From Rhodosorus marinus CCMP1338 (taxonomy: Eukaryota > Plantae > Rhodophyta), in assembly GCA_029953675.1 (NCBI GenBank), contig JAMWBK010000009.1, positions 1,736,001-1,800,000 of the forward strand: DNA of 64,000 bases, given 5' to 3'. Made by a program: the position numbers and the translations under genes. Below the pieces are notes generated by a model. That model saw only the letters and a program-made list of their open reading frames with translations. It was not told the DNA's origin and did no database searches. Numbering within the stretch: position 1 is the stretch's first letter; each line of letters begins with the position of its first letter. Positions 1 through 64,000 of the stretch are shown here, one piece after another.

Positions 1-73
1 TTCCTCTCACCCAGTGAATGGACCGTTGCTCTGGGTTCCAACAGCCTGATAGTGATTGACCAGCACAACTTAC

Positions 74-505
74 GAGTCAGGAAATGCCGTTTCCTTGATT
101 ATGTCTCCGGTGTCTGCATCAATGCGCAAAACGCGGCTCTTCCCAAACTGTCCAACAGTTTCCACTAAGCTGCCATTGCTGAACAGGAATCCCTGCGTGA
201 ACGAGTCCGTACCGTGCGGAAGAGTGGAGATGATCTCATAGTCCGCGACCCAGCCAATCTGAAAATTCATGAAACCAGGAACAAGAGAAAACGCAGAACC
301 TCTCTGAGAAGATGCTGCGAGCGAACATGATTCTGAAAATACGCACAACTTCATCCGCGACTCGCTCTTTGCGATACTGGTGTACTAAGAGGGACACGAC
401 CACTGCCAACAAACAGAAGACTAGAGCGCCAGATTTCCTAACCTCAAATATATTAAACACATGCTTGGTTCCAGGAGGTTTCCTGGCAACCCTTCGCCTC
501 CCCAT
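74..505 (-). CDS. QCT: Plant/bacterial-type glutaminyl-peptide cyclotransferase, 5' part; the gene continues past the left window edge
   Basis: ATG at 505 (MGRRRVARK..., hydrophobic ALVFCLLAVVVSLLV anchor). An 88-nt GT-AG intron (259-346) joins ...ADEV to IGWVADYEIISTLPHGTDSFTQGFLFSNGSLVETVGQFGKS, matching the family motif PHD/G..FTQG....G.L.E..G..G.S. The next donor GTAAGT is at 73. Confidence 0.8.
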
Positions 506-1936
506 CCCCACCAAAAGAAACCACTCAAACCCCTCAGATTCAAAACCATTCACCCTCGACGACCATATCACCCCACCCTGACTCAAGACCCGAAACTCTA
601 CACCAGTCTCATCACATCAAGGCCCAGAAACACCCACGAAAACTCATACCTCTAAATCCTTCATCCATTCCTTGTAAGGCTACGGCAAACTTCTCTTTGT
701 ATTTGTTACAGCAACATATGGTCTCCCCACCCAAAAAATCCCCTTGAGCCACCTGCTGTCCCAAATCTATATCTACCAGCAAGCGTTCAGATGGCACACT
801 GACCTCATGAATCTCGAATTAGACAATCCCCCTGGTCGCTGGTCCGCGCGCTCGCGCTCTGCAAACCACGGCCAAAAAAAACAAGATCTGAGATGAGATG
901 ATCGAAAAGCAACTTGTGCCCCTTGTGCCATGACAGTGCGGGGGACGCATCTTTCCAAAGCTTTTTCGACCACCGAAATGTTTGAGTCGGCTTGGATATC
1001 GACCGCTTTGGAATAGCAGCCGCTGTTGTGCTGTTCTTAAGGTAGTGTGCGGCGATGTTCTGGGCAGGCTGGCAGAGCCATCGTGCCGGTCGAATGCTGA
1101 CGGACCATAAGCGTGCCGTTCTTGTATTCAACATTGACAAGGGTAGATGTTCAACGTCCTCTCTAAGGTTTTCCATCGCGCTCGTGAAGAAAGACGTCGT
1201 GCCTCCAGGTACCTCATGTAAGCACCGGGTTGAACAGCTTCAGCGTAGTCTGCCTGGTTCCGCTCCTGGCATGGAAAGCTCTTCACCACGCCTCCGATTC
1301 CGCCTGGGGGGCAGACGCCAGGGTTGCCGTCGGAGGGTTCACTGTCCTTGCAAATTCTTATCGCGTGTTCTACGTCGATTTATCGAAAAAAAAACTTACG
1401 GCTTCTAGCAAACCTAGGCCTGTCCGAGATCAGAGAGGCTCCACCCGACTAGTCGGTGCAGCAAACCAAATCCTAGTCGGCCTATCTCCGTAATATTCCG
1501 CCACGCAGGATGTAGCAAGGATTGAGCTGACTGCTTAGCCAAATTCTGGTCGAGCTAGCCAAGAGGGGCCAAGTCAGCCGTGCGATTGGACCGAATTTCG
1601 CAGGGCTACGGAAAGGGAACTTGCACTTCGAACCTCAGTGGACACGGCTGGATGAACAGGACAGAGCCATATTCCGGCTTTACCGAGCAGATAATTCCGC
1701 ATTGTTTTCATGGACACTAGATAGGCTCTTTGCTCATCGTTCCTGTATGCTGGGCTCAACCATGGAGCTCCTCGACACCCAGGCTACTCCGGAGTTGCTT
1801 CTAATATACTTCCCATTGAAAACATGATTGTGGGCGTACGCTTGTCACGGAAGACGAGACAAAGCCGGGAGAACGGTGCTAATGCAATCACGAGGTCCTC
1901 TGGCAGTTGGCGCAAGAAGAGAATACCTAAAAGTCA

Positions 1937-2467
1937 TCAATAACCCACGGGTACCCTGCTCGGCGCACGTTGCGAGGGACACGTCCTTACGTTATGTCCT
2001 TTCCCCTTGCATCGCGAGCAAGCGTTTTTCGACTTCGGCCGGGTCGTGTCCGTTTCTCCCCAGTTCGCCCTCAGCCGATCGAGGATCCGCCACGCACTTT
2101 TGTAAGGCACATCGATCCCGTGCGTGTCTCTAATTGCCGCTACCAAGTCAGCGGGCGTTGGGTCGTCGAAGCTAGCAATCAGGGTAAGGGCCTCCTGCTG
2201 CAAAGCCAGGTGAGGAACCTTTGCCCTTTTGCTGCAAAATGGGTCATGCGGAGAGTATTTCGATATCTTACACTGCTGTTTGCTCACAGATACTTTCACG
2301 TGGAAATTGCCCTTCGCCTGCCCTCCGTCCTTAGCTGACGGGCATATAAGCGTAAACCGTGTCTTGCTGGAAGCTCTCACTGAATAAGGGACTTCATTAT
2401 CGTAGCAGAATCTGAACAGCGCCCTTTTCGCATCCGGAATAGTTGAAAAAGTAGTTCCAACTTGCAT
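1937..2467 (-). mobile_element. Mutator/MULE (MuDR-like) transposase derivative: N-terminal DNA-binding region fused in frame to a CCHC zinc knuckle, with no DDE or SWIM domain
   Basis: 176-aa intact ORF. MQVGTTFSTIPDAKRAL...VRASSKTRFTLIC...HDPFC is MuDR N-terminal-like; PTPADLVAAIRDTHGIDVPYKSAWR...WG is the MULE helical motif; it is followed directly by CSRCKGKGHNVRTC (CX2CX4HX4C). I did not identify TIRs. Confidence 0.75.
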
Positions 2468-3595
2468 ACTCCAGAGCGATCCTTTACTTCGTCTCCTCCA
2501 TCTGATGCTTCAGAGCGCTTTACCCACTTCAACGAAGCACTTATGTTCAGGTCCTCGTATGCGCTCCTGGAAAGGTGCATGGATTACCCCACGCCCTTAC
2601 ACGCCTCCCGCGGCTACCCTCGTGCACCTCCCCCAGTCTGAAAAAGCGCGCAGTTGTGTCTTGCGGGAAAACCGCGTTCCGCTCAGAATCCAATTTATTT
2701 CAATAATTCAATTCGAAAATTCGGAAGGTTTCAAAGCAGAGGAGACCTCGTACCGGTTGTGAAGAACACAGAGTAGGCATGATGATTAGGCATCGTACTT
2801 CGGCATCTCGCTCAATGCGTCGATTGGAAAGCGGAAGGATCAGTTTAGCCTAGAGTTGTTCCTCTCAGGGTTGTTGTCTCTGAATAACCAACGATGATTG
2901 AAAGAGTCACTGCTGAGGCCCTGCGTTCACTCTGCGTTTTTCGACACGGCGTGTGTCGTATGGGTTTGTTCCACGAATTATCGCGTGCTTTGGTTTAGTA
3001 GCCTAGATTTGCATTGACTTCGTCGCCTCTTTCGTGGCGACCCAGATCCTCTTGAAAGCCTCTTCACGGAGCCGTTTTTGGCTCTCTGGCGCTCGATCAC
3101 TGCTCATTGTTGGACGCCTGTCATCAGCAGGTTTTTTTTGCGCCTCTCACGGTGGTTATGAGTAAACGGTTGTTGGTTGGGTTGCGACATGTTTTTGTGA
3201 TTTGGTCGCGCAGCAACACGAGAATATCGGGCTCTGCTTCGTCGGGGCAAAATCTGCAAGAGGTACGACGGGTATTTTCGCTCTGGCCACAACTTCAGTG
3301 GGAGCTGGATGAGCTGGGGCGGATCCTGGTCGTTGCGCCAGGGGAGACATTTGGTTCTGTGCTTCAAGCTGGAAGTACACACGTGGATCTTTCAACGAGC
3401 ACAAGGCAGGTGAACACCGTTTTGACCCATTCTACTCCTACAACTGTCTGCTCTGCTCAATTCCAAAGGGTATTATAAAGCTGGTTAAGCGGTGCCAAGT
3501 TTGTGAAACAGAGTTTTATAAAGTCACAGCTGGTCGTTCAGCCAGGTTAAAAGAATTCAGAACTGTTCTGTCTATGCTAGAAGGGAGCCCTACAT

Positions 3596-4666
3596 TTAGT
3601 GCTCCTCAAACCTTTTGTCGATGAGCTTCTTAAGCTCATCGTACATAACAAGTACAAGCGCTCCACCAGCTCCACGCAGAACATTTGACAGGGATCCCTT
3701 GAAGAATGCGTTCATGCCTTCCTGTCTTGCAATCTTCACCCAGCAATCCAAGGTTCCCTTGTAGAGCGTTTCCTTAGCACCAGCCTGCATCATAAGCCTT
3801 CGTCGCACAGTGTCGAACGGATACGAAAGGATACCGGACATGGCGGTTACACTCTGTGCGACCATCCACTTCGCGAAAATGTTAGCTTCCTTCTCGTTCT
3901 CGAAGAGCACTCCCTTAAGAGTGTCGTACAGCCCAAAGTAAGCACCTCGGTAGACAATGATACCTTGGACAGACACACCAAACCCTTGGTAGAGTGACAT
4001 GTAGCCGGAGCGGGTCGCCGTTTTCCTCAAGCAGTCGAACAGCCCCATGAACTCACGCTCCTTCCCCCTTCCTACGTCTGCGGCTAGTCGGGTACGGGCG
4101 AAGTCAAGCGGGTAGACGATCAACAAGGAGGAGGCTCCTGCAGCTCCTCCTGATGCAAGGTTTGCTCCGAAGAACCTCCAGAAGTCCTGCTTTGGGTCGT
4201 ACCTCGGGAACATATTCTTAAAGGTATCCTTGAAGGCAAAGTTGAAAGCCTGGGTTGGAAAGTAACGAATGACATTGGCCATGTTTCCTCTCCAAAAAGA
4301 GCCAATGCCCTGCTCGCTCGCGACGCGAGAGAAGCAGTTAATAATACCAGTATATCTGGGGATCTCTCCGGACTTGATTCTCGGGTTCGCATCCTGAGTC
4401 TGCAAGAGTAGTTTGACGCGCTCAATCGGTGCCACAAGGGTCTTCGAGATGCCTCCAGCAACACCTCCTGCGGCAAGGTCCATCAAAAACTTCTGAGCAT
4501 TCGCGTTAGGCTTCTTAGCCTCAACGGCCGCTGAAGCGACAATGTCCGATCTCTGCATCATAGAACTCATCGCAACTTGCGCACCCGAGACGGAACTCCC
4601 TTGAGTCGCTGTGCTAGTCGCGGCTCCGTTCAGAATTCGCATATTCTCCCAGACGTTTCCAGCCAT
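3596..4666 (-). CDS. AAC: Mitochondrial ADP/ATP carrier with an N-terminal extension of about 55 aa, single exon
   Basis: Three carrier repeats ([22 protein letters not shown]), RRRLMM signature variant, [22 protein letters not shown]. First plausible ATG at 4666 (MAGNVWEN). Confidence 0.97.
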
Positions 4667-5360
4667 CTTGCAAAGTGCAAACTGCTCAACACAAACCCGG
4701 ATCACTCCGCACGACACTACTCCACCCCGCACTCTCTCCTCAATTGCACTTTATCTTAAAAGCCCCACGCGGGTGGTTTCGGTTGCTAAGTGTCTTCTGC
4801 ACCGCTCCCAGCTCCCAACGACCTAGTATACATCCGCGTACATTATTCGCGCGATCGCACATACCCCTCTTGCCGGAAGAAAATACCTTAGTTGTTTGCG
4901 TCCCTTGCATGGGGACGCAATGAAATTTGCGTCGCATCGAAACGTGCACAAAAACGTCCTCCCCCCTCCTACAAGCCGTTCGTCCAGATTTAAGATCTAG
5001 GCTATTCACAAGCAATACTAGATACTATAAAATTCACATATTCATGATCATGTCCAGCTCTAAAGAAATACAGCATACAATTAGTAGTTGGCAATTGTGC
5101 TCGCTTACGGACTCCGGGTAAATTCTGCTGGATATTTTTTTCGTCATCCACCAGACCGAAACGCTCTAAACAAATTCTTTCAATCCACCCCCCATCCTGT
5201 GATGCGAGTGCATTCAATCGCCCTCTATTGATTCTATTGATTTGGACACCCAATCTGATTCTTAAGTTTTATTTATTTTGAAGATGGTTTCCTCAAGGCA
5301 CCTTTCCATTTTTTTCTTCGTAAAACCTATTGAAATCTAAAGAAGCACGAAGTTTCGACA

Positions 5361-5454
5361 ATAAAAACCCTGCCACTTCTGCTAATCAGAGGTCGTTGGA
5401 GCAAATATAAAAACCCTGCCGCTTCTGCTAATCGGAGGTCGTTGGAGCAAATAT
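5361..5454. repeat. Tandem duplication, 2 x 46 bp with 2 mismatches
   Basis: ataaaaaccctgcc(a/g)cttctgctaatc(a/g)gaggtcgttggagcaaat at 5361-5406 and 5407-5452, plus a partial 'at'. Confidence 0.95.
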
Positions 5455-7122
5455 CATTCAGAAAACCTTGCAAGCGACAAGCTCCGGAAAGGCTTTTTGA
5501 TTGATCATGATATGTTTAGGCCTCCGCCATCCTTGTGCACTCAATTTTCTCATCTTTTTATTGAAATTTTAGGTATTGGATATTTGATCGGATCGGAGGT
5601 TACCCCTTGTAGACTCGTGCTGCAGTCCCGCAGCTGTAGCAGTTAATTTTTGTTGAATACAGTTAACCCGGCGTGGGCGTATTTTTTTGGACGGCCAACC
5701 GGAATACGTTGCCAACATCTTCAACCAATGATATATATTCTTTCGTTCATAAGTTCTCAATGAAATTTCTGGTTTGTTAGAGGCTGATACCCCCATTGAA
5801 AGTACATTTGGGACACGGATGTGTTTTAAGGATGCCGTTCTATTCCGCTATTTTTTTGTGAATCGCGGGACAGGTTTTCGGCTTTTTTTTAGGAGTCTAT
5901 CGTAAGCGCGAATGGATTGGACGGAAACCGAATTCGTGTTAAAAGTTGTTCATGCACCCAACCCGGCAAGCACTATCATCAACTGGGATACGGCGGCTAA
6001 TTTAGTTCACGAAAAGCGTTTCGCGCGGTCGACCCCTCTCGGATATCTGGCGGGTAGAAGCTTACGAGAACAATCTGGGAGGCAGGTTACTCCAAGGCTG
6101 GCATGAGTCACGGGCCGCGCCGCTGTCTAGTTTTTGTCCGACGAGCTAGCCTATGCAATGAACCCACCACGGAGCAATTGTGCTTCGTGTTCGGTTATAG
6201 TCGTGAACCCACTTCTAAACCGGGGCGCGGGCCCATGACCAAGCTCGAACGAGCATGAGTACCTTGGCCAGAATCGCATGGTGGAAGCCATTTCTCACAA
6301 GTAGTCCTCCCCATTGCGTTGCAAGGAACAACTCGCTTTCCATCCATGCAAATAACGCACGGCTGTGCGGATGCCGCTTGCGCTGTAGATTAACCCTTGC
6401 TACTCGTCAGAATTCGAGGACCACAGAAAGAAGCTTGCTGGCCAAAATTGGACTTGTCCCTGCTCGGGCCAATAGCTTAGAGCAGACTGGCAGCTCTGGA
6501 TTGAACTCTCTGGTACGGCATGCTTACGCGTTGGCGGGCTCCCGCGGTGAGCTTCACGAGGTTTAACATCGAAAATTGTTTGCGGATTTCGCACTCTGAA
6601 TTGGAGGCTTGAACGAAATGAGAAACGTCCTGCGATTTCTCAAGCGCACGACAGAAACAGTTTCTGGACCTAAACAGCATCATGACCAATCAACTACTCA
6701 CGTTTATTTCTATGAACACAAATTAATGCTGGGAATGCAAGGGCAGCCGGAGCTTCGTACTAATGTTTCATTCAGGCACGTTGCCTTCAGCGCTGATTTA
6801 AAACATCGTCCGAAAAGCTTCTTGAAACCAAAACCGAGGAGCCATATTCTAAAGGACCCTAAAAACACGAAGAAGCGCCACAGCGAGGTGGAACGGGCTT
6901 CATAATAGTCCCGCCCGTCATCTGCTGCTGGGCAAGTCAGACTACGAGCGCGTAGACCCTGCATCGCAGTTCATCTCCAACAATCGGTGACCGGGGGCTA
7001 GCAGCGGTTGTCAAGAGACAGCAGGAGGCACTCTTCCAGTTGACCCTTTAGAGGATGACGTATTGCCGTTTTGCTGCTCAGGAATTGAATCATCTCATCA
7101 TGATCAGCTGGGGTTGCGGCTA

Positions 7123-8505
7123 CTAAATCCTGGAGGGATACCCACCACCACCGGATCCGCGAGAGCTGCCACTTCTGCCCTGTGTGTTGCTGCCATCGTA
7201 ATTCGAATAACCACCCCCGCTCCTTTGCCTCTCACGGTCGTCTTCTTCGGGGGGATAACCACCGCTTCTACTGCTGCCATTACCATATGGCCTACTACCG
7301 GTAGCGGATCTCTGATAATAATCCGAGTAGCTCGTCCCGGAGTAACCACGATCGTAGTCGGCACGACCGTCCCTTCGCTCTTGATAGGGAGTCGGGGGAA
7401 GGTCCCGAGGTCCTCCATGGTAGTCGCTTGCTTGGTACCGTTGGCCATCCTGATAGTAGTTGCTCCGTGGGTCACCTCCGCCGTAAGAACCTCGTGGCCC
7501 AGCACGATACGCATCCGCGTAAGAGTCTCCACGAGAGCCATACTGATCCGAGGGCCGTCTTGAAACAAAGTCGTTGTAGTTGCCACTCCCTCCGTCTCCT
7601 CCATACCCTGAAGCCTGCTCAGACACTCTACGATAATCGTTGGTGCTAAGTGCTCCGCGAGCACCTGAATTTGATCGAGAGTAGCCATCACCACCTGCGT
7701 GCCGCTCGCTCCCAGATCTACCACTCAGTCCAAAATAGTCCACCTCCATACCACCGTGAGCTCCGCTGTTGGGTTGGTCCATGCTTAGAGTAGCATCGCT
7801 GCCGTGCACACTTCCTCCGAGCGCCGACGCAAGATGTCTGTGAAGCTCTGTATACTCGAAATTCGAGTCGGCCTCCCGCAATCCGTCTGCACCCGTCAAA
7901 AGCTCTTTCACGGAAATTTCTTTCCCGTAAAAGCCCTTGTTCATTGAAGGGTTTCCAACGATTACGGCTCCATTGAGAGCTAATCCCGCGAAGAGGCCTT
8001 GGCTGTAACTATAAGAGTAGGATGCGGCGACTCCCTTGTTCCCCACGTCAAGCTTGACGTCCGCGTTTCTTCCAACAGGGCCAGCGGCCACTCCAATGTC
8101 ACCTCCAATGTTCATCTTACCCTGTGACGAAAAAGTCCTCAGGGCGTTCTTCGAGTTAAGCACCACTACATGATACTGCTTTTGCGCTCCAATCAGAAGA
8201 CCCCAACCCATTCCTCCGGAAGTGATTGCGGTTGGAGCCGACCACCTCTCCTGAGGAGTACCGCGGTTGATCTTGGCGATGACAAAGCCAGTGCCAAGTT
8301 CGCCACTCCAGAGGAAGCCAGCTCGGATGAAAAACAAAAAGCAGACTCCGTGAGCCTTAGCCAGAACCCAAGGGGGGATCATGGCAACTTGGTCCTTAAT
8401 CTTGGAGTTTAGGGACTTGCCTTCACCCGTCCATGAAGCAGCAATTCCCTTTGCGACTTTGATGTCGGTCGACATGCTTCCCGTTCCAGATATCCCTAGC
8501 CCCAT
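7123..8505 (-). CDS. SYLF/Ysc84 (SH3YL1-like) lipid/actin-binding domain protein with a G/S/Y/R/D-rich low-complexity C-terminal half
   Basis: IPPWVLAKAHGVCF...AGFLWSG.LGTGFVIAK...WSAPTAI...GWGLLIGAQ...V..GPVGR...YSYSYSQGLFAGLALNG matches the Ysc84 domain. Single open frame from ATG 8505 (MGLGISG). Confidence 0.9.
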   Translation of the reverse strand: MGLGISGTGSMSTDIKVAKGIAASWTGEGKSLNSKIKDQVAMIPPWVLAKAHGVCFLFFIRAGFLWSGELGTGFVIAKINRGTPQERWSAPTAITSGGMGWGLLIGAQKQYHVVVLNSKNALRTFSSQGKMNIGGDIGVAAGPVGRNADVKLDVGNKGVAASYSYSYSQGLFAGLALNGAVIVGNPSMNKGFYGKEISVKELLTGADGLREADSNFEYTELHRHLASALGGSVHGSDATLSMDQPNSGAHGGMEVDYFGLSGRSGSERHAGGDGYSRSNSGARGALSTNDYRRVSEQASGYGGDGGSGNYNDFVSRRPSDQYGSRGDSYADAYRAGPRGSYGGGDPRSNYYQDGQRYQASDYHGGPRDLPPTPYQERRDGRADYDRGYSGTSYSDYYQRSATGSRPYGNGSSRSGGYPPEEDDRERQRSGGGYSNYDGSNTQGRSGSSRGSGGGGYPSRI

Positions 8506-10078
8506 TCTGTTTTGCTTTTTTTTCACAGAGGAAATCAGCAATCTCAGGCAACTTGGAATTTCCTCAGACGACCCTCAACCCCCCCACTTTCCCCTCGAAG
8601 TGGAACCGTTCCGTTCCACGACAGGACCTCCTAAGCCTTTAAGATGCGTTCGCCGCCCCCCCCAAACAAAAAAGCCGAGCACGCACGTGTAAAATTCTCT
8701 ACTAGAAGTCTTCAAAAACCCACGTACATAATCCCTAGCCAAGCTCGCCCTTGATTCATACAGACCCACAATGAAGTAGGATTAAACCGCCCTACCGCCT
8801 TGGCGGTAGCGAAATGAAATTGTACTAGACGACAGGGATAGGCATTCCACCGACAATAATTGTACTTGCAAATTTTGCTGTAAGGTCTAACGACAAAATT
8901 CTTAGATCTGCATACTACCATTCCCCCCTTTCGGGGACGAAGAGTCCTGCAACATCCACTTTTTAAATCATCTTTGTAATTGTTGCACTGTTTCAACTAC
9001 ACATGCACTGGGGGGTTCCGACTTGGGATCGAAACATCGCTCAAAGTCAGGGAGGGCGAGAAAATCCAGAAAATGTACTTGCCCCACGAGAAGCCTTGGC
9101 TGCTTTTTTGATCACTGCTGGATATAAGGGGGGAGGAACAGGGAAGGATTAGTTTTTTTGGCGTGCTTCTCCAGAATTTTCGATTTGTTTTCGGGGAATC
9201 TGAGCTGAGTTACTGCGTACTGCGAACCCCTCGAGTTAAAGGCGATTTCTGGTGGGTCGCAGACATGGGTGATTGACTCGTAGATAGGGAATAACGCAAA
9301 ATTACAATGAAAACAAGGAGAAAAAAAACTTGCATACATAATCGACCAACGTCTACGATCCAGTATATGTGTTTTTAAAATAAATAGTCTTATTTTTAAC
9401 GGTGCGAGTTGATTTATTTCGTGCGGACAAGTCACTTCCTGTAGAACAATCCAAGGCGATCTTTTGTGTGTCAGGGAATTCGCCGGTCTTGGCCCCTCCA
9501 AACTACCTCCCAAGGGCAGGAGTCGGTTGGAGTGGCGTATCCAACCAGCAGGTTTGTTCATCAGCAGCTGAGTTCGCGATGCATGCAACTTTGGATTTCA
9601 GTGAAAAGTACGAAACCCCTCGCATTCATCATCGAGTCTCAACGCAGAAGGCGCATGGGCCAAGTCCAGCGTACCAACTGATTGGGGCCACACCCGAAGA
9701 CTATACATAGATATCTGGTTCCACTGCGTCAGACGAATGTGTCCATATGAGTAACGAACTCCGGTTCGTTCGTAGGAGTCAAATGGAAAAGAGTTCATTG
9801 CTGTCTTCCACCCAGAGTGGTCCCTCCTTGAAAAACATGCAAGAAGCGTTCCACTGTCAGCACATTCCGAATTTGAGCTGGACGGAAACCTCCCAGAATC
9901 GTTTGAAAACAAATTTGCAGGTGATGCTGAAAAACGCCTTGGCCGCTCGTTTTTAGCGTCCGCAGAGCGAAGATGGGATCCTTCAATGGTGCTCGCTATC
10001 GGTCTGAATTCAAAATGAATTGGTCCATTTTAATTCCTCCAGTTCAAAGCTCTATGGGCGCAAACTATCAAACAAAAA

Positions 10079-11683
10079 TCACGCCTTCGACGGAGGAAGT
10101 GTACGTCTAACATCATAAGGGGCAAAAGCGTCGCGGATGACCATACTCCTGTTGATATCAGAGACTTTTACGCATCCGCAGAGAGACATAGCTAGTTCAA
10201 ACTCTTTCTTCAGCATATCCAGAACATATGTTATTCCCTGCTCTCCGGCAACACTCAGGCCCCAGACAACGGGTCTGCCGATCTGTAGTTTCGGTATAAG
10301 AAGAAAAAGCTGAGAACAAATTCTTTGTAGAACTTGGGTAGAGGCCTCCTATATCATGGGAGAGCCGGCTTCCATACACGATGGTAGCCCCTGTAGTAGG
10401 GATAAACATGCTCACCAGACATGCCTTCGCTCCAAGAGCAAGGGCCTTCACAATATCTGTTCCTCGACGCACTCCAGAGTCAACAAAAACGGGAACCTTT
10501 CCCTGGACAGCATTAACGACTTCCTCCAGGGCATCTATCGTAGAGATCACACCATCCAACTGACGAGCTCCGTGGTTGCTCACAATGATTCCGGCGCAGC
10601 CATTTTCCACAGCCAAGACAGCATCCTCAGCAGTCACGACTCCCTTTGCAAGAATCGGCATCTTGGTAATGCTCTTCAGCCACTGGATATCCTTCCAAGA
10701 CAACGACCTGAGATTCGAGGTGGAAACGAGAAACGAGCAGTCAGCAAGATGAAACAGGGGGCAACCACGGAGGGGTGTTTCCAGCTAAAGGATGAAGGAT
10801 TAAAAAGAATACATTCAAGAATGCCTGAAGATTGCTCGTCTACAGTATGGAGGAGCGAGAGCCTTACCGATCAATCAACGATGCAACGTAAGCGGCCAGT
10901 CCGGAGCCCCCATCGTTCTCCATGTTGGCTTGCTTCAGCATGGCAAAGTTGCCCATAGTCAAGTGAGGAGGAAGGTTGAATTGATTCTTGATATCAGCTT
11001 CCCTCCTCCCAAGGCGCGGTGTGTCAACAGTTAAAGCGATGGCTTTGTAGCCGGCGGCCTCCGCTCTCATTACGAGCTGTTTGGTCACCTGACATAGTCC
11101 AGTCACGAATCCAAGAGACGTTCAGCCAATACTAGGACGTTCCTGCGGACTCCGTCAAGAAAAGATCACCGCACTGAAGCCAACATGCACCGTGGCAGAA
11201 AAAGCTTTGGAGAATTATTCTTACCTCGCGGTCCTTGTATACGTACAGCTGGAACCACTTCGGGGATCCAGGAGCCTCTGCCTCAACATCCTCGAGAGCT
11301 GTCGTGCTCCACGAGCTCAAACCCATGACGGTACCAGCCTTGGCAACTGCTCGAGCGGTAGCGAGCTCGCCTTCCGGATGAGCCATTCTCTGCATTGCAG
11401 TGGGGGCAACAACTAGCGGGAACGAAATTTTGACACCTAGAACTTCGGTCATCATGTCTGCATTCGAAACATCAATAAGCACACGCGGGCGGAATCGAAG
11501 TCTCCTAAAACCTTCTTCATTATCCTGCAGGGTCTGCTGATCGTCAGCACCGGAGGAGAAGTATCCATACACCATTGGAGTCAGCTTCGCTTTGGCAAGA
11601 GCATGAAACTCCGCGACGTTCACTGGTGCATGAGGTCCAGTCAAAACTGGAGGCAGCTCTGGTTCGGAAACTGGGCGACCCAT
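10079..11683 (-). CDS. GOX: Glycolate oxidase (FMN-dependent (S)-2-hydroxy-acid oxidase), 4 exons, about 391 aa
   Basis: Exons 11683-11225, 11088-10868, 10707-10416 and 10282-10079 join in frame (1176 nt). Motifs [45 protein letters not shown] and IGRP are present. The C-terminus is ...PPSKA. Confidence 0.96.
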
Positions 11684-12761
11684 TCTTTGATTTACTCCCT
11701 ACAACCCTTCCGCACAGCTTCTGAATGAATACTTTCCTTTCGCGTCAGTCTCGCACTAACCACGTGATCCCGCACCCAAAAACACACTCTCCCCTTTATG
11801 GATCTTCCTCCGTATGAGCTCAACGTTATAACTCGTCTACTAAAACAATGCGGTTTGCAGCTCAGAAGTTCAGTTGAACGAGCGAGTTACTTTTTCAGGT
11901 TTCTTCGACTCCCCTCCCAAAAGGGACGGACTTGGTGATGACCCCGTTCCAAACTGTAACTCCTGGTAGGGTTCTTCATTTCTTAATTTTTTTCATATGT
12001 GAAAACAGAACAGGCCAATGGAGACTGTTCCCAGGGGTGGTGGGTAAGGGGGGAAGGACCGTCTGGCTTTTCCTTGAATAGTTTGAGGCGTACCACAAAA
12101 TCTCGAAGAAATCCAGGTCCATCTGAAAAATCGTCATTTCTGCATTGCATGGAACGCTGCGCAAAATCGTTTGGAGTAAATTTGTGCAACAGCTGCGACC
12201 AGAGAGTCATCTGTGGCTGAGAAATGGACAGACTGTCATTTCTGAAATATGCTGTTGAACGCCGAAACTTGAGTACTCACAAGAATGAGAATGCAAATCC
12301 TATCTATTTCGAGGGGCTTAACCCAACTATTCGATTTTCTTTTAACTTGCAATGATGAACTGGAGTGCAACGAACGTGCGCGGGGGATCGGGGGGCTATG
12401 GACGATCACGCGAGTGGCTCAAAGCATAAAGCGGCAGGCAGAAGCACCTCTGAAACCCGTGACGTCAACCACGCTGAACCGGGGATATATTTTACAACTT
12501 TCTAGTTCCCTAGAAAACTACCTGCATGGTAGACATTTCTGTCCTGCCGGGATGGTGTACAGTCGGCTTCCGCTGATGCTTGGCGTTCGGTGTTCGGGGT
12601 GCGATCGCTCTCAAATTATTGGCGTGTTCCATTTTGTGAAGAGCTGGGCGGGTCGTCCTGGAGGAACCTGAATCGGTGCGTGATAATTTAATCGCAGATC
12701 CTTAGCGGAAAAACCAGTTTTTGGCTTTCCCTGGTCAGGGCTGGTAGCCGAAGTTTGTGTC

Positions 12762-13805
12762 CTAGCGCAGGAGCTGCAGCAAGCACAGAAAGAGTACTGT
12801 GTCAATTGCGAGCCGTTTCGCAATTCTTTGAGTTAGAGGTGGTTCATCAGGGACAGCTACCAAATCTTTGAATGTCAGCGTACTTCCGTTGTTTCCTGCG
12901 TCGCTGTCAATCGCTGCCAGTATACCGGGAACGTGGCCAGCACCCACAACGCCAACTACGGCTTTCCGGCCGTTTACAGCCTTGGACCGCTTCAAGGACC
13001 ATGTCAAATACATGTCCCGTTCCTCAACCAGCGGCTTGTAGAGCTGCGGGTATTCCCTTGACATGAGCAGCAAGGTAGAGTCAACGTTTTGCATCATGGT
13101 TGTGCTCTCAACTTGTGATCCAAGCTTTTGCCGATCGCGAATCTGGCGGACTAACACTATAGCGAACCAGAGCCTGTCTAGTAGGCTCAACGACGCGAGC
13201 GCCCGTTTCAGAGTTATTTCAATTGGTCGGTCTCCGAGCACAAGTTCGGCGCCCACCTTCTTTGCTGCTTTCTGGGATGCACGAAAATCGACGCCAGAAT
13301 CCTTCCTTCCCGCCCTGGCGAGAAGAAACTGAGCGAATAAGGATCCGCCACCACCCAGTCTCAAGCTCCTCCACAGCACTCCAAAAAAATCCTCCTTCCG
13401 TTCTCCCGACAAGCCCATCTCGCTCTCTTGTCCGTACAACATCCCAGATCGAGAGCGACAGAGTTCCACCACAACCGTTTCTGGTTTGATTGCATTCACT
13501 ACACGGGTTACATCTTGAGCCGACTTGGCCGAATGATGGCAGGTTCCTACAATGAAGATGTCCGAAGGTTCAACGTATCCATCTACTCTCCTCTCGACGT
13601 AATCCGCCCTGCGTTTCCTATGCACGAGCACCCCGCTCTCAAGAAGATCGCTGAGACTCCTCCAATCCGCCGAACATTTCAATGGCCGCAGTCGTTCACG
13701 ACGGTTTTTATCCCATGCCTTTGTGAGGCCAACGAAACTACTTGAATTCGAAACCATAGGAAACGAGTTCACATTCCCCTTGCCCTCTTCTCCGCACGTT
13801 TCCAT
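12762..13805 (-). CDS. TraB/PrgY/GumN-family (TRABD-like) protein with a C-terminal hydrophobic anchor, single exon
   Basis: IFIVGTCHHSAKS, PETVVVELCRSR, GDRPIEITLKRA, ERDMYLTWSLKRS and VVGVVGAGHVPGI are TraB-family motifs. Confidence 0.9.
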   Translation of the reverse strand: METCGEEGKGNVNSFPMVSNSSSFVGLTKAWDKNRRERLRPLKCSADWRSLSDLLESGVLVHRKRRADYVERRVDGYVEPSDIFIVGTCHHSAKSAQDVTRVVNAIKPETVVVELCRSRSGMLYGQESEMGLSGERKEDFFGVLWRSLRLGGGGSLFAQFLLARAGRKDSGVDFRASQKAAKKVGAELVLGDRPIEITLKRALASLSLLDRLWFAIVLVRQIRDRQKLGSQVESTTMMQNVDSTLLLMSREYPQLYKPLVEERDMYLTWSLKRSKAVNGRKAVVGVVGAGHVPGILAAIDSDAGNNGSTLTFKDLVAVPDEPPLTQRIAKRLAIDTVLFLCLLQLLR

Positions 13806-14347
13806 GCCGTAAATCCTCCCGACGTTGCTCGCAAACGCTGCATGCTCAAACTATGCCATCACCTCAAAAGCTTACCCTCAGACTTGGAAATGCAAACTAG
13901 TTCCCTTCACTTATGGTAATAACCCTGGCCTCGGGGGTTTTCCGAAGAGATATCCTTTGTCAGGAGGAATGTCGTACAGAACAGAGCCGTTCCCCTCTTC
14001 AACTTCCTGCGTTTGCATTCGGCCGCCTTGTCACATGCCGAGCGGCCGAACGTAAGACAGCTAATAGATTAGTCAACCGTCGATGGTCCTTCCCCATCGG
14101 TCGCATTGCGTTGGTGAAGAGTTAGAACTGCACCAGGATTGCGTTTCCTCAGGTTGAGGAGGATGCTTTATCCGAGGACTGTCCATTATTCCTGACAATG
14201 AATTGATTTGGTCAAAAACTGCAAGTGCAAGCTGATTTTCCGGAAGGACGAGTTGCACTCGCAGTTACTAGACATTCTGATGTGGACGGAGCCTGCGAAG
14301 TACATTTTCGTTTTAGTTTCCGTTATTTGGTCTGGACTCTGTGCACT

Positions 14348-15525
14348 TTATTGCACACCGCTTTGCCACGTCATGTTATGCACTGGTTCGAAGATCTTGA
14401 GCACATCGTTCAACAAGCCTTCATCGATTGTTTCCGTTGCAGCGCTCAGGCATGATGTCAGAGTTTTAACGCTCTCGATACCAACTAGGGTGCTGCACAT
14501 ATCTCGGTCGTCCAGTGCATACTGCAAAGCTAGCCTAGGCAACTCCGCATTTCGCTCTGCACAAAGCGCTGCTGCTCTCCTCGCTGCTGACTTGAGTTCC
14601 TCGGGTGCTGGATGCCACGGAGGCCCTCCGGAGGGAGTCAGAAGACCCATGCTTAGGGCCGAAGCGTTTACAATTCCCACGCCCTTTCTCTGAAAATACG
14701 GCACGAAATCGCGCAGGGATGTATCGTTCAAGCAATTATGACAGTACGACAGTATCAAGTCGAGCTCAACTTGGGAACGATCTAGTACGTTTGGATAAAC
14801 CGATAGTGGAAGGCCTGTTATGCCAATCGCCCGTATCTTCCCACTTTCCTTCAACTTTTTCAAGGCAGGGAGAGTTTCTGAAACGATCTTTCGTGCGGGA
14901 ATGCCGAGGGTATGACCAAGGTCCAAGACGCCGCGATCGAGGGAAAGCGAAAAACAAACGGGCAGCTCAGCTCGTGTTGGTGCAGAATGAACCAGACCGG
15001 ACCCACGCAGAGTGACTTCGATTTTAAGTACCTGGTCTAAGTTCCCGAACTCAATATCGTGGCATTGGACAATATCCAGGTAGTCTGTTTGCAACCTTTT
15101 CAGTGATTCCTCGACCGAGGCAGTCACCCTACCAGCTGAGAAGTCAAATTCGGTCTCGCCGTATCGTCCCACTTTCGTGGCGACGATTATCTCGTTTCGC
15201 GGTAGGTCTGCTATCGCGCGCCCCAGAACTTCCTCAGATTTTGTGAGTCCATAGAAAGGAGATGTGTCGAACAGGTTTATGCCAGACTTGAACGCCTCGT
15301 GCACTGCGCGAATGCCGTCGGACTCCTACATCAGGGCACAGAGACTGTCAGGAGGAGCGCTCCGATATTTGTGTCTTTTTTCACGTCTGATGTTATAGTT
15401 GCGTGCTTTTTCCTCACGTCAATACTTCCGAAAACACCTCCCAACGGGGAACCCCCGAAACCTATCGGGCTAACCTCCATCCCGGTGCGCCCAAGAGGAC
15501 GACGTTCTCGAGGATGCACGACCAT
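14348..15525 (-). CDS. GalDH: L-galactose dehydrogenase (aldo-keto reductase fold, Smirnoff-Wheeler ascorbate pathway), 3 exons, about 313 aa
   Basis: Exons 15525-15418, 15325-15032 and 14887-14348 give 942 nt in frame. Motifs RPLGRTG.EVS.IGFGGSPLGGVFG, FDTSPFYG.TKSE.VLG, ATKVGRYG, CHDIEFG.LDQIV.ETLPAL and C-terminal TWQSG match plant GalDH. Confidence 0.92.
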
Positions 15526-16072
15526 TGCAGATTCACCTCTGGCACCAAACCGAACGGAATCATGCAAAGTATACAGGAGACGTCTAAGTCCGCAAAGAGG
15601 CGATCCTCCTCCAATTTCACCAACCAGTCCCCGAGACTGGCGCTAGCGAGGTGAAACCCAAGCTTCCTAAAGTCCGTCCAGGTCACCATATACCCAATGC
15701 TCATTGAGAATCACTGTGATCTGGACGAGCAGATTGGTGGGCTTCTCGTCTACCAATAGCTCCGTATCTAGGTTTGCACGGGTTGGACGGAAGCCGATGG
15801 AGGCCATAACGTTTTTTACATCCGCTTCAGGTCTCCAGGGACCTTGTCGTGGACCTGACTATCCAGTCCGGTTAGGATAAAGCGGGGAGCGAGGGTGTGT
15901 ATTGATATGCTTTTAATAAACGATTCTATGAATTTGTGCAATAAACTATATTTTCGAGAGGAGCTTATTCAAATCGGGAGAAAAAATACTATCCAAGGAG
16001 GGATTGCTAGGTTTCTACCAGACACGTCGCTAGTATGAGATCCCAGCTTCTCTCCATGGCGATCGACCTCTC

Positions 16073-16387
16073 CTAATCCTCTCTGGACTTTGAGGTAGAT
16101 TCCAGGTTGAAGGAAACTTTTTTTCTGCTCCCTGAAAAGCTGGAAGCGTTCTCAGTCGAATTGTCAGACCCGCGCGACCGTTGCGTGCTTCTGTATTGGG
16201 ATTCCGTTTCATATTCCATTGAGGTGAGTATGCGAGAGCGCTTCTTCCTCACCTGTTTGGCTCTGGACTTCAGCCCCTTCTCTAATTCTAAACCTGATTT
16301 TCGCCGTAGGTACAATCTCACAAACTCTGACACATCCTCTTCTTCATCAGAAGACAATTCTTCAGAGCAATACAGACCGCTCGCCAT
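16073..16387 (-). CDS. Small orphan charged protein (104 aa) with an acidic patch, a basic patch and a KKVSF (RVxF-type) motif
   Basis: ATG-to-stop ORF with strongly biased, protein-like composition (SSDEEEDVSEF; KQVRKKRSR; KKVSF). I do not recognise a family. Confidence 0.55.
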   Translation of the reverse strand: MASGLYCSEELSSDEEEDVSEFVRLYLRRKSGLELEKGLKSRAKQVRKKRSRILTSMEYETESQYRSTQRSRGSDNSTENASSFSGSRKKVSFNLESTSKSRED

Positions 16388-18272
16388 TTTTTATATCCCG
16401 TGCCCTCCCTAAATGTTACTGAACCAGTAAGGCAGCTGCCTCCTCATAGAAATCCAACCACAATGGGAATTCTTATTAGTCCAGAACGTGCCCGCGCTCG
16501 GAGACCACAAAAGTCTCCCTTCACAAGCTTTCTTTCCCAGTGAAAACCAGAGTTATTCACACTCGGGGGCGAGAAGGAGCTACCTTTCAGTCCTGCACTT
16601 GGATTATCTCCCAACCGTTCCGTCGTCGTCGTAGCAGAGTCCGTATTTCCTCTCTCCCTGTAGCTAGGAGCGCTCTGACAGTGTGTCAAAGACCTTCACG
16701 ATCAGAATGCCAACTAATGACTTCCATTTCAGCGATCCCTCGTTCAGCCCCTTTGGAAAACTTACTAGAGCACATGTACATTTGCCAGCTTCCATCCACA
16801 AAATAGATATTATATGAACGATAAAAATTCGACTATACTGAGCAAGGATTTCAATACCCAGGAGTGGGGGAAACCCTGCATCGTTTAGGTCTCATAAAGG
16901 GGGGGTACGGAAAGCCAGCATTTTCCCCATTGTCCAGGTTTTTGAAACAATTCTGCAGGGATTCTGAGCGAAGGGAGGGTTTTCGCGTAGGCGAGTTTCT
17001 GCTCAGAGTACAAGGCATGTACCGCATTCTTGGTCCAAAATACCATATCCTGTTTTGCTTGAAAAAACAACTCAGAGCCGGTAGACCCACTTACTATTAT
17101 TGCTCAGCGCTGACCAAAACCTTGATGCGAGATATCGGGATTTTCCGTATTTTCGAAAAACTAGCTGCTGGACATGAGAGCCTCTATTCTGTCCTTATGC
17201 TTACGCTATTTGGGATTTGCTATTCCAGCTGATGGAGGTGTCCTCCTATGTTTAAGGAAATATTTGATGAATTCAGGGATCAGTATAGGAAGAGAGTCCT
17301 TCAGTGATCCTATGAGTACGCCTCCCTACAGCTTATCATACGGCTTCGTCCATTATTTAGAGCCGCCCAACTCAATTATTGACGAGTGATGCAGGACGGT
17401 CAGAATTCAACAGTAAATATGAACACAATGAATGATTCAAGGGCAAAATCGAGTTCAGCAATATCTCGTGCCCTATTTCTCTAATTTATGATCTCTCCTC
17501 GACGGGAACAAATTGGACGAATGCTTGCCTCCGGCGATGTCCTCTGAAGAACTTCACGAACGTTGACGGAGCGCTTCATTCCCAAATTTCCTGCAAAGCA
17601 AAGGGGTCCCCGCCCCTTGGGATACAGAATGGGACTGCAGGAAGCAGCCTCGATAGGTGCCACCAAAGTCCCACGTCTAGTCAGCTCTCGTGTATCGAAT
17701 TATACTGCACGTAGGCACTAGGTGATGGCGAAAAGCTCTCTCGTTCAATGACAGACAGAAATCACCACATCATTGTTTTTGTCCTTCAGGAGGCATACCC
17801 GACTCTCGTCGCCTGAAAAAAGAAGAAAAAAAGGAAGAAAAGGGAAGATTCATTGATAGTTTTATCTGTGGTCAAGTTTTTGAATTTTAAAAAAGCAGCG
17901 GGTTCGGGACTATTTAACGGCTAGGCACCGGATTGCAGGATTCCAACACGAGCGTATTTGCTAACTCAGGGGTTGATGAGCGAAGCTCAAATCTCCTTGA
18001 GTAGATGTCTCTCGTTGCGTTCCGGTATTCGATGTAGATGTTCTCTGATAATAGAGCACGGGATTAGTTGAGGGTCGATGCATTCGTTTTGTATGCACCT
18101 GTCCGGCTAAGAGAGAGATTCAAGTAGTCTTGAGGAAGTTCATTGGAGGAGGTCTTCGGGAGGTCGTAGCAGATTGAAGTCGATCCTGAGTGAGCGGTAC
18201 TTTTCAATATGCAGTAGTGAAACTTCTGCTATTTGGTTGTCGCCTCTGCTACGTATTGAGTGTCAGCCCGCG

Positions 18273-21056
18273 ATGCCGACTTCGGTGCTAGTATCATGTG
18301 GGGCCAAGGGCATTCAGTCCTGGAAACTGAACTCCAGTGGAGTTCGATCATCAACCACGCTAAGGTTCAAGTCGGAATCTCCATGTTGTGGGTTTGGAAA
18401 TCAAGGTGCACTTTTAGGGGTCGGAACTGGTAATGGGCGCATCGAAATACGCGATGGCATGAGGGGGGGTTTGGTGGCAAGCTTGGCTTCTGGCTACTCT
18501 GCTGTTAAATCACTTACTTTTGGGGGTGAGCTGGCTAGTATGATGTGCTCTGGACATGAAGACGGAAAGCTAAGGGTCTGGAATGTACACAGCAGGGAAG
18601 TCGTGAAAGAGTTCGATGGAAACGGACCAGTCAAGTGCTGTAGTATGAGAAAGGGAGATGAATATGTGGCTTACGGGAGCGGTTCAAGTGTAACGGTGGC
18701 GTCCCTGAAATCCAACAGGAAAGTTTTAGAGCTGGAAATGGCCGCAAATCCTTCTAATGTCTCTGACCTCCGCTGGTCTCCTTTTCGGAAGAGCGTTGTT
18801 GCCGCTGGCAGTGACAGCGGCGCGCTTAAAGTTTGGGACGTTACTAGGCCTGAAATACCGTCAATGGCAATAGGTGATGCCCATTCTGCGCCGGTTAGTA
18901 ACGTTCGATTTTCGCCAGTGAATCATCTCCTGTTCAGTACGGCCTCGCTCGACAAGAGGATCCGGTACTATGATATACGAGTGAAAAAGTGTATCAAAGT
19001 TCTACGTGTTGAAGCTCCTGTCACGGCCTTTGACTTTCACGGAAGTGGTTATCGAGTAGCAGCCGCAGTATCTACAGGCCAGGTACTAATGTACGACTTA
19101 CGGGCAGGAGGTCATACTGCTATTCATACCTTAGAGGCTAACGACAAGGGTATCAGTAGCGTGGTATTTCGTCCCACGCTCAGTAGTGGACTCGATCAAT
19201 CTACCGTTCTCTCGAGGATATCGTCGCATCAAGCGGACGCGTCTGTGAACGCAATTGGGACCCCTACCTCAGCAGGAAAGGAAACTGCTGAGTCCATGTT
19301 CATTTTTTCACCGACGAACGCGTCGAGAGTAAGCATATCACCGTCCAAGATTTCCGAACGAGAATCGAGGAATGAAAGCAGAGGCTACAGCAATATTGAC
19401 AAAATCTGTTCTGAGGGTATTTTCTCCCGTGATTTTCTTCCGCTTTTGACCAGCCCGTTGCCGAGATGACAGTACAAGTTGCTGAAGAAGAATCAGTAAT
19501 CATCCCACGAGTTGGAGCGGATCAGCTGAAAAAGGTACAGCCCTTTCCGGTGCTTTCTGAGGCTTCCTTCTCGGTTCTCAACGGAAAGGGCCATCTCCCA
19601 CGCGAAGATGTCCGCTCTGCGAAGGAGAACAAAGAAAACCTCCCTACAGAAAGTATGCTATCTACGCTGCTCGCCCTCACTGGCCGAAGAAAATTGGTTT
19701 CCAGACTTTCTTCCAGCCTTTTGGGTTTTACCCTCTTCTATTTCCGCTGACCACCGTCTTCCTTTCTTCGCTTTGGTAGTTCCCAGTGTTGTGGAACCCG
19801 CTAGCGGAAGGGGGTTCGATGACGATTCCGTAATAATTCCGAGGGTGACATTAGAACCTTCTAGACAGCAGCCGAGCACTACGAGTGACCGTGCAGAAGT
19901 ATCTACAGCTTTGCACCTTTCATCAAACGGAAGAGGAGAAGATCAGAAGCCTACAAAGCAAATCGAGAGCGGATCAAACTCTTTACTGTCTCCCCCGAGC
20001 AAAGTCCAAGTTCAAAACTCGGTTCTGGGTGACGTTTCCTCACCTGCCCTTGTTCAACCTGCAAAGAGCAAGATGAGACAAAAAGCATCTGATGAAGGCG
20101 GTGACGAGCACGGCGATCGCAACTTGGTCGGCGGCGAAATGCCTAGTCTTCAAAGATCAACTGGTGTTGAGGGTGTACGCGTTCGAGAGTCGATCTCCAC
20201 TGGTAGAGACATTAAGCTGTCACGGCACCCCACCGACACGCCAACCACAGAAGAGTCGCAGAGCCCTTGCATTCCTGTCGAGTCAAAAAGTCCTAGTCCC
20301 CCGTTGACTGCTGATCTTAGCTCTGGGAAGGGCGAAGACACTTCGGCTCTCCAAGGTCAAGAGAGGACCGTAGAGGCTGAGTCTGTGAATGGAGTACAGT
20401 TGGCTGAGAAGAAGGTGGGCGGTGATACCAGCCTCGGCATTACTGTGGTGAGAAAGCTCGACGTCGGAACCGTCGAGGTTGGTGCACATAGACCAAGGAC
20501 AGGGACGGGCCAAGAATTTCGTTGCAACCGTCCTAGTACAGCGATCTCGGCAAAAGAAAAAGACCAGGCAGCTGAAGGAACGGTAATAAGGAACGCCAAC
20601 AGATCGCTGGCCGCCGCTGGTCAAGAAGCTCTTGACGTGCCCAGGCAGATTACGCACAACGGTGAAACCGGGAAGATGAATGTGACGCAACGCAGAAGGA
20701 AGAATGGATTGAAACCAGAACAACCTAAGCCTGAGGAAAGATCAGAGGGTCTTCTAGGTCAACATGTGGACAGAGCACCATCTAAGGAGCTGCGCGCCAA
20801 GGGTGATGCCGCCGCTGAAAACTTGAAAGAAGGAATCCTGACCAAATGCGTGGAGGACGCAATGTACGTAGTCACCGCAGATCTTCGGAGCGACTTAAGA
20901 AACCTTCATATGGAGTTGCTAAGGGGTTTTCATGAGAACCAAGTAGAGACTAGAAGGCTCATATATGAACAGAACGCTGTGAATAAGGAGATGAGCCGCG
21001 AAGTGGAGGAACTTCGTTGTGAGAATAGAATTCTCCGTGCGCGGATACATAACTAG
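18273..21056 (+). CDS. NEDD1: NEDD1/GCP-WD (gamma-tubulin ring complex targeting factor), 3 exons, about 866 aa
   Basis: N-terminal WD40 repeats (AHSAPVSNVRFSPVNHLLFSTASLDKRIRYYD; APVTAFDF). Introns 19417-19472 and 19653-19779 give an in-frame 2601-nt CDS. C-terminal DLRSDLRNLHMELLRGFH...EVEELRCENRILR matches the NEDD1 gamma-tubulin-binding helix. Confidence 0.88.
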
Positions 21057-21375
21057 GTCTCGGAATCAGTTGGAGCGAATCGGTAATTTAAGTTGGCTCT
21101 GTGATTTCCGCATAGAACCTTTGTTCTCCGCTACCATCAACTAACATTAAATAAAAGTATGAGCCGATAAAGGCTTGCTCTGATCAAGAAGAAAAGCTGC
21201 CTAGTTGAAGGCAACATTATCCAGAGGAAGAGGACAGGAGACGAATACCACCATCCAGCAAATGGCATTGTTCTCGTGCAGCCCTCAGGAAAGTGGCTTT
21301 CACAGCCGTTTCTAGGGTACGAGGAAGGTAGTAGCGGCCACTCTGACCAAGTGGATCGGGAGGGTCAGCCACATC

Positions 21376-22388
21376 CTAACCGTTTAAGTGCAGCCTCCTA
21401 GGCTCTTCGTGCTCTGGAATCCCGAAGTTGAGCCACTCCATGCTCGGCGTGATTATCAAGTTCTGCGAAACAATGGGAAGTCCCGGACGAACAAGGGACC
21501 CAGTAAGCACCGTGTTTCTAACGGGGTAGAGACGAGGCATAGATGCAAAAGCAGGATCGCAAGCCGTTTTCTGATCTGGGAAAGGCCGTCCCCCGCTCAT
21601 GAGCATGCGGCGGCAACGCTAGTTGGTCCACATCTTGCTATTTCTCTGGCACGCGAGTTAGCGTGCTCCACGTACCTCGAATCCAGCGGAAGTATAAAGT
21701 GACTGGGCTGCTACGTTGTCTCGTTCTACGTGCAGCAAGATCTCTTCAGCCACAACCTCCGTTGCAAGGTTAACCACTGTTCGCAGAAGACTTTGGCCAA
21801 CTCCTTGCTTTCTATGGCTCAAGTCTACGGCCATGCTTGAAATGTAGATTACCTTCCTGAACAAACACAGAGTATTTAGTGCAGACAGGAACGATTGTGA
21901 GCGTTTTTTTGGCCAGGGGCAGCTCCTAGGATAGCATACTAAACCAATCTATATCGTTTCCTTCCAACGGTTACTCGACTGGTTCATCGGATCACGAATT
22001 CAAATGGCAGCACTCACCTCTCCTTGGAGATGAAAGCGTTACTATATTTCACCAGATTTCCCTTGTCATTGTAGAGGGTCGCATCCACACTACCAACGAT
22101 GACGTTCGACGGCCTGGACACGGCTACGAAACATGCCACACTTCCCGTCGCGATCCGGTTTGTTATTGCGTTGTAGATGTTTCTACGACGATTTATTTCC
22201 GAATCGGGGCCGCCGAAGACCCTGCTCCTCAAGTCTGCAACCTCCATGACCTCCTGAGGTACAACCCGTCTCAGCAAGACTTCTCCCTTTGGCTTGGCCG
22301 GATCGAAAACTGCGCGGCAAACTGCTGTCCTGTCCCTGCCGACCAATTTGCTCGGCAAAAGGAAATGCTGAAATCCCATGGAGCACAT
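21376..22388 (-). CDS. GNAT-family acetyltransferase, probably plastid-targeted; last exon uncertain
   Basis: MCSMGFQ... transit-peptide-like start. Intron 21857-22017 joins ...SKER to KVIYISSMAVDLSHRKQGVGQSLL...LLHVERDNVAAQSLYTSAGFE (acetyl-CoA motif V...HRKQGVG and N..A..LY...GF). Donor at 21675. Confidence 0.8.
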
Positions 22389-23412
22389 GGCGTAAGAGTC
22401 CTGATCAAGAGCCTGATCCGATTCACATTACTGCCTCTCCCAATTGCGTTAACCACACTCCATCACGGCGCTCAGGCTAGAGGAGCGTAAATGCATCGAG
22501 ACCTTCGCTCGGGTGTGGTGGGTTGACGCGTTTTGCCGACCCCTGAGGTGCATAGGATAGGCAATAAAGCAGACACCTTCACGATCCGACATTCTCGAGA
22601 GCCTCTCTGTGACGCTGCGCGTCTTGTATTTCGATTTTGGACGAGGCTGACGTTGTTGCACTGTACAAGCTTGATCTAGATGGCATGTGGTGGCGGGATC
22701 AACCGGAGAAGACTGACGTCTAGGAGAAGCTGCCGAGTGGCGCCCAGGCACTTGATGCGTGGTAATCGGACTGGACAAGCAGCAAATCCACCACCAAAAA
22801 CATCCTTGATCTCGATAAGCAATTCAATAAAGGACGTGCCCATTCTTCAAAACAGAAAAAACGAGGACAAAGCGTGCCAGACCCGGCAAAACGGTAGAGG
22901 CCTGGCCAATCAAAAACACGGGAACGTTTGATTGACCGGTAGAAAAACTTCCACCGCAGCAATAACTTCATCCTACCAACTCGGCACCGCCCCCTTCCCT
23001 CCCCCCCTCCCCCGGCCCCCGGCAGGACCGACTTCAAGATGGTCATGCTTAATGTCCCCAAATATATCTCCCAGAGCACAATCGGAACCTTCCCTTCATT
23101 ACTTCAATCATTATTAGGAAATATAGTCATTATTCTTCCTTCAGTCAATTTTATCGGTCAGTTGTGGGCTTTTGAAGAGGTACCCGAGAGTGTAGGAAAA
23201 AAGGTTGCTACCCCTCCCAGCGAGGGTGTGTGGTGTGGTCCCTTTTTTCAGAATTTTTAGGCATTCTATTCCACGAATGGCGAATAGCTTTTTCCTGTTC
23301 ATCTGTGCAGAGGCCCGTGAATAAAGGCAATTCGGGGTGCCACAGCGGGTGGCTTTATCGATCTTTTAGAATCGGGTCTTTTGAGTGTGTCGTGGACCTT
23401 TTGTTTGTGTTT

Positions 23413-23448
23413 GGTGTTTTTAGTGTTTTTGGTGTTTCTGGTGTTTTT
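23413..23448. repeat. Short tandem repeat, 4 x 9 bp (GGTGTTTTT consensus)
   Basis: ggtgttttt agtgttttt ggtgtttct ggtgttttt, in the G/T-skewed region upstream of COPG. Confidence 0.8.
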
Positions 23449-23814
23449 GTGGGGGTGGCCTGGGGATTTGGAATTCTGTGCTGATCAACATAGTTTTTCG
23501 TGCTTGGCTGGTTTGGTTCGGATATGCAGGTGTTGCGGGGCCAAGTGAGGAGTAGGTTGTGAGAAGTTGTTGCTGCATTCCAGCTGGGTATGGGTGATGG
23601 GATGCTATTCACTCTGTGATGGTGGGCGTAGGGAGCGGAAAGTGTGAAATTTGAAAAAGTTAAGTGATTTGGATCGTGATTCTTGGGCATCGGGGTGACC
23701 GCCATCTATTGGGGTATTGTGGGTCGTAACGAAAGATCGATTGGTGCATACTTGTGGCCATCCGTGTGCGGTCGAGGGTGACTCTTGCTCGTAGGATATT
23801 GGAGCATCGTAAGC

Positions 23815-26656
23815 ATGGCGGTATATGACGAGCGCAAGTATTTGAAGGACGAGGATGGCTCTCCGTTCGATGGGATTGAGAAGGGTGCAGTGTTGCAAGA
23901 ATGTCGCATCTTCAGCGATGTCCAACTAAAGACCTTTAAGTGCAAGAAGGTCCTAGTCAGGTTGCTATTTTTAGTGGGCCAAGGCGAGAAACTTACTCGA
24001 GATGAGGCAACGGGCGTGTTTTTCTCAGTTACGAAGCTGTTCCAGTCCAAGGACGAATCGCTGCGGAGATTGGTTTACCTTGCGATCAAGGAACTCGCTC
24101 ATACTGCGGAAGAAGTGATCATCGTTACAAACTGCTTGACAAAAGATATCAATTCAGATGTAGATATGTACCGGGCAAATGCCACTCGTGTTCTCTGCAA
24201 GATCACCGATGCCCAGATGGTGCAGCAAATAGAGCGTTATTTGAAACAGGAGCTCGTAGACCGTGATTCCGTTGTGGCGTCGGCCGCTTTAGTATCTGGT
24301 CAACAGCTGCTGTTGCACGGGAAAGGAGATTACGTAGTACGCCGATGGGTCAACGAGGTGACGCAAGCCATGAATCATCCTTCACCAATGGTCCAGTACC
24401 ACGCTTTGGCATTGCTCTACCAGATAAAGCAGCATGATCGACTTGCTGTGTCTAGACTAGTGCAGACTTTGGCACAAAGCGGAACGCGCTCTCCTCTTGC
24501 TACGGTACTATTGATTCGATATGTTGCCCGAATGATGCATGATGCAGGGGTGCCCGCGGCTGGAGAGGATAGACCAATGTTTCACTTCCTTGATTCCTGC
24601 CTGAGGCATATGAAAGATATCGTGGTGTATGAAGCGGCAAGAACGATCGCGAGTTTGCCCGGCGTCACTCCTGCTGAGATTCAGCCCGCCGTGAACGTCT
24701 TGCAACTGTTCTTAGTGCAACCAAGGACTGTTACAAAGTTTGCCGCGATGCGAATTCTGAATCAAATCGCGGAGATTCACCCCATGGCCATCATGCCGTG
24801 CCATTCGGACATCGAGACGCTGATAGCCGACTCCAACCGGTCGGTTGCGACTTTAGCTATCACTGCCCTACTTCGTACGGCGTCGGAGTCCTCAGTGGAG
24901 AGGATCCTAAAGCAAATCCAAAACTTCCTCTCGGACATCGCTGATGAATTCAAGGTGAAGGTTGTTGATGCTATTCGAACACTTTGCGTTAAGTACCCGT
25001 CCAAGCACTACGTCCTGATGAATTTCTTGGGCAGCGCTTTGCGGGAAGAGGGTGGCTACGAGTTCAAGAAATCTATTGTTGATGCATACCTCGAGCTCAT
25101 GGAGAAGATCCCAGAATCAAAGGAAATTTGCCTCGGTCACCTCTGCGAGTTCATCGAGGATTGCGAGCACACTACTCTGTCTACGAGAATCTTGCACTTG
25201 CTGGGGGTGGAAGGACCGCAGATGTCCAACCCTGGCAAGTTTATTCGCTATATCTACAACCGCCTTATTCTTGAAAACGCAACTGTTCGCGCTGCTGCCG
25301 TATCTGCTCTGGCTCACTTTGCAAATGTGGACACGACTCCAAAGCTCAGGGAGTCAGTTTCCGTGTTGCTGAAGCAGAGCTTGGTCGACGTTGATGACGA
25401 GGTTCGCGATCGAGCCGCGTATGCGTTGAGATCCTTGGGATTGGATAATTTGGAAGACGCTGAACGCCTTACTCGACTAGCTATCAAAACACATGAAAAC
25501 GCGATGCTTCCCTGTCCGGTCCCAAACCTAGAGATGGAACTTTTGAGGTATGTGCCCTCATAGGACCGTTCTATATGTCGAAAGATGGAGGCTTCCCACG
25601 AAGGCAATGGGCTGCTCTTCCGGTCACTCTGGGCAATGCCATGGAGACAGTCATTCTAACTATCACGTTTTCGTTCTGAATTCAATACGTAGGTACATTG
25701 CAGGTGGAAATACAGCCCAGGGTTTCAAACTAGAAGGTGTGTCGAAGGCAGCGATGGCTGGTGTCGCTTCTGAGGACATCGGACAGAAAGCAAGTGATAG
25801 CAGGGCAATGGGCATTCCAACTCCAGCAGAGAAAGGACGAGACGCAGTGGCTGCTGATCCTGCCTCTACACTGCTCGCTAATCCTGAGCTGGCTGAAATG
25901 GGGCGACCGCTGAAGACGTGCCCCGCGGTAGAGCTTACCGAGGAGGAGACGGAGTATACAGTCAAGTGTGTGAAGCACATCTATGCAGATGCAGTGGTTC
26001 TGGAATTCAACATTGTTAACACGCTGGATGAGCAATTGCTGGAAGACGTTTTTATGAGGGTGGACACCGAGGAAATGGAAGGCGTAGAGAAAATCAATTT
26101 GATTCCTGCCCCGAAGCTTCCATACGGCACGCCTGGGACAGCTTTCAGCGTACTTGAGAGGGAGGAAGGCACGTTTCCGCTGGGATCAATCGCTTGTACC
26201 ATGCGTTTCACCGTGCGTGACGTAGATCCGGCTACTGGCGAGGCGGATGAGGGAGGGTACACGGATGAGTACCAGGTTGAAGAGGTGAGCATGGGACTAG
26301 CTGACTTGATGTCAGCTCCCGCGGAGCTGCCCACCTCTTTCAGGTCAGCTTGGGATGCTCTTGGCACAAACTTCCAAGTGGAGGATTCCTTCACCCTAGG
26401 CAATCACTCAAGCGTTGGAACTGCAGTTTCCGCCATCATCGACTTTTTGGGAATGGCCTCCTGCGAAGGCACAGATCGAGTTAGCGACCGTGCCACGAGC
26501 CACGTGCTCCTCATGGCCGGTATTTTTGTTCCGAACATTGATGTCCTTTGTCGAGCACAAGTGACTTTTCAAGATGACGGAGGAGTTGATCTCAACGTCA
26601 TTATCCGCTCCTCAGATCAAGCAGTTTCACAGCTAGTTGCCGAGGGTATCGCGTGA
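23815..26656 (+). CDS. COPG: Coatomer subunit gamma, 2 exons, about 898 aa
   Basis: SPFDGIEKGAVLQECRIF, TKLFQSKD..LRRLVYLAIKEL, EEGGYEFKK and RLILENATVRAAAV motifs, plus appendage domain LTEEETEYTVKCVKH. Intron 25548-25692 gives an in-frame 2697-nt CDS. Confidence 0.98.
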
Positions 26657-27951
26657 TTGCTCGTTGCATAGTTTCTGTCCACACGGGCGGCCTTGACATT
26701 AAAAGATTAAGGAATTTGAGCACTTGACTACTGGCGGGATTTTCTCCCATTTGGCGCAGGGTGCCCCGTCCTTGGATGCCTGACTGAAAAATAGGTTCTG
26801 GCTTACCGTCTTTCAAGAACTGAACTATCTGCCATGTGAGCCCCGGCTTGCGCCAGTGGGGAGCTGAAAGACTTGGGAATAGCTATGTGTGATCTTGGAA
26901 CAATCGTTGCCAAGAACCTTCGGATGATTGTTCAGTGCAAGCGAGCGTGAGAAAAGAGGTGAACTCTGCGTATGAACAGCTTTTGTACCTGAGTAACCAA
27001 ACGATGATGATCCCTACAACAGCATTGAAGGCCTAAATCAACACTTGGAAAGCTACTGCCACTGGAGTTTTCTCAAAACCAGGTTGCCGAGCTTTAGTTT
27101 TAATGTTTAGAAGTTGCCAGCATGACTAGTGCAGACGTGAACTGATCATAAGTAACAATCGACCCAGCGTAACAGTGCTACGTTGAGTAACTGCGTCCTG
27201 CATCATCAGGTTTCTGCTCCCTGCGTGTGCTGTGGTCCTGCCGAAGGTGAAGCTGATTTCATCTGGTCGGGCTTGCCCTGAAAATTGTCCCTCCAGCAAT
27301 TTCACGAATCCAAAAAGAGCACATTCATTTAACGCACGGATTGCAAGGGCAGGACCTGCGGGGCAGCATTGCATCGTAAGGAGGGAAAATCTACTTCGGC
27401 TCCTCATTAGTTTGCTGTCCTCAGCATGTTCGTGGCTAGTCAGCTGTTTTGGTTGGCAATTCCTGCCGCACAGCATAGCTGGTCTTCGTCCAAGGTGGCA
27501 AGCCCACTACGATCTAAACTACAGGGGTTGGACTTAGTTGGGCTATCATATGCATTCACTGTGAGGAAAAACAACCTCACGGGAAGTGCTTCGCCAACGA
27601 AGGAGTTCGTCGTGACAAGCTTCAACCTCCGTATGTTCTTTTTCCTCGGATGGCTTGTAGCGAAGGTAATCTAACCGTCAACGGGGTGGATAACCTTAGC
27701 CAGGATTTGTTACTCACTATCCTGCTCTGGACTTTCTTCTGCCTGCGTTCAGGCGCACCATCTGCAATCTCCATGTGCACGAATTTCTAGAACCTCACGT
27801 GCCTCAAGTCAAGATTTCACCTATATCCACAAACTTTATTCTGCTCTCCCACCTAAAACCGGCTTGTTGTATCATGTCTGTGTCACTCAACTCTACGATC
27901 AAAAAGACAGCGGACGGAAGAAAAGAATGTGACCACCATCTTCATCCAGTC

Positions 27952-28623
27952 TTATCCACATATCAATGCGTGCTTCCGACTGTTAGGTGGCCAAATTGCA
28001 GCCCGGCATTTGTTGCAGACAAGCCAGCCCTTCCGGGAGCGATGCATTGAAAATTTGCGCGAGAGGGGGGAGCTTCCATTTCGAGAGCTTCGAACTCGTT
28101 TCTGAGGTACGTTTCCAGAAGCTCCTGATGAGCCACCGGCGGTAGATTCAGATGACACATTGCCCTCCCCAGTTCGGCCGCCATGTCTCTCTGAACCAAC
28201 CCTGTAGCCGTTTGCCATTTTCCCGTCGAGGGCAGGCTTCCTTTTTCCGCTGTAGAGGAATTCCATATCCTGTTCTATTTCACGTAGCTGGAGCCCTATC
28301 ACAACCTTATTCTTCGCAGCCGGGTTCCAGAAAAATATTTCCTGATCTGGACCCGGGACTTTCACCTTCTTCAATGTCCTTTTCAATCGCACTTTCTTAT
28401 CGTCCGCCAGCATCTGAAGTTCTGATTTGGATTTGGGCCTGAACAATGTCTTCACACTAGCGAGGAGTTCTGCCTCCTCATCGCTGAACATCTCGTCATC
28501 GGAAATTGATTCCATACAGGAGTCATCGCTCCGCTTGCCAGACTTAAGCACCAAAGCGGATTCCTCCTCGGTCACACGGGATGTAGTCTCTGACCCGTCC
28601 ATCTTGCCGCCTCGGTGCAACAT
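27952..28623 (-). CDS. Orphan protein (223 aa) with a C-terminal C2HC-type zinc finger
   Basis: Open ATG-to-stop frame with acidic and basic segments, ending CNKCRAAIWPPNSRKHALICG (C-x2-C-x11-H-x3-C). Confidence 0.65.
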   Translation of the reverse strand: MLHRGGKMDGSETTSRVTEEESALVLKSGKRSDDSCMESISDDEMFSDEEAELLASVKTLFRPKSKSELQMLADDKKVRLKRTLKKVKVPGPDQEIFFWNPAAKNKVVIGLQLREIEQDMEFLYSGKRKPALDGKMANGYRVGSERHGGRTGEGNVSSESTAGGSSGASGNVPQKRVRSSRNGSSPLSRKFSMHRSRKGWLVCNKCRAAIWPPNSRKHALICG

Positions 28624-30583
28624 CCAAACTCAGCGATGGTTCCTTACGCCCGTTTTTGTCTGACGATGCCGTCCTTTCTATCCCCTGATGCGTGAAGTTT
28701 CCGTCGACGAATCAACCACAGAGCATCGAATCAAACCCTCCTCCACGAAGATTGAGTTCTTGCTTTTAGATAGCCGCCCCAAAATGTTTCTCGCTGTCTA
28801 TTCTGACACTTCCAAACCCCCTACCCTGCTACTACGCTGACGACGCCCAGCAACGCATTTCTTACTTTCTATGAAAATGGCCGGATGGCAATTGGACCAG
28901 CAAATGCGTCCATAAGCGTCGCGTCACCCTCTCTTGGTGTTTCAGTTGTTTTATTGCTTAGGTGCTGAAATCGACCACTATCTGGAGCCTTCAAATTTTG
29001 TTGAAAAAAGGGAACTGCAAGGACTTTTTGCTTGAGGCATGTAAGTCCGGATACCCCCTGTAAAAGATGGCATCGGTGTATTATTTCCTAATTAGGAAGA
29101 AAATTGAACCTGATAGGATTTCAAGCTACGCATACTCGCTTCACACAAATAGGATCATTCGACAAATGGAGTGGTCCCTGCGATTGCAGCTCTCACCCCT
29201 GGGTTTGGGTTGTAAACGGAACAAACGGAACAAATGGTAAAAACTTGGGAAATTCTGGCTCTGCTGCTAAATAGTGATGTTTACGCGTGCAGCTCAAGCC
29301 GATCCATTAGCTCTTTGGTCACGCAGCGGCCGCAAGAATTCTGAAGAGGTTGGATAGGGCGTGCCTTGGGAGCACTTGTTTAGACAGCGTATATTGCAGC
29401 CAAGGCAGAAGTTGTAGTTCTTGGGAAGGGAGAGTTCTGAAGTGGATTGTGACTACTGCGTATTGGTTTGAGCTTCAGCATCGAATCGCATGGAAAGGTT
29501 GGGAGAACTAGGAAAGTTCAGTGTCGAACCCTTTTCTCAAGCGATTTAGAATGAGGAAGTTCAATCAGATATTGCCCCAGAGTGCCACTTAGGCGCTTGG
29601 ACACTTAGGGCGTACTTCTTATAGCTTTGGTTTGAAATGGTGGGCTCCTCAAATCACCGCTTTTGCAAGAAAAACATACAAACAAGAAACGGGATACTTT
29701 TCCTGTTGCATCAACCTCGCAACCTCCAGTACAGATTCTTGGCGTCATGGTACGGTACACTATTGTCAATTTCATCGTACCTCCCGATTGTGCATGGATT
29801 ACCCGTACCCGTTAGGGGTTAAACATCGTTGACAGGGGCCTAAAATATTGGATGATATGATAAAATATTCTGACACACGATTTCCTCCCCCCCTTCCTAC
29901 ACAGAACAGGAAATGAAAATGGTTATTCGTATCCGTTCGTTACTGGCTGTGAGGCGAAAAGCCGACGAAATCCGATAGATTTCGGTGCTAACGAAAACCA
30001 ACGAGCGCTCGGTCGTGGAGATGCCTTTTGTCGAGGTACGTTCTCTTCGCAACTACTACCCTTTCATGAATGTCCTTGGATTGGCCGTCACGGAAATGTG
30101 CACGCGGTGCGTGCAAGCCTTTTCCCGGGAAAGCATGATACTCATTTTTCCGTTCGCTACAGTTGGTAGAATACTGGTGTTCAGCTTCAACGCGGGGATT
30201 TGAAGAAGACTCAACGGCTATGACGAACTATTTATATAGCTCGTACCCCCTCTGGAGTAAGTGACCCTGAAATAATACCGTAAGCGACCAGAATAGGATG
30301 GAGATAGACTTTCTTTGCATTCTCCGCCAAGAGTAACTACTTTGGGAGCACCGATTTACCTAAGATGCTTGGGTCCGCACTTCAAGCAACAATAATTCTG
30401 TATCATAGTCGTATTTCAACGGAGCTTTCGCCACAATTCTTGGCCAAACACTGCTTGGCATCCAAAAATGCACCAAAATTTGCACGATTTCAAGGACTAG
30501 AAACCTGGCACTGACTGACTTTACTGTGAGACTAGAAACTCCCGCAAAATGCCTCTCAAGACCAACGAGGACGGAAAGACCGT

Positions 30584-30622
30584 GTCTGGGTTGACCACAA
30601 AGGGTCTGGGTTGACCACAAAG
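30584..30622. repeat. Tandem duplication, 2 x 19 bp separated by 1 nt
   Basis: gtctgggttgaccacaaag at 30584-30602 and 30604-30622. Confidence 0.9.
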
Positions 30623-31855
30623 ACAATGATGAGAAGCAACAAAAGCAGCTCCTTAGGCACGCTTACTAGTCAGGAAAAAGAGGGGACAATTGATCAATCG
30701 AGCTCCCCTGCACTTCCCATTGTCCATGCTAAAACCGTCTCAAAGTTGAGAACTGCGGTCGTTATCTTCTTTGAATGCAATCGACGGGCATGCTTCCGGA
30801 CACCGCGGTTGTGCTTTCAAGAGATGAGGAGACAAACCGCCTTTGATCTTTACTGGGTGGGTCTGTACAGCTATTAGCAAAAATAAGCCCATAGCTCAAG
30901 ATTGCAGAAGGTATGCGGGTGGACAACTGATGGCTTCCCGATGCTCCTAGTTGAGATGGACACTTTACTTTTGTCGAGGCACTATTCCCACCGATTGGAA
31001 TCAGATCTATTCCTGTGACGCGCTATAGTAGTCGGGCACTTTCTTCCACACACAAGCAACCGCGTGGTCTGGAAACTGAGCTTTGCTAGACCTCTACGTA
31101 AATTTCTAGCTTCTTTTAGAGCTCTTGTAGCCGGATTACAGAGGGGTGGTCTGCGATTCGCCGTTACCTGTGCGTCAAGCGATCGATTCGTCAGTTCAAT
31201 GCGATTCACCCTTGGACAGCATCTCCCAGATGGTCGTCAATGCTCTTTTGTCCGGGTTTCAGGTCAATCATTCATGATTCTGACTGACTTGGCTTTTTTC
31301 CTTGTACGTGAGGTCAGTCAAATTAAGCCAAGGCAATCAATTTTCATTGGCCAGGCTGTCCTCCTGTTTATCGACAGTCTGTCGATGCTGTTGCCGTGCT
31401 TCCTACTGGTCTCGAAAAAAGGAAGTTTTCGATTTTCGGGCATATGTGTCGTATTTGAATTTGTTTACGGACAATCAACGAGACGCGTGGCGTGATTCTG
31501 TTTGCTTCTTTCAATGATCCTTTGCTCTATGGGGGGGCGACGCCGGCGTCATTTCCAACGGAGAAATGGCTCGTACAGGCGCGTAGTAGCATTTTTCCGT
31601 TTTTCTGGATTGTTCGAATGTCTTTGTATTCAGGGGGTTGTTCCTAGCTTCAATTTTGCCTCCCCGGCACCCGGGGTAATACCTCGGGAGCTTGCCTCAG
31701 CTTACCATAGCAGTGGTTGGGGGGAGAGAAGGGGAGGGGAGTGGAGGGCTTGCCGTGTTGCCGTAGAGTATCTGTGAGGGATCTGAGGATCTTGTTTCTG
31801 ATTATTGTGGAGGTTGAGCTACGCATTGCTCGTGTTTGAGGTTCGCACATAAGAG

Positions 31856-32724
31856 ATGGGGAGAAGTAAGTAAATACACACTAGATCTACCCCCATAGTG
31901 TCCGCTTGAGGACGTCGGCTTTGTGTGCATGGCTTAACCAGAAGCGCGATGTGTGCTCTTTTTCGTTGTCTGTTTGACCAGGACCGGCTAGGTGCTATAG
32001 GTACTGCAAGAACAAGCCGTACCCGAAGTCGAGGTACTGTCGTGGTGTACCGGGTAAGGTTCAACAGAAGTTTATTTGGAATTTAATGAGTTCGCAAGGG
32101 GTTACCTTTAGTTGGTCTAGAGAGTTCAACAGGCTTTTTGCTGACTGGCTTTGGATGTTGCATATGTTTTTGTTCCTAGACTCAAAGATCAGAATTTTCG
32201 ATCTTGGCAAGAAGAAGGCCCATGTAGACGATTTTCCATTTGCCGCGCACATGGTTTCGGATGAGAAGGAGCAGCTCTCATCCGAGGCGATTGAAGCGGC
32301 GCGCGTTGCCTGCAACAAGTACATGACTAAGCACGCTGGAAAGGATGCCTTCCACATGCGAGTCCGTATTCATCCGTTCCATGTCCTTCGAATCAACAAA
32401 ATGCTTTCGTGTGCTGGAGCCGATAGGCTCCAGACAGGAATGAGAGGAGCCTTTGGGAAGCCCCAAGGAACCGTTGCCCGGGTGAAGATTGGACAGACTC
32501 TGCTCTCTGTCAGGTCACGAGACGGCAACAAGGGTCATGTGTTGGAGGCCCTGAGGCGTGCTAAGTACAAGTTCCCAGGAAGACAGAAGCTCTTCATCTC
32601 GAGACGGTGGGGTTTCACCATGTTTGATCGTGAAGATTACATTAAGCTGAAGGAGCAAGGCCGCATCATACCGGACGGTTCTCATTGCAAATTGTTGACC
32701 AACAAGGGTCCTATTACTTTGTAA
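31856..32724 (+). CDS. RPL10: 60S ribosomal protein L10 (uL16), 3 exons, about 208 aa
   Basis: Exons 31856-31865, 31982-32053 and 32180-32724 give [37 protein letters not shown]...[31 protein letters not shown]. Confidence 0.99.
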
Positions 32725-34167
32725 ATTTGCTGTAGGGCTTTGGGGCTCTAGTGTGCGTGTTTTTCATTTTCTTCTTAGGGGTAATTTTTTTTACTATCTC
32801 TTAAGAATAACATAATCCGGATTGATGATAGTCGATTCCTCTCTCATCAAACGCGGTATTTTTGGTCGCTCAAGCCCTCGTGCTCTTGATTAGACGTGGC
32901 TGGCTTAGTTTTCTTCAAAACCCATCGCAGTTCCAGTTCATGCACCTTTTCTCAGTTCGCGCAAGTTTCCAGTCGAGTGTCAGCGACCTCGGCTTCACAT
33001 GTTAAAGCAGCCCAGTCAGCACAGACTGTTGCGTTTAGTCAATCATGCGCCCTCATTGTTCAGGCATAGCTTGAGCGGACTACTGGGCAACAATCGTGGG
33101 CCCTTTCCGCTGGCGAGCTACCCTCCGCAGCCGTCTGCAGTCGGCATACTACAGAGCTGGGCGATATGAGCAAAATAGAGCAGCCGGAGGCGTTTGGGGG
33201 GAAACTCGTGAGCTATCGCTGCCAACTTTATGGCCCTGAGCCCTGTTGGTGATATGACTTAGCTCACGCGTAATTCCGTGAAATCGATCCACCGGCGCGA
33301 TCACCAAGCAAGTTCCTCGATTCCTGGATACATCCGCGGAATGTCGGTCAACGATATGGATGCAGCCAGCGCTAGATAAATTTGATTGAGAAGCGTTGCT
33401 TTCAACACCGCTGCTCCATCAATCAAGGACTTGATTTATTGTCGCTTTTTTTTTCTTTCATTGATGACTTTAGGAGCTACTCGCCGGGTTCAGCGAAAGA
33501 CCCCCCCCCCCCCTTCGCGTGACTGCCTACCACTGGCGTCATAACCAGAGCTTGGGCTGCTGAGACGTCCTAGTCGAATACCCACCAGATTGTCCCGCCC
33601 CCGACGTACTTTGCTCTGCCAATAATGTTACCTCCGATTTCGAAATTCGAGAATAAAAATAAGATCGAGCAAAGATGCTGTCAGTCGCCAGAAGTGCAAC
33701 ACACTCATCCGCTGAGAAAAATGCTCGTGAATCATCCACACGTCAAATCCATTGAAGTTTCAAAGCTCGCAAGCGCGGGAACAACTTCTCTGGAATCGTG
33801 TGTTTGGTGATTTGAACACAAGTGCGTGAAGCATCGGGATCGGGTGGGGGAGAGCTCCAGGAATCAGTATGGTGGGAAATTTCAGTGCGTGAGCTGAAGA
33901 ATAGCTTACATTGGCGAAGACCATGCCCCAAGAAAGCTTCAGCTTGGCTGGCGTTTTGGTTGACGTGTAGATTGAGTTTATCCGGCGCTCACATGCTATG
34001 ACCCTAGGATTATCGATCTGTGTTGCACGGTTGAAGTACTGGAGTTCGTTGTTTTCTCGTTGATTGGGAAGATGGGAGACCTCTTCCTGCGCATGTGGTT
34101 GAGTTGAACCGGTCCGCAGCGAATATAGGGCTAGCTGCAAGTGTCTCATACCCTTCGGGAGACCATC

Positions 34168-36226
34168 ATGGGAGAGCAAGAGAATCATAAGGTTATTGGT
34201 TTGAGGGAGGATGGGTGGGTTACTCTCCGGGAAGGAGAAGGATGGCAGAGAGCAGAAGTTGGCGATGAAATTGTCATAAACGCAATTGGCCGCCGAAATG
34301 AAGGAAAGGCAGAGCTCGACAGGCGGGATAACCTGCAGCTTATACTTGGCGATAGCAGCGGTAAGCCCCTCAAGGCATGACCGGCGTTGCTTCTCTTAGT
34401 AACCCTCTTTCTGCCTTCTGAATACGATTCCGCTAACACTTCGTGGTTTTCGCACGGGACAGTTCCAGCTTCATGGAATGAAGCGCTCGAGTCAATGGCC
34501 AAGGGGGAAATTGCAAAAGTGTTCACAGCCGAGAAAGAACTCGAAGCTGGTGGATTTGATAGGCGTTCCGCATGGTATGAATTGGAGCTTCTTAGCTGGA
34601 TTCCAAGGCGAGACTTGATGCACGACGGTACTGCTATCGAGTATCTCTTGAAAGATGGGGAGGGGTGGGAACGCCCGGGAAGAATTTCCGAAGTGCACCT
34701 TCGCATGGAGCTACTAACAACTGATCCAACCCCGAGAGAAATTTTGCCTAGCATTGAAAAAACTCTAGCCACAGAATCACCAAACGTTCCTGAGATGCTG
34801 AGGAGATCTATAGACTCACTAAAGATCGGGTCTATTGTGCGCATCCACTGCAAGGCTTCGCGTACCAAAGAGCTGGTGAGGCTCTTCGATGCTCCCTTGG
34901 AAGGGGAAGTCAGCCTTAAGATGGAGCTCCTCCAATTCTCCAAAATGGAGGATATCTTTGGAGACGAGTCCGGCGTGAGAAAGGTTAGTTTTAGTTTGCC
35001 TTTTTTTTTGGAACTAGTCGTCCTTTCGTACACCGGTGCTATTGCGATTAATTCGCAAAAGCTCGCACCCGGTAGGGCGGAACGGAGGTCGATTGCCTCA
35101 TGGTTCTCAACGTCGACATCGTGCACCTTGTCATTGGGTTTCAGGTACTACGAGAGGGGTTAGGCTTCGAGAAGCCCGGTGATGGAAGCGAAGCCACGTG
35201 CCAGATCTCGTACAGGAAAACGGGAGATGCCACTGTACTCTGGTCTGGTTCACTAACTTTCGTAACTGGTGATGGTGTTACTGCGGAGGGAGTCGATGCG
35301 GCTGTTAAGAGGATGAAGCGAGGGGAAAAGTGTATTTTGTATCTCCGAAAAGACCGAGCGTTTTCGGACCGGTTTTCTCGGTTCGCCCCCCCGGGGGTAT
35401 TTTCTGAGGAGGATCTAGTGGCTGAGATTGAGCTCGTGGACTTCAACAGACCCCCTGCAGTGTGGACGCTGCCATTTGATGACGCTATATCTGCTATGAA
35501 AAGTAGGAAAGATCGGGGCAACGAACTATTCAAGGAGGGAAGGTATATTGAAGCTCTGGACCATTACGATCGAGCGGAAAAGTGCATGACCAACTGCCGA
35601 ACCGATCTAGACGTGCATCAGAGAGCGGCTGTTGACAGTATCCGGGCGACATGCCTTGTGAACATGGCCGCGTGCTATGATAAGCTGGGAAACATAAAAG
35701 AAATGCTCGCTCATGCGGATCAGGCAGTGTTTTTGGAGCCGCAGAGTGTGAAGGTCGGTCAAGATTGCTATAGAGAAGTTTTTGACGCAATAGTCATGAA
35801 TTTAAACCATCCTAGCCATGGTTTAATGCTGAGCTCTTTTCGGATGCAACAGGCTCTATTCCGACGCGGAACTGCACATATGAAGCTCGGCAATTTGCAG
35901 CAGGCTCTAAACGATGTTAGGTTCGCGGCTGACAGTGGTGCTGGAAACGATCCCGACGTAAGAAGACGGACGAAGGAAATCATTGCGAAGATATCCAAAG
36001 AGGTAAGAACTTCGGGCAGGACGTCATGGGCATTGGGAACTCGCGAATAGAAAACTACGATTCGCTCCGGGCCAGCTTGGAATGGGGAGAAAACGCCAGT
36101 CTCGAAGAGCGCAAGTTTACAATAGTTTGCATGTTTTTCGTATCTCCATGCGGTCTACAGGAGCGGGAGGAGCGAGAAAAATATCCCCCGAAATTTCGCG
36201 ACATGTTCAAGAAAAAGGAAGGTTAG
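34168..36226 (+). CDS. Multi-domain FKBP/TPR co-chaperone (FKBP62/ROF1/PAS1-like architecture), 5 exons
   Basis: Three FKBP-like units (LREGEGWQR, LKDGEGWERP, LREGLGFEKP ... VDAAVKRMKRGE ... EIELVDF), then TPRs (KDRGNELFKEGRY...A; CLVNMAACY; ALFRRG.A). Canonical GT-AG introns; the last exon ends ...FRDMFKKKEG. Confidence 0.85.
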
Positions 36227-36493
36227 TTGTGGAGTCGCCAGTTTACATCAGTTCTCCCTCGAACCGATCAGCAGATGCCGGCGCAGCATCAGATAACGCG
36301 GCACAAACTTAAGGTGTCCCTTCGCGCGACACGGATGAGCATAACTATTCGGCAGTCGTTTGAACTGGTAACTAATGAATGGTATGCCTGGCCCTGCGCT
36401 CTTGTAGCTTCCGGGAGAAACAATTGCTTTCTGCCAGATTAATGGCTCCCGGTAGTCCTTTCTTTTGGCCTTAAGTGGGTTTGGATTAGGCAT

Positions 36494-37854
36494 CTACGCA
36501 TCCTGTCCAGTACCTTCCTTCCGGAGTAATGGCTGCGAGGCGCTTGGTGGGTCCAGGTAGAGTATCTCATGTGTTGTGAGAGGAGAAATTCTACCCAAGG
36601 CAGCAGCTACTCCGCAACTAACTCCCGCCGCTGCCGACATTATTAAAAACAACTTTTGCAGCCCAAGGTCTTGATAAATTAATCCACCCGCGAGGGAACC
36701 ACATGCGTATCCCAAGCCCCAGTGCGTTCCAGTAAGCAAACCCTATTTGAAGAAGAGTTGGGAGGTCATTTATAGTTGATGGGTTCCGTTAGTCTGGGGT
36801 TGAATGACTCCTGTGCCGGCGATATTCCATGATGAAGACTAGATATTACCTGCATGGTTGATCTTCCATTGGGAGGGGCAATGGCTCTGAAGAAATGCAC
36901 ACCGCAGGCATAGAAAGAAGCAAACGTAAGGCCGTGAATAGCCTCCATTGGCAAAATTGTCCATGGATTAGAAACCACTGAGTACGTAGCAAAGCGAAGG
37001 ATGTAGCCCAGTTGTGCTAGAGCGACGAGGTTGAAAATTCCAATACGTTCCATCAGCGGTCTGATGTAGAAGAAAAACGGTATCTCACTGATGCAGTTAA
37101 CGAATCGGGCGAGTCCCATCAAAACGCCTGGTGCACCTAGCTCTTTGAGGCGGAGGAATAAGTACGAATCCAGAACGCCACAAAATGATCCAGAAAATAA
37201 CGTAACGACGAGAAATAGACATGCATCCGGTCTCTGAAGGGATCTGAGGAGTCCCCTTACGAAGGATACCGAACCCGCGTCGTCCCGTTGAGAATCGCTC
37301 TCTCCTGCATCCAGATCCCGAAATTTCAGAAGGACTAATATGAAGCAGAAACCGTATAGGACATTCATTTCGAAGGCTCGCTCAAATTTCCCGTCCCCAA
37401 TGAGGGTCCCAGCGATCAGCGCAGCTATTCCAAATCCAATTGACCCTAAAAGACGCGCAGATCCGTAACCACCACGTGTCCTCTCAACAGAAATAGAATC
37501 CAGAAGCGACGGGAGTCCCGACATGGACGCTGAGAACAATGCGGAGAGAAGGAGGATGATCCAGAATTCACGAGCAAGAAAGTACATTATCGTACGAGCA
37601 GCGACCCCACAAGTCGCTCCCACTGCAAGCACGGCGATCTTGTTGCGCGTCAGGTCTCCGATTGCAGGAACCACTGGACCGGCTACTAAAACAATTACCG
37701 GTCCAATGCCCGTAAGAAACCCTATCTGTTCCTTCGCGATGCCAATACTCTTGTACCACAAGGGCAAGTACGCTGTTAGAGACCCAAGAATACCGAAGAG
37801 AAAGACATACGCCAGCTTAATCTCCGGAAACTCGAACACGCCTACATTCGTCAT
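36494..37854 (-). CDS. MFS transporter (MFSD6 / MFS_1_like family), 2 exons
   Basis: About 12 hydrophobic segments; YLPLWYKSIGI..EQIG, GGYGSARLLGSIGFG, SEIPFFFY, EAIHGLTFA. The intron after ...RSTMQ joins to GLLTGTHWGLGYACGSLAGGLIY. Confidence 0.9.
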
Positions 37855-37964
37855 TCTGAGCTATTACGCCGACGGTCGACGGCGGAGGAACGGTAACGAA
37901 AGACGTGCGCGCGCACTGCTATGTCAACGGTGAGGGCGCTCTCAATCTCAAGAAAGGCCTGCAC

Positions 37965-38350
37965 TCAGGGCCCTCCAAAGTATTCACAAACGAAAACCTT
38001 CTCAACACTAGCCCCCTTAACCTTTTCTAGCTCATCCATACACAGCATGTACTTTAAATGAGCCATCCGTTCCCAGGCAATTTGGTCCATCTTCTCTAGC
38101 CAGGACATCACAGCGGCATCCCTCGGCCCGCTTTTCTTTATGCGAGGCGTACATGGAGAAATTCCGTCCACACAGAGCGTTGCTGAAAAGGAGCCGCGTT
38201 GCACTGGGCTATTAGAAAATAGCAGCAGCTTATTTTCAATGTAATTCAAGTTTTCCCAAATTAGAGTTCGTAACGAGGGTGCGACTGGACCAGTAAATTC
38301 GTTATAATTTGATGGTGAGGGGCGCTGATGGACCGCGCTCCTTGCTCCTC
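37965..38350 (-). CDS. Possible last exon(s) of an unidentified gene
   Basis: Open frame ending in the helical-looking RDAAVMSWLEKMDQIAWERMAHLKYMLCMDELEKVKGASVEKVFVCEYFGGP. There is a plausible polypyrimidine-CAG acceptor near 38350. I could not fix a start or recognise a family. Confidence 0.3.
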
Positions 38351-38549
38351 TCTGGCATGACAGGGAACAGAAGATCAATAAACGGATGATGAACAGATGG
38401 CCCGAATTGACTGTCCTGGACTGAATTGGGTTCTTACTACAGCCCAGAGAGCCCGTAGATAGAGCGCAGTTTTTCACAGGCTTGCTTTTAGATTGAAGCT
38501 TTGCCTTTTAAAGAAACAGGCCTTATGGGCTAGATTGAAGTCCCACTTG

Positions 38550-38875
38550 ACCTCAGTCCTTCAATGGTTTTTGCCGAGGTTCCGTCCGGGCTACTACGAC
38601 GGCAGCAGCCTCCTGTATGGGTCCTAATTATGTCTTATGTACACGAAAACAGGAATCGTTGACTTCTCAGTTTCCGAGGTCATGCATTTCTAGTTTTGCT
38701 CCTTTTTAAGCTCGCTTGCGTACGCGATTTACTGCAAATTCTAGGTTGATTTGGACAAGGTTCACTGCTATGGAGCACACCCTCGTAAAGCCTTCCCTAT
38801 TGACTAAACCACGTATCCATCTAGCAAGCATACCTCAGTCCTTCAACGGTTCTTGCCGAGGTTCCGTCCGGGCTA
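38550..38875. repeat. Direct repeat pair, 44 bp with 2 mismatches, 282 bp apart
   Basis: acctcagtccttcaa(t/c)ggtt(t/c)ttgccgaggttccgtccgggcta at 38550-38593 and 38832-38875. Confidence 0.95.
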
Positions 38876-39284
38876 TGTGCGTCGTGGCTGGTCCTCGTCG
38901 CTCGTCCTTTCCGCACGTCGAGGATTGCCCTTTGCTATCCGAGAGTGTACCTATCGAAATAGTATTAGACCCTAAGCTTCCCTACAAAGAAACGAATCAA
39001 GCTTCGGTTCGAAACATTACTGGCTAATTCTCAAAAGCCGTAGGCCAAACAGTACGTGAGCGTCTAGAATGCTGGCGAGATAGCTTGCTCTTGTCTACAT
39101 TTTATTGGTTACCTTTTGTTTTCGTTGAGACAATGCTTATGCAGCTCTTCTACAGGTAAACAGTTCAGCTCTTTCCGACTGTACCAAGCTGAACTAGCAT
39201 CTTATGACTCTGCCTTCCGATCCAGGAAAAAATTTCCGACTATCGCCCAACGCCTCCGTTCTACTGCTCGTCTAGGACATTCAA

Positions 39285-40608
39285 CTAATCTCCTGTGAAG
39301 TACTTATAGAAAAACCGCAACTGCTCCCCGCTTTGTATCATCCCGAAACGCTGTTGTTTGAGGCTGAGCACCGTTTGTCGAAAGTCCTGCCAGATTATGA
39401 TCAGAGAATGGGGAAGGATTCAGCCCGCTTGTTAGGACCTTCAAGGGGATCGGAAGTCACCAAATGTGTATCGATCCTAGCAGGCCAGTTCGACCTCTTC
39501 AGCGGAGAGGATTTGTCAAGACCTTACCTGCGGCCGTAAATCCTCCCCCGCTTCCAGTCTCTGATTTGTCCAATGGATTGCAATCAGCGTGCCCGTCCTC
39601 CCTAAGCCTGCACTGCAATGGATGACGGTTGGAACGTCCTTCTCACGGGCTTCTCTCGCATCTATGTACTCCACTAAATGTCGCATGCTAGAGTCGGGCT
39701 CTGGCACACCGTGATCCGGCCATTTCTGGAAGTGCACCTGTTCGATTCCCTTGGTGGTGTTTTTGTAGGAAACTCGGAGTATTCGCACCACTCCAAAGTC
39801 TTTCTCTGCCTCGCTTTCCAGTTCAACCTTGAAGTTCCCAAACGTCATTTCCTCCATGTTCGTTGTTGGCCAGTACCTGTCAGCCTTGGGTATTCCGTTC
39901 TCCACAACATTGGTAAGCATGATTATAGAAGGCACTCTATGCTCCCATATCATTTTCCAGAAGTCCTCCATTGATTCTTGGAGCGGAGCTTGGGTTGCTA
40001 TATACTGTCGTGGTCCAGAAACACCCGAGACATAGTTTGCGTTGATGTAGTTTCTCGAAAGTGTTGGCTTCTGAAAACCCTGCAGCTTCACCCTGGTTTT
40101 CTCATTTGCAAGAACATTTGTATACCGGTTCTTTTTCTGGTTCACACCGCTCAGAGCTGCCCGAAAGTCAGATTCATCCAGGCTTTCTGAGGCTTCCCTT
40201 TCAATGCTCTTGTTGAGCGGAAAAGGTAGAAGTTCGCGCATCGCGGTCAGTGCACTATGAAAAAACCAAAGCCTTCAAGTGGCTGAACAAATGGGTCCAT
40301 TTGGTCAAGTCTTCCGGCGACGTCAGCGTACATCGCAACGCAGGTTTAGACCCATAGACATCCGAACAGACCGAAGAAAAAATGAAGTTGATCGAAGTCT
40401 CGACACATACCTGCAGTTCCCCAATCCAAGCACGTGGCACTCTGTCCATTTCCTCAACTACCTCCTTCAAGCCTTGGGCTGCTCTGCAGCTTGCCATTGC
40501 TGAGAACAAGCGCGAATACGGACGAAAACCTCTGCTGGGTATGCCACCAATGGGCCACTCCTCCGAACTCTGCTTGCGCTTTCGCCCCCACAACAGACGC
40601 CCTAGCAT
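39285..40608 (-). CDS. Classical protein-tyrosine phosphatase; N-terminal exon structure uncertain
   Basis: KNRY, YINANYV, YIATQAPL, WPDHGVP and HCSAGLGRTG motifs. Intron 39387-39527 joins to DFRQTVLSLKQQRFGMIQSGEQLRF (Q-loop). Stop at 39285-39287. Confidence 0.92.
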
Positions 40609-41511
40609 GTTGTGGCTGCGTTGGTGTGTCTGCGTGCTTTCCGAATGTTGGGAAGGCATGGAAATCACCATCGGACTGATTGCGTTCCGTGCATTAGAGC
40701 AACGCATGTCTCAAACGCGTTTCCACAAGTCATAGAGTCTTTACTTCTGGGGCATTCGAGGTTTCACTCTAAGAACGAATGCGTAGTCGTGCATTGTTCC
40801 TGTAGCTTGCCTGAGAGGACTTTTCCGCAATGCCATTGGACACTACTCGAGTCATTGCCGATTGTCCTGTATTCGGGGAACCGTCCTCGAGTCCGTTGCT
40901 CTTGCATAAGGTACAACGGACATAAGAGATCTATCCTATTCTAAGAATTAATCTCACGGTTGCTTGTTCTGAACAATTTTCCAGTGAAGGAACTGCTTCC
41001 TCGTAGGGGAAGAGATGAGGGCTACATTCGGAGAGTCTTCAATCTCAGGACTTGAAGTGGGGAATCGAAACTCAATCGGCTTCTGGGCAGATTGTAGTGC
41101 AAGCAAGATATTCTTCGAATGCCCTCTACGTCTGCACACCTCTGAGGGAGCATGGACAGCTGGAACAGTTGCCCGAATAACCGGGACACAGCGGCTGCGC
41201 GGACCATAATCTGCAATTGATAATGTCGGCGAAAGCGAATATGGGATCCACGCACAAGGATTGCCGCAGCGAATGCAACAGTGTCGTTGGCATCAGATGC
41301 TTTGGAAGGTGAGCAGGATCATCTCGGCTGGAATTCAATAGGTTCAACCGCTATTACGAATTTCAGTACGTATACGTATACGCGCGTTGCGACCCTTGGA
41401 TCCAAACAGCGGATCCAACTAGAACGCGCTCAGAAGAAGCTACTTTTAATATGGAAAATAATAGTGTATGAGGTACCTCAGTCTCTCAAAACTGCACGGC
41501 AGCTCTTAGTC

Positions 41512-42646
41512 CTACCCGCCGGCCGCTCCCGAGACGTACACAACGACGCCAAACTGAGCAACGAGAGCCTCCTTTTCAACCGCGCTAACCACAGGAGAGT
41601 CTGACCCGAGAACAGTGATTGAAAGGTTGGAAATCTTTGGCAGAGCCTTGGGGATGGGAACCTGATCCAGGACGTTGGCCAGCAGCAGTTTTTCAAAGCT
41701 TTCAAACGCTCGATCCAGGATCACCCCGAGAACTGTCGCTGCATCGTCGTTATCCAGAATGTCTGCCTCCTCCTGGAGAAGTGTTGTAAGGTTCTCCAAC
41801 TCCTCATCTCTGCCATCGTTCGCTGCTGGTGAGAAGCAGCTTTCAACCAAGATCTCCCTGAGCGCAGCTTTCGAAGTGCTTTCCACCTTTTTTCGAATGT
41901 TTATCACCGCCATCACCAAATCCGCGCACGTGAGTCTACTGTCCAGTTGCATTGGGCCAACAACTTCCACGACAGCCTGCTGAATCACGCGCACCAAGAC
42001 CTCCATACATGACCCGAAGAGGCTCACTCTCGCAAGCTCCACGAATTTATGTTGTGTTTGCTTAGTCAGAAATCCTGAGGGGAGCTCGCTCATGCTTTTC
42101 TCGCTTGACATGTAGCGGCCAACTAGATTGAACTTTGTGACAAGGACTAGCTCTAGTAGACATATCGCGTATACGGATGCAATCGGTCTCACAAAAGAGA
42201 CCACCTTAAGCCTTTCCCAAAGATCTTTTTTATGCTCCCATACCGGTGTTGTTTGCAACTCTCTTACGAGACTGTCCGAGTCCGCCAATTTGAAGACGAC
42301 CTCTCGAACCTCCGGTAGCATCTTCCTGAGCAGCTCGTGGGCGTGCTTCAAGCTTGCCGTGAACCTGAGAAGTTTAGGAGGCGAAAAGCATTAGTTGGAT
42401 GACCTCCTACCATTCAACCCCGGATAACCTTTCTCGATGGCATTCTGTCTATCTAACGCACCCATCTTGAAGCCTGTTGGCTCCGCTCTCTCTCTCTTCT
42501 TCCAAAGCTCGCGTTATGGTGAGGTATTTTTGACGAAGAGAGTAGTACACATAAAGACAGGTAGCACCTCCCACGGCTATAGCAATCTTGATACGATGCC
42601 TTTTTATAAAGCCAAAGGTTGAACTCGCAACTGAAGACAAGCCCAT
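41512..42646 (-). CDS. PEX3: Peroxin-3 (peroxisomal membrane biogenesis factor), 2 exons
   Basis: N-terminal FIKRHRIKIAIAVGGATCLYVYY (basic cluster plus TM), KKDLWERLKVVSFVR..ASVYAICLL, TKFNLVGRY and IPKALPKI resemble Pex3 motifs. One intron before FTASLKHAH. Confidence 0.85.
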
Positions 42647-43723
42647 TGCTCCCGGAGCAGTTACGGCTATACAGAATATTTGTGGCTCCTCGACAAAATT
42701 CGAAACTCCCTCGCTTGCTATATGCAGAACCGCCTACCCACTACCATAGTCCAGGCGCGGAGCCGCCTCCTTATTTGCTTGGCGCGAGCGCCTATGGCAG
42801 GAAGCTGCTTCGTACACAGCGCAAGTGCACTGAGCGTCTCCCCTCAAATCACCTGTACATACCTGCGCACAGTCACTTGCTATCAGACATTGGAATTGCC
42901 CTTGTCGCCTCACTTCTTCCTCCCAGACGAAGCCACCCGTGATCCTCGAAGGCGGAAAATTATTCCACTACTTCAACTTGTTTGGCTCGCTACTTGGGAG
43001 AGGATGCATATTCTTGTTCCGTAGCTGCAGACAATACGTTTTGTATGCAGACCGATCTTACGGGCAAGCAGCGTTGAGAGAACTGCTCCAATCCTAGCAT
43101 GACAGGTAGATTGCGTTAGTCTGTCTTATGTTGGGAGACCGTAGATCCCATGATCTCTTTCGCGTGGAAGATAGGCAACACACGGGAAGCGAGATCTTTC
43201 ATGTTTCACGGACGTCAATAAATGGCTACTTTATCGCTCTTCATTCGCCGTGTGAAAAGCAAGTCCGCAAGAAGATCAACGGGGAAGCCTCCCTGCGTTC
43301 GTCGCCTCAATTTCAGATTCTCGACACGTTCGCGTTGAAAGGACATAGCTTGCACATGAGCTCGCGAACGATGTGAAGGAACAACCTGGATTCTCCGCCA
43401 GTGCATCCAACAAGCGTAGCAAATCTGGACACCTTTCCCACGAAAGGAAGCAAGTCTGTCTGAAATTGTGCGGTCATCCTCGGCTGTCGCTACGTTACAT
43501 GAACGGGGAAGGCGGTCTGTTGCAGTGGGATGTGGGAAAGGCAGCTGGCTAGGAAGGGATCTTCCGAACTACGGGTATAACTAGTACAAGGAACGATTTG
43601 CAGCTTGAGTCGTTCTTTTCAAGTTGGTAAAAGCAGAGCATGTGAATAGTGGGAACGGACGACCGAAATCCGGAATGACTTTGACCTCCGGTCCAAGCTC
43701 GACTTGTATGAACGCACGCAGAT

Positions 43724-45925
43724 ATGGCTCAGATCAGTGGTCAGAAACTGGGTTTAATCTTTGGCTCGGTGCGTCGCAGATTTCTTTCATTCCTTTCTCT
43801 ATGCTCGCAGATTTCAGAAGAAGTATAAAACCTCAGATCAACCGACAGCCGTCTTGGGTGGCCCGAAGCACTGGTAATTCCCAGGCTGGATCACCTAGCA
43901 CCGGAACGAAGCTTGTACAGCTTCAAAAGGTGACATATGCTTTTGGGTCGACAGTTGTAATCTCGGATCTCGACTTGGATCTTGTTGAAGGTGAAATCGT
44001 TTGCCTTCTTGGCCCATCAGGTGGGAGGCCGTCCCCACCCGAATATTCAAGATAAATCTCCAGGCCGATACTACAGGATGAATCTGAGAGGGACTGCTAC
44101 TCCGTGTGGATGAACAGGGAGCGGAAAGTCGACCATACTGAGGATAATCGCGGGATTAGCTAAACCAACCAGTGGTCGGGTGTTGTACAGGGGTAGAGCG
44201 TTCGAAGGAGTCAACCCTGGCACCGCCATTGTTTTCCAGACGTTTGCCCTTTATCCATGGCTGACTGTACTGGAGAATGTGGGGCTCGGGATACAAGCCG
44301 GCCCCTCGCGCAGGTCCATCGCACTGAAAGCCATCGACACGATCGGCCTCGATGGGTACATTGATGCATACCCGAGGGAACTAAGTGGGTTAGTTTGTAC
44401 CAGTTGCCGCAGACTAGTAGAACCGGCGACTACTGCGTAAATAATCCTCATAGCAGATAATTTTCAAACACCAGGAGCTAACCTACGGACGGTCACCACC
44501 TGTCAAAACTTACAGGGGAATGAGGCAGCGCGTCGGCTTCGCCAGAGCCCTCGCGGTTCAGCCTGAAGTGCTTTGTATGGATGAGCCGTTCAGCGCGTTG
44601 GACGTTCTGACGGCAGAAAATCTTCGTTCAGAACTATTGCGGCTGTGGCAAGGAGGAGAGATCCCCACGAGATCCATTTTCGTAGTTACCCATGGGATAG
44701 AAGAAGCAGTGAGCATAGCGGATCGCGTAATTGTGCTGCAGCGAGACCCGGGACGAGTACAAGCCATCCTCCCAATCGCTATACCTCACCCGCGGGACAA
44801 GAGGTCCCCGGAGTTTCAAACGCTTGTGGATCGTGTGTACACTGTTATCTCGCGCCCCGAAGAAGACGCAGACGAGCTCCTTCAGACCTCCGATGCTTCG
44901 TCCGAGATGTCGCAAGTCCCTTTGACCGTGATGGACACGAAAATATCTGTTGATAGCGATGCACAAAGTCAGACCGAGACGAAAAGGTAGCATCGTACTC
45001 GACTTTCATGGTCATCCCCTTCTGCGAGCCCGTTTGAGGCCTGCCGTTTGTAACTTTGCGGTGAGTATGGATCGAGGTACTCGGAGACATCTGGGTCTGA
45101 TGTGTGTTTCTCTATCCGCAATCGTGTGTTTGAAGGAAGCCCATGCTCCCTGCGGTGCGAATAGGATCTGTTGCCGGACTGCTCAATTTTATTGACGAGG
45201 ATGGCACGGACATCTATCGCTTGGGACAGAGCTTGCAGCTCGACGTGGATGAAATTTATCCAATCATTGAAGCAGCGGATTTGATAGGCCTGGTCGATGT
45301 CCAAGAGGTAGACTTGCGTTCGCCTTGAACATAAGTGTTGGAGGAACCAGTAGAGACTGAAATTCGCGTTTACTGCTACCCCGCGATGGCTAGGGAGACG
45401 TACTCGTTAATGATCGCGGTGCTGAATTTGTAAAATCCAGCATTAATCAGAGGAAAGCTCTTGTTCGAGAAAGCGTTCTCAAAGAAGAAGGAAGCTGGCT
45501 TATACCACAAATATATCATCTCCTGGGCCAGTCGAGACGTTCGAATCGGATTCCGCAGGAACTAATCTTTGATATGGTGCTGCTTAAGCACTTCACGCCG
45601 CAAGAAGCTCGCAAGCAGCTCGAAATTGCCATTGGTAGTATATTATCCAACCATTGCTGCCAGCGTGATGAGCCACGCTCTTCAATAGCCCTTCCACGGG
45701 TCGTGATAGGAGTCTCAACTGGTTGTGCACTGTCTCCTTGTTTTAGAGTGGGGTAGGTACGCCGAGCTGTTCACGTACGATGCGCTTTCCGGAGAGCTCT
45801 TCCTCGTCGAAGGAGAGGATATTATAGCGCAAGAAGAATTGGAGAGACCAGACCTCCTGAGACATCGGCTACAAGTTACTAAGACCGAGAGCGAGGATTT
45901 CCCGGAGAGAAGTGCGGAGACTTGA
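43724..45925 (+). CDS. NitT/TauT-family ABC transporter ATP-binding subunit with a C-terminal AAA-associated domain (prokaryotic type), 7 exons, about 519 aa; start uncertain
   Basis: Exons 43724-43739, 43811-44020, 44118-44388, 44516-44986, 45136-45307, 45394-45634 and 45747-45925 sum to 1560 nt in frame. Walker A GPSGSGKST, VFQTFALYPWLTVLENV, signature LSGGMRQR, Walker B LCMDEPFSALD, VTHGIEEA and C-terminal EWGRYAELF.YD are present. No transmembrane domain. Confidence 0.9.
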
Positions 45926-46648
45926 TCACTGGTAGATTGCTTATGCTTGATGGCAAATTCGAGTCGCGATTTCGCTTTTTTGCGACTTGTTGCGAGTCCG
46001 CAAGGTGGGAAGCTACGGTAATGAGGCAAGGGAAGAACGTTCAGGGGGCTCTAAAGTCAGAAACGTTATACAACGGCTCTTGAACGGACCAAAAGAAGTC
46101 GTGAATGGTTCGAAGGGAACGAAACAAAGCTGTGAACGATCGACGAAGTCAATTAAAGAGCCTCGAACGGCTGAACAGGTCAAGAAGAGGCCAAAACAGA
46201 AGTAGCTAGCCGTATTTTCTACGCTACTACCTCTCGAATGTTCTTGCGCAAGTAGTAGCAAACAGCCATAAAACCCTGGTTAGCAGGCTTGGCTGTTCGG
46301 GTAAATTGGAACTAAAGATGGACCGAATTTCCAAGTGGAAACGTGTAGCGCGCAACATCCTCAATTATGACGTATGTGAGCGAGTAACAGGCTCTCGAAA
46401 ACTACGTGGTGGTAGGCTCTTTGACAGGTAGGAGTAAACAAGAAAATCATCTGCAGCGGTTGTGCCATAACTGCGAGCAGAGTAAGCGAACGCAGGCGGC
46501 CTTCTTTCTTATCGCCAGAACCAAGTCCAAAACCGTTCTCAGCTTTCGTTCCTCGGATGATGAGTTTACCACGGCCCGTGCGCCAGCCGGCCAGCTAGGG
46601 GTTACGTTTGTCCGGGGATAGCCGTATGACACTTTATTTTACTAATCT

Positions 46649-46727
46649 GGTCCTTGCCACCTGACCAGTGTGTAGGCTCACACTGGTCAGGTGGCAAGGA
46701 CCCGCCAGTGTGAGCCTACACACTGGT
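46649..46727. repeat. Nested inverted repeat: perfect 24-bp stem with a 6-nt loop, followed by an inverted copy of its inner 22 bp
   Basis: ggtccttgccacctgaccagtgtg-taggct-cacactggtcaggtggcaaggacc (46649-46702), then ccagtgtgagcctacacactgg (46705-46726), which is the exact reverse complement of 46665-46686. Confidence 0.97.
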
Positions 46728-47074
46728 TAGAACAAGAGCATTGCGATGGGAGTTTTCTCGTGTCCTCTGGTAGCGTGAGTACTTTGGGGATCGACCATAT
46801 GGATGGTCGCGTTTCGACGTCTTCTTAGTTTAACCCACCACCGCCGTTCTGTCTTCCCTTCATGAAAGAGAGCTCTTCCGAAAGGCGCAGAGTGATCTCA
46901 ATCTGCGTACTGGCCGCCGTGGGTGTGTCCCAAGAGATGAGCATCTGAGCCTCAATTGTCAAGGTGTTCCTTGCTATCTTCTTCTGCTGCGAGTTCTCGC
47001 TCCGATAACGAGTGAGGGACTTCCTATCCGTCGGAAAGATTTTGATCGAATGTGGCACACAGCTCTTCCTCGAT

Positions 47075-47832
47075 TCAAGTTGGCCGTTGGCGCAGTAGCG
47101 CCTCTGAATGCCCCTTCTCCCACGCGTGCACGTCAGGGTTTTCGCAAACAGCTGGAACATTCGCCGGTCCCGACTGCGATTCCTTGGTTTGGGATGTGCG
47201 GTAAAAAAATTTGATTGCCTCAACCTTGTTGAGCTTCGTAAGGTCGAGCCTGTTTCTGATTTGCGTCTTCGTGCTTTTCGCAGGAGAAAACAGTCGCTCA
47301 CAGTCGGCTACGGCAGGGCAGCGTCCGAGAACGAATCAAGCAACTCTTTGCAACTCGGCCTCTCTGCGTTTTGCCAATACTCGAATGGGTTCATTTCGCC
47401 GGCGTAATCATTCAGCACCCCTATTTCGCCATTCCGATTGATATTATCGCCGAACTTTAGCGAATATCTTCGTAAAACCGACAACAGTCTTCTCGGCACA
47501 TATCCCCTCCAGGTGCCTGATTCTCTCGAGAATATCCTTCAACAGTTTCTCTGCTGTCGCAGTACAGCAGAGGAATGCAAGTCCAGCAGACGGACTGGCG
47601 CACCTTTCCTCACCACTGGCCCCGCTAAGACGTGCTCACCAACAACCGTTGTCCAACCATCCATAACGATGGTGCACTTCTTGGAGCTGTTCAGGAAGCC
47701 TGTCAACTCCTGTACATTCTCGAACACGTTGTCCAGTATACTACCCGCGAATGTACACCTATCCGGTATCGCCGCGTCGAACTGAAAACCCGTTACCCAC
47801 GCCCGAAAGTAAGGGGAGTTCGCAAAACTCAA
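47075..47832 (-). pseudogene. Degenerate, internally deleted hAT-family transposase
   Basis: SFANSPYFRAW...PDRCTFAGSILDNVFENV...CTIVMDGWT (DUF659-like, first catalytic Asp). Frameshift to TATAEKLLKDI, then NPFEYWQ..., then frameshift to PAVADCERLFS...IRNRL (hAT C-terminal dimerisation motif). At least two frameshifts and a stop. Confidence 0.8.
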
Positions 47833-49070
47833 CCAGACATGGCCGCAAGTGGGTCAGCGGACAGAATGCAACAATCACTTCCTGTCCTATTCCTCTCCGT
47901 ATGGGGATTGCAGAGTATGAGGCAAGGATTTGTAAGGATCGGATCAAGCTTTACCTAAACGCAACATTCCCCATTACCAGGGCCAACAACACTCTCTCAT
48001 CCTGCTACTCTCCTTCGGGAGGGGAGTAGGGGGGGAAGAGGACGAGTGTATTCTGGGGGGGCTTTGGGGAGTTCATAGATGAGACGGGGGCAACAAAATC
48101 CCAATGTCAGCGATGCGGGGAGACTGTTTCTCCGCCTACAAAACGGCTGAACAAGCATCAGGCTGCGGCAGCTGACTCCGAGAATCTCAGCAATGGGACT
48201 CTAGCTCGGCAATCAGCCGGATGCTTGTCTGGCACTGTTGTATGCCGAGAAACAGTCTGCCTGCATCGCTGACATTGGGACTTTGTCGCCTCGGTCCCAT
48301 GCTACGGTAGTGGACCTCGACAAAATACTAGGACCGCTAAGTCCTCGGAACTTGCTGAGCCCTTGTATGTGGATTGGTACCCGGTGGAAATGCAGTCAGC
48401 AAATGATCGCATCGTTCATTCATCAGCGAAAGACCTGAGAGCAAGAAATCCGCAAAAACCACCTTAGTCATCCCACCGAAGAAGGCAATCAGTCCTCGCG
48501 TATGGATGAAAATCAACCATTTACCCCAGACTAACGTAACCTTTACGTCGAGACAGGGAACTCTGAGAAAGAAGAAGATCCGAACTCAAGGTAGGAGGGC
48601 AGGGCCGGATCTCCAAAAAGAGGAGCAGCACTGCAGCCCCAGAAACAAACCCTGAGCTCCTCAATCAGCTTTAGTAGCCCTTGCGCTGGTACAAGAAGAC
48701 TTCCTTCATCGACAAAGCATGGCGCCAAAACGATATCCTAAACATGCGAGCAGCAAAGAAGAGGCGATCAGCCCAGGAGGAATCGGTAGCACTGCAACCC
48801 TTGGATAATCCGCAGGACTTAATCCCTCGGCTACAGTTCCTTAGCACTAGTTCATCCTTTCACACCCTCCTCATAAGATAGTCGGCCACCACCCCTTCTC
48901 TCCTCTTTCTACCCCGTCCCCTGTGTTCCTTACTCTATGGCTACTGGGACTTCACAAAATATTCTTAGCAGGTCAACGAGCTGCTTTGTGCGAGTGAGTA
49001 GCAGAGCACAACTCGCAAAGCCCAAACATTAAGCGACCATGCCCCGAAAGAGATAAAGATGACATTGGAA

Positions 49071-49301
49071 AATATCGGACGCAATCGGTCGTTATCGGAC
49101 CATTAACCGGAGAAACCTCTTTGCTTTTTTAATCAGGTCCTACGAAGTCACACCGGACAGGGTCAACGAGAACCTGTTCTAGTATTACGCACTTAGGGTT
49201 CGACAAACGTTTATCGGAGAAAATCGAAGCGTTTTTAAGGACCCGAATGAGGATAACAACCCTATAATTACGCATTGTGGGACAATATCGGACGTAATCG
49301 G
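49071..49301. repeat. ATCGG-rich cluster including an 18-bp direct repeat
   Basis: aatatcggacg(c/t)aatcgg at 49071-49088 and 49284-49301; ATCGG starts at 49074, 49084, 49094, 49213, 49287 and 49297. Confidence 0.8.
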
Positions 49302-50938
49302 AAGGTTTTTTTTGCTGGGTGGCTTACAGGGAATTCCAGTCCACAATACTGCGCTCTTGGGCTTCCGTGGCCTCATTCTTCTTTCTTGCTGCGCGCTTCT
49401 CTGCTGGTGTCCTATACAAACAATCCAACCGAGCTACGCCTTCCACGGGCTGCCCCTATAGTTTGCTAACTTGCAAGTCATACAGAGTCCTCAGGCGTCA
49501 ATATGCACAGCTTGAAGGTAGCCCAAAGTGCTATCCAGTTCTTTCGTGCTTTCGTAGCATATGATGCTGCAGACGAGCACGATTAACTATTCTCTATTAG
49601 TTTAGATAGAGCCCGCATCCATTATAGCTTCCCGGATGTAACGGCTGGGTCACGGATATGTTCTCACCCGCACTCGGGAACTTTCCGCTTCTAGAATGGA
49701 TTCCCACTTTCCCACGCTGCCATGCCGGGGTGGAGTGATAACAATACATTTGTCGTCACCAGCTAGGTATTTCTAATTGCTCTGTCTGCGGCTAGTACTC
49801 GCAGTCTTGCGGCCACAGTCCAGAGCGAAACCTGAACAAAGTTGGGCGCAAGTCCGCGCAACAGCACCTAGAGTAAAACGACGTCAGAAGCATGTCTCCC
49901 TCGCACCCTGTTCTGGTCTTGGAATTCAACCGATGAAGGTTGTTCCAGGTGAGGCGCCCTCCAGCCAACCAGAATTCGAGCGCTGGCCAGGTCGTCAGAT
50001 TGTTTGGTTTTTTTTTATCATGCTGATTTGGCTCATATGTCTTTGCCATATAATATATAATATTTCGGCAGGCATATCTACTATCAATATTTATCGATGG
50101 TTGTTCTTTTTTTTTTATACGTGTTGCTTGTTTCTGACGGGATTGTTCTCCTATCAAGAAGCACTGTGCGGGAATTCAAACACTAACCATTGCAGCATTA
50201 TAAATTGTTTACATATTGTCTGATATTTGAGGTTCCCTCTCCAAGCCCAATCACTGAGCTGGAAACGTCGAAAAACATACTTTTGATAGGGGGGGGAGGG
50301 GATATGGCGGGGCTCGTTTTGGAAGGAGAAAAAAAGTGAAAACCCCTTAAAGCCATCCACGAAGAAATAAGCAGCAAATTGGGGGCAGGTTTTAGCTCCT
50401 ATGTTGCTGGGTGTGATTCTAACCTTGTCTCGTTTCAGCAGTCTGGTATGTGCTTTTGCACGAAAAAGGTAAAAGGAATAGAATTATGCATAACGGTGCA
50501 TGGGAGGGTCCTGTTGGCAACAAGAACAGTGTTGCTTGAGTTGCGTGCGTTCCTTAACTTGGGAGGTGAACTGATTTGAACACTGGGGCAAGCTCTACTC
50601 AGTTGACATGTTCGGTTGATAGGAAAGAAAAGCACTTGAATATTGGAAACTGTTACCGGTTTAGGGCTGCACACTTTCGCAGTCCAGGGGGAGTAGGAAA
50701 GATGCTTTGAAGGGGTCGAGATCAGGTTGGCAGCACTTTTGAAGTTGGGTCCGCAAGGGACGTTATCCTATTCCAGGGAAGGGCAGAAGTTGTTGGGTGC
50801 TTGGTGCGGTTGACCGCCCGCGTTATCGTTGGCTTCAGATCACAACCCCTTGAGGCTTAGGAAAGTCGGCTTGAGAGTCAGAAGAGCCCCTGGCACTAAG
50901 CAAATTTATACCACGGTCCACCTATCGCTCGACTCTGC

Positions 50939-52796
50939 ATGATGCGTACAGCCGGGGTCACTAGCCATCAGCCGAGAAGAGTTGCGGACATCATCGTAAG
51001 TCTCAGTAACGTACGCGATTCCCTCGCTGCTGGACTTTTCGTCTGAGTAGAAGACTGCTCTGTAAAACTTTTTCGCAGGATCTATATGGACATAACAAGC
51101 CAACTGTTGTAGAGCAGATGAAGTCGTTGCTGGAGTCCCACCCAAATTGGAAAGCGAAATGTAGTTCATTCACGTACTCAAGTGGACTCGAGCACTCGCT
51201 GGTTTTGCTTTTTGGTATATTGGAGATCTCGCCTCCTCTTTATTATCACAGGGGCATGGTGCCTAGCAGGAGAGTGCCCGTACGGGTTTGGATTCCTTAC
51301 GGTTTTCCAAAAGAACGCCCTATTGTTATTATTGAAGTTCCGCTTGGTGCGCAGCTAGTCCGGCGTGATTTCTTGTTATCAGGGTCTTACGAGGTAACGT
51401 CGAAACCCCAAGCTACGTTCGTTGACGAACTCTAGGCTGACATGATTTGCTGTTTCCCTGCCTTGTGTTGGAAAGGTTGACGTGATGAAAGCGCTGGACT
51501 GGGGTTCGGAAGTGGAATCGCTTCGATTAGCTTTGGTCACGTTGACGTCACTGTTTTCTTCGTTCCCACCTCTGTTTGTACCACCCAATCTTTTGCACAG
51601 CTTGTCAGACCCACCTGTGACAAGAAGCTCATCTTTTCAACGCGGCAAGAGGCAACCTACCCTACAATCTGCAGCGTCTTCCTCGTTCGCAAAGTCGGCG
51701 GATCTAGAGCGGCGAAGGAGCTCTTCATCGAAGCCAACTGGAAATCTGCAGAGATCGGCATCTGAATCGACATCGAAATTAGCTTCTCATCTAGGTTCGC
51801 AAGGAAGTCTGGACCAGATCACGAGGCCTCAGTCGACGGCATCGGTTCAGTCAGTATCAAGCTCATTTCAATCGTCGCCCTCGAGACTACCGTCGCGTTC
51901 TGTGGTCAGCGAATCGCAGACCATGCCCACGCACACCAAGTCTAACTCGATGGGGTCAGATGTCATGAAGAGGTGAGCTGCTTTTCATTGGATATTCGTT
52001 GACAGGTGTCAGCATATCGAGAATTGCCTGTAGAAGCAATTGCCGTATCCAGAGGTGCTGCCCAAGCGGGGGACCGTGACCTACAAAAAATTTGACTGCT
52101 TATGGCCCCTCTTTGTGATGTGACGATAGGCAAATGGTTGCGGCGGTGACGAAGAACGTGAGGGACGCTCTGGTACAGGTTACTGAGAAGTCGCTCCTGG
52201 ACGTTGTTTGCGAACAATCGAAGCTAGTCAATTTGCAAAAGACTGTTCAGATGATTGAATCAGCCAAATACCAGAGGTCCGTCGAGTTCAGTAAGAAAGC
52301 CAATACGCTCCTGAACGAGGATGAGAAGTTGCGCCATCAGCTGGACGTGCAGGTGAGGAGTCTGATCGAGGATCCCAGTCTTGAAGGCGCGGTTGGACTA
52401 ACTCTTTGCACTCGTGTATTTTCGAGCAGGTAAGACTTATCAAGGAGATCGGCGAAGTCGACCTCAGCAGCGGACGGGATGTTGAGCTGCGGTATCCTAT
52501 ACTTATCAACCAAATAGTCACTAGCAGGGCAGAGGATTTTGCACTGCGAGATGCGCTGGACGTGTTGGATGAGGCTTGCTCGCGGGGAGTGCTTGGTATT
52601 GACTCATATTTAAAGGTGCGATAGTGTACGAAATGTCGTGTCTTTGTTGCGATGAGCTGGTCATAACAAATAAGTTGACGAAACGAGCTGAATTCACATT
52701 TGCTAGGCGGTTGGGGAAGTCGGCCGCCAGCAGTTCTTTGTTCGCGCCACGTATCGAAAGGCTTTTTTCGTTAGGCATGGCGTGAGCTCTACCTGA
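50939..52796 (+). CDS. VPS23: ESCRT-I subunit VPS23/TSG101 (UEV domain, Ser-rich linker, coiled coil, Vps23 core), multi-exon; 3' end slightly uncertain
   Basis: UEV-like SLLESHPNW...FTYSSG...LVLLFGIL...PVRVWIPYGFPKERP...LFSSFPPLF. Core NQIVTSRAEDFALRDALDVLDEACSRGVLGIDSYLK, spliced to AVGEVGRQQFFVRA. Confidence 0.8.
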
Positions 52797-53367
52797 AGAT
52801 TTTTTTCCTAACAGATGAGGGAGCAAGGCATCTGAGATCGTTGGATGGATGATACGACTATGTCCGTGCTTAGTGGTTTAGTGCTGGCTAGTGGGTTAAT
52901 CGTCACGACAAAAACTGAAGTCTCGCTATCGAGTCGGAATCATGTTCTCCGGAAGCTTCAGATTGAAAAAGTGTATTGAGTGGTCTCCGCGCTGGACACC
53001 GGTCCAGTCCTCGCTCAGTTCAAGAGCAAACAACTTTGAATTGCATCCTCAGTATTTGCGTGACGATTCTGCGGCACTGTGCAAGTTTGCCTTACTTATT
53101 CTATTGCACGTTGTATACTCTTCTGTGAACGCGGCCAGCGGCGGCGCGGGTTTCTGATTAATCAAAAGCTCATCTGCTTGTTACCCAGATGGCGAGGACA
53201 GCGACAGTATCCCACGAGAAGGTTGTAGAACGTCAAAACGACGCGGAAAAGGAAACAATTGCATGAAGTCTAGTAGATTCCAACATCAAAATGGAACCGG
53301 TCAACTAAAGATTCCCTTGAACTTAGATCTCCCGTGGAGAAGTCGAAATGAAATAGTCCTGAGGATT

Positions 53368-54641
53368 TTAGTAGATTCCCAACAGAGTCAAGAGAGCAAA
53401 GACCAAGAATAAAACGCCGCCGATAAGCCTCGCGTTTCTCTCTGAAATGTATTTTCCGAGAAAGAATCCACCTAGTACTGCTATCACGGTTGCGACAACA
53501 TGGCCTGCAATACCACCGAACACAACACCCAGCGGAGACTTCGCCGCTGCTAACGCGATCGTTGCGATCATACTCTTATCACCCCATTCAGCAACAAAAA
53601 CTAGACTGAAAGTCTGAAGCAGGAGTCTCAAGCCGCCAGTGGATGTCAACGCACGCCACCATACTTCCGTTCGGCAGCGCATTCGTGAAAAAGGGAAAGC
53701 GTAGTTAGGCAGGGGAATTCACTGGGCAATGACTAGAACTCAAGATCATCCAGCTTCACTATTCTATCCTCCGATTATTGGTTCTCCTACCTGTTCCCTC
53801 ACTTTCCGCCTCCTTCACGAACTCTTCCGCGTCTTTGAGTTCTCCATCCTCACCTCCCTCATCCCCAGAGAGCCCGTCTCGTATATTCTGGTATCCGAAG
53901 AAGAGCAAAAGTGCAACCGCCGCGTAGTCGTCGAACGGAATGGCAGAGTGCAACGTCGTCGGCAAAGCGTGGAAAACCTGAAACGGAGACGAAAAGGCGG
54001 GGCGCCACTGGGTGGGTCAGTAGCAACCTGCAAGTAATTTGATCATTAAGTGGTTCTATACTTCGCGTCAGAGGGTTTCAAAACGTTTCGACAATCGGAA
54101 TCTTGAACATACACGCTATAGTAATGTCAATAGCTTAAGTTATTCTAGCGATTCTTACCTGCCCAATAAGTACAGAAATTATCGTCATCAATCCAAGCGC
54201 CAACACAGATCCTATGAACACGATCGCCCGGCTGTATTTCATTGCCAGCAGAGCGCTAATGAAGAAAGTCTTGTCCCCAATTTCTGAAACAAGAATCAAG
54301 ACGAAGGAAGCTGAAAAACCCGCGGACAGGGATCCAACGAGGCTGACTGCAGCGTGCGCGGGCTGGAGCGAAGCCAGTATTACTAGTCCAACCGCTGCAG
54401 TACTCGCGAGTGCTGGTCGACGCACGGGTGGCACAAATCTTCCAGGCTTAAGCTCATTTCCCTCAGCCGTCTCTGCAGATCTGTTGGCAGATGCCCGCGT
54501 CTTCAATCGCCTTGTCGCAATGGGATGCTCACTTGTTGTAATGTCGCTCTCCAACGAGCACCTCCCTACCGTTCTTACCGGACGTCTACCTGCCAAACTC
54601 CCAAGCGGAACGAAAGCCGCTTCTTCCATGAATCTCGCCAT
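53368..54641 (-). CDS. CMT1: UPF0016/GDT1-family Mn2+/Ca2+ transporter, chloroplast CMT1/PAM71-HL-like, 3 exons, about 321 aa
   Basis: Two family motifs, SEIGDKT and AEWGDKS. Exons 54641-54159, 53977-53791 and 53663-53368 give 966 nt in frame. N-terminus MEEAAFVP...GRRPVR resembles a red-lineage transit peptide. Confidence 0.88.
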
Positions 54642-56213
54642 ATTTGCTTCCGACTTGTTCTCACCTACTCCCCGCTCCCTCGGCGAGAAGTTGACGAACT
54701 GGTTTGCCTCTGCTCAGAAGTTTACGGGCTTGGGGATGGGCCGGATAGTGATATCAACGGCTTCCCCAAACCTTCCGTCTCTGAGAAGCGTACAATGGAT
54801 CACCAAACTCATTAATCACGCGTTTCCTCCCCGTAGCCGCGCATGTACCACTCACTGTCTTAATCCCGCTCAGTTTGCAGATGGCGGTGAATGCAAAAAT
54901 TGCTTGTAGTAGCATTTCGCACCCATTGCAAATACCAATATCGTCTAGCACAAGCCATTCCAGACCTCAATCTCGGTTACCAGGACGCCGAAGCGTTCCG
55001 ACCCCTTAGAAAGCCAAGGTATTCGGCATATTGTTCAGTTTTTCTACGAGTATTTAAGAATACGAGCTTGAAGATGTGTGTTCTTCTTAACCCTACGTGA
55101 CCTGCTGTGGAATTTGCAGTAGCTGATTAAGCCGATCGCTTTTTGATGGTTCAAGATTGACCAACGCCTGCGGCATTATGATTATTACTCAAATTTAAGA
55201 AACTATAGCCGCAGGTGGATGGCGCTGGTGCGCTAACCATGTCTTGTCATTTTGGACGTTGAAGCGGAATCTATTTGTTAGTCGTCTTCGTACATAACCC
55301 TGCGCGCAATCTGTACGTGGTACCTTAAATGTAAATGCTCGGCTGGACGGAGCTCTTTATCTCGGCAACCGCCGATCTTACTCGGGGGCTACATAGTCCT
55401 CGGAAGTTGAGAACCTCGATTCGGAGGGGTGTTGCCAAAACTCTCACGGACTAGCGTGCATGAGCGATGACTTGTATATCAGTAGCCTATTCAATTTGGG
55501 CTTGTGAGGAAAGAATTGATTGTTCCCGTCTGCTCTTCATCTATTGCACCTAAAAGCTTTCCCGAGGTTGAACTAAGAAGAATCGCTACGAATTTCCAGC
55601 GCAACAACGAATGTGTGCGCAACAGGGCGTACAATGTAACGGAAACCTCAATCCTAGAATGGACTTCTGAATCTATGAGGGATCTGGAAGAATTCGGTAC
55701 CCATCTTGATCTTCGCGGTTATATCAATTGCGTCACTGCATTAAAAGTGCCGACCACCGTGGCTACCCCAATACGGCCGGACTTTTCAACGAACGATATA
55801 CACAAGCACAGCAAATCCAGTACGATTCGCTTACGATCACGTAGATGGCATTTGCAGAATACCTTGTCCTCGGGCAAGAGAGGAACGTGGATGAGGAGCA
55901 AGACAGAGCCGGTACTGGTTCCGTTTTGCAACGGATCGTATTGTGCCTCCAAGCGTTAGTGGAGCTCTTTGCGGCGCCACCATGCAAAGGCTGCTTTATG
56001 GGATTCCTCTTCTATGCATCACGCAATGAACACTGTTTCTCAATTGGTCCTGAGCTTCGCTCGCGCACATTCAACCTTCGAGATCTTGTGTTAGGTAGTG
56101 CACTGACAAGAGGGCAGTTTTGTCCCAAATTATTATATTTTCCTAGCCCAAGCTTTGCGGGTGTACCGGGCTTTCGTCACAAAGTGTGTTTTTGGGACTT
56201 CTCCGTGCGGTTC

Positions 56214-59200
56214 CTAAGCTCGTGATGCCCTCCCCTTCTTTTTCTTTCCGGATGTCTGCCCTCCTACAATATTCCACGTATCCGCATCCGCTGGCCCGTT
56301 CGATGAATCGGCTTGCTCGAAATTTTTTCGTCTGACGAATTCGTCGGCAAAACCTGTGGCTTTCTCCGACGTGCCAAGGTACTCTACAACATATTCCTAT
56401 ATCGAGTCACCGAAAATTGCAACGAAGGTTTGAGCACATGCTCACAGTCCTCTAAGGCGAATACTAGGTGACCAGATGAGTCATTGGGATGCGTCAAAAC
56501 TAATGTAAAAATTTGCATTACCTTTATCTCCCATGCTGAGCGCAGAGTCAGCAGAAACTCGGGAAGGGTGGTGTCCGAGCTTCCAGTGATCTTTCGCATT
56601 TCTCCCTGGCACCATTTCGCGAAGTCCGGCGACATACTCGCTCCGAACGCATTCTGCTTCGCACTCATGCTCTGATGGGGTGGGTTCGTATTTGAAACTG
56701 AGGACATAGCCGAACCCGCTATTTGCCTTTCCGCAGGAGCTCGTGTAGCGGAAGCTGTGAGAAGCGTGCTTGCTTGCACATGAGCAGCTGATCCTTTTCG
56801 TCTTAGCGATGCCTCCGCCGCCTCCCAAAAGTTCTCTCCATCTTGATCAACAGAACCGGCCGGACCAGCAGGTCGACTTGCCTGGGCTGAAGCAGTCGAC
56901 AGTACTGAGCCTGTTGATTTCATTTGTTTTTGGGTGGGTACCGGTCGATGGACAATTGAAGCAGCGGCTTGCTCAGGTGGTCTGTTAGCTCCCGCAACTT
57001 TTGCGGCCCAACCGCTCGTAGTAGAAATCTTTGGTTCAGACAGTGCAGTTGCAACCGTCCTCTTCTTCTCTTCTTCTTCAATCCTCATTTGCTCTTTCAG
57101 AGACATCGAAGGAGCGGAGGGAGCAACCGAACCCCAAGCCCCCCCTCGTGAAGAGGATGGCGATGAATTAGGGTTTGGAGTTACCTGAGTAGTTTCTTTC
57201 TTCATCATTCGGGCGTTCTCTTCCTTCGCTTTCTGACGTGCCTCTTCCCTGAGAATGTCAACAAGTGACGTGCTCTTTGCTTGTTGAGCTGCGACTCCCC
57301 CCCAGGCTGGCCCGCCAGCGCCCGCCTTCGGGGCTTGCGCCTGTCGTAACTTCAATTGTTTCAAGTTTCGCTTCTTTTGCTCCTCCGCTCTTTTGGCCTC
57401 CTCCTCCTGGATGTCCTTCAACGATGGCAATGCATCCAATCCCTTTGTTGCCTTGTCCGATGCTGTCCAGGGTGCAGCTGCTGTACCTCGTGAAGATGGT
57501 TGCTTGCTATATTCCTCTTTCACTGTGATGCCGCCTACCGCATCTGCAGTGTTGCTCTCCCCTCGGTTTGTCCTTTCGTCAACCCCGCGACCACCAATCA
57601 GCTGCGGTTGCGCTTGAGTCTCGAGGGAAGCTTCGCTATGGGTCTCTAGGTTCTGACGCTGCTTCCTATTTTTGCCTCTTGATCCTGGAGCTTCCACGGT
57701 TTCCCATTGGGCCATTGTCTCATCCTGCACAGCACCAGTGGAGTCCTCATTCTCCTTGAGTGAATGAAAGTAAGGGCTGTCTTAGTCAACGGACGGTTCA
57801 CACCAACTCTTGCAGGAATTTAGAAGTTGACTACTTATTTCACGGCAGCGGGCCGCAAAGGAAGCAGTCTCCAAAGGCTGCCGGCTCCCAAAAAAGCCAG
57901 ACTAGCAAATGCTATACTCGAGTTATCACTGTTGTGGTTCTACTTTGGCTTACCCGCTCGTCCGAGTTCAGGGCGGGGCTCTGCTTGGTGCTGGCGCCTG
58001 ATCCCTTCCCGATTTTCGCGTTCCCGACGGTCTCAGCGCTCTGCTGAATGTCATCCGGGGTTGACCCTTTCAACTCTTTTTCTGCAGTGAAACTAACTCT
58101 CACGACGTCTACGAGAGAAAACGCGAGAAGCAAAATGTAAAACGGGTACGAAAGAGTGGTTTCCAAGTTTTCAGCGACGACAAAATGTAGCTCGTAAGCT
58201 GAAGAGGTGTTAGACGACGTGGAGCACTCAGCGCCCTCTGAACGCCCTCTCAACTCCAGAGAAGAAACTAAGCAAACAAAGTGATTGGCAGTGAGCCGAA
58301 GCAAGCGGTCGCTTACCTTGTTCCTGCTCATGAAATTTTATTTTTTGAGTTCGGTCTGCCTCCGTTCCAGCCGCAAGTCCATGGATACCGACAGATCCCT
58401 CAAGCGACCTGGCAATGTGGGGCTTTTGTTCCCTTCTCAACTTGACCCCTGCCATGTCTCCTCTGCTGAAGTCCAAGCCCAGAGCACCCTCGTCATAATG
58501 GGGTTCTGGTTCCTTCAGTGAATTGGATCCTGTCCCAGACTGGTTGGCGGAGCTGAAATTAGTACCGACTTGTCTCTAGAGAGCAGGATGAGACACACAG
58601 GGATATGGTGAGACGGCGGGAAGCGAAAGCGAATTGTTTCTGGGCTTCCGAAGAAAGTAGGACTACTGGAACAAACGTACTATTGTTTTTGGTGTAGCCT
58701 CCTTTCCAGAAACCAGAGATTGGTCGCTGGCTTCGCGAGGTGGACTTCGGTCCACTGTTTGATTCGAGTCGGTTGTGAGCACTTTATGCTCCAGCCACCA
58801 CTGATCGGAGTTCATTTGCTTCGATTCCACCTGACATCCGAAAGAGGCTATTGCTGGATCAATTGCCATAAGCGATTCACCTTTCTGTGATACATTTCCG
58901 AAGGAAAGGAGTTGTGGGGAAATGTCAAGCACGTGGTTCAGGGTTCCCCGTGGCTTTTCAATTCTTTTCTTCTCGAGCGTTGCGTTACCTGCTCGGTTGA
59001 TTTTGACTCACGAGTTACCGAGTTCGCCAACAAGTCCAGAATGGATGGAACATTCGCCTCTCCGTCGACTTTGGCGCTCCTGTATTCTACTGGAGGCTTG
59101 CCAGTGGGGACGACTTCGAGGCCTTGAACAGGAAGGATTTTATCCCCTGGTTCTTGTATAGCCGTTTTCCCACCAGCCACGGAAGAAACGTCGTGGTCGA

Positions 59201-61119
59201 GGTCATGTGAAAGCTGCCCGCGCATGACGTTAGCGAAGCGGCTAGTCGTCGGGAGGCTAGAACTGTAGCCTGTCAGCGCGAATCGATAGCAGAGTAACAA
59301 GTCAAATATGATTCAAGAACAAACGACGAGAAGTCGCTGGAAGCACTAATCATTAAGTTGCGCTGGGATGCGAGGCCCTAGTAGAGCACAAATGGTTGCT
59401 GATTCAACTTCACCTCCTGATCTCTGAGCAATGGTTGGTCTGACTCGCTCAGCAGTCTGCTCGTCCTCTTCAGGCGAGTCTGAAGGTTTCTGACTGTCTC
59501 CACCGCGCTCGCTCGAGTCCAGAACCATACCAGAAAACTCTTGGTGAAGGATCTCGCTCCGATCAGCACCATCGTCACCGTCATCGTGAAATTTCGGTCC
59601 CACCTGATCCAGCTTGAAAAACTCGCCAGATGAATCTCCTTTGGCTTCAGAAAAGCTGAGCGAGTCCCCAGTATCACCCTGCATGAAATAGAAAATTCCA
59701 TTCTCAATAAACAGTTGCGTGACTAAATAGGAAGCAATACCCTCCGGGCAAACGTGAAAGTGCGATTGAACACGCCGATGAGTCTCTGTCAAATACGCAT
59801 GGAAATCTGTGGATTATCCTCGCGACAAGAGTCACAATTCATGCACACGGTCCTTGGCAAGAAACGAAAACAGTCCACAGGTTCTCAGACATAGCGCACC
59901 GCAGCAGATGGATCGGCGACCGCGAAGTCGTCTTCCACTTTCGTAAATCCAGGAGGAGCGTTTTCTTCTCCTTTGAGCCCGAACACAGTAACCAGAGGAC
60001 GGAATTCCGTCTCTTCAAGGGCGCGGACGGGTAGATCCTCGCTGTAGTACCCGGCCTTCAGCCACTCCATCAGCTGGCTTGCTGAGAACGGCCCTGTGTG
60101 GATGAGGGGAGCTATTGTCAGTAACATGTAATGTGATTCTATTCATGTCTCCTATTCGGCCCAGAATCTGCAACGTACCTTGGACAATCATTTGAGGGTC
60201 TCGATATTGCCATATCTTCTGCTGATCATCAAGATCCTTGCTCTTCTCCCTTTCCCTATCCTTTTCAGCGGACTGCTTTGTGAACGCCGACAGATCTCTT
60301 CGGTTCGTCGGCATTAGAGGAGGCAAGCTCGGAGACGGGGTTGCTGGGGGGGAAGTAGGAACTACTGCACAGGAAGACGTAGCAACTGTCTTGAGCAAGT
60401 GCTCAAAGCGCATGGGGTTGTTCATCGTTGCTTTTCACTAAACCGTCCGAATCCTACCTTTTGAGCTTCCCCTCCAGTTGATATTGGAATCGGCCGATGA
60501 TCGCATTCCCCTACTCCAATACGGGGAGGACTTTTCCCCTATTTCACATCAAAACGGGATACAAAAGGTAGAACCTTCTTCTGAGCGTCCAACCGCAGGA
60601 GAGCAACTTTTCACATCGTCTGCACAAACAATTGTTGCCGACTAGATTACCAATACTTTGAGAAGTACCCGATCCAGTACTCTTCCTATTCTGCAGTCCC
60701 CCGTGTACAGTCGGCGATCCTCCTTGTCCGAACACGGATAATCCCCGTCTTTGGTTAGCTGCTGGGCTGTTTATAACATGCTCGCCTTGATTTGGTTTGT
60801 CAAACGGTGTCAATCGCAGCTTCTCCACGCGCGGAGTAGCATGCTGCTCTTGTTCACCATCGCCCCTCAGATTCATAGGCACGAGAGGGTCCTTCAATGT
60901 TACGCCCGGGTGTTCTTGCATACCACGGGGTACCACGGGGTACGAGCGGTAGACAGAAAGAATCTCGGCTTTCGAAAATCGCAGCTTGACCTTCCTGTTG
61001 TGAGCCTCAACCTGCGGTGTCTCGTCCACAGCTACAGCGCTGCCGGATAGACCAGTTTTCCTAGTCAGGGGCATCCAGCCAGGCCCCAATTTTACTCCGT
61101 CCATATTTTTCGACATCAT
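56214..61119 (-). CDS. Large GYF-domain protein (GIGYF/Smy2-like), multi-exon; internal exons only partly resolved
   Basis: N-terminal LRFSKAEILSVY; GYF domain WQYRDPQMIVQ|GPFSASQLMEWLKAGYYSEDLPVR; repeated SLxDI..EE motifs; C-terminal FAKWC...LPEFLLTL...EIK|EYVVEYLGTSEKATGFADEFVRRK; stop at 56214-56216. Confidence 0.85.
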
Positions 61120-62085
61120 AGACGCACAGTCCCTGTTCAGAAAAGCCAAGAGCGGACGCCGCTATCCACGAGCTAAAACGCAACGCTCTAGATTTAAGTC
61201 TTCTCCTAGAAACGAAGAAGGATATCTCCTGTTGCAAAAACCTTTGACCTTCGAGGAACGTAACCCCGTTCCTAGCAAAAGCTGCAAAGCTCAGTACCCT
61301 CCCTCTTGGCGGATTTCGGACAAACAATTTTATGCTTGAGGTCGCTTCTCAAGCTTGGCACTCACAACACGTGGCTTTAAGGCGGAGGTCCTCTTTCGTC
61401 GTGCTTTCTTCTATTCGCTCGTCAATTTCCCCGGAAACCTGGTCTCCTTGCACCCCAACCCTTATGGTGAAAGCTGGTGCCTCCGTAAAACGGCTTCCAG
61501 ATCTCTTTCCAAAGTCCCTAAACAACCGCTTCAGCATGGCGGTGGTCTAGACGAACCTTTTGTTTTTAAATAAATTTACGATGTGAAAGTGGGGATTCGG
61601 ATTTCCAGTGCATGGCACAAATGGCATCTTGAGGTGGGAGCACTGGTTTGGTTGAGGGGTTCTCCGCTCGGGAGTAGAAATGTTAGAATTCATTGAATAG
61701 ACTTCGTAAGCACAAATTTCTGCTAGAAAGTATCTGGTAGTCTCGGTTTCCACCGCCACGACGCGTGAGATTAACTCCAGCGACGGAATTTGTGTTGGAA
61801 CGCACTAACGGGGTCTGCCAGCAGCGTTGGCTTGTACAAGTGATGCGGGAGCATCATGGCCATGCTCGAGTTGAAACCAGAGGAAAATCGGAGCACGAAA
61901 AATGACAAATTCAAATCCGTTTCGATCATGTTCTTTTACCATCTCTGTTCCTTGTTCGCTTGTGCAGACGGTAATGGCAGTACTTCCCTTTCCCACAGCC
62001 TTGTTTCACCGCTCGCTCGCAAGCCATCCGATCAAAGCTCTGTGAGCAAACGCTGAGATCGTCTGTTGGACGAAAGACGAGCTTA

Positions 62086-62877
62086 TCATAGCGTTTCTTT
62101 GAGAAAATCGAGGCTCAGCTGGACGGCTTTCTTTACGCCTGCTTCCACTTCTGGCTTGGTGGCGTCGCCACGGTTAACCCACCCATGCTGCATGTCGTCA
62201 AAGTTGACTACTTTGCATTTGTCCGCAATTTCTGGTTTCGCTTTCAAAGCTGTGATTATTGAACCGCCCTCTCGCACCCAGTCCTTGTCGTTACCGGCGG
62301 AACAGAACAACTGGGGAATTGCAACCTTTTCCGCCAAGTCGAGCGCCTCCGAATGCCCGTTGAATACCATATGGTGAAGCTGATAGCTTGGGTGACAGCT
62401 GATGGCGGCTTGGAAAATCGCGGTTATCTCTGGGTCTCCGCTTGCCTCAAATACGAGGTATGCACCCCAACAGAAGCCCATCATACCAGCTTTCACAACT
62501 CCTTTGTCCAGCAGCAGGGGAACAACGCCCTGTAGTAAGTGGGAACGAAACGAACCGTGAAATCCATAGGTTTTGCACCACCAAGCAAGCTCGTCGGGCA
62601 TCTTGTGGTTCTCCATGGTATCCCCGCCAGCAAGAGACGGCATCACCACAAAATAGCCTGCGTCGGCCATCTGATCTGCTATTCCTCGACATCTTCCACC
62701 AAGATAATGGTAGATGTCTTGAACGATAACTAGACCCTTCTCCGTGGTGGATCCATCCAAAGGTCCGACAACATAAGCGTCTGCCCCGTTGGCCATCTTG
62801 ACAATCACCCCGCGGAAGCCGGACTCGTTCGACTTCAAGGCGGGCCATGACCCAGATGGGCAGCATCCTTCCGCCAT
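62086..62877 (-). CDS. Dienelactone hydrolase-family alpha/beta hydrolase (AIM2-like), single exon, 263 aa
   Basis: MAEGCCP start, VQDIY, GFCWGA nucleophile (Cys), HPS, SAGND and MQHGWVNRG, consistent with a Cys-Asp-His triad. Confidence 0.92.
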   Translation of the reverse strand: MAEGCCPSGSWPALKSNESGFRGVIVKMANGADAYVVGPLDGSTTEKGLVIVQDIYHYLGGRCRGIADQMADAGYFVVMPSLAGGDTMENHKMPDELAWWCKTYGFHGSFRSHLLQGVVPLLLDKGVVKAGMMGFCWGAYLVFEASGDPEITAIFQAAISCHPSYQLHHMVFNGHSEALDLAEKVAIPQLFCSAGNDKDWVREGGSIITALKAKPEIADKCKVVNFDDMQHGWVNRGDATKPEVEAGVKKAVQLSLDFLKETL

Positions 62878-63746
62878 TGCTGTGGAATCTCAAACTGCTT
62901 TATTCTCAAAATTTGATATCGAGCTCCCTCTTAACCCCAGGCTGCAGGTCCTTCACTTGCACAGGCAGATTGGTTGCTCTAAGCAGGGTTGGGTTGCAGT
63001 TTTGTGCTTGATTTTTTTGTATTGCCCACCAAAGAGCGAGAAAATGATGAAAACGTTTTTTTTAATATTCCCCAGGAAAAAGTGAGAAAACGATTAAAAA
63101 GGGGTAGTTTCGGCATGTTTGATATTTTGAGAATATAAATGGGGAGTACATGCGATTCCAAGAGTGCCGTGAGAGATTTGGCGGCTGGGAATCTGTTGTC
63201 AAGGGTGTTCCTAGGGAGCCGGAATACGCCCCTAATTTGTTCCTTGCCCTACGTTGGCCAATTAGCTGATCGACAGTGCCTGAGCGAACGAGACCCCCGC
63301 GCGCTCCAATCGCTCGTTTTTCGCGAGAACAAGGAAGATTTTGAGGGCTTCGTGCTCCTCAACACGAGAGCTCGATACGCCGGCCAGAGCAACGCCAATC
63401 ATGCGTGTAGTAGTGAACCCCTTGCCGGATTGCAAAAGAACTCGCTGCTTGCAACTCGATTATTTTGACCATCACGTTCACATCATCGCACACCGGACTA
63501 GCCTGCAACTGGTCCGTGACGCAGTGCACGCAGGCGCATTCCATCCCACTCCCGGCACCCTCCCTCCCGACGAACGAATCCACGCGGTCAAGCTCTCTGC
63601 GACCACTTGAGTATGCGGATGAAATTCCGCCATCGGCCCGAGGACCCCCCCCCGGGCAGCACTGATCCATGAACGCTTTACGAAAGGACTCCCTAGTAGA
63701 GCCCGTCAAGAGTGAAGAAGGAAGCTTTCTATTCGTTAAAAAGCCC

Positions 63747-64000
63747 CTAACGGGCTGTGTGGCTACGGTCTATTAGAGGGAGGACCTCATAGTTCACTTC
63801 GCCAATTCGCCGCGCCTGGGTAGCCAGTAGTGCATTCCCCTTCCATAGGGATCGATTGAGCGTCGCCCGTGCTTCAGTGATTTGTGTGGATGCATGCTGC
63901 AAGTGCATAGTCACCCCTTTCAAGAATTCATCAGCTTGCTTCCCCATCCTCCCGAACGTGTCCCCGTGGAACGGCAAGAAGATGTCGTCGTTGCGACCTT
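63747..64000 (-). mobile_element. 3' end of an RLE-type (CRE/NeSL/R2-like) non-LTR retrotransposon ORF, continuing past the right edge
   Basis: ...DIFLPFHGDTFGRMGKQADEFLKGV...LNRSLWKGNA... fits the F.P...[DE]T.G..G..A..FL ... L.[RK]GNA tail that follows the restriction-like endonuclease. The frame is open from the window edge to the stop at 63747. Confidence 0.6.

Follow-up and report, generated by a model that had tools for sequence, protein, structure and literature searches.

A nuclear red-algal gene for a PF09821-type ABC ATPase, probably of cyanobacterial descent and predicted to act in the plastid

A nuclear gene of the red alga Rhodosorus marinus probably encodes the ATPase subunit of an Nrt/Ssu/Tau-like ABC system that consists of two genes, derives from cyanobacteria, and works in the plastid. 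Judged from its sequence, the protein is predicted to work in the plastid as its most likely site of action, and the gene appears to have entered the nucleus from the ancestor of the plastid through endosymbiotic gene transfer and then to have descended vertically, not to have arrived by later horizontal gene transfer (HGT), since a broad red-algal clade has core cyanobacteria as its sister group. Taken by itself, the gene is an ordinary further member of the established PF09821-type family; its interest lies in correcting the reading of an earlier note, which had taken it for an HGT product without a plastid role, and in illustrating clearly what would be one gene of a cyanobacterial operon turned into a nuclear gene with a presequence.

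The gene is NDN08_007000 in the NCBI annotation, on a contig of 1.83 Mb, and its product KAJ8902599.1 (559 aa, 100% match) is entered in GenBank as a hypothetical protein. All positions below refer to the window, that is, the whole stretch of 64,000 nucleotides that was analyzed, and the features are collected in Table 1. In a spliced transcript contig of a related Rhodosorus strain (L001), all five introns are removed, and an MMETSP transcript protein is colinear across junctions 2 to 5. The earlier note had claimed six introns and seven exons, a count that the spliced transcript lowers to five introns and six coding exons; its modeled splice junctions agree with the transcript for these five introns but not for the first exon, which it opened at ATG 43724, or for the first intron. 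Where it placed introns inside Walker A (GPS/G, phase 1) and inside the signature (LSG/G, phase 2), it was correct. The seven-exon model starting at ATG 43724, one of the enumerated in-frame GT..AG combinations, was rejected because the transcript is unspliced there: L001 and the genome are colinear over 43475-44021 with no splice. ATG 43724 is out of frame, opens an ORF of 34 codons, and is not conserved in the L001 strain. ATG 43675, by comparison, is an in-frame start with an in-frame stop codon upstream, is kept in L001 (MTLTSG in R. marinus, MIFTSC in the related strain), and is also where KAJ8902599.1 begins; a downstream ATG at 43708 or 43801 could be an alternative true start. Beyond the stop codon, the match of L001 to the genome extends to about 45980 and resumes with the final 70 nt of the transcript at 46389-46459; the gap at 46005-46390 could be an indel between the strains instead of an intron, both readings being left by a MAFFT alignment.

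Table 1. Features of the R. marinus ATPase gene and its surroundings, in window coordinates (a slash within a motif marks a splice junction)
Feature	Position	Strand	Description
CDS	43675-45925	+	Six exons, five introns; translation identical to KAJ8902599.1
Earlier "exon 1"/"intron 1"	43724..43810	+	No exon/intron pair; coding sequence of exon 1 in another frame
Coding exon 1	43675..44020	+	Presequence aa 1-78 (43675-43908) and start of nucleotide-binding domain (NBD); ends GPS/G, phase 1
Intron 1	44021..44117	+	97 nt, GT..AG, phase 1, in Walker A Gly codon
Coding exon 2	44118..44388	+	Walker A lysine, Q-loop, helical subdomain, to signature LSG
Intron 2	44389..44515	+	127 nt, phase 2, in first Gly of LSGGMRQ
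Coding exon 3	44516..44986	+	Remainder of signature, Walker B, D-loop, H-loop, end of NBD (about 44903), acidic/Ser-rich linker
Intron 3	44987..45135	+	149 nt, phase 2, four residues ahead of conserved LP.VRIGS
Coding exon 4	45136..45307	+	PF09821 domain, first winged-helix module
Intron 4	45308..45393	+	86 nt, phase 0, between E and G of E/GDV
Coding exon 5	45394..45634	+	PF09821 domain, middle
Intron 5	45635..45746	+	112 nt, phase 1, in Glu codon of AI-E-WGRYAE
Coding exon 6	45747..45925	+	End of PF09821 domain (about 45805), acidic tail, stop TGA 45923-45925
AAA_assoc_C (PF09821)	45140..45805	+	aa about 365-520, exons 4-6; Pfam
Possible 3'-UTR intron	46005..46390	+	GT..AG, about 386 nt; uncertain

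The corrected start changes the view of the N terminus. Relative to cyanobacterial homologues the protein has an N-terminal extension of 78 aa, of which residues 1-73 are modeled by AF2 with pLDDT <35; it holds seven K+R against three D+E (net charge +4) and 27% Ser+Thr. The presequences of the orthologues are 49 to 110 aa long and basic, and several of them begin with MAF or MF, starts that we take to represent the red-algal phenylalanine-type transit peptide. The R. marinus presequence (MTLTSG) is without an early Phe, unlike that of the related strain (MIFTSC) and those of other red algae. Taken together, we infer that the 78-aa presequence is a putative plastid transit peptide. The earlier note had seen no transit peptide, a statement that rested on a wrong N terminus: the in-frame start is ATG 43675 and not 43724, and it adds the 78-aa presequence. 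The argument against a plastid function drawn from it likewise fails before a disordered, net-positive extension whose counterparts recur in the orthologues. In essence, coding sequence upstream of the modeled start supplies a presequence, the kind of N-terminal addition that the note itself had named as speaking against its reading.

The mature protein consists of two domains. Pfam identifies ABC_tran (PF00005, 1.8e-30) followed by AAA_assoc_C (PF09821, 8.1e-30), confirming the prokaryotic-type architecture of an NBD plus PF09821. The NBD motifs follow in canonical order, namely GPSGSGKST, Q156, LSGGMRQR, the Walker B/D-loop segment LLCMDEPFSALD, and H265, and they are invariant or nearly so among the 56 homologues compared; the Pfam matches and this alignment uphold the description of a plus-strand gene for a soluble ABC ATPase that ends at 45925 with its catalytic motifs intact. 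Residues 78-335, forming the NBD, are modeled with pLDDT >90, and the linker at residues 337-358 is disordered. The Q-loop region, VFQxFALxPWLTV, shows no change between red algae and cyanobacteria. Among structures in the PDB, the nearest solved NBDs are those of CmpD/NrtD, both by sequence and by fold.

The C-terminal domain opens with the conserved LP.VRIGS and reaches 104.3 bits against the PF09821 cut-off of 27.6, covering profile positions 1-119 of 119. The C-terminal ending described before as EWGRYAELF.YD is present, as EWGRYAELFTYD. The AF2 model of the domain (pLDDT 92) predicts a compact tandem winged helix. Fold matches to this domain in the PDB are weak, and those with a recognizable matched part are winged-helix modules; no PDB entry matches it by sequence, and none by fold at E <= 1e-3. 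HHsearch has also predicted a winged helix for the PF09821 C-domain (PMC3688454).

The distribution of the gene argues for an old, cyanobacterial origin. Red-algal orthologues are found in Rhodosorus (Stylonematophyceae), Porphyridium, Galdieria (three species), Hildenbrandia, Gracilaria/Agarophyton, and Pyropia. In a protein search, all assignable matches ranked above cyanobacteria are eukaryotic and cyanobacteria come next, a match being assigned to eukaryotes when it belongs to a named red alga, is a longer protein with an N-terminal extension, or has eukaryotic neighbor genes on its contig. The best GTDB loci are cyanobacterial (49 to 55% identity), with Acidobacteriaceae and others after them. 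A tree computed by neighbor joining on corrected distances, not by maximum likelihood and without Chlamydiae, green algae, and glaucophytes, unites the eukaryotes (99.5% bootstrap), the core cyanobacteria (100%), and the two groups together (97%), with one divergent cyanobacterium, Stenomitos, outside. In that tree the protein falls, in essence, within a clade of cyanobacterial-plastid type that was passed on vertically, a placement that the earlier note had held to be incompatible with its view.

All five introns occur at the same codon and in the same phase in Galdieria partita, so the last common ancestor of living red algae already had the gene in its nucleus, introns included, and the transfer as well as the gain of the introns, those splitting Walker A and the signature among them, date to before the radiation of the living lineages. 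The shared positions also show that introns have been lost from the Porphyridium copy. The earlier description of the gene as horizontally acquired and long domesticated is therefore half right: the shared introns bear out a very long residence in the nucleus, but a pan-red-algal gene with a cyanobacterial sister group does not fit a lineage-specific HGT.

Which permease would such an ATPase serve? In prokaryotes a duplicated BPD_transp_1 permease adjoins the ATPase at 71 of 80 genome loci and 65 of 80 metagenome loci, as the earlier note had stated for bacterial and archaeal systems; the metagenome scan was seeded with a eukaryote-only alignment, the matches listed were filled by bacterial contigs, and the locus inspected (L093) is bacterial. 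Clustering of flanking ORFs at 80 loci yielded no third gene or binding protein conserved around the pair across phyla, and the sole recurrent neighbor is a response regulator, lineage specific to Acidobacteriaceae. The permease matches NrtB, SsuC, and TauC weakly. A tblastn search of the 64-kb window with the 576-aa duplicated permease of Calothrix found no permease (best E value, 0.37), in agreement with the earlier observation that none is adjacent, and inspection combined with tblastn found none beside the orthologues of Galdieria partita, Porphyridium, and three other red-algal-type contigs. A protein search with the cyanobacterial permease gave only cyanobacteria, at 69 to 100% identity, among the best 120 matches listed. 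An unlinked permease is expected because the gene is nuclear, and missing linkage is not evidence against homology; the earlier proposal of an unlinked permease is supported to the extent that any partner must be unlinked, none lying in the window. Another red alga, Gracilariopsis chorda, is reported to have a nuclear K02050 NitT/TauT permease, which the authors of that study regard as chlamydia derived (PMC10853006) and which may belong to another system.

On the preferred reading of a plastid ABC system, two copies of the ATPase would dimerize head-to-tail around two ATP in the stroma, and the dimer would dock, via the conserved groove of Q-loop and helical subdomain, onto a permease whose two BPD_transp_1 halves are fused, the product of an unlinked nuclear gene, located in the inner envelope or the thylakoid membrane. 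The paired winged-helix domains would lie below the NBD dimer and act as a regulatory or dimerization module, as in MalK, MetN, and ModC, and transport would proceed without a dedicated binding protein. A further-reaching proposal, to which we give little credence, is that red algae have a cyanobacterial binding-protein-free ABC transporter in the plastid envelope or thylakoid that is gated by the tandem winged helix or, the permease having been lost, a soluble ATP-driven winged-helix regulator of plastid nucleic acids. Since bacterial relatives have the same ATPase fused to Mg2+-sensing (MgtE_N/CBS) or KdpD-type K+-sensor domains, such a transporter might act on or sense an ion instead of an oxyanion nutrient. 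We know of no such cyanobacterial binding-protein-free ABC transporter kept in land plants.

PF09821-type ABC systems are widespread, occurring in cyanobacteria and Acidobacteriaceae, where they are common, and in Liberibacter and others; among laboratory cyanobacteria, Nostoc punctiforme ATCC 29133 and Cyanothece sp. PCC 7425 have the ATPase/permease pair. Li et al. 2012 (PMC3688454) presented the pair of "Candidatus Liberibacter asiaticus" (CLIBASIA_02415/02420) as a possible new ABC system, and in Liberibacter crescens BT-1 the permease is reported to be essential for growth in culture (PMC4837290). With the cyanobacterial members the red-algal protein shares the architecture and 51 to 58% identity over the full mature length, and with prokaryotic members in general the catalytic motifs, LP.VRIGS, WGRYAE, and the predicted winged-helix C-domain. 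It differs from the prokaryotic members in being nuclear, in its five introns and 78-aa presequence, and in having no adjacent permease, and from the cyanobacterial ones in a longer linker between NBD and C-domain and in the missing 5-aa segment QQPNG. NrtD/CmpD (PDB 8w9m, 8wm7, 9u9z, and 9ua1) match it with sequence E values of 1e-49 to 1e-46 and Foldseek E values of about 1e-23 at 33 to 36% identity, both being type-I importer NBDs, but their solved chains of about 277 aa are NBD only, unlike an ATPase made of NBD and PF09821. Nitrate and bicarbonate importers also combine single-TMD permeases (NrtB/CmpB) with a binding protein (NrtA/CmpA), in contrast to a duplicated permease without a binding protein. 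In NrtC/CmpC, the C-domain is binding-protein-like and not a winged helix.

Could the gene belong to one of these known systems under another name, be it plastid SufC/ycf16, sulfate CysA, or nitrate/bicarbonate NrtD/CmpD? The UniRef name "Probable ATP-dependent transporter ycf16," the annotation of Galdieria proteins as "sulfate transport ATP-binding protein," and the nearness of the solved CmpD/NrtD NBDs would invite this identification, which we nevertheless judge highly improbable. All matches to NCBIfam equivalog or subfamily models fall far under their curated cut-offs (181 bits against 292 for TIGR01184 [ntrCD], 177 against 343 for sulfate, 183 against 357 for TauB PRK11248, and 174 against 395 for SsuB PRK11247), SufC is missing among the best 25 NCBIfam families, and PF09821 is present; the ycf16 name is an automatic mislabel. 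In addition, the partner permease is only weakly similar to NrtB, SsuC, and TauC, and Li et al. 2012 regard the PF09821 C-domain as unique to its NBD group, set the system apart from Nrt, Ssu, and Tau, and note a permease with two TMDs and no binding protein detected (PMC3688454). Bacterial contamination or mis-assembly, suggested by the prokaryotic look of the protein and nothing further, has a negligible chance of being right and was rejected on the introns and the eukaryotic neighbors: the transcript has been spliced at all five spliceosomal GT-AG introns, the flanking genes encode Peroxin-3, a tyrosine phosphatase, RPL10, and an FKBP-TPR protein, the GC content stays even along the window, and other red-algal orthologues likewise sit among eukaryotic genes.

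Two further alternatives accept a genuine red-algal gene and part ways over its origin or its partner. A bacterial importer-type ATPase gained by HGT unrelated to the plastid, long domesticated and acting outside the plastid, whether with an unlinked permease in another membrane or as a soluble cytosolic protein, would account for the prokaryotic architecture, the permease that is not adjacent, and an R. marinus presequence without the canonical early phenylalanine. We consider it quite improbable, because the sister group is core cyanobacteria with 97% bootstrap support, the gene is pan-red-algal, and the N terminus assumed earlier was wrong, the correct one having the disordered basic extension of 78 aa and orthologues having MAF-type presequences. 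It is also conceivable, although unlikely, that the protein is targeted to the plastid but has lost its permease and become a soluble ATP-driven regulator whose winged helix binds plastid DNA, RNA, or another protein, like soluble ABC proteins of other families. The duplicated permease is found neither among the 120 best matches listed nor near the red-algal loci checked, the C-terminal domain resembles winged helices used for nucleic-acid binding and dimerization, and Li et al. 2012 doubted the transporter status of the system (PMC3688454). Against this, those 120 best matches listed are all cyanobacterial and are not evidence that red algae are without the permease; the groove for contact with the permease's coupling helix does not differ between red algae and cyanobacteria, the pairing of ATPase and permease in prokaryotes is very tight, and a nuclear NitT/TauT permease does exist in one red alga (PMC10853006).

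The cyanobacterium-derived plastid system thus preferred here would have parallels among plastid ABC proteins. Plant SufC, TGD3, and the Chlamydomonas SulP/SulP2/Sabc sulfate importer are nuclear-encoded plastid ABC subunits of cyanobacterial origin. To our knowledge, the PF09821-type system is absent from the known plant ABC subunits. Literature searches on red-algal ABC inventories yielded nothing specific. TGD1 is listed as cyanobacterial as well (Tyra et al. 2007, PMC2246286), and the route of TGD1-type subunits, from cyanobacterial components to separate nuclear genes with presequences and reassembly in the plastid, is the same as that predicted for the red-algal case, with the difference that the latter concerns another ABC subfamily with another accessory domain. 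Retention of the gene in red-algal lineages suggests, from its distribution, a conserved plastid function for the PF09821-type system.

The window is R. marinus nuclear DNA and carries a gene whose spliced product is 100% identical to NCBI KAJ8902599.1, named "hypothetical protein NDN08_007000" in GenBank and carried on a 1.83-Mb contig. The best-supported reading takes this product, encoded in the nucleus and probably targeted to the plastid, as the ATPase subunit of an ABC system of cyanobacterial origin, which would work independently of a binding protein, the ATPase pairing with a permease encoded elsewhere. The gene has an existing annotation and falls in a family that is known but uncharacterized.

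Three-frame translation and junction mapping yielded a six-exon coding sequence (see table) whose translation equals the 559-aa GenBank protein exactly, with introns of 97, 127, 149, 86, and 112 nt, all five bounded by GT..AG. A 2,188-nt transcript contig from a related Rhodosorus strain (L001; JGI sample 3300016967), encoding a protein 94% identical to the window protein, aligns with the window DNA at 82 to 95% identity in blocks that leave out precisely these introns, and P0003, a 95% identical protein from an MMETSP transcript, is colinear through junctions 2 to 5. The earlier note had proposed a seven-exon ABC ATPase gene. Of this proposal, the gene itself, both domains, the intact motifs, and the introns within Walker A and the signature (junction mapping and L001) are real, while the count of six introns and the N terminus are wrong. 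L001 is colinear with the genome over 43475 to 44021 without a splice; therefore, the proposed exon 1 and first intron do not exist. Their ATG at 43724 sits just within the coding sequence in a different frame, opens a 34-codon ORF, and is absent from the L001 strain. The candidate start codon at 43675 (alternatives, 43708 or 43801) is the first in-frame ATG downstream of the upstream stop and is also present in L001 (MTLTSG versus MIFTSC). The L001 5' leader is long, at least 200 nt and possibly starting from ~43196 (window 43196 to 43675; L001 1 to 388), shows two gaps when aligned with the window, and contains several out-of-frame upstream ATGs. The final 70 nt of L001 match 46389 to 46459, and the part before matches to ~45980; the intervening 46005 to 46390 (~386 nt, GT..AG) is a possible 3'-untranslated region (3'-UTR) intron or, equally, a between-strain indel.

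Features of the ABC ATPase gene, its protein, and the neighboring genes (nucleotide positions are window relative)
Feature	Position	Strand or phase	Remarks
Exon 1	43675-44020	+	Translation and junction mapping
Exon 2	44118-44388	+	Translation and junction mapping
Exon 3	44516-44986	+	Translation and junction mapping
Exon 4	45136-45307	+	Translation and junction mapping
Exon 5	45394-45634	+	Translation and junction mapping
Exon 6	45747-45925	+	Translation and junction mapping
Intron 1	Gly codon following GPS, Walker A	Phase 1	Matched in Galdieria
Intron 2	First Gly of LSGG	Phase 2	Matched in Galdieria
Intron 3	Codon four residues ahead of conserved LP opening C-domain	Phase 2	Matched in Galdieria
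Intron 4	E/G boundary of EGDV	Phase 0	Matched in Galdieria
Intron 5	Glu of AI-E-WGR	Phase 1	Matched in Galdieria
N terminus	aa 1-73		Disordered (AlphaFold2 pLDDT <35)
NBD	aa 78-335		Confident (AlphaFold2)
Linker	aa 337-358		Disordered (AlphaFold2)
C-terminal domain	aa 365-520		Confident (AlphaFold2)
RPL10	32086-32724	+	
FKBP-TPR protein	35100-36050	+	
MFS_1_like transporter	36766-37854	-	
Tyrosine phosphatase	39516-40241	-	
Peroxin-3	41512-42351	-	

Apart from two near-identical Rhodosorus sequences, all assignable matches ranked above cyanobacteria are eukaryotic (52 to 60% identity): Hildenbrandia, Porphyridium, three Galdieria species, Gracilaria, Agarophyton, and Pyropia by name, the remainder being contigs with eukaryotic flanking genes (E2F/DP, BAH, and cytochrome heme lyase). 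Cyanobacterial proteins of 437 to 460 aa rank next (53 to 56%). In a scan that took a single genome from each prokaryotic species, cyanobacterial loci likewise came out best (49 to 55%), followed at 41 to 50% by Acidobacteriaceae, Sulfobacillus, Clostridiales, Verrucomicrobiia, Actinomycetes, and Ktedonobacteraceae. In a neighbor-joining tree (68 sequences, 429 columns, 200 bootstraps), the eukaryotic clade (99.5% bootstrap support) groups with core cyanobacteria (100%) at 97%. The eukaryotic sequences have derived characters in common that set them apart from cyanobacteria: they have lost a 5-aa QQPNG segment, carry LRSELLRLWQ for LRFELLDLWL and HPRD for HYRD, and show a one-residue insertion in IFDTILLKHF and a longer linker. 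The bootstrap values and these characters are what one would expect if the gene came from the plastid ancestor by endosymbiotic gene transfer and then descended vertically. They do not fit a later horizontal acquisition, and the horizontal origin put forward in the earlier note is largely unsupported.

When the introns of the Galdieria partita orthologue (L004 10001 to 12141; roughly nine, very short at ~45 to 55 nt) were mapped onto the alignment, all five Rhodosorus introns had a counterpart in the same codon and phase. Since Galdieria (Cyanidiophyceae) is the basal branch of red algae, the five introns are older than the crown group, and the gene has resided in the nucleus for at least that long. 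The Porphyridium purpureum copy (L005 10001 to 11662) is an intronless single ORF of 1,662 nt for 553 aa, and this absence is a secondary loss; the three orthologues display clear differential intron retention and loss among red algae.

At its N terminus, the window protein extends 78 aa beyond its cyanobacterial counterparts; this extension has 7 K+R versus 3 D+E and 27% Ser+Thr and is disordered in an AlphaFold2 model built from 56 homologues. All red-algal orthologues examined carry a basic extension of 49 to 110 aa, in several starting with MAFV, MAFA, or MFVV, in line with the phenylalanine-containing transit peptides known from red algae and glaucophytes; the R. marinus start is less typical than that of the related strain. 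We infer that the protein is plastid localized, and the earlier nonplastid reading finds little support once the N terminus is corrected.

The prokaryotic two-domain architecture recognized earlier is correct: Pfam assigns ABC_tran (E 1.8e-30) and AAA_assoc_C (PF09821; E 8.1e-30, covering the whole profile). NCBIfam gave only below-threshold similarity to nitrate, taurine, sulfonate, sulfate, phosphonate, and other importer ATPases, each match far under its curated cutoff, and SufC was not among the best 25 families. The UniRef "ycf16" and Galdieria "sulfate transport" labels have no family-level score behind them and are therefore automatic names, not assignments. Public databases name members of the red-algal family inconsistently and misleadingly, as "Probable ATP-dependent transporter ycf16," "sulfate transport ATP-binding protein," or "hypothetical protein" (P0001, P0025, and P0037 in UniRef and P0031 and P0033 in Gracilaria domingensis and Galdieria sulphuraria). 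The nearest solved structures, by sequence and by fold, are the cyanobacterial CmpD/NrtD NBDs. The C-terminal domain, folded on its own (pLDDT 92), matched no PDB structure at an E value of ≤1e-3; where we recognized the matched part of weaker hits, it is a winged-helix module (O-methyltransferase dimerization domains, SSo2273, FokI/BpuJI recognition domains, GntR, TtgV, OhrR, and SelB). These matches and the order of secondary-structure elements indicate a predicted tandem winged helix, as did HHsearch in Li et al. 2012 (PMC3688454).

In prokaryotes, a duplicated permease (two tandem BPD_transp_1 domains) adjoins the ATPase on the same strand in 71 of 80 genome loci and 65 of 80 metagenome loci; in Calothrix and Tolypothrix, a 576- to 579-aa BPD_transp_1 protein follows. 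The similarity of the permease to NrtB/SsuC/TauC is only weak. Clustering of all flanking ORFs revealed neither a conserved third gene nor a binding protein; a single-domain response regulator restricted to Acidobacteriaceae is the only recurrent neighbor. This 125-aa CheY-like receiver, conserved in L026 and 46 other Acidobacteriaceae loci (n = 47) and absent in cyanobacteria, lies ~400 to 700 nt upstream of the ATPase on the opposite strand, divergently. Some Nostoc genomes (MAGs L055 and L071) have a second, divergent pair grouping with Acidobacteria rather than core cyanobacteria, a placement suggestive of lateral transfer between soil bacteria; the copy in Stenomitos (L025) is likewise an outlier. 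In "Ca. Liberibacter asiaticus," this ATPase/permease pair was called a "possible novel ABC system" by Li et al. 2012, who questioned whether it is a transporter at all (PMC3688454), and in Liberibacter crescens BT-1 the permease homologue belongs to the organism's essential gene set (PMC4837290).

In the main rival explanation, red algae would have lost the permease, and the protein would serve them as a soluble winged-helix ATPase. No permease was found in the 64-kb window or within 10 kb of the orthologues in G. partita, Porphyridium, and three other red-algal-type contigs, and the earlier note was right that any permease partner is unlinked. Among the matches listed, a protein search for the permease (the top 120) gave cyanobacteria alone, with no red-algal permease, and a metagenome scan gave bacterial contigs. 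In type I importers, the Q-loop segment forms the groove receiving the permease coupling helix, and here the Q-loop and following segment (VFQxFALxPWLTV) is unchanged between red algae and cyanobacteria. Gracilariopsis chorda has a nuclear K02050 NitT/TauT permease gene (PXF50084.1) with rhythmic expression, described as chlamydia derived and also present in the green lineage (Lee et al. 2024, PMC10853006). The invariant segment and this reported permease, which may be part of a different system, indirectly favor a partner retained in red algae.

Four 50%-cluster representatives (P0266, P0267, P0273, and P0269), presumably from bacteria, carry the NBD-PF09821 ATPase in fusion with MgtE_N, in some cases plus CBS, or with a KdpD sensor domain in one or two copies. 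MgtE_N/CBS are Mg2+/nucleotide-sensing modules; speculatively, the fusions hint at a transporter family regulated by, or linked to, cations and may be clues to its regulator or cargo.

The upstream neighbors (32086 to 42351) are ordinary eukaryotic genes of housekeeping type, and several long downstream ORFs (51482 to 51976, 54214 to 54909, and 56384 to 57730) have no Pfam match. About 0.7 kb past the stop codon lies a nested palindrome (46649 to 46730), in which a 24-nt perfect inverted repeat (46649 to 46672/46679 to 46702; 6-nt loop) overlaps a 26-nt one (46661 to 46686/46705 to 46730; 96%). Its 27-nt core occurs twice there and nowhere else in the window (chance expectation, none), and the structure could be a terminator-like element that forms a hairpin or the small remnant of a foldback/MITE.
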